A stretch of DNA of 64,000 nt, taken from assembly GCA_963575745.1 (NCBI GenBank), contig CAUYUJ010000324.1:1-64000 (forward strand), read 5' to 3'. Every line of letters begins with the position of its first letter. Within the stretch, counting starts at the first letter, position 1. Origin of the DNA: Prorocentrum cordatum. Taxonomy: Eukaryota. Shown in pieces: positions 1 through 64,000 of this stretch. The notes beneath the pieces were generated by a model. That model made no database searches. It was not told the origin of the DNA and was given only the letters and a program-made list of their open reading frames with translations. Both the position numbers and the translations under genes were made by a program.

Positions 1-19
1 CCGCGCGCCGGTCGCTTAG

Positions 20-270
20 TGTCACGCGCGAGGTTTCCCCGCGGAATTCCCTCGATAGCTCGTCAGCAGCTGCGAACAAGTGGTCCGCGGTGCACCGGCC
101 GCCGAACCTCGTCGTCTCAGAGCGTGGTCGTATCTGCCTGTACGCCCTGTTATCTATATGAGTTCGTCGTGTCCCCAACGTCTTCGCCCGCTGGCGCGCC
201 GAACAGAACGGACACTTAGGGGCGCGTGTGCGCAGGTGCTGGCGGGAGACGGCCTCGCGCTGGAGGCCCT
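20..270 (-). pseudogene. Degenerate integrase HHCC zinc finger and start of the catalytic core
   Basis: Translation LQREAVSRQHLRTRAPKCPFCSARQRAK...RFGGRCTADHLF matches H-x3-H-P-x4-C-x2-C followed by FG..TADH. Two ligands are changed to Arg. Confidence 0.65.
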
Positions 271-869
271 CGTAGTTTGTTGCGCCCGCGGGCCCTGCTT
301 CTTCCATTGGGCCATCACCGTGGTCGTCGACTACCTCCGCGGCTCCTGATCCCCCGGGCGCCACCTCGGCGACCTCTTCTTCGTCCGGCGCAGACGCCGC
401 CGCCGAGCGGCGAGCCGCAGCCTCGCCCGCACTTCGGTCTTGACGTCGCGCTCCTGCAGCGCGGCCGCATTCGGGCACTGGCGCCGACGAGGTGTTTCTG
501 ATAACGAGACCCGTGTCCACGTTCGCCCATCCAAGTCCTGCCGCTGCATGGGGCTCGTAGTAGCAATAAGCGGATATATCAAACGTTCGCGCAACTGCCC
601 CGTCCGTGGTCAAGTTGTTTTCGGCGCCGTCCGACTTGATAATCAGCTCGCCGTCCGCGTGGGGGCCCCCTGCCATCGCCCGCCGCGAGCGCGGCTCAAA
701 GGTCGCGCGGCGCCCGATCGCCCGGAGCGGGGGTGCCGGGATCATTCGGGCAAGATCTCGCGCCGACCTCAACGCGCGCCCACCGCTCGAGCTCAGGCGA
801 GCCGGCGGGAGCTGCCTCGTCTACCTGACCCATGGCCCCTCTGCCTTCCATGGCAGGAGAGGGGATCTT

Positions 870-1190
870 GCCCTCGACTTAGAGTTCCAACCTCCTTCCT
901 CGCGGCGGCAGCAGGCGCGGTGCTCTGCCGGTTATCCAATGAAAACTGTAACCGCAGTCCACGCAGAGCTCCCCCACTGATACCGCGCTCGGAGTCTCCT
1001 GCGCGACAACCTTTCCCCACTATTCAGCATGTCGCTGGCAATCTAGACCGCGCCGAGGGCCCCCGCCCGGCCGCCTGCCGCATTCGGGGCAATGGGGGCG
1101 GCCAGCGGAAAGATCCTGCCCATCGTCTCTGCCCCTCGCAAGTGCTTGACAGATATCAGGTTCGAGCCGCAGCCCGCGCCGCCAATGGGC
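870..1190 (-). pseudogene. Degenerate retrotransposon aspartic protease
   Basis: Translation IGGAGCGSNLISV...TPSAVSVGELCVDCGYSFHWITGRAPRLLPPRGRRLEL*VEGKIP fits a copia-type protease pattern. The catalytic D-T/S-G is decayed and there are in-frame stops. Confidence 0.6.
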
Positions 1191-4100
1191 CGCGCGGGTC
1201 CAAGACGCGCGGGGACGACCTTCTTAATTCTAACTCGACAGGTTTCCCCCGTGCACTTGGCGTCGACCCCGTCTCTTTGCGCGTCGATCGGAGGGTCGCA
1301 GTGGCGGGCTGCGGCGCGCTCGGGCCCGCGCGTGCCTTCCTCTGTCCTCCGACGGAAGAACGCATCTATTCATCTGTCAGCTTTGATGGGGCGCTCTGGC
1401 TCGGCCCACCGTTCCTCGGCAGTTCAAGAGCCGGTCTCGGGGGCGACGATTTTTTCCAGCCTGCGGGCGCCTCGGCAGCTTCACATGTAAGTCCTCCGCG
1501 TTCCTGTCCTGTTCGCATGCTGGCGCAGCCAGAATGTCATCGCCAAATTCAAATGCGCGGTTATCATGACCTTGGCCATCTGCGTGAGACTCTCGACCGA
1601 GGATGGTCACCCCGCCTAATGGCGGCGTTCGGAATCCAGATCCAATGGAAAATGCTGCGGGAGCTGCGCATCGCGGCGCTCCCATCCTCGGGGCAAGGCA
1701 CAAGTGTTCCACCTGGGAACCCCCCAAACCGGCGCGGGTGACACAGTCGCCGGGCGCTGGTCGGGCAGGTCACGGATGTCCAAGGGCGTGGGCCCTGTCC
1801 AAACAGACCCTCCCGACTGGGCAGGTCTGTCCAGCCAGGTGCCTCCAGCATTGTCGTTTCTCCTTGCCGCGCCCTTGCCGCTCCCCTTCGACTTGTCCTC
1901 GTCGTTGCCTTGCGCAGGCGCGGCATTATTCTTGGCTTACTACGCCGCGGCGGACTTCTGGCCCTGGCTGCGCTTGCAGGGGACAGCTTTGCCGATGCTG
2001 TCCATGTGCGCCTCGCACTTGTCACGCGACTGCTTCCCATCCTTCGCGGCCTGCCTGCGTTCGCGAGGGCGCTTCTCAGGCGACAGTGGGCAGGGGCCGC
2101 GGCTAAGCGCGTGGCATAGTCAATTCTTCGCGGAGTTGACGCTGGAGGCGCGGGTCTGCGATCGACCCTGGTCATTGCCACCATCTATAGTTCGGTCAGC
2201 GGGGCGCCCCTCGCCCCTGCCGCGCACGTTGTCTTCCCCGTTTCTGCCCCCCCCCCCTGTGCCTGTCATTTTCTCCCCGCTGCTTTCGCCGCCATCCTTG
2301 CTAGCCCGAGCAGGCGCGGCCAGTGCTGGAGCGGCAGGGTCGCCACTTCCTTTTGGGCTCAGGCATCGGCACTGTGCTCGGGAGCCTGGGCACTTGCTCT
2401 GGGGGAACTTGTTGCAGGTGGCCGACTTCTCTAAGCGACCGTCTTTAATGTAGAGAGCATGCCCGCCCTTGCCGGCCCTCGACCCCCCCGCCGCCCCCCG
2501 CGCCCCCCGCGGGAAGGCCGCGGGTGTTCAGCGCTATCCGCTCCTTCTCGCGGTTGATCTGCCCGCGCCCCTTCTCCGTGAAATCGCTGACCTTCAATGG
2601 CAACCACTCGTGCGACTTCATCCCAGCGCCGCGCTCGTCGCTGCAATGATCATAGATCACCAGTGTCTCTTGCATGCAAGGATGCTGTTTCATTTGTCGC
2701 TAGAAAGGTTCCTGCGTGGCGGGGCGGAACGAGTCATTCAATTCCACCATCGCGTTGGGCTTCCTCACCCGCTCGTCATAGCGAAAGAATAGGTCGCCAT
2801 CCGCTTTCTTGCCCGGACCGCGGATCGCGCCACCCTGACCCTGGTCCTGACGGGTGGTCACATGGACGGCAATGATACGTATAATCTCACGACCCTTGAT
2901 CATGTTCCCGGCGGCTTGCGTGGAGATGTCTAGCATTTCTATCTCACCTGCGAGGTGACGGAGCAAAGATTAATATTGCCTGCCACTGACTATCTCGCTA
3001 ACCTTTGCCATGGGGTCTGCCGTAAGCATTGGGTCAAGCCTGACGAAATGGCCCGGGCCCTTCAACTCGTCTACCTCGACGTTCTTGAGATCGAACGCGT
3101 CCGCCACCCAGCTGACGGCTTCAGATCGGCGATGCCGATGCCGCAGTCCTGACCACTTTGCGCTGCCATCGCTTGAAATTGGCGACGTTTGGGATCGCTT
3201 CCCAGACTGCTCGATCAAATGTTACTGGCATCCTCTCAGCGCTGCGCAGCGGCAGGAGCCGCGAAGGAGCGGGCGTGCCACCGTCGCCGCCGCTTCCGGG
3301 CGGGGCGCCGCCAGGCGGTCCTCCGTCGGGCGCTGGGCACTGGGCACTCTTCGTCTCCAGGATAGTAGTCCTCATCGTCCTCGTCGTCGTCGTCGTCGTC
3401 GCCATCTCCGCCACCTGGAAGTCCTCGTCTCTTCGCCATCTCCGCCACTCTTCGTCTCAGTTGTCCTTATCGTCATCTGGAGGACCTGGGCCTGGAAGTT
3501 TCGGTGCCGCGTCTCCATGGCGTCTTCCCGCGTGGAGGTGTTCGACGAGCCCCCCAGCCCCGCCGGCGCGCGCCGGCAGAGAAGTCCCCTTGCGGGCTTG
3601 GACTGGCTCGGGGTCTGACTTCATACCCCTCTGCTCTTGAGCGCAATTCTCAGCCTTGCCCTCTCTTTCCTGGGTCTGCCGTAGTAACGCGGCAGCCGCT
3701 TCGGCTCGTTGCTCGCGCATTCCCTTGACCTTCGCCTTGCGCTCAACCTGCATCCCGGCATGGTCCTCTTCCCGCTGCATTGCCTGTTCGAGCATGTCCT
3801 TGAAACTCGCATGTTCAACCCTCGCGGCCCGCTCAAGCTCGCGCAGCCTCTGTGACGCGCCGCTTTTCGCCCGGTTCTCATCCTATCCCGAGGCGCGCCC
3901 GCGGGCAGACGCAGGCCGTGGCGGGCAGTTAGGAGGGCGAGCCCCTGGCGCAGAGGCAGCGGCATTCTGTTCCTCGAGCTTCCTGCTCGCCTCGCGTGCC
4001 TCGCAATTTCTCTTTGGAGCCTTTGCCCGCTGCGCCGTCTCTCCGCGTCGTCTCCTCGCCGTGGCAGCGCGCGCGCATCTCGTCCCCCGGGGCAAAAAGA

Positions 4101-4915
4101 TCGTCGCAAACGCCCCTGTTGCGCGAGGTGCAGTCGCGAGAAGCAACCTCGGGGCATAAGGGGCACCGCAGCGCGCCCGCATAAAGAGACGCGCTGCGTT
4201 CCCCTGCAAAGCGGGTCGCCCAGCCGCGGGCGGGGCTGGCGGCGGGGGGGCCGGATCGGCAGCTGCGCGTGGGCCTACTGCTGATCTGGCCCCCGATGAT
4301 GCCGCAGGGGGCACTCCAACTGGGTTCCACTGCGTCGGATGATCGTTCAGCTTGCGATGCAAGTTGCCCCGTTCGGCACCCCGGCCCCTCGTCGCCCGGG
4401 CAGCCTGCTGCTCTGCCTCGCGACCGCCGGCAGTGACCTTCTCCTCGGCGTGCGCCTCGACAAGATGCACCCCTTCCCGAGCGCGTTGTACTTTGGCCGC
4501 ATGGCGGGCAGAACTCTCGACGGCAGCGACGCGATCCGCGGACTGCTCGACGGCGGCGGCCGCCTCCGCGGCTAAACGCGCGCTCCGATTTCTGCTGCTC
4601 GCAACTCCTGGGCCGCCCCCGACGCAGCCGCGCGCCGCGCTTCGCCGGCCCCGCGGGCGACGCGCCCGGCTTCCTAGGCAAGGTGATTTCCTAAAGTTGC
4701 GCATGGCGTTCAGATGCGACTGTTACCTCCGGCCCGCTGGCGAGCCCCCCCATCTCCGTCGTCGTCGCCAAGGCCTGCTGGGCTGCCGCCGCCTGCTGGC
4801 TCCCCTCGGGAAATCCCATGGCGCTCGCTATAGCTTCCTCGTCTCCCTCCAGCTGGAGAGCAACGGCAGCTTGTTGCTGTAACTCCGACTGTCGTTGCTG
4901 TTCGCGCATCTCAGC

Positions 4916-4919
<4 letters not shown>

Positions 4920-4969
<50 letters not shown>

Positions 4970-4985
4970 CTCTCTATTATTAATA

Positions 4986-5040
<55 letters not shown>

Positions 5041-5530
5041 CTTTTGTATCTCTCTCCACACACATATATATATAAATAAATAAATAGATATATATATATA
5101 TATATATTATCTCTCTCTTCTCTCTCTCTCCCTCTCTCTCTGTCTTGCTCTCTCTCTCTCTCTCTTTTGTGTTTGTTTTTTTTGTCTCTCTCTCTATATA
5201 TATCTCCTCTTTTGATTTTGTGTTCTCTCTCTCTCTCTCTCTCTCTTTCTATCTCCCTCTCTCTCTTTCTCTCTTGTTTTTTTGTCATCCCTCTCTCTTC
5301 AGGAGGTCTCTCTCTCCTCTCTCTTTTTTTTTTTCCTCTCTCTTCTCTCTCTCTCTCTACTCTCTCTCTCTTCTCTCTCTCTCTCTTTCTTTCTCTCTCC
5401 TCTCTCTCTCTCTTCTCTATTGGCTTTTTCTTTCTTCTTTCTTTCTCTCCTCCCTTCTCTTCTCTCTCTCCTCTCTCTCTCCTTCTTCTCCCTCCCTCTC
5501 TCTCTCTTCTCTCCCTACTTTGTTTTCTCT

Positions 5531-5562
<32 letters not shown>

Positions 5563-5784
5563 ACTCTCTCTTCTCTTCTCCCTCTCCTCTCTCCTCTCTC
5601 GCTCACTCTCTTCTCTCTCCTCATTTCGCTCTTCTCTCTTCCCTTCTCTCTCTCTCTCTCTCTCTCTCTCCCTCTCTTTCTCTTCTCTTTCACTTTTTTT
5701 TCTTTTTTTAAATTTGTTTTTCTTCTTTATGTTTTATTTCTTTGTTTCTCCTTCTCTCTTTCATTCTTTCTTTCTTTTTTTTTC

Positions 5785-5880
<96 letters not shown>

Positions 5881-5898
5881 CTCTCTCCCCCCTCTCTC
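4920..5898. repeat. (CT)n / pyrimidine-rich microsatellite block
   Basis: About 1 kb of imperfect CT dinucleotide repeat with (TA)n and T-rich patches. Confidence 0.97.
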
Positions 5899-6188
5899 TG
5901 GCCCCCATGGCCTCGAGCCTCTTATCTCATTGGCTTCTCGCCACTCGCGCGCGCAAGCCTGCGCAATTATGCGATGTGGGGGCGTGGCAAGTCGGGCATG
6001 GGATGTCCTCGTTTCAGAGGTCGCAGATATCCGAGCAACCGCGGCAGTCTGGCCTCTTGCGCTGCCCCAGCGCACAAGGGAACCGAGACTCAGGAACCGC
6101 GGCAGATTGCGGCCCGAAGCGAGCGCGCTTTGCGTTGATGCGCATGCTAAACGCATTCGACCGACCCGATCATCAGGTAGGCAAATAG

Positions 6189-6439
6189 AGGCCCCCCAGA
6201 CGGGGTCGGAGCAGATGGGGTCGGAAAATCATGCCGCATCGCCGATGCGTCGGCGATGCGTCGTCGATGCGTCGTTGATGCATCGGAGATGCACCGGCGA
6301 TGCGTCGTCGACGTTGGCGATGCGTTCGGCGACGTCGACGCGGCGCAAGTCGGGCTGCGCATCGAGCCGCATCGGCGATGCATCGGCGACGCGGCGCGAT
6401 CCTCCGACCCCATCTGCTCCGACCCCATCTAGGAGGCCT
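6189..6439. mobile_element. MITE-like element with about 45-bp terminal inverted repeats
   Basis: The left arm aggccccccagacggggtcggagcagatggggtcggaaaatc matches the reverse complement of the right arm, aggcctcctagatggggtcggagcagatggggtcggaggatc. The interior is made of cgatgcgtcggcgatg repeats, and related sequence occurs at about 57830-57930. Confidence 0.65.
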
Positions 6440-7129
6440 ACAGATAAGTCGGGCGCTTCCGAGCGCGGCCTTGGGGCCCCAGGCCTGCCCCCCCCGGCGC
6501 CCCTCTCGCGGGGGGGGCGGGTCCGCGGGTCAGGCGTCTCGGGCATCGCGGTCGATGGTCGATGGCCAGTCAGGGCAGGGCGCGGGGGGGGGGCCGGGCG
6601 CGCAGCTACTGGGCCCCACCCGCGGAGCGGGAACAAACCCGTCCTCGGGAATGCCGTCGGCCTTCATCCGCTTACCGAACGGCGACGTCACAGAAAGGCC
6701 GACCGCCTCGCGCCTTTGCTCGCTGGTTCCCCTGGCCGGGCTGCCCGCGGAGTGACCCTCCGCGATCTCCCCCGGGCCTAAATCATCGGATGAAATCGCA
6801 GCCTCTTCGCCGCAGGCGAAGGGCGCCTGTGTAGGAGGCCGACAGTCGGCCAACGGAGCAGGGGATATGATGCCATAGGCCTCGCCCTCCCTTTCTGCGA
6901 CAGGCGAGCGCCGCGGTGGGCAATCGGCCTCGGCGTCGATCTGCGAACAACATTCTCCTCTGACGAAATGGACTCCACATAGTGCCGCGTGCTGCTCACC
7001 GTCCGACGGGCGAATTGGAACTTCAAAATGACCCGCGATTGGTAACGGCATCTGCTCGCCGCCCTCGTGCCCGTCGGACTCCTTGTCGCCCTTGGCCTTC
7101 GGGGCGTCCGGGCGACGCTCGTCGCCGTA

Positions 7130-7500
7130 GGACATATTTGCTAGGTTATCCGACATCGCCGGTTGAATAATCTCTTGGAACATTCGCACATAAGCCGTGG
7201 CGTTGATCTTCTTTCTTTCGCACATCATCCACTGCGGGTAGAAACATAGTGATCCTCTTCGATGACGCCACTTTCACCGATGCTGGTAATTTGGGCAACT
7301 ATTCGATATTTTGTAACTTTCCCGTCAGGAGCGGAGCTTGCGCAGCCCGATTAAACAGCAATGCGTGTGTTTTTTTTGGAGATGATCTCCTCCTTGCACG
7401 AGTTGCGTGCTGGGATCTCAGCGGTCTATTGGTGACGAAATCATTGTGGCCATGGCGCGGTGTACTAGTGTGCCGTGAAGCTACGACAGTGATCACAATA
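7130..7500 (-). pseudogene. Possible Tc1/IS630-type DDE transposase remnant
   Basis: Frameshifted translation KLPASVKV.SS / RGSLCFYPQW..KKINATAYVRMFQEIIQPAM resembles the Tc1 KHPASVMVW..G.L.F...KIN...Y...L...L.P segment. The catalytic residues are not recognisable. Confidence 0.35.
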
Positions 7501-7699
7501 TTCGGAGGAGGGCCGGCTGGCCGGCGGGCGCGCGGACGCCCCCCGTTGTGGCCACAGCCAGAACAGCTGCAGTAAACTTAAGCAAGTGAAGCTGAGGCAT
7601 GGCAGGGGAGTGACTAAATCAACTAAAGCTTTGGGGTCCTGGCCCCATCACCTTCCCCCCTGCACTCGCCCCTCGCTTGAATGACTCGGGCGATGTCGG

Positions 7700-7990
7700 C
7701 CATCTTGGAGGCCCTGGGGGCGACACAGAATGCCCAAATCGACTAAATGTCTTAGCTTTCTGCGTGATCTTGACGTTCTCGCCGCATTGGTCGCAGGAGC
7801 GTCCAAAACGGCCCCACGAGTGGCCCAGGAGGCTTCCAAGACGGCCCCAAGGGGGGCCCCAAAAGAGCGCCAACGTCGCACCAATGGAAGACAATCCCTC
7901 CAACATGATCCCAAGACACCAGTACGCCCAAGACGCGCCCAAGTGGGCCACGAAGGCTCCCAGAACCCCCCCAAGACGAGGCCTTGGAAT
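7700..7990 (+). repeat. Dispersed ccaagaggccc / ccaagacggccc repeat family copy
   Basis: Degenerate 10-12-bp units. The same family is seen at about 28080-28540, 29280-29917, 39320-39480, 57100-57420 and 61250-61520. Confidence 0.7.
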
Positions 7991-8339
7991 CATCTCGATC
8001 CTTCCCGAGCACGACCCACGCGCAGTAGCAGGGTGCGCCGGAGACCATTCCATGTTCGCCCTCGCATTCAAGCCGCCACCGTCCCGCGCCCCCTTCCCCA
8101 TTCCGCTTCTTGCGCTCAAGCTGTTCCCTTCGAAGGGTCGGCCCGGCGGCACCGGCTGCAAAGCCTTTGACATTCTCTTTCTCTTTCACCTCCTCCTTCT
8201 CCCCCTCCCACTCTACCACCTCACCCCCCTGCCCCTGGCCCTCCCTCTCGCTTCCCCCATCCTGCTCCTGGTCATTCCCCTTTTCGCCTTCCTCGTCTTC
8301 TTACCTCTTCCCTCCTGCCTCCTTCATTTTTCCCCTCCT

Positions 8340-8620
8340 CCTGCTTCTCCTTGTCGTCCTCCTCCCCCTCGTCGTCGTCGTCCTCCTCCTCCTCTTCCTA
8401 TTCCTCCTCCCCCTCTCTCTCTTCCTCCTCCTCCTCCTCCTCCTCCACCTCCTCCTCGTCCTCCTCCTCCTCCTCCCTCTCCTCCTCCTCCCCTCTCTAC
8501 TCCTCCTCCTCCTCCTCCTCCTCCTACCTCCTCCTCCTCCTCCTCCTCCTCCTCCTCCTCCTCCTCCTCCTCCTCCTCCTCCTCCTCCTCCTCCTCCGTC
8601 TCCTCGCCCTCCACCTCCCC
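8340..8620. repeat. (CCT)n microsatellite
   Basis: Long imperfect CCT trinucleotide run. Confidence 0.95.
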
Positions 8621-8707
8621 CTTCACAATTACTCAATATGAAAATACTCCCCCTCTCTCCCTGATGGCGTCCGGGTGATGGCCGCGCACCCTCCGCGTAC
8701 TGTTTTT

Positions 8708-10545
8708 CCCCACCATTCTGTGGTGTTGGGTCCTCGTTTTGAAGAGACGTTGCCCCGCGTTCCTCCTCCTCCTTCCTCCTCCTCCCCTTCCTCCCCCCTC
8801 CTCCCCCTCCCACACCCATTCTGGCACACCCCTCACACGTTTCGTGGCCCCATAGGGAGCTCCACCGAAGGCCCCAGTGGCTGCGCCCGCATGCGGTTCC
8901 ACCCCCCATTCTGGCACACCCCTCACACGTTTCGTGGCCCCATAGGGAGCTCCACCGAAGGCCCCAGTGGCTGCGCCCGCATGCGGTTCCACCCCCCATT
9001 CTGGCACACCCCTCACACGTTTCGTGGCCCCATAGGGAGCTCCACCGAAGGCCCCAGTGGCTGCGCCCGCATGCGGTTCCACCCCCCATTCTGGCACACC
9101 CCTCACACGCTTCGTGGCCCCATAGGGAGCTCCACCGAAGGCCCCAGTGGCTGCGCCCGCATGCGGTTCCACCCCCCATTCTGGCACACCCCTCACACGT
9201 TTCGTGGCCCCATAGGGAGCTCCACCGAAGGCCCCAGTGGCTGCGCCCGCATGCGGTTCCACCCCCCATTCTGGCACACCCCTCACACGTTTCGTGGCCC
9301 CATAGGGAGCTCCACCGAAGGCCCCAGTGGCTGCGCCCGCATGCGGTTCCACCCCCCATTCTGGCACACCCCTCACACGTTTCGTGGCCCCATAGGGAGC
9401 TCCACCGAAGGCCCCAGTGGCTGCGCCCGCATGCGGTTCCACCCCCATTCTGGCACACCCCTCACACGTTTCGTGGCCCCATAGGGAGCTCCACCGAAGG
9501 CCCCAGTGGCTGCGCCCGCATGCGGTTCCACCCCCCATTCTGGCACACCCCTCACACGTTTCGTGGCCCCATAGGGAGCTCCACCGAAGGCCCCAGTGGC
9601 TGCGCCCGCATGCGGTTCCACCCCCCATTCTTCTGGCACACCCCTCACACGCTTCGTGGCCCCATAGGGAGCTCCACCGAAGCCAGTGGCTGCGCTCGCA
9701 TGGGGGCACACCCCTCACACGCTTCGTGGGTGGCTCCATGGGGAGCTCCACCGAACGCCCCAGTGGCTGCGCTCGCATGTGGTTCCCCCCGCATTTCGGC
9801 ACACCCCTCACACGGTTCGTGGCCCCATAGAGAGCTCCACCGAAGGCGCCAGTGGCTGCGCCCGCATGCGGTTCCGCCCCTTTTTTCGGCACGCCCTTCA
9901 CACGTCTCGTGGCCCCATAGGGAGCTCCACCGGATGCCGCAGTGGCTGCGCTCGCATGCGGTTCCACCCCCCATTTCGGCACATCCCTCAGACGTTTCAT
10001 GGCTCCATAGCTCCACCGAAGGCCCCAGTGGCTGCGCTGGCATGCGGTTCCACACCCCATTCTGGCACACCCCTCGCACGTTTCGTGGCCCCATAAAGGG
10101 GGCTCCACCAAAAGGTCCCAGTGGCACTGCCCGCTTGCGTCCGCCACCACCCAGCACAGCCCTTGTTCCCTGCGTTTCACCCACCCAGAACAGCGCTTCG
10201 TAGCCCTATAGGGAGCTCCACCAAAGGTCCCAGCGGCACCGCCCGCATGCGTCCGCCACCACCCTGCGCAGCCCTTGCTCCATGCCTGCGTTTCACCCAC
10301 CCAGTACAGCGTTTCGTGGCCCCATAGGGAGCTCCACCGAAGGTCCCAGTGGCACCGCTCGCATGCGTCCGCCACCACGCAGCACAGCCCTTGCTGACCG
10401 CGTCTCACCCACCCAGTACAGCGTTTCGTGGCCCCATAGGGAGCTCCACCGAAGGTCCCAGTGGCACCGCCCGCATGCGTCCGCCACCACCCAGCACAAT
10501 TGCGGCATTCACAACTGCATATGGTTGGGTCCTTCGCCAAGCTAA
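8708..10545 (-). mobile_element. Non-autonomous inserted element carrying a 90-bp minisatellite
   Basis: Absent from the homologous copy at about 53291 and flanked by T-runs (8703-8707 and 10546-10549). Both ends contain gttgggtcct. Strand is inferred from the A-run at the minus-strand 3' end. Confidence 0.7.
8821..10500. repeat. 90-bp tandem minisatellite: about 10 near-identical copies, then degenerate and longer variant units
   Basis: Unit ctggcacacccctcacacgtttcgtggccccatagggagctccaccgaaggccccagtggctgcgcccgcatgcggttccaccccccatt starts at 8821, 8911, 9001, 9091, 9181, 9271, 9361, 9450, 9540 and about 9632. Confidence 0.97.
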
Positions 10546-11401
10546 TTTTACACACAAGATGCCCGGGAAATCCCGGGAAACGACTCTCGCTGAAGCGCCG
10601 GCGTCATTTTTTACCAAAATGCTGCTCTCGTTGAGGCGCCGGCCTCATTCCTGCTCCCGAATCGTTCCGAATCGTGCTCCCGCTGCAGCGTGGGCCTCAT
10701 TTTCGGATCGGTGTTTGGCCTCCGTCGTTCAGGATGGCGTTCTCGCCCCAGCGCGGGCCTTTTTCTCGCGCGCCCATCCGCCCGCCACCACCGCGCCGCA
10801 CCGCCACCACCACCACCACCACCACCACCACCACCACAACCACCACCAGCACCAGCACCAGTACCAACACCACCACCACCAGCACCACCACCACCACCAC
10901 CAGCACCACCACCACCACCATCACCACCACCACCACCACCACCACCACCACCACTACCACCACCACCACCACCACCACGACAACCACGCACACACGCACG
11001 CACGCACGCACGTGCACCACCACCCACTACGCACGCGCGCGCGGAGCCACAGGTCCGCTACGACACGCGTCCGCGGATAGAGAAAATCAGCGCCATGCAC
11101 CACTACCACCCCCACCACCACCACGACAACCACGAACACACGCACGCACGCACGCACGTTCACCACCAACCACTACGCACGCGCGCGCGGAGCCACAGGT
11201 CCGCTACGACACGCGTCCGCGGATAGAGAAAATCAGCGCCATGGTAAGGGATGGGAGGGAGGGGTAGGACGTCAGATATGACGCGAGCGCACCTAGCTTG
11301 CCCCCTCCCCTCCCTGTCATACCCATCCTCCTTCCGCCTGCTCCCCATCTCACCTGCGCCCCATCCATCCTCTGCACAGGATCCCGCAGGCAACCGGTAA
11401 A

Positions 11402-11464
11402 CTACTTGCCCTTCTTGGGAGGAAGCGTGGCCGCTGCCGGCACGTCCTCCGCCTGCTTGGCCTC
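11402..11464 (-). CDS. Probable last coding exon of an unidentified host gene (EAKQAEDVPAAATLPPKKGK*)
   Basis: AG acceptor, exactly 21 codons ending in TAG, high GC3, and in-frame splicing to the exon at 11857-11948. Confidence 0.55.
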   Translation of the reverse strand, partial: EAKQAEDVPAAATLPPKKGK

Positions 11465-11856
11465 CTCGGCTGCTGGAGGAGGACAGGACCACGCACACGA
11501 TAAGGATGATGAGAAAGAGGGGTAGGCAGGAGCAGGAGGTGTGGGGAAAGTAGGACGGGGAATAAGACGAGGATGAATAGGAGGAGGAGGAGGAGGAGGA
11601 GGAGGAGGAGGAGCAGGAGGACAAGGACGACAGGACAGGGAGGGGGAGGAGTAGCAGCGTTTGGGACGTGGGTAAGGGGTATGACATAAAGGGGTGTGGT
11701 GCCAATCGCGGGACTGGCGATCTTCTCTGCGGTGCATGAAGCCGACAGATTCGGGATTGGCACCGCACACCTTCACACCACACTTTTTTCCGGCCTTCAG
11801 GAGCATGAGGAGCAGGCGGGCAAGGACGGGGAGGAGAGGCAGGAGCAGGCGCGGTC

Positions 11857-11948
11857 CTCGGCCGCCTTGGCCTCCTTAGCCCTCTTCCTGGCAGCCTTCA
11901 TGGCGCCGACCGCCTCGTCGAAGACCGCCTTGAACTCGTCGAGGGGGC
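11857..11948 (-). CDS. Probable penultimate exon of the host gene ((G)PLDEFKAVFDEAVGAMKAARKRAKEAKAAE)
   Basis: AG acceptor, AG|GA donor, almost all codons ending in G or C, helical charged peptide; GCCGAGGA is repeated at both ends of the following 392-nt intron. Confidence 0.6.
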
Positions 11949-13859
11949 CTCTGCTCCAGCCAGGGGGGAAGCAGGAGAGGAGAGGGGAGCGGGGGCGGGG
12001 GAGCGGGCCCGGGCCCAGAAGCGGCCTGGCCGGGACCGGCGGAGTGGCCAGCCGAAGTCCGACGAGAACCGGCAGGATCAAAGATGGGGCCCTGAGGGGT
12101 GGGGCCCCAAGGACGAGTGGCCACAGACAGGACCCCATCCCTGGACCGCCTGGAGAGGGGTGGGGGGTGGGGGCAAGGCAACAAAAAGTAGGCGCTGCTG
12201 CTGGCGCCGGCCACGCGGTCCTACAGGAGCAGGGCGGTGGGGCCGTGACCCTGCGGTTGGAGGTGGCGTGCTCGCAAGAGGGGCGGAGGGCAGGGAACGC
12301 GGGGACAGCAAACGACCACAACCACATCGAGGACAGACCTGGGGGCATGTCTTGCACCTGCCAAAAGTTGTCGGAACACCGCAGTCGGCTTCGTATTGGT
12401 TGTGGTCGGTGTGGCGCCCCAAGACGGCCAACTCGACCACAACCACAACCAAAGTGTTCATGTCGAGGTCGGTGGGTTCTCGCCCGAGTGGTTATGGTTC
12501 TTTGCTGTGCCTGGAGGCAAGCGGGCACGGACAGACGATGAGTGGAAGAGTGGAGGAGGAGGCAGGCGGGCAAGGAAGGGCGCACGGGATGGGAGCAAAA
12601 AGCGAATGGGGCAGAGGGGGTATGACATACGGTAGAATATGGAAGGGGGAAAATTCCTCCTTTTCCCTCTCCTCTTCCTTTATTATTTTCCTCCTGATCC
12701 TCCTCCTCCTTCTTCCCATCCCTTGGATGATTACGTCGACGCCCCCAGCGCCCAGCGCACGGGGGGCGCGCGGGAAGGACAACTCCTTCGCCTAATTACC
12801 GCCTCCTCACTTCCTCCCCCGCTCCCATTTCCTTATCATCCTCCTCCTCTGCTCGTCTCCTCCCCCCCACCCCTCACCCCCCCCTGCTCCCCGTTTTCTT
12901 CAGTGCGCCGAGACTGGTGGCGCAAGAGACGCTGGCCTCACGGGCACCGGGGGCAGGCACCACCACATTCCATGGGATAAGGGGCAGCAGCGCCACATGA
13001 GAAAGATGAGGAGGAGGAGGGGGAGGAAAAGGAGGAGCCTCGGCAATATCAACAACATAAGAAGACACACGTTGCAGGAATAGGGGGATGGGGAGGCTGG
13101 GGAATGGCAGGACGATGAGAGGGGAGAGGAGGAAGAGGAGGGGGGGAAAGAGGATGGGATATAGGAGGGATAGATGAATGAGAAACAGAGAGAGGGAGAG
13201 AGAGAGAGAGAGAGAAACAAAAAAGAAAGAAAGAAAGAGAGAGAGATAGAGAAAGAAAGAGAGAAAAAGGGAGATAAAGAGAGAGAGAGAGAGAAAGAAA
13301 CATAAAGGGATATGCTATAGAGAGAGGCCACAGGCTGCATTTGTCTCGGAGGGAGAAGATGGGAACGGACAGCTTGAATCCACCACTCGCACTCATGAGC
13401 AATGCGTACGCCCCAGACAATCCAGCACATTGACGCGGGTAGCGCTTGCCTGCCCCGGTCGCATGGTTGACGCAGTCTCGCGGCGTCTACTTGCGTGCTG
13501 ACACTACGGGGGATGTATTGCACCAGCGATGTGCCCTGCGCTTAGGAAGAATAGCCCGCGCAGTACTTCCTCCAGCCGCTAATGAAATAACCATCGACAC
13601 AACAAACCGCCATGTGAGTGTCCCCGGCGCTGGTTCACGCAACCCCGGTGGCTTTCTCAGCCGAAAAACATATAACCAATACTGGAGGGATAACATGGAA
13701 GCAGGCCCCAACCCGCTCAAAACCAATGCGCCAACGAGGCTCCCAGCGCGCTAGAGCACACAACGCTGCGATTGAGAGGCAGCAGGGTGGCCGACCAAAC
13801 AGAAAAAAAGAGGAGGAGGAGGGGGAGGGGGAACAGGGGAAAAGGCGGCCTAACTAAGT

Positions 13860-16318
13860 TCATGGCGGGCACCTGTGCAGCACGCCTCATATGCGGCATC
13901 ACGCGCAACTCAACTGCAACAGCCTGGGCGTTCGGGGCACGTGCGTGGTGCTGGGGAGCGGGCGCACAAGACATTGTGGCAAGATGCTAAGCATCCGTTC
14001 AGCCCATGGGCTGAAGCTGAATCCCACCAGCCCTCCGAGCGCTGGGGGGGGGGCCGGGCGGGGGAAGCCCCGGGTGGCCCCGAAATGCCCGGGCGGTCTC
14101 AGATAGATCAGCGACGGCGCCTGCGCTGGCTGATCTGAGGAGGAGGAGGAGGAGGAGGAGGAGGAGGAGGAGGAGGAGGAGGAGGAGGAGGAGGAGGAGG
14201 ATGAGGAGGAGGAGGAGGAGTTGGAAGAGGAGGAGGAGGAGGACGACGAGGTGGAGGAGGCGGAGGGGGGTTTCCACCCGCGGAGGGCGCAGCCCTGGTC
14301 TTCGCCTACCTGAGCAGGCGCTGGAAGCCGAGCCCCCGCCGAATGACGGCGCGGCGCCTCCCTGCGATTACCTGCCGTGCGAAGCGGGCGGGGGCAGGAG
14401 GGAGACGCCGAAGAGACTGAAAAGTAGATTGGGTGGCATCTAGTGCAACGAGGTGGCTGGCCAGTGCGTCGGGGCCCCTTCGAATGAAAAGGTGAATGAG
14501 AAAGGCGCCCAGAGGGTCATCTCCCCAAAATGGGGGGGGCCCTGGAAGAAACTGCCGAAGATGGGGAGAGGACATCGGGCAGGAAACGCAGTGAAGAATA
14601 TCGCCTCCTCCCATGCACCTGCGCCCGACGAAACATCGCCCAGGACCCTGCCGATGCCTGCGGGTGGTATTCCAGGAATTGAAGATCGACTTAAGCACGG
14701 CAGCGAACACAGAACCAGGGGCAACCTCACTGGACAGCAGGATACGTAGAACGCTAAATCCACGCCAGCATCAAGAACCTGCGACGCCCACGTGCGAACG
14801 CGCAGCAGGAGGCGTCTGGCCCCTCTCCTTCGCGAGGGCAGCAGCGAGCTTGGCCCGGGCACCTCTCGGGTGGAGGTCAGGCGGAAGCTTCGGAATAAGC
14901 ACTGAACTGAGGCATTATTCGCGCATGTCGGCAACTATTGAATTGCGGTCGAAGGTTCTGCTCATCGTGTCACAAATGGAGTGGACGAGGGTAGACTTGC
15001 GGGCGACTCGCAACCGCGCGGCTCGGCTCTGCAACTCGAGCGAGGTCGCCTGCGCGCCGAGCCCGAGGGGCTCAAACGAGGGGGCGCTTCTGCCGGGCAT
15101 GAACACCGCGGGCTGCAAGTGGACAACTGGTGGGCTTCCCGTTCAGCTTTAAGAACATGTTTGGTCGGCGCGCGCCCCTGGCTGATATAGGGCCACGCGG
15201 GGCGGGGGGGGAGGGGGCGCGCGTCTCATGAGCAGCGATGCTCGTGGTAGGCTCTTCTGTCATCCCCTTTGCCATAATTGCGCGCTTGAGAACTTCCCCG
15301 CGTGCGCCTTTCCACGAACGACCCCTCCCATCCTTCCCAATCATAAACCCAAGATCTCCACCATCAATTTGGCGATGTTAATGCCAGCGCGTGTGAAGCG
15401 ACCAACAGCTCCACCGACCAGCTCGGGGCTGGTTAGGATGGCGACGCGCTTGGCTGTGTTCAGCATCAGCCCGGTGGCGCATCCAAAAACAACAGATGGC
15501 TCTGGTGGCGGGCCCGAGCGAGCTGAAAATGCCGGCGGCGACCAGCGCAATATCATCGGCGGAGGCTGAAACCTGTTTGGGGAGAGCGGTGGCCAGGACC
15601 TCAATGTAGTGGAGAAGCGGATCAGGAGCCAGGGCGAATAAAACGCCAGAGAGCGGGCGCCCTTGTCTGACTCCTCTGAGGGCCTGGAAGGAGACCTCGC
15701 GGGAAGCCTTGCATGACCTGGTGCAAGGTAAATTCTGGCACAACCACATGATGGCAGCGATGGTGAACTCGGGGGACCGAAACGCACGCATAACATTCCA
15801 GATACATTCATGTAGGGCCGACGGAAAAACAACGCGAAACTCACGCAGACAGGCCCCGCATTCCGCGCGGCAAAGGATGGCGCCCCAGTGCGTGATATTA
15901 AAGCCAACCTCGTGCACATCGCCCATGCTACTTTTACCGCGGATGAAGCCACGCTGAGACGAATGACATTGATCGGCGATGACGTGCGGCAGGGGGCGGC
16001 GATAAAGGCTGCCAGTGATTTTGTTGTCGGCGCTCGGGAGAGCGATGGGTCTCGCGTCTTCGAAGACTTCCACGACGTGACTGGGATCGGGGGGATCGAA
16101 TTTGGCTGGCAGAGCAAGCTTGGAGCAAGTTTCATCGATATGGGGGCCCCGCCCCCGAGGACATGTTCGCGCCCTTCGCGCGGCGCCTCTTGGGCAGCAG
16201 GGCCATCGGCTCTCCAGGCGCTGCAGCATGGGTCGTCGGGGCCTGGAGCTGAATTCCATGCGCAATGAGGCGTGTCCAGGAAAAGGCCAAAGGTTGGCAA
16301 CTAAGGGCACCGCGGTGG
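13860..16318 (-). mobile_element. Decayed LINE ORF2, RT and C-terminal half (copy 1)
   Basis: Motifs SAPGPD, QRGFIRGK, FPSALHE, GVRQGRPLSGVLFALAPDPLL and SADDIALV (decayed YADD); multiple frameshifts; interrupted by (GGA)n at about 14140-14250. Confidence 0.85.
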
Positions 16319-16340
16319 TCCGCTGTCATTCTGGCCCAAG
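16319..16340 (+). other. Relic dinoflagellate spliced leader (DinoSL), copy 1
   Basis: tccgctgtcattctggcccaag matches DCCGTAGCCATTTTGGCTCAAG at 17/22 and lies about 95 nt before the ORF1 ATG at 16434. Confidence 0.55.
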
Positions 16341-16433
16341 CTGGTTGGGGAGCTCGAATGGGTAACTTCGCCTGGAGAAGCACTCCTGGGTGCGAGCCCG
16401 GGCGGTCGCCGCCCCTCACCTTCCCCGAGCGCC

Positions 16434-17522
16434 ATGGCCGCCCCCGAGAACATGGTGGCGCAGATGAAGGCCATGCTCGACGCCAATGGGGAAGCCATCG
16501 CGCAGCCCCTGAAGTCGGAGCTGCAGCGCAACATCTCAGGGCTGCAAGGTCAGATATCCGCGCGGGGCACGGAACCCCAGCAGATCATGCGCGAGCTCTC
16601 GGTCCAAGCCAACAAGATCGCCAACCTAGAGTCCAAGGCCAGCGCCAGCGCGGGAACTGTGTCAGCTCACTTTCCTCAGCCGCATCTTCGCATCGACAAG
16701 CCCTCGAAGGAGGTGAAGCTCTGCGAGTCCAACATGATGAGTGGAATGGCAACCACGCGGCGAAATTCACAGGCGCGTTCCCTCGCCCCCATTCGTGTGA
16801 GAAGGCCAGGCAAACTCACTGGATTCAGTTGCAGTCCATGCCCCCCGGGTTGGGGGGCGAGCCAGGAGCCGCGGCCATCTTCCACGGCGCGAGCCAAGTG
16901 CACGCGCTGAAGTTCACCCGTGCCGCCGACGCCCAGAACTTCCAACGCGAGCTGAACCGAGCCGGCATGGAGCGGGCTGGTTTCCGCGACAACAATACTT
17001 ACAGCATCGGAGTTCGGGGTGATCTTCCACTGCGCGCTCCGCAAAAGAAAAGGGCGCTTCTGGTTTGTACTGCGATACCCTCGAAGAGTGCGAGAAATCC
17101 CACATGGCGCCAGCGACTGCAAGCTGGGGATCAACGGATCCAAAGGCGCTGCGCAAAACATCACCTCACGCGACGTCTACGAGCTGATCGCCGCCGCCCA
17201 GCAGGGCGAAGACACCTTCATGTTCGAGCCGACGAAAGACAACCTCAACAACTGGGACATTTCGGACGAGCGTTTCAGCGGCATCATCGAGGCCCTCTGA
17301 AAGGCGCTAGCGCGGCACAACAGTTGCCGGGACCTTGCCGCTCATCCCGCCGCCTCTTTAGCCGCTCCCATGTTTGCCCCCTCTGCCACCCAGGCCTAGC
17401 GCGAGATTTGCGAAGCCTCCAGCGGCCCCACCTCTTCCTCGCCCCCCCCCCCCCCCCCACAACACACACACACGCACACGCACCCACCCCCGCAAGCGCG
17501 CGCGTCAGCGGAGCCATCAGTT

Positions 17523-17553
<31 letters not shown>

Positions 17554-17919
17554 TACATATTCTCAGCACCTCCCTGACAGAGCGTTCAAGATTGCGACTT
17601 GGAATTCCCGGGCGCTGATTGGAACGCTGCGCGCAGACCAGGTTCGGATTCAACATGAGTTTCATTGACTTCAAGCCGCCCGTCAAAAGGGCCAGATCGT
17701 TTGCCCTCAAGAGACTCATGATGTCACTGGAGACCTGCCAAACTTGTCCCGCGAGTTCAAGATCCACTCTCCGCGCGGTTCGTCCTGCGAGCGCCCGAGT
17801 ACTGGAGGCCTCCTCATTTTTGTCGAGAACGCCCTGCTGTGCGACGTCCAATGTCTCTTTCCTGGTTGCGCTGCGCGCCTGAACCTGCGTGGGCTGAAAG
17901 GGGAAGCACAAGTCATCAG
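16434..17919 (+). mobile_element. Decayed LINE ORF1 and start of the APE-type endonuclease (copy 1, truncated)
   Basis: Coiled-coil ORF1 (MAAPENMVAQMKAMLDAN...) ending at about 17300, then AFKIATWNSRALIG, ALQETH-like and GGLLIFVEN endonuclease motifs; cut at about 17919 where the duplicate unit starts. Confidence 0.8.
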
Positions 17920-18617
17920 TGCTGCGCCTGGAGGCGCGCGGGCGCGGACAGACGATGAGTGGGCGACTGGAGGAGCAGGCAGGCTTGCAAAGAGGGGCGC
18001 GCGGGATGGGGGCACAAAGCGAATGGGGCAGAGGGGATGCGACCTGCGGTAGAATATGGAAGGGGGAAAATTCCTCCTTCCCCCCCCCCCCCCCCCCCCC
18101 CCCCTGATCCCCCCCTTCCTGATCCTCTTCCTCCTCCGCGCCCCTTGGGCGATTATGTCGACGCCCCCAGCGCGCGGGGGGCGCGCGGAGAGGGCAGCTC
18201 CCTTGCCTGCCGCCTCCTCGCCCCCCCCGCCCCTCCCCCCGCGCCCATTTCCTTATCGTCCTCCTCCTCTGCTCGCCCCCCCTCCCGCGCCCCCCCGCGC
18301 CCCTCGCCCCCCCCTGCCCCCCGTCTTCTTCGGCGCGCCTAAACTGGGGGCGCAAGAGACGCTGGCCTCGCGGGCGCCGGGGAAAGGAGCCACCACGGCC
18401 CATGGGTTAAGGGGCAGCAGCGCCGCGCGAGGGGGGGGCGAGGGGGGGGGCTCGGCAAGATCGGCACTGTGAGAAGACGCACGTTGCAGGAGTCGGGGGG
18501 TGGGAAGGCCGGGGAATGGCAGGAAGACGAAGGGGAGAGGCGGCGGCGGCGGTGGCGGGCGAGCGCGCGCGGGGCGGGGGGGGGGGCGGGGGGGGATCGG
18601 CAGGGGATACGAGCGAA

Positions 18618-18630
18618 GAAAGAGAGAGAA

Positions 18631-18699
<69 letters not shown>

Positions 18700-18726
18700 T
18701 ACAGAGAGAAAGAGAGAGAGAAAAAA

Positions 18727-18781
<55 letters not shown>

Positions 18782-18931
18782 GAGAGAGAGAGAGAGAGAG
18801 ATGGAAACAATAAAAAGATAAAGAGAAAGAGAGATGTCAATATATATAAATATATATACAGAGAGAGAGAACCGAAACAAAAAGAGAAAGAGAAAGTGAA
18901 AAAGACAGAGAAATAGACAGAGAGAGAGGGG

Positions 18932-18962
<31 letters not shown>

Positions 18963-19148
18963 AGAGAGAGAGAGAGAGAGGAGAGAAAGAGAGCAAGAGA
19001 AAAAGAAAGATAAGTAAACGCATATCTATATGTAATCAGAGAGAGAGAGAGAGAGAGAGAATAGAGAGAGAGGGGAGGAGAGAGAGAGAAAGAGAAAGAG
19101 AGAAGAGAGAATGAGAGAGAGAGATAGAGAGAGAGAGAGAGGAAGAGA

Positions 19149-19213
<65 letters not shown>

Positions 19214-19295
19214 CAACAAAAAAACAAAGGGATAGGAGAGAGAGAGGGAGAGAGAGAAGAGAGAGATATACATATAAGAGAGAGAGAGAGAGAAA

Positions 19296-19344
<49 letters not shown>

Positions 19345-19390
19345 GGGAGAGGAGGAGAGAGAGAGAAAAGAGAGAGAGAGAGAGAGAAAG

Positions 19391-19432
<42 letters not shown>

Positions 19433-19456
19433 ATAATAATAATAATAATATAAATA

Positions 19457-19490
<34 letters not shown>
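18618..19490. repeat. (GA)n block ending in (TAA)n and a poly(A) run of about 30 nt
   Basis: Read directly; much longer than the homologous (GA)n at about 13180-13325. Confidence 0.95.
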
Positions 19491-19491
<1 letters not shown>

Positions 19492-20109
19492 GAGAGGCCA
19501 CCGGCTGCAATTTTTCTCGGAGGGGAAAAATGGGGGCGGAGAGCTTAAATCCAGCACTCGCACTCATGAACAATGCGTGTGCCCCAGGCAATGTAGCGCA
19601 TTGACGCGGGTCGCGCTCGCCTGCCCTCGTCGCATGGCTCGCGCAGTCTCGCGGCGTCTCTTGCGCGCTGACGCGACGGGGGATATATTGCGCCAGTGAT
19701 TTGCCCTGCGCTTAGGAAGAATAACCCGCTCGGCATTTTCTCCAGCCGCTTTTCCCGCTGAGGGGGCGGATTTAGCGAGCGGGGGCCAAGCTCCGCGCCT
19801 GACCGCGCCAACATGAACTACTGGCACGCATCAATAGAGAGGCGCGGGGGCAAAAACAACGACATAACCATCGACGCAACCGACCGCCATGCGAGCGCCC
19901 CCGGCGCTGGTTCACACGACCCGGCGGCCTTCGCAGCCGAAAAAAATATAACCAACGCTGGGGGGAGAGCGTGGGGGGCAGGCCCCGACCCGCTCAAAAC
20001 CAATGCGCCAGCGAAGCCCCCGGTGCGCTACAGCACGCAGCGCTGCGATTGAGAGGCAGCAGGGCGGCAAAAAAAAAGAAGGGGGGGGGGGAGAGGCGAG
20101 AGGCGGCCT

Positions 20110-22915
20110 AACTAAATTCATGGCGGGCACCTGCGAAGCGCGCTGCATGCGCGGCATCGCGCGCGGCTCAACTGCAACAGCCTGGGCGCGCGGAGCGCGC
20201 GCATGGTGCCGGAGGGCGGGCGCGCGAGACATTGCGGCAAGATGATCAGCATCCGTTCAGGCCATGGGCTGAAGCTGAATCCCGCCAGCCCCCCGAGCGC
20301 TGGGGGGGGGGGGCCGGGCGGGGGAAGCCCCGGGCGGCCCCGAAGTGCCCGGGCGGTCTCATATAGATCAGCGACGGCGTCTGCGTCGGCTGATCCGAAG
20401 GGGAGGGGGGGGGGGGGCGCGCGGGGGGGGGCCCGCCCGCGGAGGGCGCAGCCCTGGTCTTCGCCTACCCGAGCAAGCGCTGGAGGCCGAGCCCCCGCCG
20501 AAAGGCGGCGCGGAGCCCCCCTGCGATTACCTGCTGCGCCGAAGTGGGGGGGTGGGGGGGGGGGCAGGAGGGAGGCGCCGAAGTGCGTCGGGGCCCCTTT
20601 GAATGAAAAGGTGAATGAGAAAGGCGCCCAGAGGGCTACCTCCCCAAATTGGGGGGTGCCCTGGAAGAAGCCGCCGAAGATTGGGGGAGGACATCGGGCA
20701 GGAAGCGTAGTAAAGAATATCGTCTCTTCCCATGCACCTGCGCCCGACTGAGCATCGCCCAGGGCCCTGCCGATGCCTGCGGGCGGTGTTCCAGGAATCT
20801 AAGATCGACTTAAGTACGGCAACAAACGCGGAACCAGGGACAACCTCACTGGACTTCAGGATGCGTAGAACGTATGAATCCATGCCAGCATCAATAATCT
20901 GTGGCGCCCACGTGCGAACGCGCGGTCGGAAGCTTCTGGCCCCTCTCCTTCGCGAAGGCAGCAGCGAGCTTGGCCCGGGCACCTCTCGGGTGGAGGTTAG
21001 GCGGAAGCTTCGGAATAAGCACTGAACTGAGGTACAGGCGCGCGCGTTGGCAACCATTGAATTGCGGTCGAAAGTTCTGCTCATCGTGTCGCAAAGGGAA
21101 TGGAAGAGGAGAGAGTTGTGGGCGACTCGTAACCGCGCGGCTCGGCTCTGCAATTCGAGCGAGGTTGCCTGCGCGCCGAGCCCGAGGGACTTAAACCGAG
21201 GGGGCACTTCTGTCGGGAGTGAGCGCCGCGGGCTGCAAGTGTACAACTGGTGGGCTTCAAGTTCAGCTTTAAGAACATGTCTGGTCGGCGCGTGCCCCTG
21301 GCCGATATAGTGGCACGCGGGGGCGGGGGGGCGGGGGGTGGGTGGGTGGGGTGGTTTGGGTGGGCGGGTGTGTGTGCGGTGTGCGTGGTGTGCGTGTGTG
21401 CGTGTGTTGCGTGTGTGTGTGTGTGCGTGTAGGTGCGCGTGTGTGTGTGTGCGTTGTTGTGTGTGTGTATGTGTGTATGTGTGTATGTGTTTGTGTGTGT
21501 GTGTGTCTGGTGTCTGTGTGTCTGTGTGTCTGTGTGTCTGTGTGTCTGTGTGTCTGTGTGTGTGTCTTTGTGTCTGTGTCTGTGTGTCTGTGTGTCTGTG
21601 TGTGTGTGGTGTGGTGTGGTGTGTGCGTGTGCGTGCGTGTGTGTGTGTGTGTTGCGTGTGTGTGTGTGTGCGTGTTGTGTGTGCTAGTGTGCGTGTGTGT
21701 GGTGTGCGTGTGCGTTGCGTGCGTTGCGTGCGTGTGTGTGTGTGTGTGTGCGTGTGGGTGTGTGTGTGTGTGTGTGTGCGTGTGCGTGTTTGTGCGTGTG
21801 TGTGCGTGTGTGCGTGCGTTGTGCGTGTGCGCGTGAGTGTTATGGGCAGCGGTGCTCGTGATAAGCCCTTCCCCCATCCCTTTTACCATATTTGCGAACT
21901 GAAGAACTTTCCCTCGCACACCTTTCCAAGAACGACCGCCCCCATCCTTCCCAATCATAGATCCAAGACTTCCACCTTAAACCTGACAGTGTTAATGCCA
22001 ACGCACTTGAAGCGGTCAACAGCTCCACCGAGAAGCTCGGGGCTCTGCGTTCAGCATCTGCCCGCTGGCGTATCCAAAAGAACATATGGCTCTGGTGATG
22101 GGCCCGGGCGAGCTGAAACTGTCGGCGGCGACCAGCGCAATGTCATCGGCGGAGGCTGAAACCTGTTTGGGAAAAGCGGCGGCCAGGGCCTCAATGCAGT
22201 GGAGCAGCGGATCAAGAGCCAGGGCGAATAAAACACCAGAGAGCGGGCGCCCTTGTTTGACTCCTCTGAGGGCCTGGGAGGAGACCTCGTGGGAAGCTCT
22301 GAATGACCTGATGCAAGGCGTGTTCTGGCACAGCAACATAATGGCCGCGATGATGAACTCGGGGGGCCGAAACGCACGCATAGCATTGCATATCCATTCA
22401 TGTAGGGCAGACGGAAAAGCAACGCGAACATCATGCAGAAAGGCCCCGCATTCGCCGCGGCAAAACATGGCGCCCCAGCGCATGATATTAAAGCCAACCT
22501 CATGCCAATTGCCATGATACGTTTACCGCGAATAAAGCCACGCTGAGGCGAATGGCCACGATCGGCGATGACGTGCAGCAGGGGGCGGCGATAAGGCTGC
22601 CAGTGATCTTGTCGCCGGCGTTCGAGAAAGCGATGGGTCTCGCGTCTTCGACGACTGACGACTTCCACGACGTGACTGGGATCGGGCGGATCGCACTTGG
22701 CTAGCAGAGCAGGCCCGGAGCAATGGAACTCGACATGTGCGTTCCGCCCCCGAGGATACGTTCGTGCACTTCGTGCAGCGCCTCCTGCGCAACAGGGCCA
22801 GCGGCTCTCCAAGCGCTGCAGCGTCGACCGTCGGGGCCTGGAGCTGAATGCCATTTGCAATCGGGTGTGTCCAGGAAAAGGCCAGAAAGGTTGGCAACTA
22901 GGGGCACCGCGGTGG
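20110..22915 (-). mobile_element. Decayed LINE ORF2, RT and C-terminal half (copy 2), interrupted by (GT)n at about 21340-21835
   Basis: Motifs HSAPGPDG, PQRGFIRGK, DVRVAFPSALHEW, GVKQGRPLSGVLFALALDPLL and SADDIALV; co-linear with copy 1. Confidence 0.85.
21340..21838. repeat. (GT)n / (GTGC)n microsatellite
   Basis: Read directly; absent from the homologous position of copy 1 (about 15220). Confidence 0.95.
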
Positions 22916-22937
22916 TCCGCTGCCATTCTGGCTCAAG
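22916..22937 (+). other. Relic dinoflagellate spliced leader (DinoSL), copy 2
   Basis: tccgctgccattctggctcaag matches DCCGTAGCCATTTTGGCTCAAG at 19/22 and lies about 85 nt before the ORF1 ATG at 23022. Confidence 0.75.
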
Positions 22938-23021
22938 CTGGTTGGGAAGCTCGAGTGGGCAACTTCGCCTGGGGGGGCGTTCCAGGGCGCGGCCCCAGGC
23001 GGTCGCCGCGCCCCGCGCGCC

Positions 23022-25735
23022 ATGGCCGCCCCCGAGAACATGGCGGCACAGATGAAGGCCATGCTCGACGCCAATCGGGAAGCCATCGCGCAGCCCCAGC
23101 AGTCCGAGCTGCAGCCCAGCATCTCAAGGCTGCAAGGTCAGATCCCCGCGCGGGGCACGGAATCCCGGCAGCTCAAGCGCGAGCTCTCGGTCCAAGCCAA
23201 CAAGATCGCCAATCTAGATTCCAAATCCAGCACCGGCGCGGGAACTGCGTCAGCTCACTTTCAAGAGGCGCATCTTCGCATCGACAAGCCCTCGAAGGAG
23301 GTGAAGATCAGCGAGTCCAACATGACGATGGGAATGGCAATCCCGCGGTCAAATTTATAAGCGCGTTCCCTCGCCCCCTTCTCATGGAGACCAGGCAAGC
23401 TCACTGGTTTCAGTTGCAGCCCATGCCCCCCGGATTGAAGAACGAGTCAGGAGCCGCGGCTATCTTCCATGGCCCGAGCTAATAAGTGTACGAGCTGTAG
23501 TTCACCCGTGCAGCTGGCGCCCAGAACTTCCAACGCAAGCTGAACCAGGCCGGCATGGAGTGGGCTGATTTCCGCGACAACAATAAGTACATCATCAGAG
23601 TTCGGGGTGATATTCCACTGCGCGCTCGTCAGGAGAAAAAAAGTGTTTTCTGGTTTGTATTGCGACATCCTCGAAGAGCGCGAGAAATCCCTCCATGGCG
23701 CCAGCGACTGCAAGCTGGAGATCAACGGATTCAAAGTCGTCATGCAAATCGCCACCTCGCGCGACGTCTACGAGCCGATCGCGGCCGCCTAGCAGGGCGA
23801 AGACGCCTTCAAGTTCGAGCCGACGAAGGACAACCTCGACAACTGGGACATTTCGGACGAGCGTTTCAGCGGCATCATCGAGGCCCTCTGATAGGCGCTA
23901 GCGCGGCACAAGGGCTGTCAGGACCTTGCCGCATATCCCACCGCCTCTCTAGCCGTTCCCATTTTTGCCCCCTCTGCCACCCAGGCCGAGCGCGGGGTTT
24001 GCGAGGCCTCCAGCGCCCCCCCCCCCCCTCGCCCCCGCCCCCCCCGCCCCCCCCCCACGCGCGTGCGTCAGCGGAGCCATCGGTTTTCCACCTCCCTCTT
24101 CTAAATATTCTCAACACCTCCCGGGCAGAGCGTTCAAGATTGCGACGCGGAGTTCTCGGGCGCTGATTGGATCGTTGTATGCAGACCGGGTTCGGATTCA
24201 ACATGAGTTTCATGCACTTCAAGACGCCCTTCGAAAGGACCAGATCGTTTGCCTTCAAGAGACTCATGCTGACACTGGAGACCTGCCAAACTTGCCCCGC
24301 GAGTTCAAGACCCACTCTCTGTGCGGTTCGTTCTGCGAGCGCCCGGGTGCTGGAGGCCTCTTCATTTTTGTCGAGAACGCCCTGTTGTGCGATTTCCAAT
24401 CAGTCTCTTTCCAAGAGCTCATCCCTGGTCGCATTGCAGGCCTGAACCTGCGTGGGCTGAAAAAGGAATTACAGATCAGCAATGCACGCATTGATCCTGA
24501 TCTTCTTGAACCTGGGGTCCGTCGGCAATTCCAAGCTATTCGAAACATCTTTCGGCCATCTCTCAGTGCTACTTCCTTCGCCCCGGAGACTTCAATTGCC
24601 ACGGACAAAAAGGGGAGGTCGGCGCAATCTCACCGCAGGTTCAGAACACTTCGGGACCTCGAGGAGACCAGCTCTATTTCACACACTTTTTTCCTGACCA
24701 TGCCAGGGCTGAAATAGCAAACTGTGCCCATCGCCGAGTTATCTCGCAACCTGCTGAGCAGATTTCCTTCGGCCGTCTCGATCGGATCTACTGCAACATC
24801 GCCACCCCCGACCTCCTGGACCCCTGCCCTGCCTGCTCCACCATCTGGAACGTCTCCGGCCTCACCTTCCTTTCCGGCCACGTCCACGTCGACCTCTCGC
24901 TCAAGCCGTGGAAACCTGAGCAGCATCACGTTTACTTACCTCCTTCTTGCCAGGCCTTCGTTCGCTAAACACTTCGAGGATCTCGTAAAAGGGCAAAAGC
25001 TGAGCGATGACCCCCCACGAGGCTAACCGATATTAAAACCTGATCGCCGCAGCTGGCCAGAAGACGAAAGCAGAAATGTTTCAAACGTCGGCCAACACGC
25101 TGCAGGAGAATATTGCCTGCTGTCTGAAGCTCGTTCGTGCGCACCGCTCTCTACTGGAACCTGCCGCCAAGAGTGCCACCCGTGCTGATCCCCAACTTAC
25201 CCCGCTCTACGACGCCGAACATATGATGTGGTGCAACTGGCAAGGCTTCCAATCATATTTACAGGAATTGATGTATCGGGAATTGGCGGCGCAGGAGGAA
25301 AGGACTCGCGGCCCCAAAAGCGGTCCCCGCATCAACCCTGACTTTCATCTCCTGCGTACTCGTAAGCACAGCAAAACCTGGAAGGCTGAGCAAAGGTCGA
25401 TTTGCCTCACTTGCATGATCGACCGGAAAGGACCCGAACAATTGGATGCGGACGTTTGTGCTGAGTTTTTTGTGTGCCCGCTGGGGCAAAGTATTTGGTG
25501 CCTGGCCAGGGCCACATGCGGCAGGAACTGAATACCTTCAACGTTTGTCCTCCATCGTTACGTCCCTGGGTTCAGGCGGAGGAGGAGGAGGAGGAGGAGG
25601 AGGAGGAGGAGGAGGCGGAGGAGGAGGAGGAGGAGGAGGAGGGGAGGGGGAGAGGGAGAAGAGGAGGAGGGGGAGGAGGAAAAGGAGGAGGAGGAGGAGG
25701 AGGAGGAGGACTCTGGATTGGTTGGTGCCTCCCCC
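23022..25735 (+). mobile_element. Decayed LINE ORF1, APE-type endonuclease and linker (copy 2)
   Basis: ORF1 at about 23022-23890; endonuclease motifs AFKIAT.SSRALIG, DQIVCLQETH, GAGGLFIFV, NARI, GDFN-like (ggagacttcaat at about 24585) and LDRIY (about 24777); linker ending ARWGKVF...LDWLVP. Confidence 0.85.
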
Positions 25736-25935
25736 CCCTGCAGGTCCTGCTCTCCCGCCCTCCCCACGACGGCCCGCCCATTGACTCGGCTCGGGGTGGC
25801 TTGGCGGGCGTGCGCGAAGCCAGAACCGCCAGAGACCCACACGCAGGGAGCGAGCCGGACGCCCGCCCACGGCTCGCGCCCAAGCTTATGTTGCCCCCAT
25901 CGTACTTGATGGCCACATCCCAAAAATAATGTTTA

Positions 25936-26011
25936 GGGGGCCACATGCGAACCCTACCCCTACCCCCCTACTATTTCTGGGGGGGAGGGGGAGGGTTCGC
26001 ATGTGGCCCCC
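25936..26011. mobile_element. Very short fold-back (MITE-like) element
   Basis: Arms gggggccacatgcgaaccct and agggttcgcatgtggccccc are perfect 20-bp inverted repeats; 9-bp flanks taatgttta and taatgtcga. Confidence 0.6.
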
Positions 26012-27024
26012 TAATGTCGAGCACCCGGAAAATTGTCGAAAGAGTGTCGGAAGAGTGTCGAAACAGTGTCGGACGAGTGTCCCCCAGGGCACGACACGTG
26101 AAGACGCTCGCGCTTTGGTACTTTGTTTGGTGCTCGAAATTCCAGGCGAGGTGGCCCACCCCCGCAGTCCGAGACGGCGGCAGAGGTTGGCGGCGAGCGG
26201 GGGGGTGGAATGAGAAGGAGAAGGCCCTCTGAGAAGGCGGCGGGGCTGCTCGAAAGCCCTCCGATCTTCTGAGAAGCTTTCTGTGTCTTCGGGGAAAGCT
26301 CAGAAAACTTCTCAGAAGGCTGGGGGACTTCCTACTGAAAAGGCCCGCCCCTTCTCACTTCCCCTCCTCGCTCGAGGACGAAGAGGGTGCAGTCAAGGAA
26401 ACACCATGCAGTCAAGGAGCGCAGACTGACTGAGGAACGAACGGGCTTGACCAGCCGCAAGCCTCGGCCACGAGTAGGTCTTCCTCGGCCTGAAGTGGTC
26501 CTCGTTTCGGCGTCTTGGCTGCAAGTCACGGCGGGCCTCTTCCCTGGGACACCTGGCCTGCCTCCTCGTGACGGTGGGCCCCGTCAGTCTCCGACACTGT
26601 CTTCGACGGCATCTCGGAGTGCACGCAGCTCTCGGGACAGGGGGCCCAGGACGCCCCGCCAGAGAGGGGCAGAAGAAGGAGGCGAGGAGTCAAGTGGCTG
26701 ATGCGAAGACGACGACGAGAGAGAGAGAGAGCGTGAAGAATGGAACCCCAACCAAAAATACGCCGATGGCTAGGGCTTGGCACGCCCGAAGTGGATACGA
26801 AAAAATAGATGCGAGGCCCAACAACGAAAGTTGCCCCAAACCGACAGCGGTAGGGGTTGGGCAGGCGAGCTTGTGGCTCAACTGGACAACGCCCGCGGCG
26901 GCACCGACAGCGAGCCCTGTTCGAAATCGGCAGGAAGTGCTACCGTTCTTCGTCCCCCTTTTGTTCCGTACCCATTTCGATCGTGCCGAAGTGGGTAAAA
27001 CGCACTCCCCGAAGGCGCCCCGGC

Positions 27025-27126
27025 CTGCTCTCTTGGCGTCGAACTCGGACTCCATCTGGCGCGCCCTCTCGGCGCGCTCCTCGGCCCGCTTGTCCAGCGC
27101 GCCGCCCAGCTCCTCGAGCTCCGCGC
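27025..27126 (-). CDS. Candidate upstream exon of the same host gene (AELEELGGALDKRAEERAERARQMESEFDAKRA)
   Basis: AG acceptor, AG|GC donor, high GC3, coiled-coil-like peptide; its phase-1 end joins in frame to the exon at 11857-11948 (..DAKRAG|PLDEF..). Confidence 0.45.
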
Positions 27127-28852
27127 CTCGGCTCGGGCGTCCCCGGTTTCCTCCTTCACTTGGGGAACATGGATCCTGCCTCTGCCATCTGGGGATCAAG
27201 GTCCGCTGGGACAGCCAAGTGGTTTGCCCTCCTCCTCCTCCTCCTCCTCCTCCTCATGTGGCGCTTCTCAATTTTGTCTGGGCCCTCCCGCTCAAGTCGG
27301 CGGTGTCACCCCAGTCGTTAGGCAGAAAGTGGGCGGGAGGGGTAGGGTATCAAATGCGGCGCGATCGCGCCCAACTTGCCCACCCCGCCTCGCCCACCCC
27401 CCTTTTGCCTTCGCTTCGTCCGGCAAACTCGGGAGTTCGCGTCAAACCACGAAGCCTGGCTGGCCAAGTGTGGAAATGCTGGTCTAATAGACAAGGAGCA
27501 TGCCCACTGCGCACAAGTATAACTACCCCCATACAATCAACGAGTGGTGGTAGACCAGGCGCCAATCGGTGGTGGAATGAGTGGGTATACGTTGGCGAGC
27601 AGATGCCAAGGTTATTCGCCTGTAGGGGTGGAAATTGGTGCGGCAGAGGCAGCATGCAGTAACCTTGCTCGAAGGGTTTGGCTTCCTGGGGGTACTGAGT
27701 GCCACCCACGCAATCGAAAAGTGAACAAGAATGAGCACCAACACCGCCCCTACCCCTAACCCTGGTCGTTCCTCCTGGCAGTCTTCCCCCGCCCCCTTGT
27801 TGGCCACAACACATCGACTATACATCCCTTATTCCTTCCTGGACATACCAAGATATCCTCGCCAACTCCGCCACGGGACCTGGAGACAAAGTTGGAGTGT
27901 ACTCAGGTCCGTTGTGCGCCATCGGTCCTGAATCCGCCAGGCCTTGTGTCCAGTGGGAGTGTTCGAATTCTTGCTGTTGTCGGGGGGACTCCTTTAGTTT
28001 TCTAGGGACGACCCCCCCCTCGCCCCACCCGTCGTTTGAACATCGCCCCCCTGAAATTGCATCCCGGCGAGCTTTTCGGCATCAGATGGCCAAGATGGCA
28101 TGGCCTCCAAGACGACTTCCAAGACAGCCAAGACGACACCAAAACAGCTCAAGATGACACAAGACGGCTCAAGATGCTCTCAAGACATCCTCAAGACGGC
28201 CCAGGAGGCCCCCAAGACGGCCAGACAGCCCCTGCAAGATAGCTCCAAGAGGCCCCAATAGGGCCCCGAGTCGGCCCAAAAGGACCCCAAGAACGCCCAT
28301 GAGACTCGCAAGAGGGCCCCATGACGGCGCTAAAGCGCTCCAAGAGGGTACCACGACGGCCCAGAGAGGCCCCCACGACGGCGTCCGAAGGCATCAGACG
28401 GGCCAATCGCCTCCCAAAGACGGTCCAAGAGGCCCCAAGATGCCCCAAGAGGCCCCCAAGAGGCCCCCAAGAGGCTCCCAGGACTCCCCCAAAATGCCGC
28501 CCAGGAGGCTCCCAGGAGGCCCCCAGGAGGCACCAAGAAGTTACCTCCTCTCGTTGTCGTCGTCGTCGTCGTCTTCCTCCTCCTCCTCCTTCTCCTCCTC
28601 CTCTTCCTGCTACTCCTCCCTACCGCGCGGACGAAGACGTTGTCAGAATCACGACCCTCCACAATTCAGACCACTCGCTGAACTGCAGCGGGGTGTAAAC
28701 TCGACCTTTTCATACCGCGCGGACGAAGACGAGGTCGAGTTCACGACCCGTCCTTATCAGACCTATCGTCGGAAATGCGCTGTTCCTGCACTCGGCCTCC
28801 TTCTGGCTTTGTTGCACGGGCACGGTGGCGGGGTTCGCCGCAGGCAGCTGGA

Positions 28853-29917
28853 TAATTCCACCAACCCTCTGGGCGTAGGTGGTTTAGGGAGTTTTGTTTT
28901 CCCCGTCGGGGAGGGGTTTAACGGCGCGGCGGCGGCGGCGGGCGGCGGCGGCGGCGGAGGCAGCGGCGGAGGAATCGCCACCAGTAGCTGCCAATCCAAA
29001 GACGACTTCTGAATGTGCTGCGGCTCGGGCCAGGCTCGGGTGCTGCGTATGTGTTGGGAGGGCGGGTGAGAGTGATCGACACGGCTTGCGGGCGGTGAGG
29101 GAGCCTTGACCCCTCCCCCATACCCCCTCCCCTGGACCTGGACGGGGGGTTCCGCGACGCGTTGGGCAAAGCGGCCTCGGCGAGGAAGCCAAAATCATTG
29201 GTTTTACACAGGTTTTGGCCCCATCATGGCCTCCTGAAGGGGGGGGGCTAATTGAGCCCCCCCCGTCCTGTGATCGATCTCCTCCAAGATGGCCCCAGAG
29301 GCGCCCAGGAGGCACCAAAAGGCCCCGACATGGCCCCAAGATGGCCCCATGTGGTCCCAAGAAACACCTCAAAGGCTCCCAGGATGCCCCCAAGAGGCTC
29401 CCAAGAGACCCCCACGAAGCCCCAAGAGACCTTCAGAGGCACCCGAGACTCTCCAAGAGGCCTCGGCGAAATTTCCCAAATCACTGATTTTACACAAAAG
29501 GTTTTGGCCACATTTGGGCCTCCTGGGGGGGGTACTGCTTCAGATGAGTCCACGAGCGCCTGGGATGAACCCAAAACCTCCAAGATGGCTCAATATATCC
29601 CAAGATGCCTCAAGATGGCTCCCACGGTGCTCCAAGAGGCCCCAATGACGCTTCAAGACGGCTCAAAGTGGCCAAAGAGCTCCCCCAGGACGCCCCGAAG
29701 AGGCAAACATCCTTCCAAGAGAATCAATGTTTTGGGTGTTCGCGCCTCTTCGCTTCCGATGGCCATCCGAGGCTTCAAGATGACTCCAAGATGGCCCAAG
29801 AGGGCTTCAAGAGCGCTCCCAAGGTTTCCAACAGCGCTTCAAGAGGGCCCAAAGAGGCGCCCAGGAGGCCCCAGGGGGTCCCAATAGGCGCCCCAGAGGC
29901 CTCCACGAGGCCCCCAA
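28853..29917 (+). repeat. Dispersed composite repeat (ccaccaaccct.tgggcgt head, then ccaagaggccc units)
   Basis: Shares ordered blocks with 38903-39480: the head motif, ttcccc.tcggggaggggttta, ccctgg.cctgga.gggggg, and caaaatcattg.ttttac twice. Confidence 0.7.
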
Positions 29918-32900
29918 GAGACCCCCTAATACTTTTTGGTCAACAAGCTCGCGAGGCGGATCGAAAGCCGTCCGGACACTAGTCGGGCCGCGATCAAGCA
30001 GCAGGAAAAGGAAGGCAAACGACGCGAGCGAGCGGGCAGCCACTCAGCAGGAGAGCCAGAACCGATACTCTCAAACCCGGTGGCGTTGGAAATCCTGGCG
30101 ACCAGCAAGTATGCGCACCCAAAATGGCGCGGCGGCGTGAAATCCCGACGACGACCCCGCATACGTCGATGACCTAGCTGCGTTGCTCAGCTCTACGAAG
30201 CAGACGCTGCGCGCCGCCATCGCCCTTCCCTGGACTGCGCGCGCTGCTGGACTCCTAGTGGAAGCACACCTTTGTAGAGGTATCAGGACCGCTGACTCAG
30301 AGGCCCTCCGGGGAACTCTTGAGGAGGCCCAAGTACACTATGAGCAAGACGGGGACAGCGTCCTGATCACCGGGCTTCCAGGCGAGCTGATTATGACCCT
30401 CCTCGCGGAAGGCGTGGAACAACATTCCATCGACTCATGCGCCCCCTTTCAGCGCCCGTGCAGCTGCGCCTTCAAGACGGCCCTCGTGCCCGCAGGACGC
30501 CATGAATGATGGCGTAACCTCATGGAATACACCCCCTTCGGGAGCTCCTCAGTGCGGGGCCAGCGGCTATGCCTCGGCGCCGCGGTGGTGTCGCGCGCGG
30601 CGGAAGGTGAACAGCCCCCCCCCCCAGGGGGGCGGCTCACTAAGGCGCAAGACGACGCCCTCACTAGAGGAACATGGGAGCGCCCCCACCCCAAGATGAG
30701 GGACAGGGCCATGGCCCTCCACCTGGCAAAACTCCCCCCCACCCGCGCCGCCGCGGCATGGAACTCATACCTGGTCTCCCTTGTCCCCCGCGCTGCCCAC
30801 TACCCCACCCCCGACGTCATGCGAGAACGCGCCTTACGTGCGCAACTCAGGGCCGCATTTGGGCTTGCCGCGGCGTCGTGGGTCCCCGACTTCATCCTTT
30901 CGGGGTTAGGTGTGCGCTTCCAAGCGCCGCGTGCCCCAAGGTGCCCAGCAGCCACGGCTCGGGCCGTCTCAGCCAGAGCGCGCGCCCTGAACGACTTCTG
31001 GGGGCCCATGCCAGCCAGAAAGCGCGCCAGAATTCGGTGGAACAAGCTACTGAAGTGGGCGGCCGAAGCCGCGCAGCAACTAGGGACGCCCCGACCCAAA
31101 CCTAGAGTTATCACAGAGCGCAAGGGGGCGCTAGCACTCCACCGTGCACGTGAGCAACCCGAGCTACTGGAAGGACAACGCCTTGGGAAGGTAGTCTACG
31201 CCGCGGCATGGGCACAAATGCGCAGCTCGCTGTTCACCAAATGGCTGACTGAAACCAGTCCAAAACAGAAGATGGCACCCCTCGAACGGGGAGGAGCGAG
31301 GCCCACTGCCCCACTGCGCGTCCTACACGGAGACCCTCCACGTCATCCGCATACTGTGCAACGGCCTTCCAGGCTCTGCAAGGCTGAGAAGTGAAGTCGA
31401 GCGGCCCCCGCGGCAATTTCCCCGCGGCGCGCGCGCCAAGTACGTCTGGATCACAGCCGGGCCCGGCGACGAAGCCAACGCCTGGTGCGCCGGATGCATA
31501 GGTCACGGGCCACGCCCCTCTGCGCTTTGGCAGCTACTCGATCCCAACTCCCTGCCCCTCACACTACGGGGCCAGGCCGAAGCCTACGCCCACACTCAGG
31601 GCAGCCTACGGGCCCCCACCAGAGCAGGCCCATACGGTCATTGTTCCCTCTGCGGGCTTGGGGAGGCGTCGACAGAGCACGCGTGGCACTGGTGCCCGGC
31701 CGCCGCCCTGGCTTGGTGCACCGCGCGGGGCCCGGGCCATCCCGAGTCCCTTGCGCGGGCCATAACCTGCAACGGTGACCACCAACCCCTCCTTGCGAAG
31801 GTGCTTCACCAGATCTCCTTCAGATACTGCGTCAACCTTGCCGCCACCCCCCTCGAGGCCAGCGATGCGGCCATACTCATTCTTCAAGGCGTCGTCGCCG
31901 CGGACACCGATCAGCAAGGCGACAGCGACGATGACGCCCGCGACGGCGACGAGCCCCCGAGGCACGACAGCCCGGACGAGACCGCCGTTTGGGCCCCAAT
32001 GCAAGATACCTGCCCCGCGCGCCACCCGCGCGCCACCCGCGGCAGGACCATATGCGGAGCCGCCAGGCCACGCATGACCCGCCACGCGCTTCGCGCAGGC
32101 TCCCGGTCGTCACCAGCCACTGCCGCGCAGGAGACAAGCTTGCAGTTATCCAGGCCACCCAGATGCGCGCGGGGTGGATGCTGCCCGGCCGAGGCTGGTT
32201 CCCCTGCCCCAAAACCGACAACAACCCCACGGCTAACTGGACGTCAGCATACTGCCGAGACTGTCGCGCAGACACCACAACGCTGACGGCGAACACCGAC
32301 CGCGAACCAGGGGACGAAGTAACCGTCCGCAGCTCCCCCTTCCCAGACACAGACAGCACCCAATGGCCATGCGAAGACACCTTCGATGGCGGCGCCCGAA
32401 GAATCGACGGCCGCGCCAGGGTCTCAGGCGCAGGCGCGATTTTGTGACACCACGACCCAGCGACAGGTACCCCCATAATAGTGGCGGTTGCCATAGTAGC
32501 GCTCCCCGGATGCAGCAGCGCACAGACGGCCGAGGTAGCCGGCTGCCGCGCTGGACATGCACTCCTCCCCCACCTCCGCGGCCCCCTGCGGGCCGCCAAG
32601 ATTGCTGGGGACAACTTAGCGGCCATCCGATATGGTGCGGCACGGCCAGGTACAGGAGGCTACACCTGGCTCAGTAATGGAGGGCGCCCTCGCTTAGGCG
32701 GAGAACATTGGCTGGGTGCTTTCTTGGCAGGGCGTGAAGCGCCGCCTGAATAAAGCTGCAGATGGCCTCGCCACTCCTGGAGTGTTCTGGGCGGATGCTT
32801 TACTCAACGCAGGCGACCTCGCAGTCCACGCTCACATACATTGGGCAGAAGCCCGCGACGCCCTCCCAGCCCACTTCCAAACTGTGCAAGGTCCAGACAT

Positions 32901-32990
32901 CGACCTTTGCGACCCGATGGAGTGTGCCGCCGCCCTCTTCTGCCTGGAAAACCCTCCGCACCCCCCCCCCATCGCCCCTGGTCGCTGATC
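29918..32990 (+). mobile_element. 5'-truncated, decayed non-LTR retrotransposon pol: RT C-half, CCHC knuckle, SET-like segment, RNase H
   Basis: DPLI (about 29920), AYVDDLAALL (about 30160), thumb-like AAAWNSYLVSLVP, CSLCGLGEASTEHAWHWCPA (about 31642-31700), and RNase H motifs FDGGARR..SGAGAIL, SAQTAEVAG, IAGDNLAAIRY, VKRRLNKAADGLA (32382-32790). Confidence 0.8.
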
Positions 32991-33087
32991 GACCGATCGC
33001 CCCGCCCACCGAGGCCCGCCCGGCAGCGGGGCGCGGCCCCCCAGCTTATCAAGGTACTCTAGCGGCGATCAGCTGCGACCCTTGAGG

Positions 33088-36000
33088 ATGCCCAAGCGCA
33101 AGTGCAATCAAGGGCCGCTGGCTGGCTGGCCAGCGCACGAGGCATGTCGCCCAAACGGCCCCATGCCCGCAGATGGCCTCCCCCCCTTCCGTGCCCGCGA
33201 ATGCCCCTGGCTGCGTTGGGCACACTTCAACGGCGAATGGTGCTGGTGGTGTGAGCTCTGTCAGAAGCACTGTGACGGGAAGGGGCACCTGCTACAGTGG
33301 GACCACTGGCACGAAAGTGACAGGCAGTGGGGCGACGGGTGGCCCGACCCCCGGGATTTCATCTCTGCGGGCAACCTGTGGACCATGACGAACGGAAGGG
33401 AATATGACCACGTCCACGACTGCAGAATCAAGAGGCACCCATGGCGCGGGTGGAAGACGACGGAGCCGGAGAAGGTCCAAGGGCAACCCCACCTCCCCGG
33501 CTGGTCTTTCCCAGACGACTGGGATCACGTTCCCGTCAACTTCCCCTACAGGGATGGCGCCTTCGACTTTGCCACCCCCTCAAGCACCACCCATTCCGCA
33601 AGGGCGCGCCCTCGCCAGCAGCTGGGGGGGACCTGGGCAAGGACGACCAGGGGTGGAGCGAGACCGATGGGCGGGCCTCTTGACAGAGACACCCCCGGCC
33701 ACGCCACCGCCTACCACCTGCGCACCCCAACCAGACACCACACGGGAGAAGACATTTGCGACATTCCCAACGCCTCCAGCAGAGCATCGCCTCAGGAGTC
33801 AGCCGACAGATCGCGCGCTGAGGCGCCCGAGGGAGAAGATCGCTTCGGCTACGGAGACACGCCCATCAGGGGTGAGGAGGGTAATTCTGGAGTCGCCGGC
33901 CGTGGCTGCGGCCGATGCGGTCTGGCAGCCATACTCCGCCCCGCCAGCTGTGGAATCGCTCAGTTCCGTCTGCACGCACCACTGGGGCAGATCCCGGAGG
34001 CCGTCCTCCCCCCACCACACCGGGCGCAGGATCTAAGGCAAAGGGGACGGGCTCTCGAGAGGCTGGCCTGGACCGAGTGCACGGCGTCGACCGAGACCGT
34101 CTGGGGCAATTCCGTCAAGGCCAGGACAGACCTCAGAAGGCAGAGCTGCGCCCTGGGAGTTTCCGCCACCCCAATCGAGGAGAACTCAGAGTGCGATGCC
34201 CTCGACCGCTTCCAGCTGAGGAACACCTTTCCACCCCAAGACGGGAAGGTGCCGCTACATCTACATTGGCCCTCGGCGTTCAGAGTCCTCCTCAAAGGTC
34301 AGGACGCGGGACAGGACGCGCACGTCCTCCTTCTCAGCCTCACCAGCCCAGCAGTGGACCAAGTCGCCGCCGTCAAACTTCTATGGCCCCCCGACCTCGG
34401 AGGCGCCATCCCTCCGGGCGACTGCCAGGCACTGGGTTTTCCAACGGGCTCGCGGTACCCCCAGCAACGAATGCATCGCCGTTAAAAGCACAGACATGTT
34501 CGGGGTATACCACGCAGATGACAGCATCGACCAGCCCACCTACGTAGGTGAGCCATGGTGCAGGCTGGACAAGGCGCCCCCATGATTCAGTTTTGGCGGA
34601 TCCCGGCTGCAATCGCCAAGATCTACAGGCTGCAGCAGACCCCCCGCGATCTCATTGGTACCCACCTGGGCGCCGTCACCTCCCCACCTTCCGCGCTGCC
34701 GACCAAAGGGGCAAGGCCGCCGCCAACAACGCCCTCAACACCGCCAAGTGTGGGCAGGCTCTCCAGGCACGCGCCAAAGCCACCCTGGAAGTCCGCTTCC
34801 CCTGCACCGACCTACCTGCGCCCAACGCCGTCTCGGCGATGCCCACTCACCCCGCCGGACTTCCAGCCCCCCCCCTTTCACCGACGCAGAGGTGGAGGAC
34901 GCCACCGGGCAGGTGTTCCAACGCGCCCGTGACCTACCAGCACCGAAATCCCTGGAGGACGGGGCCAAGCGCCACAGTCTCAACCGCGACGCCACAATGG
35001 CTTCGGCAGCCTCCACCCGGCATCGCGTGACGATCGTACACGGCCCCCCTGGTACAGGCAAAACAATTTTCTCGGTCGCAACCGTGGGCGCATGGGCGGG
35101 CTCGCTCTTCCCCGGGTTGTCGGTCGCTCTGGCTGCAGGTTCCAACGCGGCCGCCGACCAGCCGGCACTGGCCCTACTCGCCGCTCACAAAGACAACAAA
35201 CTGGCCTGCAGCACGGGTTTCCCGTCCAAGCGCGCGCGCCTCGCCAAGGATTTAAGGTGGCCAAGGAGCTGGCGGGGCTCACCCCAGGAGGCCGCTACCA
35301 GAGGGCCAACGGCAGACTCCCCTGCGAAGGCGGTTCATCCTCCAAGAACGTCCCCGCCTTCAGGACTCAGCTGCTCAAAGACGCGAAGACTGTCATAGCC
35401 ACGCACGAATCTGCTGAAGCACTAAAGAAGGCCGCCCCAGTGGTCCTTCTCATCATAGACGAGGCAGGGCAGGCGCGCGAGCTCGTGGCGGCCATGTCCT
35501 TGGACAGTGGCATTCGCTCAGAAGGACACCTAGTGCTGGTCGGCGGCCCCAGGCAGCTCCCCCCCACGGTCATCTCCAGAAAGGCAGGGGACCAAGGGTT
35601 GTGCCTCTCCATCTTCGACCGTCTACACCAGGCGCTAGGGGGGCACCAGTCAGCCGTGATACAGCTCAGCCTGCGTTGCCGCCTGCACCCCCTGCTGCTG
35701 GCCCGGCCCAACTGGGTCCTCTGCAACAGCACAATGCAAACTGGACTAGCTGACCCTCGGACCCAGAGGCCCCTAGTCAAGGTCTACCATGGCAGGAGTT
35801 CCAGCCCTGGAGCAACGTCAGGCTCGAAGAGCTAGCGCATGCCGCCCGCACCACCAGCGACGACGCGCACCAGATGCTGCGCAACCTGGACCCTGGAAAA
35901 CAACCCGCAGGAGAGCGGCACCGGTTCCTACTGGTCGACAACCCCTGGAGGTTACATCCAAGATGCACGCAGGATACGCCAACCTGCTGGGGGCAGCGCA

Positions 36001-38900
36001 GACGGTAGACATCACACGCGCCCTCCTCCCCGCAATGGAGGAGGGAGTCACGGTTCGGGTGGTCATCGGCTACCAGCTGTAGTGCGCCATCCTCGAGAAC
36101 AGATGGCCCCAGAGCGCCCGCAGCGTCAGCGGCGCACTCAGGCAGGCCAAGGCCAAAGGCAAAGGGAAAGGGAAGGGCGAAATAAGCAAAGGGAAGGGCC
36201 CCGCCGCCCACCCCCCATCACGCCCCCCCGACACAAGCGACTACGCCAGCGTCTTCGAGCAGAAAGACTCAGGACTCACGGGCATCTCCCTGCGGTTCCC
36301 AGGCGTGCGGCGCGTTGCAGAGGATCACCTTGCAAGCGGCAGGCTCACTCTCTCGACCATTGACTCCAGCCAGGGCGGCGAAGCGGACCTTGTCATCTTC
36401 CTGACAACGAGGTCCAACAGATGGCACGACTGGGGTTCCATGGACAACGCCAACAGGGTGAACGTGGCAATCACCAAAACCACGCGCTACGTGATCATCA
36501 TCGGTGACGGAAAGATGTTCGCCGCGGCCACGGGATCTCGCCTCCGTGAGCTCTCCGAGCACGGCCGCTTCGCCAAGCTGTGGGTACGCTTCCAGCACCC
36601 AGAGCACATAAGCAGTCGATGGACCCTCACTGTCGACGAGAGATTCGACCCCATCAAGGACCTCACCTCCTGGATCCCTGAATCCCCCCCACACGCAGGA
36701 GACGAAGTCATCGAGGGGCTGGGCAACGCGATAGTAAAAACCCGAGCCTCAATCGAGAAGAACTTCGCAGACAAGATTGCAGCTCCGCTGGGTACAGAAT
36801 TTTCATGGACCTGCCTTGGAGACGCCATGCGCAGCAGCCTGCAGAAACTCGTCGAGGACCCCGCCATGGGGGTGTTCATGTACACCGTCGCTGGCCTACA
36901 CCCCCACCAGTACTCCATGGCCGACACACCAAGGCAGCCGGGCCTATTTGACCGCAGAGCATGGAGTCACCTAGGGTTCTGCTGCGACGTAAAACTGGGC
37001 ATAGACGCCAGCAACCTCGTCTACAACTTGACGTGGGCAGCCCTGGCATGGTCCCTCGGGCTGGGCACCCCCTGGGACGACAAGAGCTTAGCCGTCCCAG
37101 ACGCGTCGCTCCCTCCCCTGCCCAGGGTGAAGGGCGTCAGCCGCCGCCCGATGGGCGCTAGCCGTTGCACCCTCCCCGAGGTTCTACACCAGTTTCCAGG
37201 GGCATGGAACCGAGAGACGGGGATGTGCAGGAGGCACCGCGCACGCCCAGGAATGCAGCACCTGAAGTCCCTACTTCGCACGGGCCAAGCCAACTCAGAG
37301 CTAAGACGTTCCCTTCTCAGCAGCGACGGCCGCCCCCTGGACACCACCGCACTCAGAATCCTCCTCGTTGTCATGATGATCCAGCTGCGCGAGCCTCGGG
37401 CGACGCTCTGGCCCTTCCCACATCCAGAGGCCACTGGGGACATCATGGAAGCAACCGTGGGCATCTGCTTCCCTTGGCGGAACGTCCACCTCGAGTACAG
37501 AACCAAGTGATCTAACCCCCCTACACGGGAAATTCGAGGACGCCATCAAGCACATCAGCACGATCGCCACGTACGCCCACCACCACAAGGCTGCAGCCGA
37601 GCACGGGTGCCCAACAACCTGGGCCGGCATGCTGAAAAGCAATTCCCCCCTGGAGGCCTCCATGAGGGTGCTAGAGGAGCTAGTCCAACCAGCCGTGGTC
37701 AGTCCCCTGGGCAAGAGCAAGTGCTCCATCTGCACTCTCCACAATGAACTTAGCGGGTCAGAGAAAGGGCTCGGATGCCCAGGCTCAATGACAGACCTAG
37801 AGTATATCGGAGGAGGAATTGCCATGTCCAGCAGGCGGCTCGACGATGACTCCCCCGCTGCCCCGGCCCCCGGAACCCTACTTATCCCGCCAAGGGTGAA
37901 CGACGACAGGTTCCGCGTCGAGCAGGAAGATGGCCGGTTCGATTGCGATGGGGATGACTGCCCAAAAAATTGGATCAGGGGCACTGCCGGCACCTGGCAG
38001 GACGACGACACAAGGGAACTCCTCGCACAGAACCGCTCCCAAGCTTACTTGCAAGGCAAGAACTGCAGGTGGCTGTGCGAGCAGTGCTGGGTCAAGTCCG
38101 TGGAAAAGAAAGGCATCGAGGCCCCCCTCGCCCCATGCGATTGCGGCGAAAAGAAGTCACTACCGCAGCGTCTGCAGGCATACAAGCGCGCAATGGACGA
38201 GACACGTCATAGGAAGAAATCACGCACACTCCCGTCCTTGGATCGGCTCCCGATTGGATACGGGCGCCTTGACACGGCCCCGACCCCCACCAGCCTTTGC
38301 GACCTCGTCATGAAAGCCCCCTCAGCCTACAGCCCCCGGGCCACTGGCACCACCCTACCTGCTCACAAGCTGTCAGACGGAAGGTTCGGGCTCGATTCGC
38401 ACCTCACGGGCACCTACTCTGCCCAATGCGACACCTGCCAAACAGGAACACCCTTGTTTGAGTGGGCGGTAAGCAGCCCAGCCTTAGGCTGCTTCTTGTG
38501 GCGCCCAGAACCCCGAAGCATCCACCGTCGCCGAGACCAGGCTACCGCCATGGGACCTCATGCCCACCCTCTGGACCCAGCGGCAGTGGAACGCCGGCTG
38601 GGCATGTAGGCGGTGCCTCATCCACATCTGGAACGTTGCCCCAGGCACGCTTGACCACACACTGGACCAGCAGTCCACACGCGCATACCCCACGGCACCA
38701 GCCAAGCGGGCAGCAACAGCAGAAGTGCAGACGGAGCGCCACGACATCAACGTCTACCTCACTCCGGACTGCGCTAAGGCTGCAGCCACGGGTGCATACA
38801 CAAAGCCACCCGTCCCAACCGGAGCGCCGACCCCTCCCACCAGCACTGGCCAGGGCGGCCCCGTCGGGGAGAGTAACGGGTCAGGAGCTGCCGCGCGGGA
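33088..38900 (+). pseudogene. Frameshifted intronless gene: N-terminal Zn finger, Upf1/Sen1-like SF1B helicase, Cys-rich C-terminus
   Basis: WCELCQKHCDGKGHLLQWDH; helicase motifs in order: VHGPPGTGKT (35042), GSNAAAD, IIDEAGQ (35458), LVGGPRQLPPTV, SIFDRL, LRCRLHP, TIDSSQGGEAD (about 36356), RVNVAITK; then repeated CxxC pairs at 37700-38620. Confidence 0.85.
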
Positions 38901-38902
38901 CA

Positions 38903-39480
38903 TCAAATCCCACCAGCCCTTTGGGCGTGAGTGGTTTAGCGAGCTCTCTCTGTCCTCAACACCCCCCTTCTTCCCCTTCGGGGAGGGGTTTACCCCTCCC
39001 CCTCCCCCCTCCCCCTGGGCCTGGAGAGGGGGGGCCGCGGGTCGTCAGGGGGGTCAATTTCGAATCCTGGAAGGGGCTAAAAAACGATACCCCTCGCGAG
39101 GATTCTGGCCCCGACGGTGGGGGCAGAAAAAATGCTCTCCTCTTCTTTGAAACCAAAATCCTTGATTTTACTACGGTTTCGGCCCCATTTTGGCCTTCTG
39201 AGGGGGCAGCGCTCCTCTTCCTTCATAGCAAAATCATTGATTTTACAGAAAGGTTTTGGGCTCATTTTCTCCTTCTCAGGGGGCAGCGCTCATTTGCGCT
39301 TCTGAGGAGGTCGCAAGAGGCCCCAATATGGCCCCAAGAGGCCCACAGGAGGCTCCCAAGAGGCCTCCAGGAGGCCCCCAAGAGCCCCCCAAGAGGCCCC
39401 AAGAGGCCCCCAAGAGGCCCCCAAGAGGCCCCAAGAGGCGCCAAGAGGCCCCCAAGAGGCCCCCAAGAGGCCCCGGTCCC
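38903..39480 (+). repeat. Second copy of the dispersed composite repeat
   Basis: Co-linear similarity to 28853-29917. Confidence 0.7.
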
Positions 39481-39570
39481 CAACAGGCGGGTCGGTTCGG
39501 GTCGGCGGGAAATTAAAATTATCCCGGCAAAGCAACCGAACATCGATATGTAGAAGCATAGCTGGAGGGG

Positions 39571-39915
39571 TGTATGCCCAAACGAGACACTGCTATCAAC
39601 GCACGGAACTTGAATGGGTGTATGTCCAAGCGAGACACTGCTATCATCGCACGGAGCTCGAATGGATGTATGTCCAAGCGAGACACTGCTATCAACGCAC
39701 AAAGCTTGAATGGATGTACCTCCAAATGAAACACTGCCATCAACGCACGGAGCTCGAATGGATGCATGTCCAAACGAGACACTGGTATCAACGCACGGAT
39801 GCTTGAATGGGTGTACGTCCTCACGAGACACTGCTATCAACACACGGAACTTGAATAGATGTATGGTCAAACAAGACACTGCTATCAACGCACGCACTGC
39901 TATCAACGCACAGAG
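39571..39915. repeat. 48-bp tandem repeat, about 7 copies
   Basis: Unit tgtatgtccaagcgagacactgctatcaacgcacggaacttgaatgga at 39571, 39619, 39667, 39715 and onward. Confidence 0.9.
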
Positions 39916-40059
39916 CTTGACACTACACAGTTGTATCACAGACTCGCAGGACAGTAGGACCCGCAGGACTACATTGTGTACAAAGTATTATGTGCAGGGA
40001 CTCGTAAGACCTGTGTCTCTACTGGTGTGCTGGGCTAGTCCATGCAAAAGCGTGCAAAA

Positions 40060-40350
40060 ACATGCACTTTGCCAGACGTCTTGGAAGTCTGCAAAAGCGG
40101 CACGCTGAGCTGTGGTGGCAGGCTGCAAAAGCGGCAGCCTGCAAAAGCCTGCACTTTGGCAAACGTCTTGGAAGCCTGCAAAAGCGGCAGGCTGAGCTGT
40201 GGTTGCAGGCTGCAAAAGCGGCAGCCTGCAAAAGCATGCACTTTGGCAGACGTCTTGGAAGTCTGCAAAAGCGGCACGCTGAGCTGTGGTGGCAGGCTGC
40301 AAAAGCGGCAGCCTGCAAAAGCCTGCACTTTGGCAGACGTCTTGGAACTG
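40060..40350. repeat. Tandem repeat of about 88 bp, roughly 3 copies
   Basis: Unit tgcactttggcagacgtcttggaagtctgcaaaagcggcacgctgagctgtggtggcaggctgcaaaagcggcagcctgcaaaagcc. Confidence 0.9.
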
Positions 40351-40530
40351 AGGAGCGGCGTGCGAAGCGGAGAGCCTGCGAAACCTGGAGGCTGAAAACT
40401 CGCAGGCTGAGACTCGCAGAAACCCGCAGGCTGAAAAGAGTCCTACTACTCGCAGAAAAGCACCGCAGAAAGAGTCTAGCGAAAAGCACCGCAGGCTGAG
40501 AAGCACCGCGGGCACACGGGCTTGGAAACC

Positions 40531-42700
40531 TCACCTCTCCCGCTCGTCTTGCAGAAAGTCGCGCCAATCCGGCGGCTGCCAAGAGTCGATGATGCGCCGA
40601 GACCCACCGCCCGTGCTGCCGCCGATGTCCAGGTAATCCCCTCCCGCAGTACGGAGGCGGCCGTGTCCTAGCGCCGCAATCGCCTGGTTCCGGTTGACTC
40701 GCAACTCGCCGCTGTCCCACTTCCGAAGCACGTCCAACTGCTTGCGCGTGAGAGTGGGAACCTCCTGGCCCTGGTCGGCAGGCTGAGTAGCACCGCCACG
40801 TGAGAGCTCTTGCCGATAGCGGGCGAGCCGCTCACCCTCGTTGTAGCGCGAGATCGCTTCAGCCTTGTCGTGGTGGAGGCGGCGGCGCTCTTCCTTCGTG
40901 ACTTCGTCGTGCGCAGGTGGCTCGCTGGGTTCGGCGCGCAGGGCTTGGGCGAGCATGTCAACGTCGAAGCGGCCGGAGAAAGCCAGCACCTCCCAGATCT
41001 GTTTTGCGCCGCACACACGTTGCAGATGCCGGCACCACCGCTTACGCTTCTGCTCTCTGAGGAACTTAGCGAGACTCCCTTGGCCTGCCCCTTGGGGCTG
41101 GCCACCTTGTGGTGGAGTCTTGCCTTTCGCCTTCCCCTCCTCGCCTTTTCCCGCAGACTGAGAAGCTCCGCGAAAACCTTGTGGTGGAGTCTTGCCTTTC
41201 GCTTTCCCCTTTTCGCCTTTTCCCGCAGGCTGAGAAGTTCCGCTAGAACCTTGTGGTGGAGTCTTGCCTTTCGCTTTCCCCTTCTCGCCATCTCGTTCCT
41301 GTAGCGCCAGCTGGTGTTCGGACTGCTCGTACTCTGTGCGAACACGTCTTGCGAGTTCCCCGCGCTCAGCGTCGGCGAGGACGCGCCGCAAGTCGGCGAT
41401 GTTTTTGCTCCGCAGAAACTCATGGCGAACCTTAAGGACAGACGCAATGGCTCGGACAGTCTCCGCCTGCGACGCGAAGGCGGTGTCGCAGTCCGAGCCA
41501 GGCTGAGAAGCACCAGCTGGATCTTTGTCCGCAGGCTGCGCGGGCGTCCTCTTCTTGAACAGCAAGAGGCTGAGGTGGTGGAGGAGTTTCGGGTCGTAGG
41601 CCGCGTCGTACCTCTGGCCCCAATACTCCCTCAACTCCTTGCGCAGCTCATGCGCGCGCCGATTAACTTCATCCTCGGGCTCGTCGCAGGCTGCGGCGTC
41701 GGCCGGCGACGTCGGCGAAAGCGGCGCACGCACAGGGGCGGGGCTCGGGGGCCGGGACCAGTGCACCGAGGAGCCCTCCACCTCGGTCTCTGAGCCGGCG
41801 TCGGCGTCAGGCAATCCTCCGAATGCAATCTTCCGCCTCTTTGTCTCCCCAGGCTGAGAAGCATCAGGGGCGGTGAGCACGACCGCAACAGCATCGCGTG
41901 CGTCGTTTCGCATGCCACGGTCCATGTAGGAGGCGCCAACAGCGACGGGCTGGAAACGCGCGACTGCTCCGCAGACTGCCGCGCCGTCGCCTTTGCGGTC
42001 CGCCGGGGGGGCGAAGACTTCCCATAGCGCCTCGTCGTCAGTGTGGCGTTGGAAAGCTTCACGCGCCTCCTGCGCGGTCAAGTTGTTGTCGCCGACTACG
42101 AGGCGCGCGACCGGCGTGCCCGGCTCCCCAGTACTGAGAAGCACGGCGATCCCGTCCAAGTGGAGTCGGAGAAACCGAACTGCTTTCTGTCGCGTGTGAA
42201 TGCTGGGAGGTTTGCTTCCGCAAACGATGTGCATGTTTCCGACGACCACGTGAACTTTGTCATGGCCTCCTGTCTGCACGTTGAACCGTGAGATCACTGC
42301 GTCCACTTGTCGCGCGATGGGGACGTGCCAGATGTATGCGTCCTCGCGCAGGGACACGTCAGCAGGCTGAGAAGCACCGCCGAAGCCCCATAGGCTCAAG
42401 TAATTGGCGACCTCGCAGAAGCCGATGCTGTCGCCGAACGGCTTGGTCAGGATGTCTTTCACGTTGATGGATGCTCGACTCAGGCCTCGACGAAACGCAC
42501 CGACCTCGCACCCAAAGAAAAGGTCAGCATCGACTTCCTCGACTATCTTGGCGCAAATTCCGCCCGAAGTTGGAGCAGTGAGTCTTGGAGTTCTTCCCCA
42601 TCATCATGCTCTGCTCGAACCCGAAGTTAAAAGAGGCGACCGTAAAAGACGCAGGTTGAGGATCACAACGAGCAGGCGCGGCCGCAGGCGTGTGTCGGTC
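40531..42700 (-). CDS. Endonuclease/exonuclease/phosphatase (EEP) family protein with a long C-terminal extension; one frameshift near 42560 and probably inactive
   Basis: FTVASFN, DADLFFGCEV, VVGNMH, LVVGDNN, KGD and NDARDAV (Arg at the catalytic His position) occur in canonical EEP order; 643 open codons at 40531-42462; three KGKAKGKTPPQG repeats. Confidence 0.7.
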
Positions 42701-42819
42701 TTCCTCCGCAGGCTGAGAAGCACCGCGGGAAGCCGAGGCTGCAGGCCGGTAAGGATAGGGCCAAGGGAGGACCATCCTGGAAGGGCACGTCCTAAACCAA
42801 AGACGGCTGTCAAGACACT

Positions 42820-43252
42820 GACGATGACGATGACGATGACGATGCTGATGCTGATGCTGATGCTGATGATGGCGATGATGATGATTTTGACGATGATGAT
42901 GATTCTGATGATGTTGTTGCTGCTGGTGATGATGGTGGTGGTGGTGATGGTGGTTGAGGTGATGGTGGTGGTTGTGATGATGATGATGAGAATGATACTG
43001 ATGATGATGGCGATGATGATGATGATGGTGATGATGATGACGGTGATGATGGTGGTGGTGGTGATGATGATAATGATGATGATGATGATGATGATGGTGG
43101 TGATGATGATAATGATGATGATGATGAGGAGGAGGAGGAGGAGCAGGAGGAGTAGGAGGATGATGATGATGATTTTGATGATGCTGTTGCTGCTGGTGAT
43201 GATGGTGGTGGTGGTGGTGGTTGAGGTGATGGTGGTGGTTGTGATGATGATC
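42820..43252. repeat. (GAT/GGT)n microsatellite
   Basis: Read directly. Confidence 0.95.
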
Positions 43253-43254
43253 AG

Positions 43255-43548
43255 TTGGTTCCGGGCATCCAAAATGTGGCCCGGGAATGGAGTTCTGGGA
43301 AATAGAAGAACACGAAGTGGCCTACAGTTGGCTCCGGGCATCCAAAATGTGGCCCGGGAATGGAGTTCTGGGAAATAGAAGAGCACGAAGTGGCCTACTG
43401 TTGGCTCCGGGCATCCAAAATGTGGCCCGGGAATGGAGTTCTGGGAAATAGAAGAGCACGAAGTGGCCTACAGTTGGCTCCGGGCATCCAAAATGTTGCC
43501 CAGGAATGGAGTTCTGGGAAATCGAAGAGCACGAAGTGGGCACGAAGT
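43255..43548. repeat. 73-bp tandem repeat, 4 copies (unit A)
   Basis: ccgggcatccaaaatgtggcccgggaatggagttctgggaaatagaagagcacgaagtggcctacagttggct at 43261, 43334, 43407 and 43480. Confidence 0.95.
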
Positions 43549-43884
43549 GTGTGACTGTATGCGAAAAACGATCCCCGCCGGCAAACCCCAACAGCCCCCC
43601 AACTGCCACCCAACTGCCCCCAACGGCTGCCCAGACCCCCCTGCGGAGTAATGTTGAAGTAATGTTGAAGTAATGTGCTGCTCTCTTTTTAGACCACTAG
43701 AAACCTACCAGTCTTCGATGTTAGGTAATTATCCCGGCAAAGCAACCTAACATCGATGTGTAGGAGCATATCTGGAAGCATTCCCCTTAAGATTCGGATG
43801 AGAATCCAGTTGTAGAATTCTGCTGTTCTCGCAGTCGTAGTCGCATTCGCGATGACAGTCGCAGTGGCAACGGCAGTCGCAGTC

Positions 43885-45116
43885 ACAGCCTCAGCCTCAG
43901 CCTGCCTCAGCCTCAGCCTCAGCCTGCCTCAGCCTCAGCCTGCCTCAGCCTCAGCCTCAGCCTGCTTCAGCCTCAGCCTCAGTCTGCCTTCAGCCTCGGC
44001 CTCAGCCTCAGCCTGCCTCAGCCTCAGCCTGCATCAGCCTCAGCCTCAGCCTCAGCCTGCCTCAGCATCAGCCTGCCTCAGCCTCAGCCTCAGCCTGCCT
44101 CTGCCTCAGCCTCAGCCTGCCTCAGCCTCAGCCTCAGCTTCAGCCTCAGCCTGCCTCAGCCTCTGCCTGCAGCCTCAGCCTCAGCCTCAGCCTCAGCCTG
44201 CAGCCTCAGCCTGCCTCAGCCTCAGCCTCAGCCTCAGCCTCAGCCTGAGCCTCAGTCTGCCTTCAGCTCCGCCTCAGCTCAGCCTGCGCATCCTCAGCCT
44301 CAGCTCTGCCCTCAGCCTCAGCCTGCATGCCTCAGCCTCAGCCTCACCTTGCCAGCCTCAGTCTGCTTCAGCCTCGGCTCAGCCTCCGCCTGCCTCAGCC
44401 TCAGCCTGCATGAGCCTCAGCCTCAGCCTGCCTCAGCCTCAGCCTCAGCCTGCCTCAGCCTCAGCCTCAGCCTTCAGCCTCAGCCTCAGTCTGCCTTCAG
44501 CCTCGGCCTCAGCCTCAGCCCTCAGCCTCAGCCTGCATCAGCCTCAGCCTCAGCCTCAGCCTGCCTCAGCATCAGCCTGGCTCAGCCTCAGCCTCAGCCT
44601 GCCTCAGCCTCAGCCTCAGCCTGCTTCAGCCTCAGCCTCAGTCTGCCTTCAGCCTCGGCCTCAGCCTCAGCCTGCCTCAGCCTCAGCCTGCATCAGCCTC
44701 AGCCTCAGCCTCAGCCTGCCTCAGCATCAGCCTGCCTCAGCCTCAGCCTCAGCCTGCCTCAGCCTCAGCCTCAGCCTGCTTCAGCCTCAGCCTCAGTCTG
44801 CCTTCAGCCTCGGCCTCAGCCTCAGCCTGCCTCAGCCTCAGCCTGCATCAGCCTCAGCCTCAGCCTGCCTCAGCAGCCTCAAGCCTGCAGCTTCAGCCTC
44901 AGCAAGCCTCACTGCCTTGAGCCTTGCCTCAGCAGCTCAGCCTGCCTCAGCCTCAGCCTGCATCAGCTCAGCTCAGCCTCAGCCTGCTCAGCATCAGCCT
45001 GCCTCAGCCTCAGCCTCTGCCAGCCTTGCAGCCTCAGCCTCAGCTGCTTCAGCCTCGGCCTCAGCCTGCCTGCCTCAGCCTCAGCCTGCCTCAGCCTCAG
45101 CCTCAGCCTGCCTCAG
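43885..45116. repeat. (CAGCCT)n / (GCCT) satellite
   Basis: About 1.2 kb of cagcct hexamers with gcct insertions. Confidence 0.97.
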
Positions 45117-45540
45117 CATTCAAAATGTGGCCCGGGAATGGAAGTTCTGGGAACTCGAAGAACACGAAGTGGCCTACAGTTGGCTCCGGGCATTCAAAAT
45201 CATGCCCAGGAATGGAATTCTGGGAACTCGAAGATCACGAAGTGGCCTACAGTTGGCTCGGGGCATTCAAAATGTGGCCCGGGAATGGAGTTCTGGGAAC
45301 TCGAAGAGCACGAAGTGGCCTACAGTTGGCTCCGGGCATCAAAAATGTGGCCCGGGAATGGAGTTCTGGGAAGTCGAAGAGCACGAAGTGGCCTACAGTT
45401 GGCTCCGGGCATCCAAAATGTGGCCCGGGAATGGAGTTCTGGGAAGTCGAAGAGCACGAAGTGGCGTACAGCTGGCTCCGGGCATTCAGAATGTGGCCCG
45501 GGAATGGAGTTCTGGGAAATCGAAAAGCACGAAGTGTGTG
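45115..45540. repeat. 73-bp tandem repeat, about 6 copies (unit B)
   Basis: Same unit as 43255-43548. Confidence 0.95.
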
Positions 45541-45673
45541 ACTGTATGCAAAAAACGATCCCCCCCAGAAAACCCCAACGGCTCCCCAACGGCTGCCCAG
45601 ACCACCCTGTGGAGTAATGTGCTGCTCTCTTTTTACCCTATTAGAAACCTATCAGTCTTCAATGTTAGGTAAT

Positions 45674-48000
45674 ATGATGCGTGTGCGAATGGACACGCGA
45701 GAAAGGGTCGGGACGGGTCGGGACCGGACGGGCCGGGCGGACCCTAACGGGCGGGTCGGGCTGGGTCGACTCGGACCCTAACGAGTCGGGTCGGGGCCAG
45801 TCGAGTCGGGCGGGCCGTAACAGGCAAGTCGGGTCGGGCGTTAAACCCTCGCGGGTGGGGTCGGGGCGGGGCCGGTCGGGTCGGTCGGACCCTAACGGGC
45901 GGGTCGGGTCGGGTCGGCGGGATATTAAAGTATGATGCATGTGCAAATAGACACGCGAGAACCCTAACGGGTCGGGTCGGACCCTAACGGGCGGGTCGGG
46001 TCGGGGCGGCGGGTCATTAAACTATGGTGCATGTGCAAATGGACACGCGAGAAACCTCACTGGTCGGGGCGGGCGGGTCGGCGGGACGTTAGAATATGAT
46101 GCATGTACAAATAGACGCGCGAGAACCCTAGCAGGTCGGGTCGGGGCGGGACCGGTCGGGTCGGGCGGACCCTAACGAGCGGGTCGGGCCGGGTCGGGGC
46201 GGATTCTGACGGGCGGGTCGGGTCGGGTCGGCGGGGCAATAAACGACGATGCATGTACAACTGGACACGTAAAACCCCAAACGGGTCGGGGCGGGGCGGG
46301 GCCGGGCGGGTCGGGCGGGCCCTAACGGGCGGGTCGGGTCGGGACGGGTAAGACCCTAACGGGCGGGTCGGGTCGGGTCGGCGGGACATGAAAATATGAT
46401 GCATGTGCAAATAGACACGCGAGAGACCTCGCGTGTCGGGTCGGGACGGGGCCGGTCGGGTCGGTCGGGCGGGTCGGGTCGGGTCGGGGCGGACCTTAAC
46501 AGGCGGGTCGGGTCGGATCGGCGGGGCATTAATATGATGCATGTGCAAACAGGCACGCGAAAACCCTAACGGGTCGGGTCGGAACGCGACTGTTCGAGCC
46601 GGGCGGATCCTAACGGGCGGGCCGGGCCGGGTCGGACACTAAACGAGCGGGTCGGGTCGGGCCGGCGAGATATTAAAATATGTCGTATGTGCAAATAGAC
46701 ACGGGAGAACCCTAACGGTAGGGGCGGGCTGGGGCGGGTCGGGCGGCCCCTAACGGGCGGGCGGGGTCGGGTCGGGTCGGACCCTGACCGGCGGGTTGGG
46801 CGGGGTCGGCGGGGCATGCATGTGCAAATCGACGCGCGAGAACCCTGACGGGTCGGGGCGGGGACAGGGCCGGACGGGGCGGGCGGACCCGACAAGCGGA
46901 TGGGTCGGGTCGGGTCGGGCCCTAACGGGCGGGTCGGGTCGGGTCGGCGGGACATGAAAGTACGATGCATGTGCAAATAGACACGCGAGTACCCTAACGG
47001 GTCGGGGCGGGGCGGGACCGGTCGGGTCAGGCGGACTCTAACGGGCGGCCCGGGTCGGGCCGGGGCGGACCCTAACGGGCGGGTCGGGTCGGGCCGGGTC
47101 AGACCCTAACTGGCGGGTCGGGTCGGGTCGGCGGGGCGGGTCGGGTCGGGGCGGGACCGGTCGGGTCGGTCGGACCCTAACGGGCGGGTCGGATCGGGTC
47201 GGGTCGGGCCCTAACGGGCGGGTCGGGTCGGGCCGGCGGAGCGTTAAAATACGTTGCATGTGCAAAAAAACCCGCGGGGGCCCTAGCGGGTCGGGGCGGG
47301 GCGGGACCGGGCGGCCCCTAATGGGCGGGTCGGGTCGGGTCGGACCTCAGCGGGCGGGTCGGGTCGGGTCGGCGGGACATTTCAGTGCGATACATGTGCA
47401 AATCGACGCGCGAGAACCCTGACGGGTCGGGGCGGCGCGGGACTGGACGGGCCAGGCGGGCCCTAACGGGCGGGTCGGGCCGGGCCGGGTCGGGCCCTAA
47501 CGGGCGGGCCGGGTCGAGCCGGCGGGGAATTAGAATCTGACGCATGTGCAAATAGTACGCGAGAATCCTAACGGGTCGGGGCGGGGCGGGGCCGGTCGGG
47601 CCGGGCGAACTCTAACGGGCGGGTCGGGCCGGGTCGGGTCGGGCCCTAACGGGCGGGTCGGGTCGGGCCGGCGGGACATTAGAGCATTTTGCATGCGCGA
47701 GTAGACGCGCGAGAATCAGGCCCTAACGGGCGGGTCGGGTCGGGCCCGGTCGGGCCCTAACTGGCGGGTCGGGTCGGGCCGGCGGGGCATGAAAGTATGA
47801 TGCATGTGCGAATAGACGCGCGAGAACCCTGGCGGGTCGGGGCGGGTCGGGTCGGCGGGACATAAAAATATGTTGCGTGTGAGAATAAACACGCGAGAGC
47901 CCTGGCGGGTCGGGGCGGGCCAGGGCGGGCGGGCCCTGGCCGGCGGGTCGGGCCGGGGCGGGTCGGGCCCTGACGGGCGGGCCAGGTCGGGTCGGCGGGC
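45674..48000. repeat. Complex satellite of (GGGTC)n tracts, CCCTAAC motifs and a recurrent AT-richer block of about 40 bp
   Basis: Repeated ...gggtcggcgggatattaaagtatgatgcatgtgcaaatagacacgcgagaaccctaacggg... with variable unit length; a fragment also lies at 39486-39519. Confidence 0.92.
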
Positions 48001-51000
48001 GCGTTCAGATCGAGAGAAGGTTTTCCAAGAAAGCGCCATTGCCAAACAAAATGCACCAGATCGAAGGCAGCGAGTTGTCGGCGGTCGCCCGAGAGAAGCT
48101 CCACCGTGGATACGTGAGCGACGTGAAAGCAGCAACTGACGACGCGAAACGACAAGGGCCATCCGCCGCGGCTGAGCTGAGCAATATTCGCAAAGCTGGT
48201 GGCGAGAAGTCGATGCATCACTTGCGCTCGCGCCTGGCTACTCGCGCGGCGGCAGGCAAAGCGCCCCGCTGTTTCGCCCCCGTGCTCACCTCTTCTCCTG
48301 AGGCCTGCGGCCTCAATGGGCGCCCCGAGGTCTGGGGGCGGAGAAGGCTGGTCCAGGCCCGCCGGGGCAGATCGCACCTCCGCGCCAGCTGGCCCAGCAA
48401 GACCGAAGTCACCGAGGAGGGGGAGTAGGGGGAAGAGCAGGGGGAGGAGCACGAGGAGGAGGAGAAGGAGGCCGAGGAGGAGGAGGAGGAGAAAGGGGAG
48501 GAGGAGGAGGAGGAGGGGGGGCGATGAGGAGGAAGAAGGGGGGGGAGAAGAGGGGGCGGGCGCAGGCTCGCGGCCGTGGACGGGCTAGCGGCCCCTTCGA
48601 CATCGCACGCTTCTCGCGCCTGCACGGGCGCAGCCAGGCGGGCCGCCGCGGCGGGCGAAGGGGGTGGCGGGGGGTGGGGCGAGGGCGAAAAGGGGGCGGG
48701 GGTGGCGACGATTAGGGCGAGATGAGCGAGATGAGGATGGGACGAGGATGGGGGCCATGATGGGACGAGCGAGGGCGAATGCGGCTAGGGTGAGGATGGT
48801 GCCTCTCGTCTCCACATATCCTTATTGGACCTTATCCACGTCGTAGCCCTCTTTCTCGGCCTTCTCGTATTCTTCGTCTTCCTCGCCCTCGCCCCGCTGA
48901 TCCTCGCCCTGCTCGCCCCCGCCCCCCCCCCCCCCCTCTCCTGCGATCCCGCCGCGCCCGCCCTCGTCTTCGCGCTCGCCCCCCCCCCCCGGGCGGTGCG
49001 CGGAGGTGCCCGAGAGGGGCGCCGGGGGGTTCTACATGCGCGCGCAGCGCCACGTGCGCTACCGCGTTGAAAAATACGACATGTCAGAGCACGAGGCCTG
49101 CGTTGCGACCGTCTCTTTGCGTCCGCTTATGGACGGGGCGCGTGCGTTTGCGCGCGCGGGGGGTGGGGGGCGGGGGCGGGCGGGGGGGGGCGCCGGCAGG
49201 AGGGGGGGAAGGGCGCGAGGAAGGTAGGAAAGGATGGAGGAGGTGGACGAGGGACCGAGAAGAGAAGGAGGAGGGAGGGGGATGCACCTCACCACGGATC
49301 CCCATTATAACCACGCACTCAGGGGCAACGAATGACCGTTCGGCCCCTCGCTCTGATGCTGCGCGAGGGGGCATTCTCGCCGCGCGCGAGGGGCCTCGCG
49401 CCTCGCGCGCAGGACAAACGCATGCAATGCAGCGTTGCATGTTGTTTCTATGGCCCACTGCAGGCTTTGGACCGATGGCCCATCGACTCAGGCGATGACA
49501 CCCAGTTTGAGACTGACAAGAGCGGCCCTGGAGGGTGCGTGCGGGCTCTCATCGGCATTGGGGATTTTGTTCTCAATTGCGACCAGTCAGAGACCGCCAA
49601 TCGCGTTGAGGCGTGGGATAAAGATCCCCAGAAGCCCTCGGAATCACACTTGCAAAACCTGGAGGGCCAGTTTGACGACGTTGACACGTGGGACTCGAAC
49701 CTCCAGAGGGCCGTGCCTGGCCGCGTCGCAGGCTCGTTCGCGCGCCCCCGTGGTCGCGGATCGAGCGGAAGGCTGCCTTCGGACAGGCCGACGACGATGC
49801 AGTCGGGGGAGGGTCGGGGGCGCCCGGCAGACGGCCGCGGCGGCGAGAGGAGCAGGTCCAGGAGCAGGCCGCGCCCCGCGCCTTCCGGGTGCGACAAGAG
49901 CAGCACCGAGGGCAGAAGGGGGTCCCGCCTCGCTGACGCGCCGCTTGATGGTGACGACGATGAGGGCTTGCCGCCAGGGCCCGACGGCGACTCCGACGAT
50001 TCCAAGCCGCAGCCTGCGGCCATGAAGAAACGCAAGGGCGGCAAGAGCTTCTCGGGCGTGGCCATGGCGGACCACGCGAAGTCGCAGCGCAAGACGAAGG
50101 GTCTGGAGAGCACGTGGGGCCAGGCGCTGGACGCGACGGGATCTATCTTCGCCGATGCTGTGCCCGAGGCCGGGAATAGCCCAGGGATCAAGCTGCTGCT
50201 GAACAATATCGTCTTCAAGGGCGCGCGCTGCCAGGCCGTCTTCTCAGCGGTTGGCAGCGCGAAGCACTTTCCGAGCATCGCCAACATGATCGAGCCGACA
50301 AACCCCCAGCTGTCTCAGGGCGTCGCGGAGAGCTTCCACCCCGGCAGCGAGACCACGCAGATCCAGGAAGGGTTGCGTCACGGGCCTGCTTCTCGATTGG
50401 AGGTGAATGCGTGGCTGCAGCGTGTGGGCCAGCTGGGAATTCGGAGATGGCGCTGGGGGGTGAACGCATGCAGCTGGCAATTGCGGGTTGGGATTTGCGT
50501 TCAGGGGCAGTGGGCTGAACAATGCTGCGCGCCAGATTTGAGGGCGGGGCCGGCCCGTCAGCCCCGCCCCCGCAACGGATGCACAACGCTAGCGCCCACA
50601 GCTGATTTCCAACTTGGGAGGAGCTTACTCGCCCCAAGAGGGGGCCCGAGAACGAAACGAACCCCCTTGCACAGAAGTGCTTTGCCGCCCCAGGATACCA
50701 ACGCTCGTCTTCAAGGGATTCGTCGCCCTCAAGGCCCCTTAGGGGCTGCGGGGGGGGGGGGGGGGGAGGCATTTGTTTAGCAGACGATGGATTTGCGGGC
50801 CAAACTGGCCCGCATCGAGGCGGAAGCGGCGGAAGCGGGGTGCGTGGGTTGGCGGGTGGGTGTCAACATGATCGGTTGGCGCTCTCATGGGTGCCGCTCT
50901 TGGCTTCGTCTCGTGGACCTGTTATTCGGGATTTGGTTCGCGCTTGCCCCCTCCCGCCACTCGCGGCGCCTCTGGCGCTCGGGGAACAGAAAAGAACGAC

Positions 51001-51591
51001 GCGACTGACGAATGACAGAGCGCCGAATACAAGCACGACGCACAAAACGAAAAACAATAACCACAACGCCAAAACGAATGACACTACGATGAACACCACA
51101 ACGAACAACACCGCGAACAACAACCACAACGACAAAAACAACTAGCAAACCAAAGAACAGCAAAACGAAGAAAACAACGAACAACAATCGAAACCAAATC
51201 AACACAATGAATAACAACAACCACGCTGTACATGGCGTTGTTCCTGTGGGCCCGACAGCGTTTCCGCGGCCGTTTGCCCCAGGTTTCGGTCGAAGCCCAG
51301 CACCGGCCCCGTTTCCCGCGCAGATGCCGCATCCTCGTCGCCGCTGAGGGCCGCAGATGCCGCGGCCACGTCGCCGCAGGGCCCGATCCAAGCTCTGGCT
51401 CTGGCGAGGTGGCCGCGGCGATCACCCCGCCGACTCCGCGGGGGGGGGCTCCGCCAGGGCCGGAGGGTCCGCAGGGCCTCGTCGCCGCGGCAGCCGAGGG
51501 AGTTCAGGCGCCGCGCACTCCGCCGTCCCCAGTCGCCGAGGCGCCAGGCGGAGACCTCAAGGGCAGCGACTCTTCGTCGGACGACGCGGGC

Positions 51592-51622
<31 letters not shown>

Positions 51623-51986
51623 ACGGCGCTTCCAGCGCGACAGTGCCCTCGCCGCAGCGGCCGCGGCCAGATCTCCTGGCTGAGACCGTCGAGACGGCGC
51701 CTGCGGCTGCGGGCGTGGCGACGATGCCCCGCGATGCCTCGGGGGCGTTGGTCACCCGCTTGGCGACGGCGCGCGCGATTGTCGGCGAAACGATCCTCCG
51801 CCCGAAGATCGCGGGGGGCGCGCTCAGGGCACTGGGCAATGTTGTCGGCAGGGAGCTCGGGAAGGGCAACGACGTCAAGATCGAGAGGCCGGGGGCGCTC
51901 GCCAACCTGCACCGCCCGGCGGGGGCAGCGCGGGGCCCGAACATCTGCGCCACCGCCAACTCCCCCCCCCCCCCCCCCCCCCCCCC

Positions 51987-52086
51987 NNNNNNNNNNNNNN
52001 NNNNNNNNNNNNNNNNNNNNNNNNNNNNNNNNNNNNNNNNNNNNNNNNNNNNNNNNNNNNNNNNNNNNNNNNNNNNNNNNNNNNNN
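51987..52086. other. Assembly gap (100 N)
   Basis: Run of exactly 100 n after a poly(C) tract. Confidence 0.99.
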
Positions 52087-53207
52087 TTGAGGAGGAAGAG
52101 AACGAGGGCGAGGACGTCAGCGGCGCATCGCCTGAAGCTCCTCCAGGCAGCCGAGCTCCCGCCCCTTGCCCCCGCTCGGGGGGCGCCAGATCCGAAGACT
52201 TCCCGACCCGCCGCTGCTTGGTCGAGCGCGGCTGCCGGCCCCCCCCAAGCGCGCGATGGCCCGCGCCCAGCGCGGGCGCGCCCGCTTCGGCACGGGGCCC
52301 CTTCGCTGATAGCGCGGGCCTGTTCTTAATCACCCGTCCGGCCACCTCGCCCCCCCCCCCCACGCGCCAGTTGCCCAGACGCCCGCCCCCCTTGGAAAAG
52401 GGGATGGGCGGGGCGCCGCTGACGAATAATGCGCTCTGAAACCCTATCCTCGAGGCCGCCTTTTAACAGCATGGCGGGCCGTCGCCCTCGACGTCTTCCC
52501 GTTGTCGACGCGCCATTTGCGGCCAGCGTCGGCGAGCCCCCCCGCGACGCGCGCCGGCCCAGCCTGGGGCGACAGGGCGGGCGCGGGCCGAACGTCCGCG
52601 CCGTCGGCTCGCCGGGGCCAGCGAGCAGACAGCGACCGCCAGCGACCTTCGCATTCAAATTAAGACGTCACCGAGGGTCATTTCGAAATTCCGACCTCCC
52701 CGAGGGCAGCCCCCAAAGTGATGGGACCGCTGAACCCCCCCATCCACTCCTTCATTTTCTGCCACCCCCCCATCGCCCCCGCCCATCTTTGGTGCGCCTC
52801 TTGATCCCCACCCCCCCCAGCCCTCGCGTTCCCCAGCCGACGCATCGGGGCAGGGCGGGCGCGGAGGGGGGGGCGGGGCGGGGGGGGGGGGCAAGAAAAG
52901 GTGTGGACGAGGAGGAGAGGTGGACGAGGAGGAGGAGGAGCGCACGGCTGCGCACCCACTGCGTCTGCAACTTTCCGCGGGGCGCAGCCGGCGGGGACCG
53001 GCGGCCTTCGTCTCGATATGACCTGCGCGATCTTCTCCGTCCGAATCCACCTCGCCGTCCAAGTCAGTCGCGTAGTCCAGCCTCGGCCGTGCGCGCGTTG
53101 CCCCTGTGCCCCGTGCCCCTCGCCCCTTTCCTCGCCCTCTTCCTCGCCCCCCCCCTCCTCCGCCCCCCCCCTTACCCGCGCCCCCCCCCCCCCCCCCCCC
53201 CCTCCTC

Positions 53208-53900
53208 CACAATTACTCAATATGAAAATGCTCTCCCTCTTCCCCTGATGGCGCCCGGGCGATGGCCGCGCACCCTCCGCGCATTGTTTTTCTGCACGCA
53301 GGATCCCCGGGAAATCCCGGGAAACGACTCTCGCTGAGGCGGCGGCGTCATTTTTCCCCAAAATGCTGCTCTCGTTGAGGCGCCGGCCTCATTTCTGCTC
53401 CCGAATCGTTCCGAATCGTGCTCCCGCTGCAGCGTGGGCCTCATTTTCGGATCGGTGTTTCGCCTCCGTCGTTCAGGATGGCGTTCTCGCACCAGCGCGC
53501 GCCTTTTTCTCGCGCGCCCATCCGCCCGCCACCGCCGCGCCGCACCGCCACCACCACCACCGCCACCACCACCGCCACCGCCACAACCAGCACCAGCACC
53601 AGCACCAGTACCAACACCACAAGCACCAGCACCAGCACCACCACCACCAGCACCAGCACCACCACCATCACCACCACCACCACCACTACCACCACCACCA
53701 CCACCACCACCACCACCACCACGACAACCACGCACACACGCACGCACGCACGCACGTGCACCACCACCCACTACGCACGCGCGCGCGGAAGCCGCAGGTC
53801 CGCTACCGACACGCGTCCGCGGATAGAGAAAATCAGCGCCATGGTAAGGGATGGGGGGGGGGGTAGGACGTCAGATATGGACGCGAGGGCACCCAGCTTG
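53208..53900 (+). repeat. Dispersed repeat (copy 2, uninterrupted; empty site for the 8708-10545 insertion)
   Basis: Co-linear with 8624-8707 plus 10546-11300. Confidence 0.85.
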
Positions 53901-53912
53901 TCCCCCTCCACC

Positions 53913-53943
<31 letters not shown>

Positions 53944-55054
53944 CCTCCCCCCCCCCCCCCCCCCCCCCCCCCCCCGTTCACCCCCCTCCTTCCCCCCACC
54001 CCCCGTCCCTGTTCACCCTCCTGTGGTGCTCGTGAATCCCCATCTGGCACCCCCTTCTTCCCCCCCGGCCCCCCCCAAGCACCCCCAGCGCAGCCCTCTT
54101 CCCCCGCGCGCCCCCCCGCGAGGAGCAGCGGAGATCCCGGCGCGTCGCCCGAGTCAAAAGCCCGCCCGCAGCTGGCCGTCGCGCCGGGATCGCGCGCGCT
54201 TCGCCGGCGAGGGGGCGGCCCCCCTGCAGGCGCCGCGCCCGGCGCGGTCGGGCCCGCGGGGCGCCCCCCGAGGGTTCGCCCGGGCCAGGCGCCCCGGCGA
54301 GAAAAGAACGAGGGGGGGGTCGCAATAGCGGCGGCGACGATGAGAATGACGATGATGGGCGCGCAGTGACTGGCCCCGCGCCAGGGCCGCGCACGCGCCC
54401 TCGCTGCCCCCCCCGCTGATCTCGCCCAAACCTAGGCAAGTGCGCAGCGCTAAACTACATGATCAACGCGCGCGTCAACTTGTCAACAATTGCACGCTGA
54501 GCGCAACGCATCGCAAGCAATCGCGGCTGACGCGGGCGAGCAAGATTGCGCGTCGGATTTGCAAACGCGAAAACGTCGCGGCGCTGTGCGCGCGCACGCA
54601 TCGGGAACAACATCTTTGGAACATAAGAAAGTTCCCAAAGTCTGTTCTGGAACGACTCGGGGCTCTGCGCCCGACAGCAACCCTCGGCGCGGCGGCCCTT
54701 CGTGCGGCAATAACTGCACTTAGTCATCCCCGCGAGCTCGTCTGCCGACGATCGCCGCGGTCCGTCGCGAGGGGGTCGTCGATCGCGGGCGGCGTCTCGA
54801 GGCGGGCGACGGTCGCGAGCGGGGCGGCTGTCGTCGCGACGCCGCCTTGCTGGGGCCGAAGGTCGCCCCCAACCCCCCCGGCCCTCCGTCGCGGGGCTCA
54901 AGGGCCGTCGATTCTCCCGGGCAGCGCGCTCGAGGTCTTCATCCCCCTTTCCAGGATCTCCCCCTCGCGATCTCTGCCCGCCAGGAACGCCCCCGGCCGC
55001 CCCTCGCTCGGGCAAGCCTCGCCCAGCTCAGCCAGGGGCGCTGCCTCGGCATCT

Positions 55055-55390
<336 letters not shown>

Positions 55391-55419
55391 AATCGCCCTC
55401 GCCGTCGTCGTCGCAGTCG

Positions 55420-57055
55420 TCCTGAACGGCCGCGAGCACTGCAGTCTCGCCTGTCGCTCGCGCGGGCATGGCCGCTTCGGGCCTAGATCCGACTCGACAG
55501 GCAGGGCCGCATGATAACCTCGCCGTGCAGCTGGAAGCAGCCGCACAGAACCCGCAAAGTCCATCTGCTTCAGGGCCCACGCAACCTGCGCGAAGTCGAG
55601 TTTGCCTCTGTCGAGTAGGGGATCAACTATAGACTTGGCTTACCCCGAAATTGATGTTTCGTCGCAGCTACAAAGGTAGATTTAAAACGTTCGTGGACAG
55701 CTACGTATTCCTTCGTCGAGTCGACGAACACATCCAATTGAAAGGAAACTAGCTCTGCATTTGATATCCGACTCGATTCTGGTGAGGATGAAGAAGATCC
55801 GGAGGCCCCGCGTAGAAAGTCCCGCTCCCTCCTCCAGGAGTAGGCCCTTGAACCTGTAGCTCATCCATAGGTCGCGGCCTTCCGCTTCGACGAACTGCGA
55901 TTCCCTCCTGGACACGAACTGGATGAGAGTTTCTTTGCTGTTGCGACTCGCCTTGTAGGTTGCGCGCCGGCCATATTTCGTCTCCTTCTCGCTCGCCAAT
56001 CACCAAGTCCATGCTCGACATAATGACCTCCAACCAGCGTCGGCTGGACAATGTCGACTCGCTGACGTCCTCGAGCTGGACCTGCGGCGTCCAATCGAAC
56101 TGCTTCAGTAGGTTCTCGGCCTTTTTCCACATGACTACATCCGCATTCTGGTCTCAACACTGGACGGCTCGTTTCCACTGACAGTACTGGCTCCAGCCGG
56201 GCCGCGCTGAAGGGTCGGAGTAATCGCCCCGGCCCGAGCCTCCAGCATTCCAGGGGCCGATCTCATTTTTCGTATTCCGCGGGTCCCAGTCGCCGTCGTC
56301 GGCCTGCCACTCCGTGGACCACCATTCCCATCACTCGCCGGTTTGCCACGTATTGTACTCATCGGGTCCGTTTCCGCTCTAGCGAAAAAGGCGCTGCCTC
56401 CAAGGGTCCGTGTCCCCTCAAGGATCTGGAGGTACCCCGGAGACTTGCGGACACGCCGACGAAGGAGGGACCGTTACTTTCCCGCTCGTGGTCGCCGCGA
56501 CCACCTTGTCTACAAGCACTCGAAATCCCTCGGCCTGCTCGTCCGTGGTGGGGGAGGGTCATGTGTTGCTGCTGTTGCCGCGGGCTGCCGCGGCCGCAGG
56601 CTTGTCGGAGGGCGGGGCCATGACTGCTCGAATGTCGGCGCCGTCGTCCGTTTTCCTATCGTCCTTGCTGCTCTCATCGTCGGGCTTGCCTTCGCCCGAC
56701 ATTGCCGTATTTCGTCCGCTCACTCAGGGTACGACTTCCCGCGTGTTCTCCGAACTCTCGAGGTCACGACACAACACCGCCTAGCAACACTCCATGGCGA
56801 CCCCTCCGACCTGGAGCCTCACCACGAGGCTCCGCTACCAACTGTGCCAGCAACACCGATAGCAATGAGGCCTTTCCATTTTGAACCACACGATAACAAT
56901 CACATAGATTTGCACTTCCCCTGTAGTGCTGACAGCTTTCCCTGCAACACTAATTACAGTGTCAAGCCAAACCTATGTGATACACCAAAACGATACAAAA
57001 CGCTGTGGGTTTCCACACAGGAAGCTGCAAATACTGATGTCCCGTCGGAGAGTCA
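55420..57055 (-). mobile_element. Fragment of a second LTR retrotransposon: partial 5' LTR, PBS and decayed gag
   Basis: The minus strand reads ...ggcaCA gt TGGTAGCGGAGCC (PBS-like, 56828-56840). Downstream translation WKKAENLL..LEVIMSSMDL / EKETKYGRRATYKASRNSKETLIQFVSRRESQF..FKGLLLEEGAGL is gag-like. Confidence 0.55.
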
Positions 57056-57986
57056 ATGAGTTTACTGTTCTCGCCGTTTCGGGTTCCCGACGCTCCGGGA
57101 TGGTCCCATAGTCCCCCAAGATCGCCCCAAAGCGTCCTAAGAGGCCCCGAAGAGGCCCGCAAGACGGCCCAAGAAGGCCCCAAGACGGCCCAAGGAACCC
57201 CCAAGACAGCTCCATAAACCTCCAAAACGGCTCGCAAGTGCCCAAAAAGGAACCCACGACTGGCCAAACAAGGCCCCAAGACGGCCGCAGAAGGCCAAGG
57301 GGCCCCGTAAAGGTTCCAGAGGCGCCTACGAGGCTCCCCGAAAGGCACTTTCAGAGGCCCCCAAGAGGCTCCCACGATGCCCCCAGGAGGCCCAAAGAGG
57401 GCCTCAAGAGGCCGCCTCTTCTTTTTCCTCCTCTTCCCCCTCCTCCCCCTCGTCCCCATATTCCTCCCTCTCCTCCTCCTCCTCCTCCTTTTCCTCCTCT
57501 TCCTTCTCCTCCCCCTCCTCCTCCACCTCCCGATTTCGCTCCTCCGCCTCTTCTTTTCCCAACAGTTCTTCCAAGGGGTTCCGCGACGGCTGGGGGGACA
57601 TATAGTTCAATAGTCTGGCCAGACTTCGGCACAAGGTTTGGCCGCGTGGCCTTTCCCAAAAGGCAGTGGGCGGCGGTGATTCGCCGTAGGCGTCTTCGAT
57701 ACTTCTCCTTGCAAGGAAGTCCTAATGACATTCGAAAACCCAACGAAAGCCTGCCGAAACCGGATTTTTTGTTTGGTGCTGGGTGCCTAGCAAGCGGGAT
57801 CGGAGCATGTCGAGTCGTCGTAGGAGCGCGCCGCATCGGCGATGCATCGGCGATGGCGGGATGGAGAAGATTGGGCTCCAGACCTCGCAGCATCGCCGAT
57901 GCGTCGGCGATGCGGCGTGATCTTCCGATCCCGTCCATTCGGGCACGATTTGGGCGTCTCCTGCCCGTCCCTCACCGGGCCTGAAT

Positions 57987-58138
57987 TGATGGGGAGACGA
58001 TACATGGGGGGGGAGAAAAATTACTTCTCTGGCCTTTAAAGACTCCGTTGGGCATGAAGGGCCCCTTCAGGGGCCCTAGAGCGGCCCTTTTCTGCCGCCC
58101 TCGCCCGCCCCCCGGCTCAATGTAGCGCCCCCCCATTA
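57987..58138. mobile_element. Possible MITE with imperfect TIRs
   Basis: The left end atggggagacgatacat resembles the reverse complement of the right end, aatggggggcgctacat. Confidence 0.35.
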
Positions 58139-58429
58139 CGCGAGGCCCTTCCTCCTCGACACGTCGCCGGGCCAGGCCCGTCGCCGTAAAAGGCCAGTTC
58201 CTTCTGGCTGTAGCCCTCGGCGCCAGTGCTGCAGGCCTCCGGGTGCCGAGAGCAGAGAAACAGCCCGTGGGGGTACGAGGAGAGCAGGGGAAGGAGGAGA
58301 ATTCATCTCCTCCTCCCCCTCTTCCTCTTCCTCTTTCTCTCCTGCTGCTGCTCCTCCTCCTCCTCCTCCTCCTGGTCCTCCTGGTCCTCCTCCTGGTCCT
58401 GGTCCTGATCCTCGTTCCCCCCCATTCTT

Positions 58430-60470
58430 TCCATATGAATATCTTTCCCCTGTCGCACCCGGAGGCTGGTCGCAAGGGCCGGCCGGGCGTTTCGCTTGAG
58501 ACGTCCTCCTCATTTTTGATCACAGATATTTTGTTGCAACGCTTTCATGGAGGGAAAACGGGTGGTTTCCAAACTGTGGCTCTCGCTTCAGAGCCGCGCG
58601 CGTTCGTTGTAAACATTTGCAACAGCTTCCCGGATGGAAGGCGGGCCGTTTTCAACATGCGGGTATAGCCTTAGACCGCCCACATTCGTTTTTAAATATT
58701 GCAATTTCTTCAGAATGGTAGAGGGCGGCTCCTTTTCAACATGTGGCTCTCGCCCCAGCGCCGCGCACATTCGCTTAAGAGTTCGCACCAGTTCCAATGA
58801 TTCTCATGGGTAAGATCCCCAAGCTGCGTTTTCGCACGATGTCGGACTATCAGGACGCAACAGTTCCGTCGATGTTGTGTCGAAGTCCCAAAAAGGTTGT
58901 TCTGGCACGATTTAATATCGTCAAGACGCAACAGTAACGGTGATTCGCGGCGTTGAGCTCCCACACGGGTGCCCTGGCACTGTTCGAAATTATGTGGTAG
59001 TGTGTCTTCACACGGTGCACTTTCCTCGGTGAGTACGCGTGTTTGAAAGGGCCTATGAAAAAAAATGAACTTGGAGGGAGGGTTTCCTGCAATATTGATG
59101 ATGGGCCTTGGGCTTGCACTGGTCTTCATCTTCATTCCTTTTTCTTACACAAGAGTTCTCCCTGTCGCGCCCCGAGGCCAGTTTTAAGGGCGGGCCGGGC
59201 GTTTCGCCTGAGACTTCCTCCCCACGTATGACTCCGAAACTGAAAACTGGCAACAAATTCACACATGGAGGGTGGGTGGTTTTCAAATGTGGTTTTCGTT
59301 TTAGCGCGGCGCACATTGGTTTGAACAATTTGCAGTAGTTTCAAGGATTGAAGGCGGGTCGTTTTCAAAATGTGGCTCTCGCCCTAGCGCCGCGCACTTT
59401 CGTTTTAAGAATTTGCAAGAACTTCACGGGTTGAGGGCGGGTGGTTTTCAAAATGTGGCTCTCGCCTCAGCGCGACGCACATTCGTTTGAAAGAACTGCA
59501 AAGGCTTCAAAGATTGAGGGCGGGTCCTTTTCAAAATGTGGTTCTCGCCTTAGCGCCGCGCACATTCGTTTTAAAAGAATGCCAGAATTTCGCCGATTGA
59601 AGGCGGGTGGTTTTCAAAATGTGGTTCTCGCCAGAGCGCGGCGCACATTTTTTCTCAAATTTCTGCAAAAGTTCACGGGCTCCCAGCATCAACGTACCAG
59701 GCATGCTGTTTTGGACGGATTCGGGATTTTGCGGGTGCAACAATTACGTTGGTTCTCTGTGTTGAAATCCTAACAATGGCGGCGTGGCGCGATTCAAGAT
59801 CGTCTAGTCAGGTCGATCCGTGGCGTTGAATTCCCGGAAACACTATTTTCGCATGCTCCAGGGTTTTCAAATGGGTGTCTTCCAACGAAGCAGCTCCATC
59901 AATGGCAACGAACCGCTGTATAGGGGCCTATGAAGAGGGAGCTTCAAAGGGGGGGTACTCCAACATCGTTGATGACTCTTGGGTTTACACTAGTCCTCCT
60001 CCTCCTCCTCCTCCTCCTCCTCCTCCTCTCCCTCCTCCTCCCTCCACCTACACAACTCCTCCCGGCCAGACGTGTCGTTAGCGCGGGCGGATCGCTGCCT
60101 GACAGTTTCTCACCGCATGCGAAATCGAACATTTCGATTTCCATTAGGTACACGGAGTGGAATATATGTCGTTTTCAAAATGGTGCTGTCGCCTCGGCGC
60201 CGCGCGCACTCGCGTCAACAACAAAACAGCTACACTGATGGAGCGCAGGTCGTTGTCAAACTGGGACTCTCGCCCTAGCGCCGCGCGCACTCGTTTCCAA
60301 GAAAGACCAGCTATACGGATGGAAGGCAAGTCGGTTTCAACATGTGCCACTCGTAATGGCGCCGCGCACACTGCCTTTGAACAAAATGAAGCCGACACAA
60401 GGATTGCGGGGGACGTCTTCAAAGTGGTGTCCTCGCCTCAGCGCCACACGCATTCGTCTTTAAAGCTGGT
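58430..60470. repeat. Degenerate tandem repeat family of about 80 bp inside a larger duplicated module
   Basis: Recurring gggcgggtggttttcaaaatgtggctctcgcctcagcgccgcgcacattcgttt (about 58560, 58720, 59270-59660, 60170-60460); 58430-59000 resembles 59150-59850. Confidence 0.8.
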
Positions 60471-61559
60471 TTTGACCGTCACGCTGGTACAGTGCGCTTC
60501 GGTTTCCAAACATGGTGCGGCTTGCATTCCCACACTGTACAACCCGAAGAACCAAGTTGCGCAAACGCTGTGCACAGATGGACGGCGGCACCCTCAAGCC
60601 TGTATGCCACGACCTCGGACGTCTGCGCAACGCTTGCACGGACGGACAGACCAGTTCCGAAACAGAACTACTGAAGGACACTTCCTGGAACTGTGTGATC
60701 CTACCTCTGTGCACGTCTCATGGCTGGAAGGCGGGTCGTTTACATAACGGGGGCCCGCCTGAATGGGGGCGCTGGTCTGTCAAGGGGGGGGGGGCGTCCG
60801 AAGGTGAGCGTGTAGTGCAGCATCGCTGATGCATTTTAGATGTATTGTGGCCCTCTTCTCCCGCCTCCTCCTCCTGCTCGTCCTGCTCCTCCTCCCGTGT
60901 CCTCCTTTCCTGGCTTCCTCTTTCCTTCTCTCCCTCCTCTTCCTCCCTCCTCTTTATTCCTCCTACTCCTGCTTCTCCTCCTCCCCCTTGTCCTTATTCT
61001 GTATCCGCCACCGCGCCTTATGCACAGTAGGGCGTGGAATACTGCCAAGGTATGGCTGGTAAGGTCCCTGTGTTCGAACACCCCCCCCTCCTCTCTGGGC
61101 TGCACCCCCACGCGTGCATCGACCACCCCACCTCTCAAGGCCACGATCCATCGTACAAGCCTATGGATCTGCGCTCCCGGGGCAACGTTCCCTCGTTAAA
61201 GCTATGGATGTGCGCACAGCGCCTCCAAGGCGGCCAGGCAGGCAACCAACGACACAAAAATGATGGCCCAATATGCCTCGCAGACGGCCCAATATAGCCC
61301 CACGGCGGACCAATATGGCCTCAAGGCGGCCAAGGATGCCCCCCAGAGGGCCACAAAGGATATAAGCGGATCTCCAACACATTCAGACAAACGAAAAATC
61401 AATGATGCCGCGTCGACTGTTGAAATAATTTCGCATTCCCGCTGCTTCTGTTTCCTGGCTTCCGTCAGCTCAAGACGGCCTAAAGAGCCTCAACGATGGC
61501 CCCAAGGCGGCCCGAGAGGTCTCCTCCTGCTCCCCCATTCCTCCCCCTCGTCCGCATAA

Positions 61560-61880
61560 ACATTACCACCACCACCACCACAAGCATCAACATCCTCATA
61601 TTCATCTTTAACTGCATCATCAACATCACCACCATCATCATCACCACCAAGAGCACCATCCTCAGCTTCCTCCTCCGCATCATTGTCATCAACAGCATCA
61701 TCACCAACATCCGCATGAACATCATAATCAACATCAACATCATCAACATACGCATCATCATCCTCAATACCATCATCATCAACACCTTCATCACCATCAT
61801 CATGCTCGTCGTCATCCTCGGTGTCACCGTCTTCATTCCCAACAGCATCATCATCATCAGCAGCATCATCATCATCATCG

Positions 61881-61912
<32 letters not shown>

Positions 61913-62320
61913 GCAGTCATCATGACCAGCATCACCATCACTATTCTTATATCATCACAACCATCATCATTGACATACCAGGTATCATTAGCAGCATGAT
62001 CATCATCACCACCCTCACCCTCACCATCACCATGACCATCATCATCACCATCGACACCACCATGATCATCAAAACCATGGCCATCATCAACATCGTCATC
62101 GCCATCATTACAATCGTTTTCATCAGCACCAGCATCACCATCGACATCAGCATCGTCATGCCACACTATACCACCATAGCAACACCACCACCAACATCAT
62201 AATCATCATTATTATTCGTATTATCATTATTCTCACTATCATCATCACAAGCATCAGAATCACCATCATCACCATCATCATCATCACCATCGCCATCGCC
62301 ATCACCAACATCATCACTAC

Positions 62321-62352
<32 letters not shown>

Positions 62353-62363
62353 GCATCATCATG

Positions 62364-62411
<48 letters not shown>

Positions 62412-62434
62412 GTCATCATCATCATCATCATCCC

Positions 62435-62503
<69 letters not shown>

Positions 62504-62515
62504 ACTCATCATCAC
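61560..62515. repeat. (CAT)n microsatellite block
   Basis: Read directly. Confidence 0.97.
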
Positions 62516-64000
62516 TGCTCCCCCAACACCGGAGACACGAGGTGTCACACGTGATGGCCTCCCGTGCCCTCTCGAAGAATCGCCACCCAGAAAGCTGGGC
62601 TGGCACGGTGGCGGGACTTCCCACGGGTAGCTGCATCAGTCTATACTCCTACTCTGCCCCACAGCCGGCCGATAGCCACCAAATCGGGGACCCCCCGCCC
62701 GAAATGAATTCAAAATCGACTATGTACGTCTCGACATGGACATTCTGTCGCCCATGTTGCAAAACGTGCAGCAAGAACGGGACGGGGCGCACATCCCGCG
62801 GGAAAGGCCGAAATGTCGTTCTCGCCCCGGCGCTGTGCTCCTTTTTCGGAAAAAGAAAGCTCCCTCCTTAGGCGCGGCACACATTTTACTTCGTCGACGC
62901 GCGAGCGGACTTGTGAGTGAAAGTGGCAGTGCTGTGTCAACGTGGCACGTGCTTCGTTTTCACCGCGGTCATCGGGAGCTCTGCCGCTCCCGCCCCTGAG
63001 CGGCCCGCGTAGTTTCCGCTTCGCCAAGTCGTTGGAAGCGGGAACGCGCGCGAGCGCCCTTCGTTTGCGAGGTGGAACGCAGTCCAAAATCCAAATGTCA
63101 AGGTGTGCCGCAACTTGTTCGTATGTTGTGGGGGGGAGAATGGGAATAGGCAGGGCTCTTTCACTCGCTCGACCTGGCTAACCAAATTATTTGTGTTTTC
63201 CTCCTCCTCCCCCTCCTCCTCCTCCTCCCCCTCCTCCTCCTCCTCCCTGTTCTTTCCTTTCTTCTCCTCCTCCTCCTTCCCTTCCCATCTTTCCATCCCT
63301 ATTCATTCCTGCATCCCAGGAATCAGCGGATCGAGGACGGCGGAGCAGGACGAGTAAGACGGAGGAGTGGCGGAGGAACAGCAGGAGAAGAGGTGAAGAA
63401 ACAGCAGCAGCAGGAGGAGCGGCGGGGAGGAGAAGGAGCGGCGAGAAGGAGGGAACGTATGACGGCACGGAGAAGAAAGAGAGCAAGGGGGGGCGCGCCA
63501 CGGGCATAGGGCCGCGCGACCCAGCAGACCCTCTCCCAGACAGCGACCGAACTTAAGAATATCTACGTGGTCGCCCGCGGGCCATCGGCCGTCGGCGATA
63601 TTCAGCGGTATGTGTGTGGCAGTTTTCGGCAGGCTCTGGCGGTCTTCTGCCTTGGCGTGGGGGTGCCCCCCTGCACCCCCTGCCAGTCTGGCTGAGTGGT
63701 TGTGCTTGGCAAGGGGTCCATCGTGATCGAACACCGACGTATCTTACACGCGGGCGATGGCAAGGAAGAGGAGACGGATGGTCAACTGGTGATTGATCTG
63801 GAAAAATTGCTGTGGTGTGGCCTGGGTTGGTCTTTAGTACTCACTCCGGCTTCAACTTTGGCATAAGATGCATTTGCAAGATTTGTTGAATATGTTTATG
63901 ACTCGATGTGAATATTGGCTGGTCTTTGACGAAACACTCCAACAAGACACCACGATGAGACGCCACGGCGGGACGCGACAACGGAACACCATGACGGGAC

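What the first reader, a model, noticed from the sequence alone, without database searches (positions are those of the whole stretch)
20110..25735. LINE with a 5' inversion and a relic spliced leader at the inversion junction
Seen: ORF1 and endonuclease run on the plus strand from 23022, while the RT half runs on the minus strand from about 22915. The plus half stops near LDWLVP and the minus half starts just before SAPGPDG, so the two halves look consecutive in ORF2. At the head-to-head junction sits a 19/22 match to DinoSL (22916-22937). Known: twin priming of L1 produces this inverted-5' geometry, and DinoSL is added to mRNA 5' ends by trans-splicing. Inference: a trans-spliced LINE mRNA was copied to its very 5' end and integrated by twin priming, so this family may acquire its 5' end from host trans-splicing.
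Basis: partly seen in the sequence, partly recalled or inferred. Interest (0 to 1): 0.75.

Follow-up and report, generated by a model that had tools for sequence, protein, structure and literature searches.

The report
Inverted LINE joined at spliced leader
An old, decayed jumping gene (LINE) of a dinoflagellate lies in two back-to-front halves that meet exactly at a copy of the short leader these algae splice onto their messenger RNAs, which is best explained by the element having been copied from a leader-capped RNA and pasted in by the same "twin priming" accident known from human L1 elements.

Summary
A 19/22 match to DinoSL sits at 22916-22937 (+). It is the only such match in the window, and 0 of 100 shuffles gave one. 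To its right lie the 5'UTR, ORF1 (ATG 23022), an APE endonuclease and the ORF2 linker on the + strand. To its left lies the rest of ORF2 (RT to the C-terminal region) on the - strand.

A profile of 15 full-length relatives places the + half at ORF2 positions 8-440 and the - half at 491-1087. Weaker motif matches close the gap to within about 9 residues. No other EN or RT lies in the window.

Best reading (about 0.6): one twin-primed insertion of a spliced-leader-capped LINE RNA, whose second cDNA reached the RNA's 5' end. No target-site duplication, poly(A) tail or colinear copy of the same family was found.

Earlier notes of this scan report four other leader-headed LINEs in this genome. The new point here is the inversion architecture, seen at one independent locus. 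Interest is moderate.

The parts
20110..22915 (-). Non-inverted 3' half of the LINE. It holds ORF2 from about 22 codons before SAPGPDG through RT to the C-terminal region. It is decayed by frameshifts and stops.
   Evidence: Profile of 15 full-length relatives: 22856-22746 = positions 491-527, 22468-22049 = 619-757 (E 2.4e-28), 21321-21076 = 844-926, 20937-20671 = 999-1087. Pfam RVT_1, E 2e-6. Sequence read.
21368..21840 (.). (GT)n microsatellite inside the RT half. It is absent from the older tandem copy, so it expanded after the duplication.
   Evidence: TRF. Copy alignment: 21337 and 21831 both map to 15217.
22909..22915 (.). Seven bases between the leader relic and the shared GGTGCC. They may be filler or cap-derived bases at the inversion junction (inference). 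They are conserved in the tandem copy.
22916..22937 (+). DinoSL relic, 19 of 22, at the 5' end of the inverted half.
   Evidence: the only match in the window, 0 of 100 shuffles. DinoSL sequence in print: PMC12014239.
22938..23021 (+). 5' UTR between the leader relic and the ORF1 start codon.
23022..23894 (+). ORF1, decayed, with no Pfam family. It starts at ATG 23022. Its probable natural stop is near 23892, conserved in both copies.
   Evidence: Pfam found nothing.
24130..25573 (+). Inverted 5' part of ORF2. It holds the APE endonuclease (24154-24911) and the linker (25043-25573), including the motifs QRSICLTCMIDRKG and RWGKVFG.
   Evidence: profile positions 8-136 (E 5e-20), 139-251 (E 2.5e-13), 300-440 (E 1.7e-9); positions 78-103 of the linker profile; only 5 and 2 of 500 shuffles score as well.
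25574..25710 (.). (AGG)n microsatellite within the last part of the + half, probably a later expansion.
   Evidence: TRF. The two other large indels between the tandem copies are also microsatellites.
25711..25729 (+). Probable last bases of the inverted half (LDWLVP, in frame with RWGKVF), ending in GGTGCC. The same six bases, in the same codon phase, start the recognisable part of the - half at 22908-22903.
   Evidence: Relatives have the motif DW 17 residues before APGPDG. The 6-mer alone is not significant: 470 of 2000 shuffles.
12503..17921 (.). Older tandem duplicate of the left flank, the RT half, the junction and the ORF1-EN part up to the equivalent of 24485. It carries its own leader relic at 16319-16340 (17 of 22) and the same 7-base spacer.
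   Evidence: (72-84% identity), and ORFs.

Best explanation
This is a single retrotransposition event of an APE-type, two-ORF LINE.

Proposed steps:
1. The template was a mature, spliced-leader-capped mRNA.
2. First-strand cDNA, primed at the target nick, copied the 3' part of the RNA, from the ORF2 C-terminus back to just before SAPGPDG.
3. The other target strand annealed inside the RNA, at or near GGUGCC in the ORF2 linker. It primed a second cDNA that ran through the linker, EN, ORF1 and the 5'UTR to the first base of the leader.
4. Joining the two cDNA ends gave the head-to-head structure, with the leader at the inversion junction and about 7 filler bases.
5. The copy then decayed and acquired microsatellites. 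It was duplicated in tandem together with its left flank.

Shown: the anatomy, the complementarity of the halves, the leader relic and the duplication. Inferred: twin priming itself, the priming site, the nature of the 7 bases and the order of events.
For: 1. Leader relic in sense orientation, 84 bases before the ORF1 ATG, exactly at the strand switch.
2. The + half covers ORF2 profile positions 8-440 and the - half covers 491-1087, with no overlap. The motif RWGKVF (profile HW = 445) lies in the + half, where 5 and 2 of 500 shuffles score as well. In relatives the spacing is HW-x29-DW-x17-APGPDG. This places the end of the + half and the start of the - half within about 9 residues of each other.
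3. The same hexamer in the same codon phase lies at both breakpoints.
4. No RT of its own follows the + half, and no EN precedes the - half, anywhere in the 64 kb.
5. Relatives are colinear. 18 of 80 metagenome loci have EN on the RT strand and 0 of 80 have it on the other strand. The proteins are EN-then-RT.
6. The junction is present in an independent contig of reads and in the 83%-identical tandem copy, so it is old and real.
7. The twin-priming model predicts this geometry (passages of PMC2837659).
Against: - No target-site duplication. Only low-complexity 9-11-mers are shared between the flanks.
- No poly(A) or defined 3' end on the - half.
- The nearest full-length relatives are only about 30-35% identical in RT, so breakpoints are mapped by motifs and not base by base.
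- The shared hexamer is not significant alone: 470 of 2000 shuffles.
- An (AGG)n run lies between the last well-aligned linker motif and 'LDWLVP'.
- That both halves are of one family is indirect. The EN and RT rankings of relatives are uncorrelated (rho 0.05, n = 37).
- There is only one independent locus.
Confidence: 0.6

Rival explanations
1. A colinear, leader-headed LINE inserted normally. Its 5' 2.8 kb was inverted later by a DNA rearrangement, for example between the short inverted repeat GGCACC/GGTGCC.
For: The final structure would be the same. A 6-base inverted repeat lies at both ends of the inverted segment. The locus clearly underwent later rearrangement, namely a tandem duplication and microsatellite growth.
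Against: One inversion breakpoint would have to fall within 7 bases of the element's 5' end by chance. The hexamer is not beyond chance. Twin priming produces this form directly (PMC2837659).
Confidence: 0.12
2. Two independent retro-insertions lie head to head. One is a 5'-truncated LINE on the - strand. The other is a separately retroposed, 3'-shortened leader-ORF1-EN transcript on the + strand, with the purine-rich (AGG)n run as a relic of its tail.
For: 5' truncation is the common fate of LINE copies (recalled general knowledge). A purine-rich run ends the well-aligned part of the + half. Family identity of the halves is not directly shown.
Against: The truncation points of the two would have to coincide within about 9 of about 1170 ORF2 positions. 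My estimate of that chance is about 1-2%. They would also have to abut with only 7 bases between them. The motif 'LDW' continues in frame beyond the run. Other large indels here are secondary microsatellites.
Confidence: 0.1
3. Two RNA molecules of the same family were used in one integration event ('dual priming' or template switching). One was primed at its 3' end and the other internally.
For: The architecture cannot be told from twin priming. PMC2837659 says so for its own loci.
Against: It needs a second RNA and gives no reason for the near-exact complementarity of the two halves.
Confidence: 0.08
4. The junction is an assembly error, or the 22-mer is a chance or internal sequence of the minus-strand element.
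For: The minus frame is open across the junction. Two BLAST alignments of relatives run 7 to 27 codons past it at 25% identity.
Against: A contig of a public run spans 22688-23000 with no difference. The junction is kept in the 83% tandem copy. 0 of 100 shuffles give a leader-like match. The read-through peptide scores like shuffles against the linker profiles: 201 and 40 of 500. It has no likeness to the distal + half.
Confidence: 0.04

Closest known systems
Twin-primed (5'-inverted) L1 insertions of mammals. Ostertag and Kazazian 2001 is recalled. The model as described in PMC2837659 was read as passages.
   Same: There are two fragments of one element in opposite orientation with their 5' ends facing. 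The fragments are nearly consecutive. A short overlap and filler may lie at the junction.
   Different: The element is a dinoflagellate LINE only distantly related to L1; its clade was not assigned. The inverted part runs to the very 5' end of the RNA, marked by a spliced leader. TSDs and a poly(A) tail, which define the mammalian cases, were not found.
Relic-DinoSL retrogenes of dinoflagellates ('recycling of processed cDNAs'). Slamovits and Keeling 2008 is recalled. Passages were read in PMC12014239, PMC7245778 and PMC6050394.
   Same: A DNA-encoded copy of the 22-base leader stands at the 5' end of a retro-copied transcript, upstream of the start codon.
   Different: The copied transcript is that of the retrotransposon itself, not a host gene. 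There is a single relic and no array. It lies at an internal inversion junction, not at the edge of the insertion.
Leader-headed LINEs noted earlier by this scan in the same genome (e1-7626221, e1-7627054, e1-7625583, e1-7626222). These are unchecked AI notes.
   Same: They are LINEs whose 5' end is a DinoSL.
   Different: Those are described as colinear. This one is 5'-inverted, decayed and duplicated. No sequence likeness to them could be looked up.
SLACS, CZAR and CRE, site-specific non-LTR elements in trypanosomatid spliced-leader RNA genes (recalled).
   Same: A LINE lies next to spliced-leader sequence.
   Different: Those elements insert into the leader gene. Here the leader is in sense at the element's own 5' end, followed by its UTR and ORF1. 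No SL-RNA-like gene was detected (Rfam). The upstream sequence is the element's own RT half.

Membership tests
APE-type non-LTR retrotransposon (LINE) | Apurinic/apyrimidinic-type endonuclease domain at the N-terminus of ORF2 | tested here: met
   Pfam Exo_endo_phos, E 0.002, below the cut-off. Profile of relatives: positions 8-251, E 5e-20 and 2.5e-13. Relatives carry the Pfam domain above the cut-off.
APE-type non-LTR retrotransposon (LINE) | Reverse transcriptase domain downstream of EN in the same ORF | tested here: met
   RVT_1, E 2e-6 and 6e-6, just below the cut-off because the copy is decayed. Profile E 2.4e-28, and 4.2e-43 for the tandem copy. Here the domain lies on the other strand because of the inversion.
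APE-type non-LTR retrotransposon (LINE) | 3' tail (poly(A) or simple repeat) and target-site duplication | tested here: not met
   No tail on the minus strand. No credible TSD. The age of the copy (17% divergence between the tandem copies) and the microsatellites may have erased them.
Twin-primed 5'-inverted insertion | Two fragments of the same element, opposite orientation, 5' ends facing | tested here: met
   'Same element' is inferred from complementarity and not shown directly (one search was uninformative).
Twin-primed 5'-inverted insertion | Fragments consecutive apart from a small deletion or duplication at the junction | tested here: met
   The firm alignments leave a gap at profile positions 440-491. 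Motifs close it to within about 9 residues. A 6-base overlap is possible.
Twin-primed 5'-inverted insertion | TSDs bounding the whole structure and a poly(A) tail at the end of the non-inverted fragment | tested here: not met
Twin-primed 5'-inverted insertion | Microhomology between the target and the internal priming site | tested here: inconclusive
   GGTGCC stands at the outer end of the + half and at the start of the - half, but 470 of 2000 shuffles give as long a match. The empty target site is not available.
DinoSL-relic retrocopy | Near-complete 22-base DinoSL in sense orientation at the 5' end of the copied transcript, upstream of the start codon | tested here: met
   19 of 22 at 22916-22937, with the ATG 84 bases downstream. 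17 of 22 in the tandem copy.
DinoSL-relic retrocopy | Homology to the source transcript ends at the leader | tested here: inconclusive
   No other copy of the family is available. Upstream of the leader lies the other half of the element, and no linker-like sequence continues there.

The most novel reading that the evidence does not exclude
Dinoflagellate LINEs replicate from spliced-leader-capped mRNAs and so need no promoter of their own. They integrate by target-primed reverse transcription with L1-like twin priming, and their reverse transcriptase copies through to the capped 5' end. That would make LINEs, and not the LTR elements favoured in the 2018 review PMC6050394 (passage), the likely machinery behind the mass of DinoSL-tagged retrogenes in these genomes.
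Probability: 0.3. Interest if true: 0.7.

Novelty: new member of a known kind. Interest (0 to 1): 0.45.

Why it matters
Which retroelement makes the thousands of leader-tagged retrogenes of dinoflagellates is stated to be unknown (PMC6050394, passage).

A LINE copy that carries the leader at the tip of an inverted 5' segment is a natural record of two things. LINE RNA is itself trans-spliced, and LINE reverse transcription on the chromosome can reach the 5' end of a leader-capped RNA. The inversion is also a footprint typical of target-primed reverse transcription, which would place this mechanism in a lineage where it has not been studied.

I found no paper that joins 'twin priming' and 'dinoflagellate' (0 papers). 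None of the passages I read describes LINEs headed by DinoSL. Only passages were read, and no supplements were opened.

The weight is limited. This is one old, decayed locus without TSDs.

Tried and rejected
- Whole-genome search for other copies: no genome is held.
- Word-indexed protein searches with the RT fragment and with the first 71 residues of the - half, longer proteins only: no hit.
- HMMER over 1.84 billion representatives with the 315-residue RT frame of the tandem copy: 1042 hits at E up to 0.001. No full-length protein was closer than about 35%. The only closer ones are fragments of 86-98 residues at 50-56%. No family consensus was therefore available.
- Public runs: 3 were listed and one DNA holder was found. 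No RNA holder was listed.
- Laid contigs are short. None joins the + half to the - half in colinear form. Nothing covers 25542-25825, which was skipped as a repeat.
- Metagenome loci of relatives: 80 loci, 358 kb. 0 hold a DinoSL-like 21-mer with up to 3 mismatches, and none is closer than about 30-40%. Most contigs are short and need not be dinoflagellate, so this says little.
- TSD search between 25560-25830 and 19380-20720: only G- or C-rich 9-11-mers.
- Second, truncated leader relic behind the first: none without gaps. A gapped resemblance at 22938-22955, seen by eye, was not pursued.
- Rank correlation of EN and RT scores over 37 full-length relatives: rho 0.05, p 0.78, uninformative.
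- Likeness between the minus read-through (22700-23200) and the distal + half (25200-25900): none.
- Rfam at the junction: nothing.
- Earlier notes of this scan by sequence or place: nothing for the junction, EN or the right-hand repeat.
- ORF1 has no Pfam family. Its fold was not examined.
- Reading the element as an insertion into a leader RNA gene (SLACS-like) was rejected, as set out under Closest known systems.


Full report
**What is there**

The window is GC-rich. It carries one match to the dinoflagellate spliced leader (DinoSL; sequence as printed in PMC12014239, passage). The match is at 22916-22937 on the + strand and agrees at 19 of 22 positions. It is the only match with up to 3 mismatches in 64 kb on both strands, and 0 of 100 shuffles gave any. 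No whole genome is held for the window.

To the right of the 22-mer, on the + strand, lie:
- an 84-base 5'UTR;
- an ATG at 23022 that opens a decayed ORF1 with no Pfam family;
- a C-rich spacer;
- the N-terminal part of an ORF2.

To the left, on the - strand, lies the rest of an ORF2.

Pfam sees the two enzyme domains only weakly, because the copy is broken by frameshifts and stops. Exo_endo_phos scores E 0.002 and RVT_1 scores E 2e-6, both just under the curated cut-offs.

**Mapping the halves on relatives**

A HMMER search of 1.84 billion representative proteins with the best RT frame gave 1042 hits at E up to 0.001. No full-length relative was closer than about 35%. The relatives are ordinary EN-then-RT proteins. 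10 of the 150 listed proteins hit both the + half and the - half of the locus.

I chose 15 full-length proteins from the 150 and built a profile of 1170 positions.

| Half | Window coordinates | Profile positions | E-value |
|---|---|---|---|
| + | 24154-24558 | 8-136 | 5e-20 |
| + | 24564-24911 | 139-251 | 2.5e-13 |
| + | 25043-25465 | 300-440 | 1.7e-9 |
| - | 22856-22746 | 491-527 | 8.7e-7 |
| - | 22468-22049 | 619-757 | 2.4e-28 |
| - | 21321-21076 | 844-926 | 3e-9 |
| - | 20937-20671 | 999-1087 | 2.6e-7 |

Weaker pieces lie between these. The halves are complementary and do not overlap. No other EN or RT similarity exists anywhere in the window. The + half therefore has no RT of its own downstream, and the - half has no EN upstream.

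**Closing the gap between positions 440 and 491**

Relatives share a conserved spacing: 'HW..VF', then 29 residues, 'DW', then 17 residues, 'APGPDG' (45 proteins listed; a 36-protein profile).

- The + half holds QRSICLTCMIDRKG and then, in the neighbouring frame, RWGKVFG at the expected distance. This segment scores better than 495 and 498 of 500 shuffles against the two profiles.
- About 30 residues later an (AGG)n microsatellite begins (25574-25710).
- Behind it, in the same frame, stands TLDWLVP (25710-25730).
- The - half begins directly after the reverse complement of the leader, with 22 codons before SAPGPDG.

Both readings, whether the + half ends at the microsatellite or at LDWLVP, put its end and the start of the - half within about 9 residues of each other.

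The hexamer GGTGCC occurs at 25724-25729 (+) and at 22908-22903 (-), in the same codon phase in both halves. If it is the same piece of the element, the reading frame runs on across the join. The hexamer by itself is not beyond chance: 470 of 2000 shuffles give as long a match.

Seven bases (22909-22915) lie between it and the leader.

- The minus frame is open across the junction, and two BLAST alignments run a few codons past it.
- The read-through peptide (22917-23123) scores no better than shuffles against the linker profiles: 201 and 40 of 500.
- It has no likeness to the distal + half.
- The genuine linker is in the + half.
- That the RT half is of another family than the EN half cannot be excluded directly. 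The scores of 37 full-length relatives against EN and against RT are uncorrelated (rho 0.05), which is uninformative.

**Reality of the junction, and the tandem duplication**

A 313-base contig of a public DNA run covers 22688-23000 without a difference. That run may be the source of the assembly.

More telling, the whole structure is present twice. The following stretches align in order, with 72-84% identity:

| Left copy | Right copy |
|---|---|
| 12503-13326 | 17920-18751 |
| 13117-13580 | 19292-19750 |
| 13581-14155 | 19858-20415 |
| 14260-15217 | 20421-21337 |
| 15217-17922 | 21831-24485 |

This is a tandem segmental duplication. Its breakpoint lies inside EN, at the equivalent of 24485.

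The older copy keeps the junction, the 7-base spacer and a 17/22 leader relic at 16319-16340. All three differences from the canonical leader are shared by both copies. The inverted structure therefore arose once, before the duplication. The two copies are not independent evidence.

The two large indels between the copies are microsatellites: (GT)n at 21368-21840 and (GAG)n at 14137-14266. This makes a secondary origin of the (AGG)n run plausible.

**Mechanism**

The geometry is that of twin priming as described for L1 (PMC2837659, passages). The non-inverted 3' fragment and the inverted 5' fragment have their 5' ends facing and are nearly consecutive in the element.

Here the inverted fragment runs to the leader. 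The second cDNA therefore reached the 5' end of a trans-spliced RNA.

- A later inversion would need a breakpoint within 7 bases of the element's 5' end.
- Two independent insertions would need truncation points that coincide within about 9 of about 1170 positions, and ends that abut.

I rate twin priming at about 0.6, later inversion at 0.12, two insertions at 0.10, a two-RNA variant at 0.08 and an artefact at 0.04.

Missing are the hallmarks that would clinch it. No TSD was found, there is no poly(A) or defined 3' end, and there is no colinear family member. Relatives in metagenomes are colinear: EN is on the RT strand in 18 of 80 loci and on the opposite strand in 0 of 80. None of them carries a leader, which says little given short contigs of unknown origin.

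**Comparison and novelty**

Leader relics on retro-copied host genes are well known (passages in PMC12014239, PMC7245778 and PMC6050394). Twin priming is well known for L1.

Four earlier notes of this scan report leader-headed LINEs on other DNA of this genome. These are unchecked and were not tested here.

I found no paper joining 'twin priming' with 'dinoflagellate'. No passage among those read describes DinoSL-headed LINEs. Supplements were not opened.

The finding is a new member of known kinds, and a neat one. It is a single, old, decayed locus. Interest is 0.45.

Noticed in passing
window 25826-26100: A very high-copy repeat starts about 100-200 bases to the right of the LINE. Summed contig depth is 2372-3776, against about 3-5 over the LINE. 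It holds an 82-base palindrome at 25933-26014 with 85% arm identity, followed by an 11/22-base tandem array at 26026-26081. Earlier notes of this scan describe LINEs that target a transposon's terminal hairpin in this genome. A look-up by sequence found no link.
   Followed up: partly
window 18617-19490: An 800-base (AG)n array is followed by a run of 32 A, just left of the duplicated unit. The A run is absent at the equivalent place of the older copy. Whether this marks the 3' end of the LINE or of another retrocopy is open.
   Followed up: partly
window 8815-10498; 43252-45536; 45664-47999; 58448-60465: Several long tandem arrays, with periods of roughly 70-150 bases judging from the self-alignment offsets. 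They were not examined.
   Followed up: no
window 10551-11097 and 53295-53843: A dispersed direct repeat of about 550 bases at 94.7% identity. A second shared piece links 8547-8708 with 53129-53292. A run of 100 N lies at 51987-52086.
   Followed up: no
window 24014-24056: A C-rich tract lies between ORF1 and ORF2 of the LINE. It is longer and different in the tandem copy. Contig laying skipped it as a repeat.
   Followed up: no

What the first reader, a model, noticed from the sequence alone, without database searches (positions are those of the whole stretch)
29918..38900. Non-LTR retroelement apparently carrying its own Upf1-like RNA helicase gene
Seen: about 9 kb of plus-strand, C/A-skewed, microsatellite-free and apparently intronless coding-like DNA, the longest such stretch in the window. 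It reads RT (YVDD), CCHC knuckle, RNase H, then about 100 nt later a second very long frameshifted ORF with a Zn finger and the SF1B motifs in Upf1-family form (GPPGTGKT, SNAAAD, DEAGQ, G.P.QLPP, R.HP, TIDSSQG.E, RVNVAIT). Known: Upf1-like helicases (UPF1, MOV10, Armitage, SDE3) are host cofactors or restriction factors of retrotransposons; the LINE-borne helicases I know of are RNA-virus-type SF1, not Upf1-type. Inference: this is one element family encoding a 3' Upf1-like helicase (RNP remodelling, NMD evasion or anti-silencing), which I do not recognise as described. Both ORFs are decayed to a similar degree, consistent with co-insertion.
Basis: partly seen in the sequence, partly recalled or inferred. 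Interest (0 to 1): 0.85.

Follow-up and report, generated by a model that had tools for sequence, protein, structure and literature searches.

The report
LINE remnant beside Upf1-like helicase pseudogene
A decayed copy of a giant Upf1-type helicase gene lies 99 bases downstream of a broken LINE-like reverse-transcriptase remnant in a dinoflagellate-type genome, and whether the two travel together as one mobile element, which would be a new kind of cargo, could not be settled here.

Summary
The sequence facts hold. At 33088 to about 38900 (+) lies a full-length but broken, intronless SF1B helicase gene with 5 frame changes and 1 stop. Pfam finds AAA_11 and AAA_12, and the nearest solved structures are Upf1/NAM7 and Sen1. 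It belongs to a multi-copy family. The one intact full-length relative found (P0002, 2945 aa) is colinear with it, starts at its own Met at the same place, and has no RT domain.

Upstream (about 30040-32988, +) the motifs RT motif 4-like, YVDD, CCHC and RNase H stand in canonical order. No profile, sequence or fold search recognises this part, so it is a LINE pol remnant by motifs only.

The pol stop (32986) and the helicase ATG (33088) are 99 nt apart with no tail or repeat between. The same high-copy roughly 600-bp unit plus an 11-nt microsatellite flanks the block on both sides. Both halves are repeated in one public DNA run.

No second copy of the junction could be retrieved: no genome is held, and metagenome, viral and protein searches were blank. 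"One element carrying a helicase" is therefore my leading reading at about 0.4, not shown. Rivals are chance or nested adjacency, a one-off template-switch chimera, and another carrier.

The parts
28107..29926 (+). Upstream flank. It holds arrays of the 11-nt microsatellite (CAAGAGGCCCC)n. One full copy of the roughly 600-bp 'tail unit' (28854-29466) is colinear with 38906-39474. A further partial copy follows: the 77-bp piece at 29455-29532 and microsatellite at 29769-29926.
   Evidence: TRF; self-BLASTN; summed contig depth in the thousands in run X1.
29927..30035 (+). Left edge of the block. This is about 110 nt of unassigned sequence between the microsatellite and the first RT-like motif. 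It appears more abundant in run X1 than the RT body, so it may not belong to the pol remnant.
   Evidence: Sequence. No other copy in the window. X1 depth at variant sites 29960-30023 is 97-364, against 11-62 at sites 30314-32605 (table 3).
30040..31394 (+). 5'-truncated reverse-transcriptase remnant. It holds a motif 4-like stretch (frame 2, 30040-30105), a frameshift, YVDD (30162-30173), then a thumb-like region. There is an in-frame TGA at 30507-30509. RT motifs 1-3 and any endonuclease are absent.
   Evidence: Three-frame reading. Resemblance of the motif 4-like stretch to the Pfam-supported RT at 15381-16325(-). Pfam, PDB and protein search are negative. ESM Atlas first hit 0.97 is to unnamed clusters, with RVT_1 only a rank-22 lead.
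31642..31695 (+). CCHC knuckle (C-x2-C-x9-H-x4-C) of the kind that follows the RT in L1/I-type LINE ORF2.
   Evidence: Regex hit: 2 in the whole window against 1.4 in shuffles, so not significant alone. zf-RVT lead at 0.91. Pfam negative.
32364..32988 (+). RNase H-like remnant. It reads DGG...GAG, ..AE.., then NKAADGLA (32749-32772). There is an in-frame TGA at 32445-32447 and a frameshift near 32700. The ORF ends at TGA 32986-32988.
   Evidence: Pfam and PDB are negative on the read-through with X. A single-sequence AlphaFold model has pLDDT 39; its beta-beta-beta-alpha order fits RNase H from recall only, and Foldseek found nothing.
32989..33087 (+). 99-nt spacer between the pol stop and the helicase ATG. 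It is 73% G+C and holds no A-rich tail, no microsatellite array and no spliced-leader relic.
   Evidence: Sequence; composition; DinoSL search.
33088..38900 (+). Full-length, intronless, frameshifted Upf1-like SF1B helicase pseudogene of about 1,930 codons.
- N-terminal C2H2-like finger, 33250-33306.
- Helicase core, 35042-36475, with motifs I, II and V/VI present.
- K/G-rich insert, 36155-36178.
- Family-specific C-terminal extension, 36530-38650, ending in a CxxC motif at 38602-38631.
- Lesions: 5 frame changes (near 34420-34876, 35258-35271, 35773-35947, 37508-37520 and 38542-38567) and one stop, TAG at 36080.
   Evidence: Pfam AAA_11 and AAA_12; PDB. TBLASTN of P0002 aa 3-1848 is colinear with 33127-38691 in frames 1,2,1,2,0,1. 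Finger residues are invariant with P0002. P0037 ends about 80 aa after the last shared motif, so the 3' end is probably complete.
38906..39474 (+). Downstream 'tail unit'. It consists of a G/C-rich stretch, two 77-bp repeats at 39137-39291, then (CAAGAGGCCCC)n from about 39296. It is either the element's own 3' UTR and tail or the flanking high-copy repeat into which the block was inserted.
   Evidence: Colinear 74-84% matches to 28854-29531; TRF. X1 summed depth jumps from 135 (38416-38849) to 9231 (38850-39283) and 59408 (39284-39717).

Best explanation
The block 29927 to about 38900 (or to 39474 with the tail unit) is the relic of one retroelement insertion. The element would be a 5'-truncated non-LTR (LINE-type) element whose RNA carried two things:
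- a pol ORF with RT, a CCHC knuckle and RNase H;
- 99 nt downstream, a second, separately initiated ORF for a roughly 1,900-aa Upf1-like 5'-3' helicase, followed by a short 3' region and an 11-nt microsatellite tail.

Shown:
- The helicase identity, and its colinearity with an intact 2,945-aa relative that starts at the same Met.
- The motif order of the pol remnant.
- The tight, tail-less, same-strand junction.
- The shared flanking repeats.
- The repetition of both halves in another data set.

Inferred:
- The two ORFs are transcribed and copied together.
- Target-primed reverse transcription began in the microsatellite and stopped inside the RT, which gives the 5' truncation.
- The helicase ORF is translated by re-initiation, or from a trans-spliced sub-message.
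- The helicase serves the element, for example by stripping proteins or structure from the G+C-rich template RNA, by working with RNase H on RNA:DNA hybrids, or by blunting host RNA surveillance of a bicistronic RNA.

This copy itself is dead.
For: 1. The pol stop (32986-32988) and the helicase ATG (33088) are 99 nt apart on one strand, with no tail, microsatellite or SL relic between them. A LINE fragment that lacks its own 3' end is unusual unless the element continues.
2. The ATG position is conserved. Residue 3 of intact P0002 aligns at 33127, and the finger residues C55, C58, H67 and H73 are invariant.
3. The helicase copy is full-length at both ends relative to P0002 (5') and P0037 (3'), while the pol is 5'-truncated. 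That is the pattern target-primed reverse transcription (TPRT) gives for one unit.
4. The same unit plus microsatellite lies at both ends of the whole block and nowhere inside it.
5. In run X1 both halves are covered by diverged contigs: 3-13 contigs at listed RT sites and 3-23 at helicase sites. Summed depth is level across the junction (RT bins mean about 49, helicase N-terminal bins about 52) and rises about 3-fold only inside the helicase gene from about 35.4 kb, as 5' truncation would give. The tool warns that contig depth cannot rank parts, so this is a hint only.
6. Lesion density is similar in the two halves.
7. The helicase family behaves like repeat cargo: it is intronless, multi-copy and mostly fragmentary. 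For example, P0009 reads partly in the window's other frame.
8. There is precedent. Dinoflagellate LINEs carrying a captured host enzyme in a separate ORF and lacking poly-A tails are described (SymbioLINE-Dnmt, PMC5890265, passages read).
Against: - No second copy of the junction was seen.
- The RT half is unrecognised by Pfam, PDB or protein searches.
- None of the 47 longer helicase relatives scanned (of 150 listed) has RVT_1, RNase_H or Exo_endo_phos.
- Family members with other N-termini exist, such as RING finger plus helicase in P0037. They look like ordinary host genes.
- P0002 is a stand-alone ORF on 12.6- and 19.2-kb contigs whose remaining sequence I could not see.
- CpG observed/expected and G+C differ somewhat between the halves: 0.92 and 65.5% against 0.77 and 63.7%.
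- The other RT remnant in the window (15381-16325, -) has no helicase beside it.
- The 68-fold depth step at about 38.9 kb shows that the tail unit is a discrete high-copy repeat and not just a truncation gradient.
Confidence: 0.4

Rival explanations
1. Independent neighbours. The helicase is a pseudogenised paralogue of an expanded dinoflagellate host gene family, and an unrelated 5'-truncated LINE fragment happens to lie, or was inserted, just upstream of it. The adjacency would be unique to this locus.
For: - Relatives with host-like architectures and no RT exist: P0037 (RING finger plus helicase), P0014 (annotated in Prorocentrum/Polarella), and none of 47 scanned with an RT domain.
- The intact relative starts at its own Met.
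- Composition differs slightly between the halves.
- Helicase sites show about twice as many X1 contigs as RT sites.
- Dinoflagellate LINEs without tails are known (PMC5890265), so a missing tail at 33.0 kb is not decisive.
Against: - This needs a LINE 3' end to fall within 99 nt of the ATG, in the same orientation. That is roughly a 1e-3 to 1e-2 chance per gene by my own rough estimate, though the scan selects for such cases.
- The whole block shares one pair of flanking repeats with none between the halves.
- Depth is level across the junction (weak).
Confidence: 0.3
2. One-off chimeric retrocopy. During target-primed reverse transcription of a helicase mRNA, the RT switched template to the 3' part of a LINE RNA. 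A single insertion then joined a truncated pol to a full-length helicase message, but no element family carries the helicase.
For: - It explains a full-length helicase, a 5'-truncated pol, a clean junction and common flanks.
- Template-switch chimeras are an established by-product of LINE reverse transcription (my own knowledge, not from a call).
Against: - No DinoSL relic lies at the helicase 5' end, where a mature dinoflagellate mRNA would carry one. The only match in the window is at 22917-22937.
- The switch point would have to fall just after the pol stop.
- The helicase family's many decayed, intronless copies would still need another way to spread.
Confidence: 0.15
3. The helicase belongs to another kind of mobile or viral DNA, such as a large DNA element or an endogenised virus gene. 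The LINE remnant is an unrelated insertion at its edge.
For: - The ORF is giant and intronless (8.8 kb intact in P0002) and has no recognisable domains outside the helicase core.
- The family is multi-copy.
- High-copy ORFs of unknown function lie nearby, for example 40534-42600(-).
Against: - Two scans of viral contigs found no relative.
- The nearest solved relatives are cellular Upf1/Sen1.
- No transposase, integrase or capsid signal is seen among the long ORFs of the window (85 outside the block, 14 in and beside it) scanned with Pfam.
Confidence: 0.1

Closest known systems
Upf1-like SF1B helicases (UPF1/NAM7, SEN1, IGHMBP2/SMUBP-2, DNA2 group)
   Same: It has the Pfam AAA_11 plus AAA_12 core, with motifs I (GPPGTGKT), II (DEAGQ) and V/VI present. 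The best PDB matches of the intact relative are NAM7/UPF1 (E 3e-21) and then Sen1.
   Different: - No UPF1 CH/zinc-knuckle domain is detected. The N-terminus instead has a C-x2-C-x8-H-x5-H finger.
- A K/G-rich insert lies inside the core.
- An extension of at least 800 aa with CxxC motifs matches no Pfam family.
- The gene is intronless, multi-copy and, in this window, dead.
SymbioLINE-Dnmt, dinoflagellate LINEs with a captured DNA methyltransferase (de Mendoza et al. 2018, PMC5890265; passages read)
   Same: It is a dinoflagellate LINE-type element (Exo_endo_phos, RVT_1, RNase_H). It carries a host-type enzyme in a separate ORF, lacks a poly-A tail and has conserved UTRs.
   Different: There the cargo is a DNMT in ORF1, upstream of pol. 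Here it would be a helicase downstream of pol. In that work linkage was shown across hundreds of copies, and here it is not shown.
Insect TRAS/R1 and Jockey LINEs with an added helicase domain (PMC4686597 and PMC5563155, search listings and abstracts; PMC6338049, passages read)
   Same: A LINE carries an SF1 helicase at the 3' side of pol, with proposed roles in silencing suppression or in helping reverse transcription.
   Different: The insect helicases are RNA-virus (tobamo-like) SF1 domains fused in frame to ORF2. Here the helicase is a cellular Upf1-type protein about ten times larger, in its own ORF.
L1/I-type LINE ORF2 C-terminal layout (RT, CCHC knuckle, RNase H)
   Same: The order and rough spacing of YVDD, CCHC and the RNase H motifs match, and the copy is 5'-truncated.
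   Different: No profile recognises the remnant. No endonuclease, ORF1 or target-site duplication can be seen in this copy.

Membership tests
Upf1-like SF1B helicase | RecA1 domain with motifs I/Ia/II (Pfam AAA_11) | tested here: met
   AAA_11 at E 2.9e-6 (34586-35398) and 1.6e-14 (34933-35835). GPPGTGKT and DEAGQ read directly.
Upf1-like SF1B helicase | RecA2 domain with motifs V/VI (Pfam AAA_12) | tested here: met
   AAA_12 at E 1.5e-11 on 36083-37510. TIDSSQGG and RVNVAIT read directly.
Upf1-like SF1B helicase | Open reading frame able to give an active enzyme | tested here: not met
   Five frame changes and one TAG relative to P0002. The intact relative P0002 keeps all motifs.
UPF1 proper (NMD factor orthologue) | N-terminal CH (UPF2-binding zinc) domain | tested here: not met
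   No such Pfam hit on the window ORFs or on P0002, even at E<=5. A different C2H2-like finger is present.
Upf1-like SF1B helicase | 5'-3' unwinding of RNA or DNA | not testable with these tools
   Needs biochemistry on an intact member such as P0002.
Non-LTR (LINE) retrotransposon | Reverse transcriptase domain (RVT_1) | tested here: inconclusive
   No Pfam hit at E<=10. Only a motif 4-like stretch and YVDD and a weak Atlas lead.
Non-LTR (LINE) retrotransposon | Endonuclease (APE-type or REL-type) | tested here: not met
   None in this copy. This is expected if the copy is 5'-truncated at 29927-30040, so it says little about the family.
Non-LTR (LINE) retrotransposon | C-terminal CCHC knuckle and RNase H | tested here: inconclusive
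   The motifs are present in order. Pfam, PDB and fold searches are negative. zf-RVT lead at 0.91.
Non-LTR (LINE) retrotransposon | Many copies with a common 3' end, variable 5' truncation and different flanks | not testable with these tools
   No genome is held. Run X1 shows both halves repeated, but its contigs are about 300 nt and no junction-spanning piece was listed.
   Metagenome scans, viral scans (60, 61) and protein searches gave no further locus. None of the 47 scanned relatives is fused to an RT.
Insect LINE-borne viral SF1 helicases | Helicase of the RNA-virus SF1 type fused in ORF2 | tested here: not met
   Viral_helicase1 reaches only E 0.014 on P0002, against AAA_12 at 1.4e-25. 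The helicase is a separate ORF with its own ATG.

The most novel reading that the evidence does not exclude
A family of dinoflagellate LINE-type retroelements carries, as a separately initiated 3' ORF, a 1,900-2,900-aa Upf1-like helicase with a C2H2-like finger and a large private C-terminal region. It would be the first retroelement found to encode the class of helicase that host cells otherwise use to police or assist retrotransposons. The helicase may be expressed from the element RNA by re-initiation or by spliced-leader trans-splicing.
Probability: 0.38. Interest if true: 0.75.

Novelty: new variant of a known kind. Interest (0 to 1): 0.45.

Why it matters
Upf1-family helicases (UPF1, MOV10 and relatives) are known as host factors that restrict or assist retrotransposons. 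A LINE that brings its own would invert that relationship. It would also add a second class of captured host enzyme, after the DNA methyltransferases, to dinoflagellate retroelements, and it would help explain the repeat-driven growth of these very large genomes.

Even without linkage, the work defines a multi-copy, intronless, giant helicase family with one intact member. That member could be expressed and assayed.

If the adjacency is unique to this locus, the finding reduces to two ordinary pseudogenes side by side.

Tried and rejected
- **Whole genome.** None is held for this window.
- **Earlier findings of this scan.** Four look-ups returned nothing.
- **Protein searches.**
  - The N-terminal helicase ORF with 'longer' found none, but P0002 lay outside the length range searched.
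  - The RT thumb ORF with 'near' found none.
  - P0002 residues 1115-1850 with 'near' found only itself.
- **Contig scans.**
  - Metagenome scan with the N-terminal alignment A1: 123 pattern matches, 0 relatives.
  - Metagenome scan with the C-extension alignment A3: 40 matches, 0 relatives.
  - Viral-contig scans with A3 and A1: 0 relatives.
- **Sequencing runs.** No RNA holder was listed. One DNA run (X1) held 14% of the sampled words, and X2 and X3 held next to nothing. No listed contig piece spans the junction.
- **Self-comparison.** TBLASTX of the block against the rest of the window gave only low-complexity noise, and nothing at 40 bits or more with filtering on.
- **RNase H-like ORF read through with X.** Pfam and PDB found nothing. 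The AlphaFold model had pLDDT 39, and Foldseek gave no match at E<=0.001.
- **Helicase C-terminal extension.** AlphaFold from alignment A2 gave pLDDT 44.6, too poor to search. My passing idea that a GD..EA..G stretch recalls RNase III has no support from Pfam.
- **Spliced leader at the junction.** No match. The only DinoSL-like match in the window is at 22917-22937.
- **Literature.** Five full-text searches found no description of a retroelement-encoded Upf1-type helicase. The library is partial, so this is not proof of absence.

Full report
**Observation**

The window is G+C-rich (0.53-0.71). From 28 to 40 kb it is steadily C>G and A>T skewed. Between 29927 and 38900 Tandem Repeats Finder reports a single 28-nt array, while both flanks are full of repeats. 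No genome is held for the window. Four look-ups of earlier scan findings returned nothing.

**The helicase half is real**

- Three of 14 ORF pieces hit Pfam: AAA_11 at E 2.9e-6 and 1.6e-14, and AAA_12 at 1.5e-11.
- The nearest solved structures are NAM7/UPF1, a Sen1-like 5'-3' RNA helicase, SMUBP-2 and DNA2.
- An exhaustive HMMER search with the ORF 36083-37510 gave 560 proteins at E<=1e-3, 40 at <=1e-10 and 8 at <=1e-30.
- Most strong hits are 60-170-aa fragments, 50-85% identical, covering the roughly 330 residues beyond the helicase core. That extension is therefore a conserved, family-specific region.
- Of 16 hits looked up, 11 come from one very fragmented EukProt data set, 3 from ENA, 1 from Logan, and 1 is an annotated Prorocentrum/Polarella protein.

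The only intact full-length relative found is P0002 (2945 aa; two ENA contigs of 12.6 and 19.2 kb).

- TBLASTN shows its residues 3-1848 colinear with 33127-38691 in frames 1,2,1,2,0,1, with one TAG at 36080. That makes five frame changes and one stop, and no intron-like gaps.
- Its Met1 corresponds to the ATG at 33088, and the C-x2-C-x8-H-x5-H finger is invariant between the two.
- Its best PDB matches are NAM7/UPF1 (3e-21) and Sen1.
- Pfam sees only AAA_11 and AAA_12 in it, even at E<=5.

A second relative, P0037 (RING finger plus helicase), ends about 80 residues after the last shared CxxC motif (window 38602-38631). The window copy is therefore probably complete at its 3' end near 38900.

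**The RT half rests on motifs**

- Pfam finds nothing relevant at E<=10 on nine pieces of this half or on a read-through of the RNase H-like ORF with X at the stops.
- PDB sequence searches are blank.
- A protein search with the thumb ORF found nothing.
- The ESM Atlas gave only leads: zf-RVT on 64% of a cluster at 0.91, and RVT_1 on 10% of a rank-22 cluster at 0.89.
- A single-sequence fold was too poor to use.

Against this, four recalled signatures stand in the canonical LINE ORF2 order on one strand within 2.6 kb. They are Y[AV]DD at 30162, C-x2-C-x9-H-x4-C at 31642, DGG..GAG at 32385 and N..AD.LA at 32749. Whole-window six-frame counts were 3, 2, 6 and 1, against 0.3, 1.4, 0.9 and 0.07 in shuffles. 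The patterns were tuned after reading the sequence. A motif 4-like stretch at 30040-30105 resembles that of the Pfam-supported RT remnant at 15381-16325(-).

I accept a 5'-truncated LINE-type pol remnant as the most reasonable reading. It carries at least three frameshifts and two in-frame TGA codons (30507 and 32445).

**Junction and borders**

- The pol ORF ends at TGA 32986-32988 and the helicase ATG is at 33088.
- The 99-nt spacer is 73% G+C and holds no A-rich tail, microsatellite array or spliced-leader relic.
- On the left the block starts at 29927, immediately after an (CAAGAGGCCCC)n array.
- On the right, helicase homology ends by 38901. From 38906 a roughly 570-bp 'tail unit' (G/C-rich stretch, two 77-bp repeats, the same microsatellite) runs to 39474.
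- That unit is colinear, at 74-84% identity, with 28854-29531 upstream.
- The whole block therefore lies between two copies of one repeat, with none between its halves.

**Evidence from a public run**

One DNA run (X1) held 14% of the sampled words. At 80% likeness 20,760 of its contigs were laid, mostly on the microsatellites.

- Both halves are covered by short, 80-90% identical contigs: 3-13 contigs at listed RT sites and 3-23 at helicase sites.
- Summed depth is about 49 over the RT bins and about 52 over the helicase N-terminal bins. It is about 151 from 35.4 kb onward, then 9231 and 59408 over the tail unit and microsatellite.
- Level depth across the junction, with a rise only inside the helicase gene, fits one unit subject to 5' truncation. 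The tool states that contig depth cannot rank parts of a gene, so this is only a hint.
- The 68-fold step at about 38.9 kb shows that the tail unit is a discrete high-copy repeat.
- No listed contig piece spans the junction.

**Search for linkage elsewhere**

- Two metagenome scans and two viral-contig scans gave no related locus.
- A search with P0002's private region found only itself.
- I scanned 47 of the 150 listed relatives with Pfam (all but one of at least 350 aa). None carries RVT_1, RNase_H or Exo_endo_phos.
- Since the helicase is a separate ORF, the lack of fusions weighs little. It does show that stand-alone and differently equipped family members exist.

**Interpretation**

- For it: the tail-less same-strand junction, the conserved start, a full-length helicase next to a 5'-truncated pol, the common flanks, similar decay, and the repeat-like behaviour of the helicase family. 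There is also the precedent of dinoflagellate LINEs that captured a DNA methyltransferase in a separate ORF and lack poly-A tails (PMC5890265, passages read).
- Rivals: independent neighbours (0.3), a one-off template-switch chimera (0.15) and another carrier element (0.1).
- If the model is right, the helicase would most plausibly remodel the G+C-rich template RNP or hybrids during reverse transcription, or shield a bicistronic RNA from surveillance. All of that is inference.

**Comparison and novelty**

- The helicase is a member of the Upf1-like SF1B group by its core, but it is not a UPF1 orthologue because it has no CH domain.
- The insect LINE-borne helicases are RNA-virus SF1 domains fused into ORF2 (PMC6338049, passages read; PMC4686597 and PMC5563155, listings and abstracts). 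That is a different helicase class and a different layout.
- Five full-text searches found no retroelement-encoded Upf1-type helicase in the held library.
- If linkage holds, this is a new variant of a known kind (a LINE with captured cargo). If not, it is two ordinary pseudogenes.
- The decisive test is a copy census of the junction in the source genome, and inspection of the contigs that encode P0002.

Noticed in passing
window 22917-22937 (+): A 21-nt match to the dinoflagellate spliced leader with 3 mismatches (0 expected in 100 shuffles). It is likely a relic leader marking a retroposed gene, and it supports a dinoflagellate origin for the window.
   Followed up: partly
window 15381-16325 (-): A second reverse-transcriptase remnant. 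Pfam gives RVT_1 at E 6.1e-6, below the gathering score, with a clear motif 4 and a decayed YADD. It is not close to the pol remnant at 30-33 kb, and no helicase lies beside it.
   Followed up: partly
window 40534-42600 (-): An intact 689-aa ORF with an in-frame 72-bp tandem repeat (K/G-rich, 41104-41289). Pfam finds nothing at E<=1 and PDB only a chance-level match. Contigs of run X1 cover 40.3-41.0 kb at about 98-99% identity with depth 89-99, so it is a young, high-copy repeat gene of unknown kind.
   Followed up: partly
window 28107-29926, 38906-39474, 57098-57416: The 11-nt microsatellite (CAAGAGGCCCC)n and an associated roughly 600-bp unit recur in the window. They are extremely abundant in run X1 (summed depth up to 59408). 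This may be a satellite or a SINE-like partner of a LINE.
   Followed up: partly
window 39571-39894 and 40049-40347: Two further tandem arrays lie directly downstream of the block: a 48-bp unit repeated 6.7 times and an 87-bp unit repeated 3.4 times.
   Followed up: no
proteins P0004-P0013, P0024 (database hits to 36083-37510): The closest fragments (65-85% identical) are all filed under a prasinophyte label in EukProt (EP00959). Yet the window carries a dinoflagellate spliced-leader relic, and other relatives are from Prorocentrum/Polarella. That data set may be mislabelled or mixed.
   Followed up: no
protein P0009 against window about 36790-36850: The first roughly 20 residues of this database 'protein' match the window's frame-1 reading and the rest match frame 2. 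The database fragments therefore themselves come from frameshifted copies of the helicase family.
   Followed up: partly
window 37380-37510 (C-terminal extension of the helicase): A conserved ..GD..EA..G.. stretch reminded me of the RNase III signature (from recall only). Pfam gives no such hit on the window ORF or on P0002, and the fold model was too poor to test it.
   Followed up: partly
window 51987-52086: A run of 100 N, which is an assembly gap.
   Followed up: no
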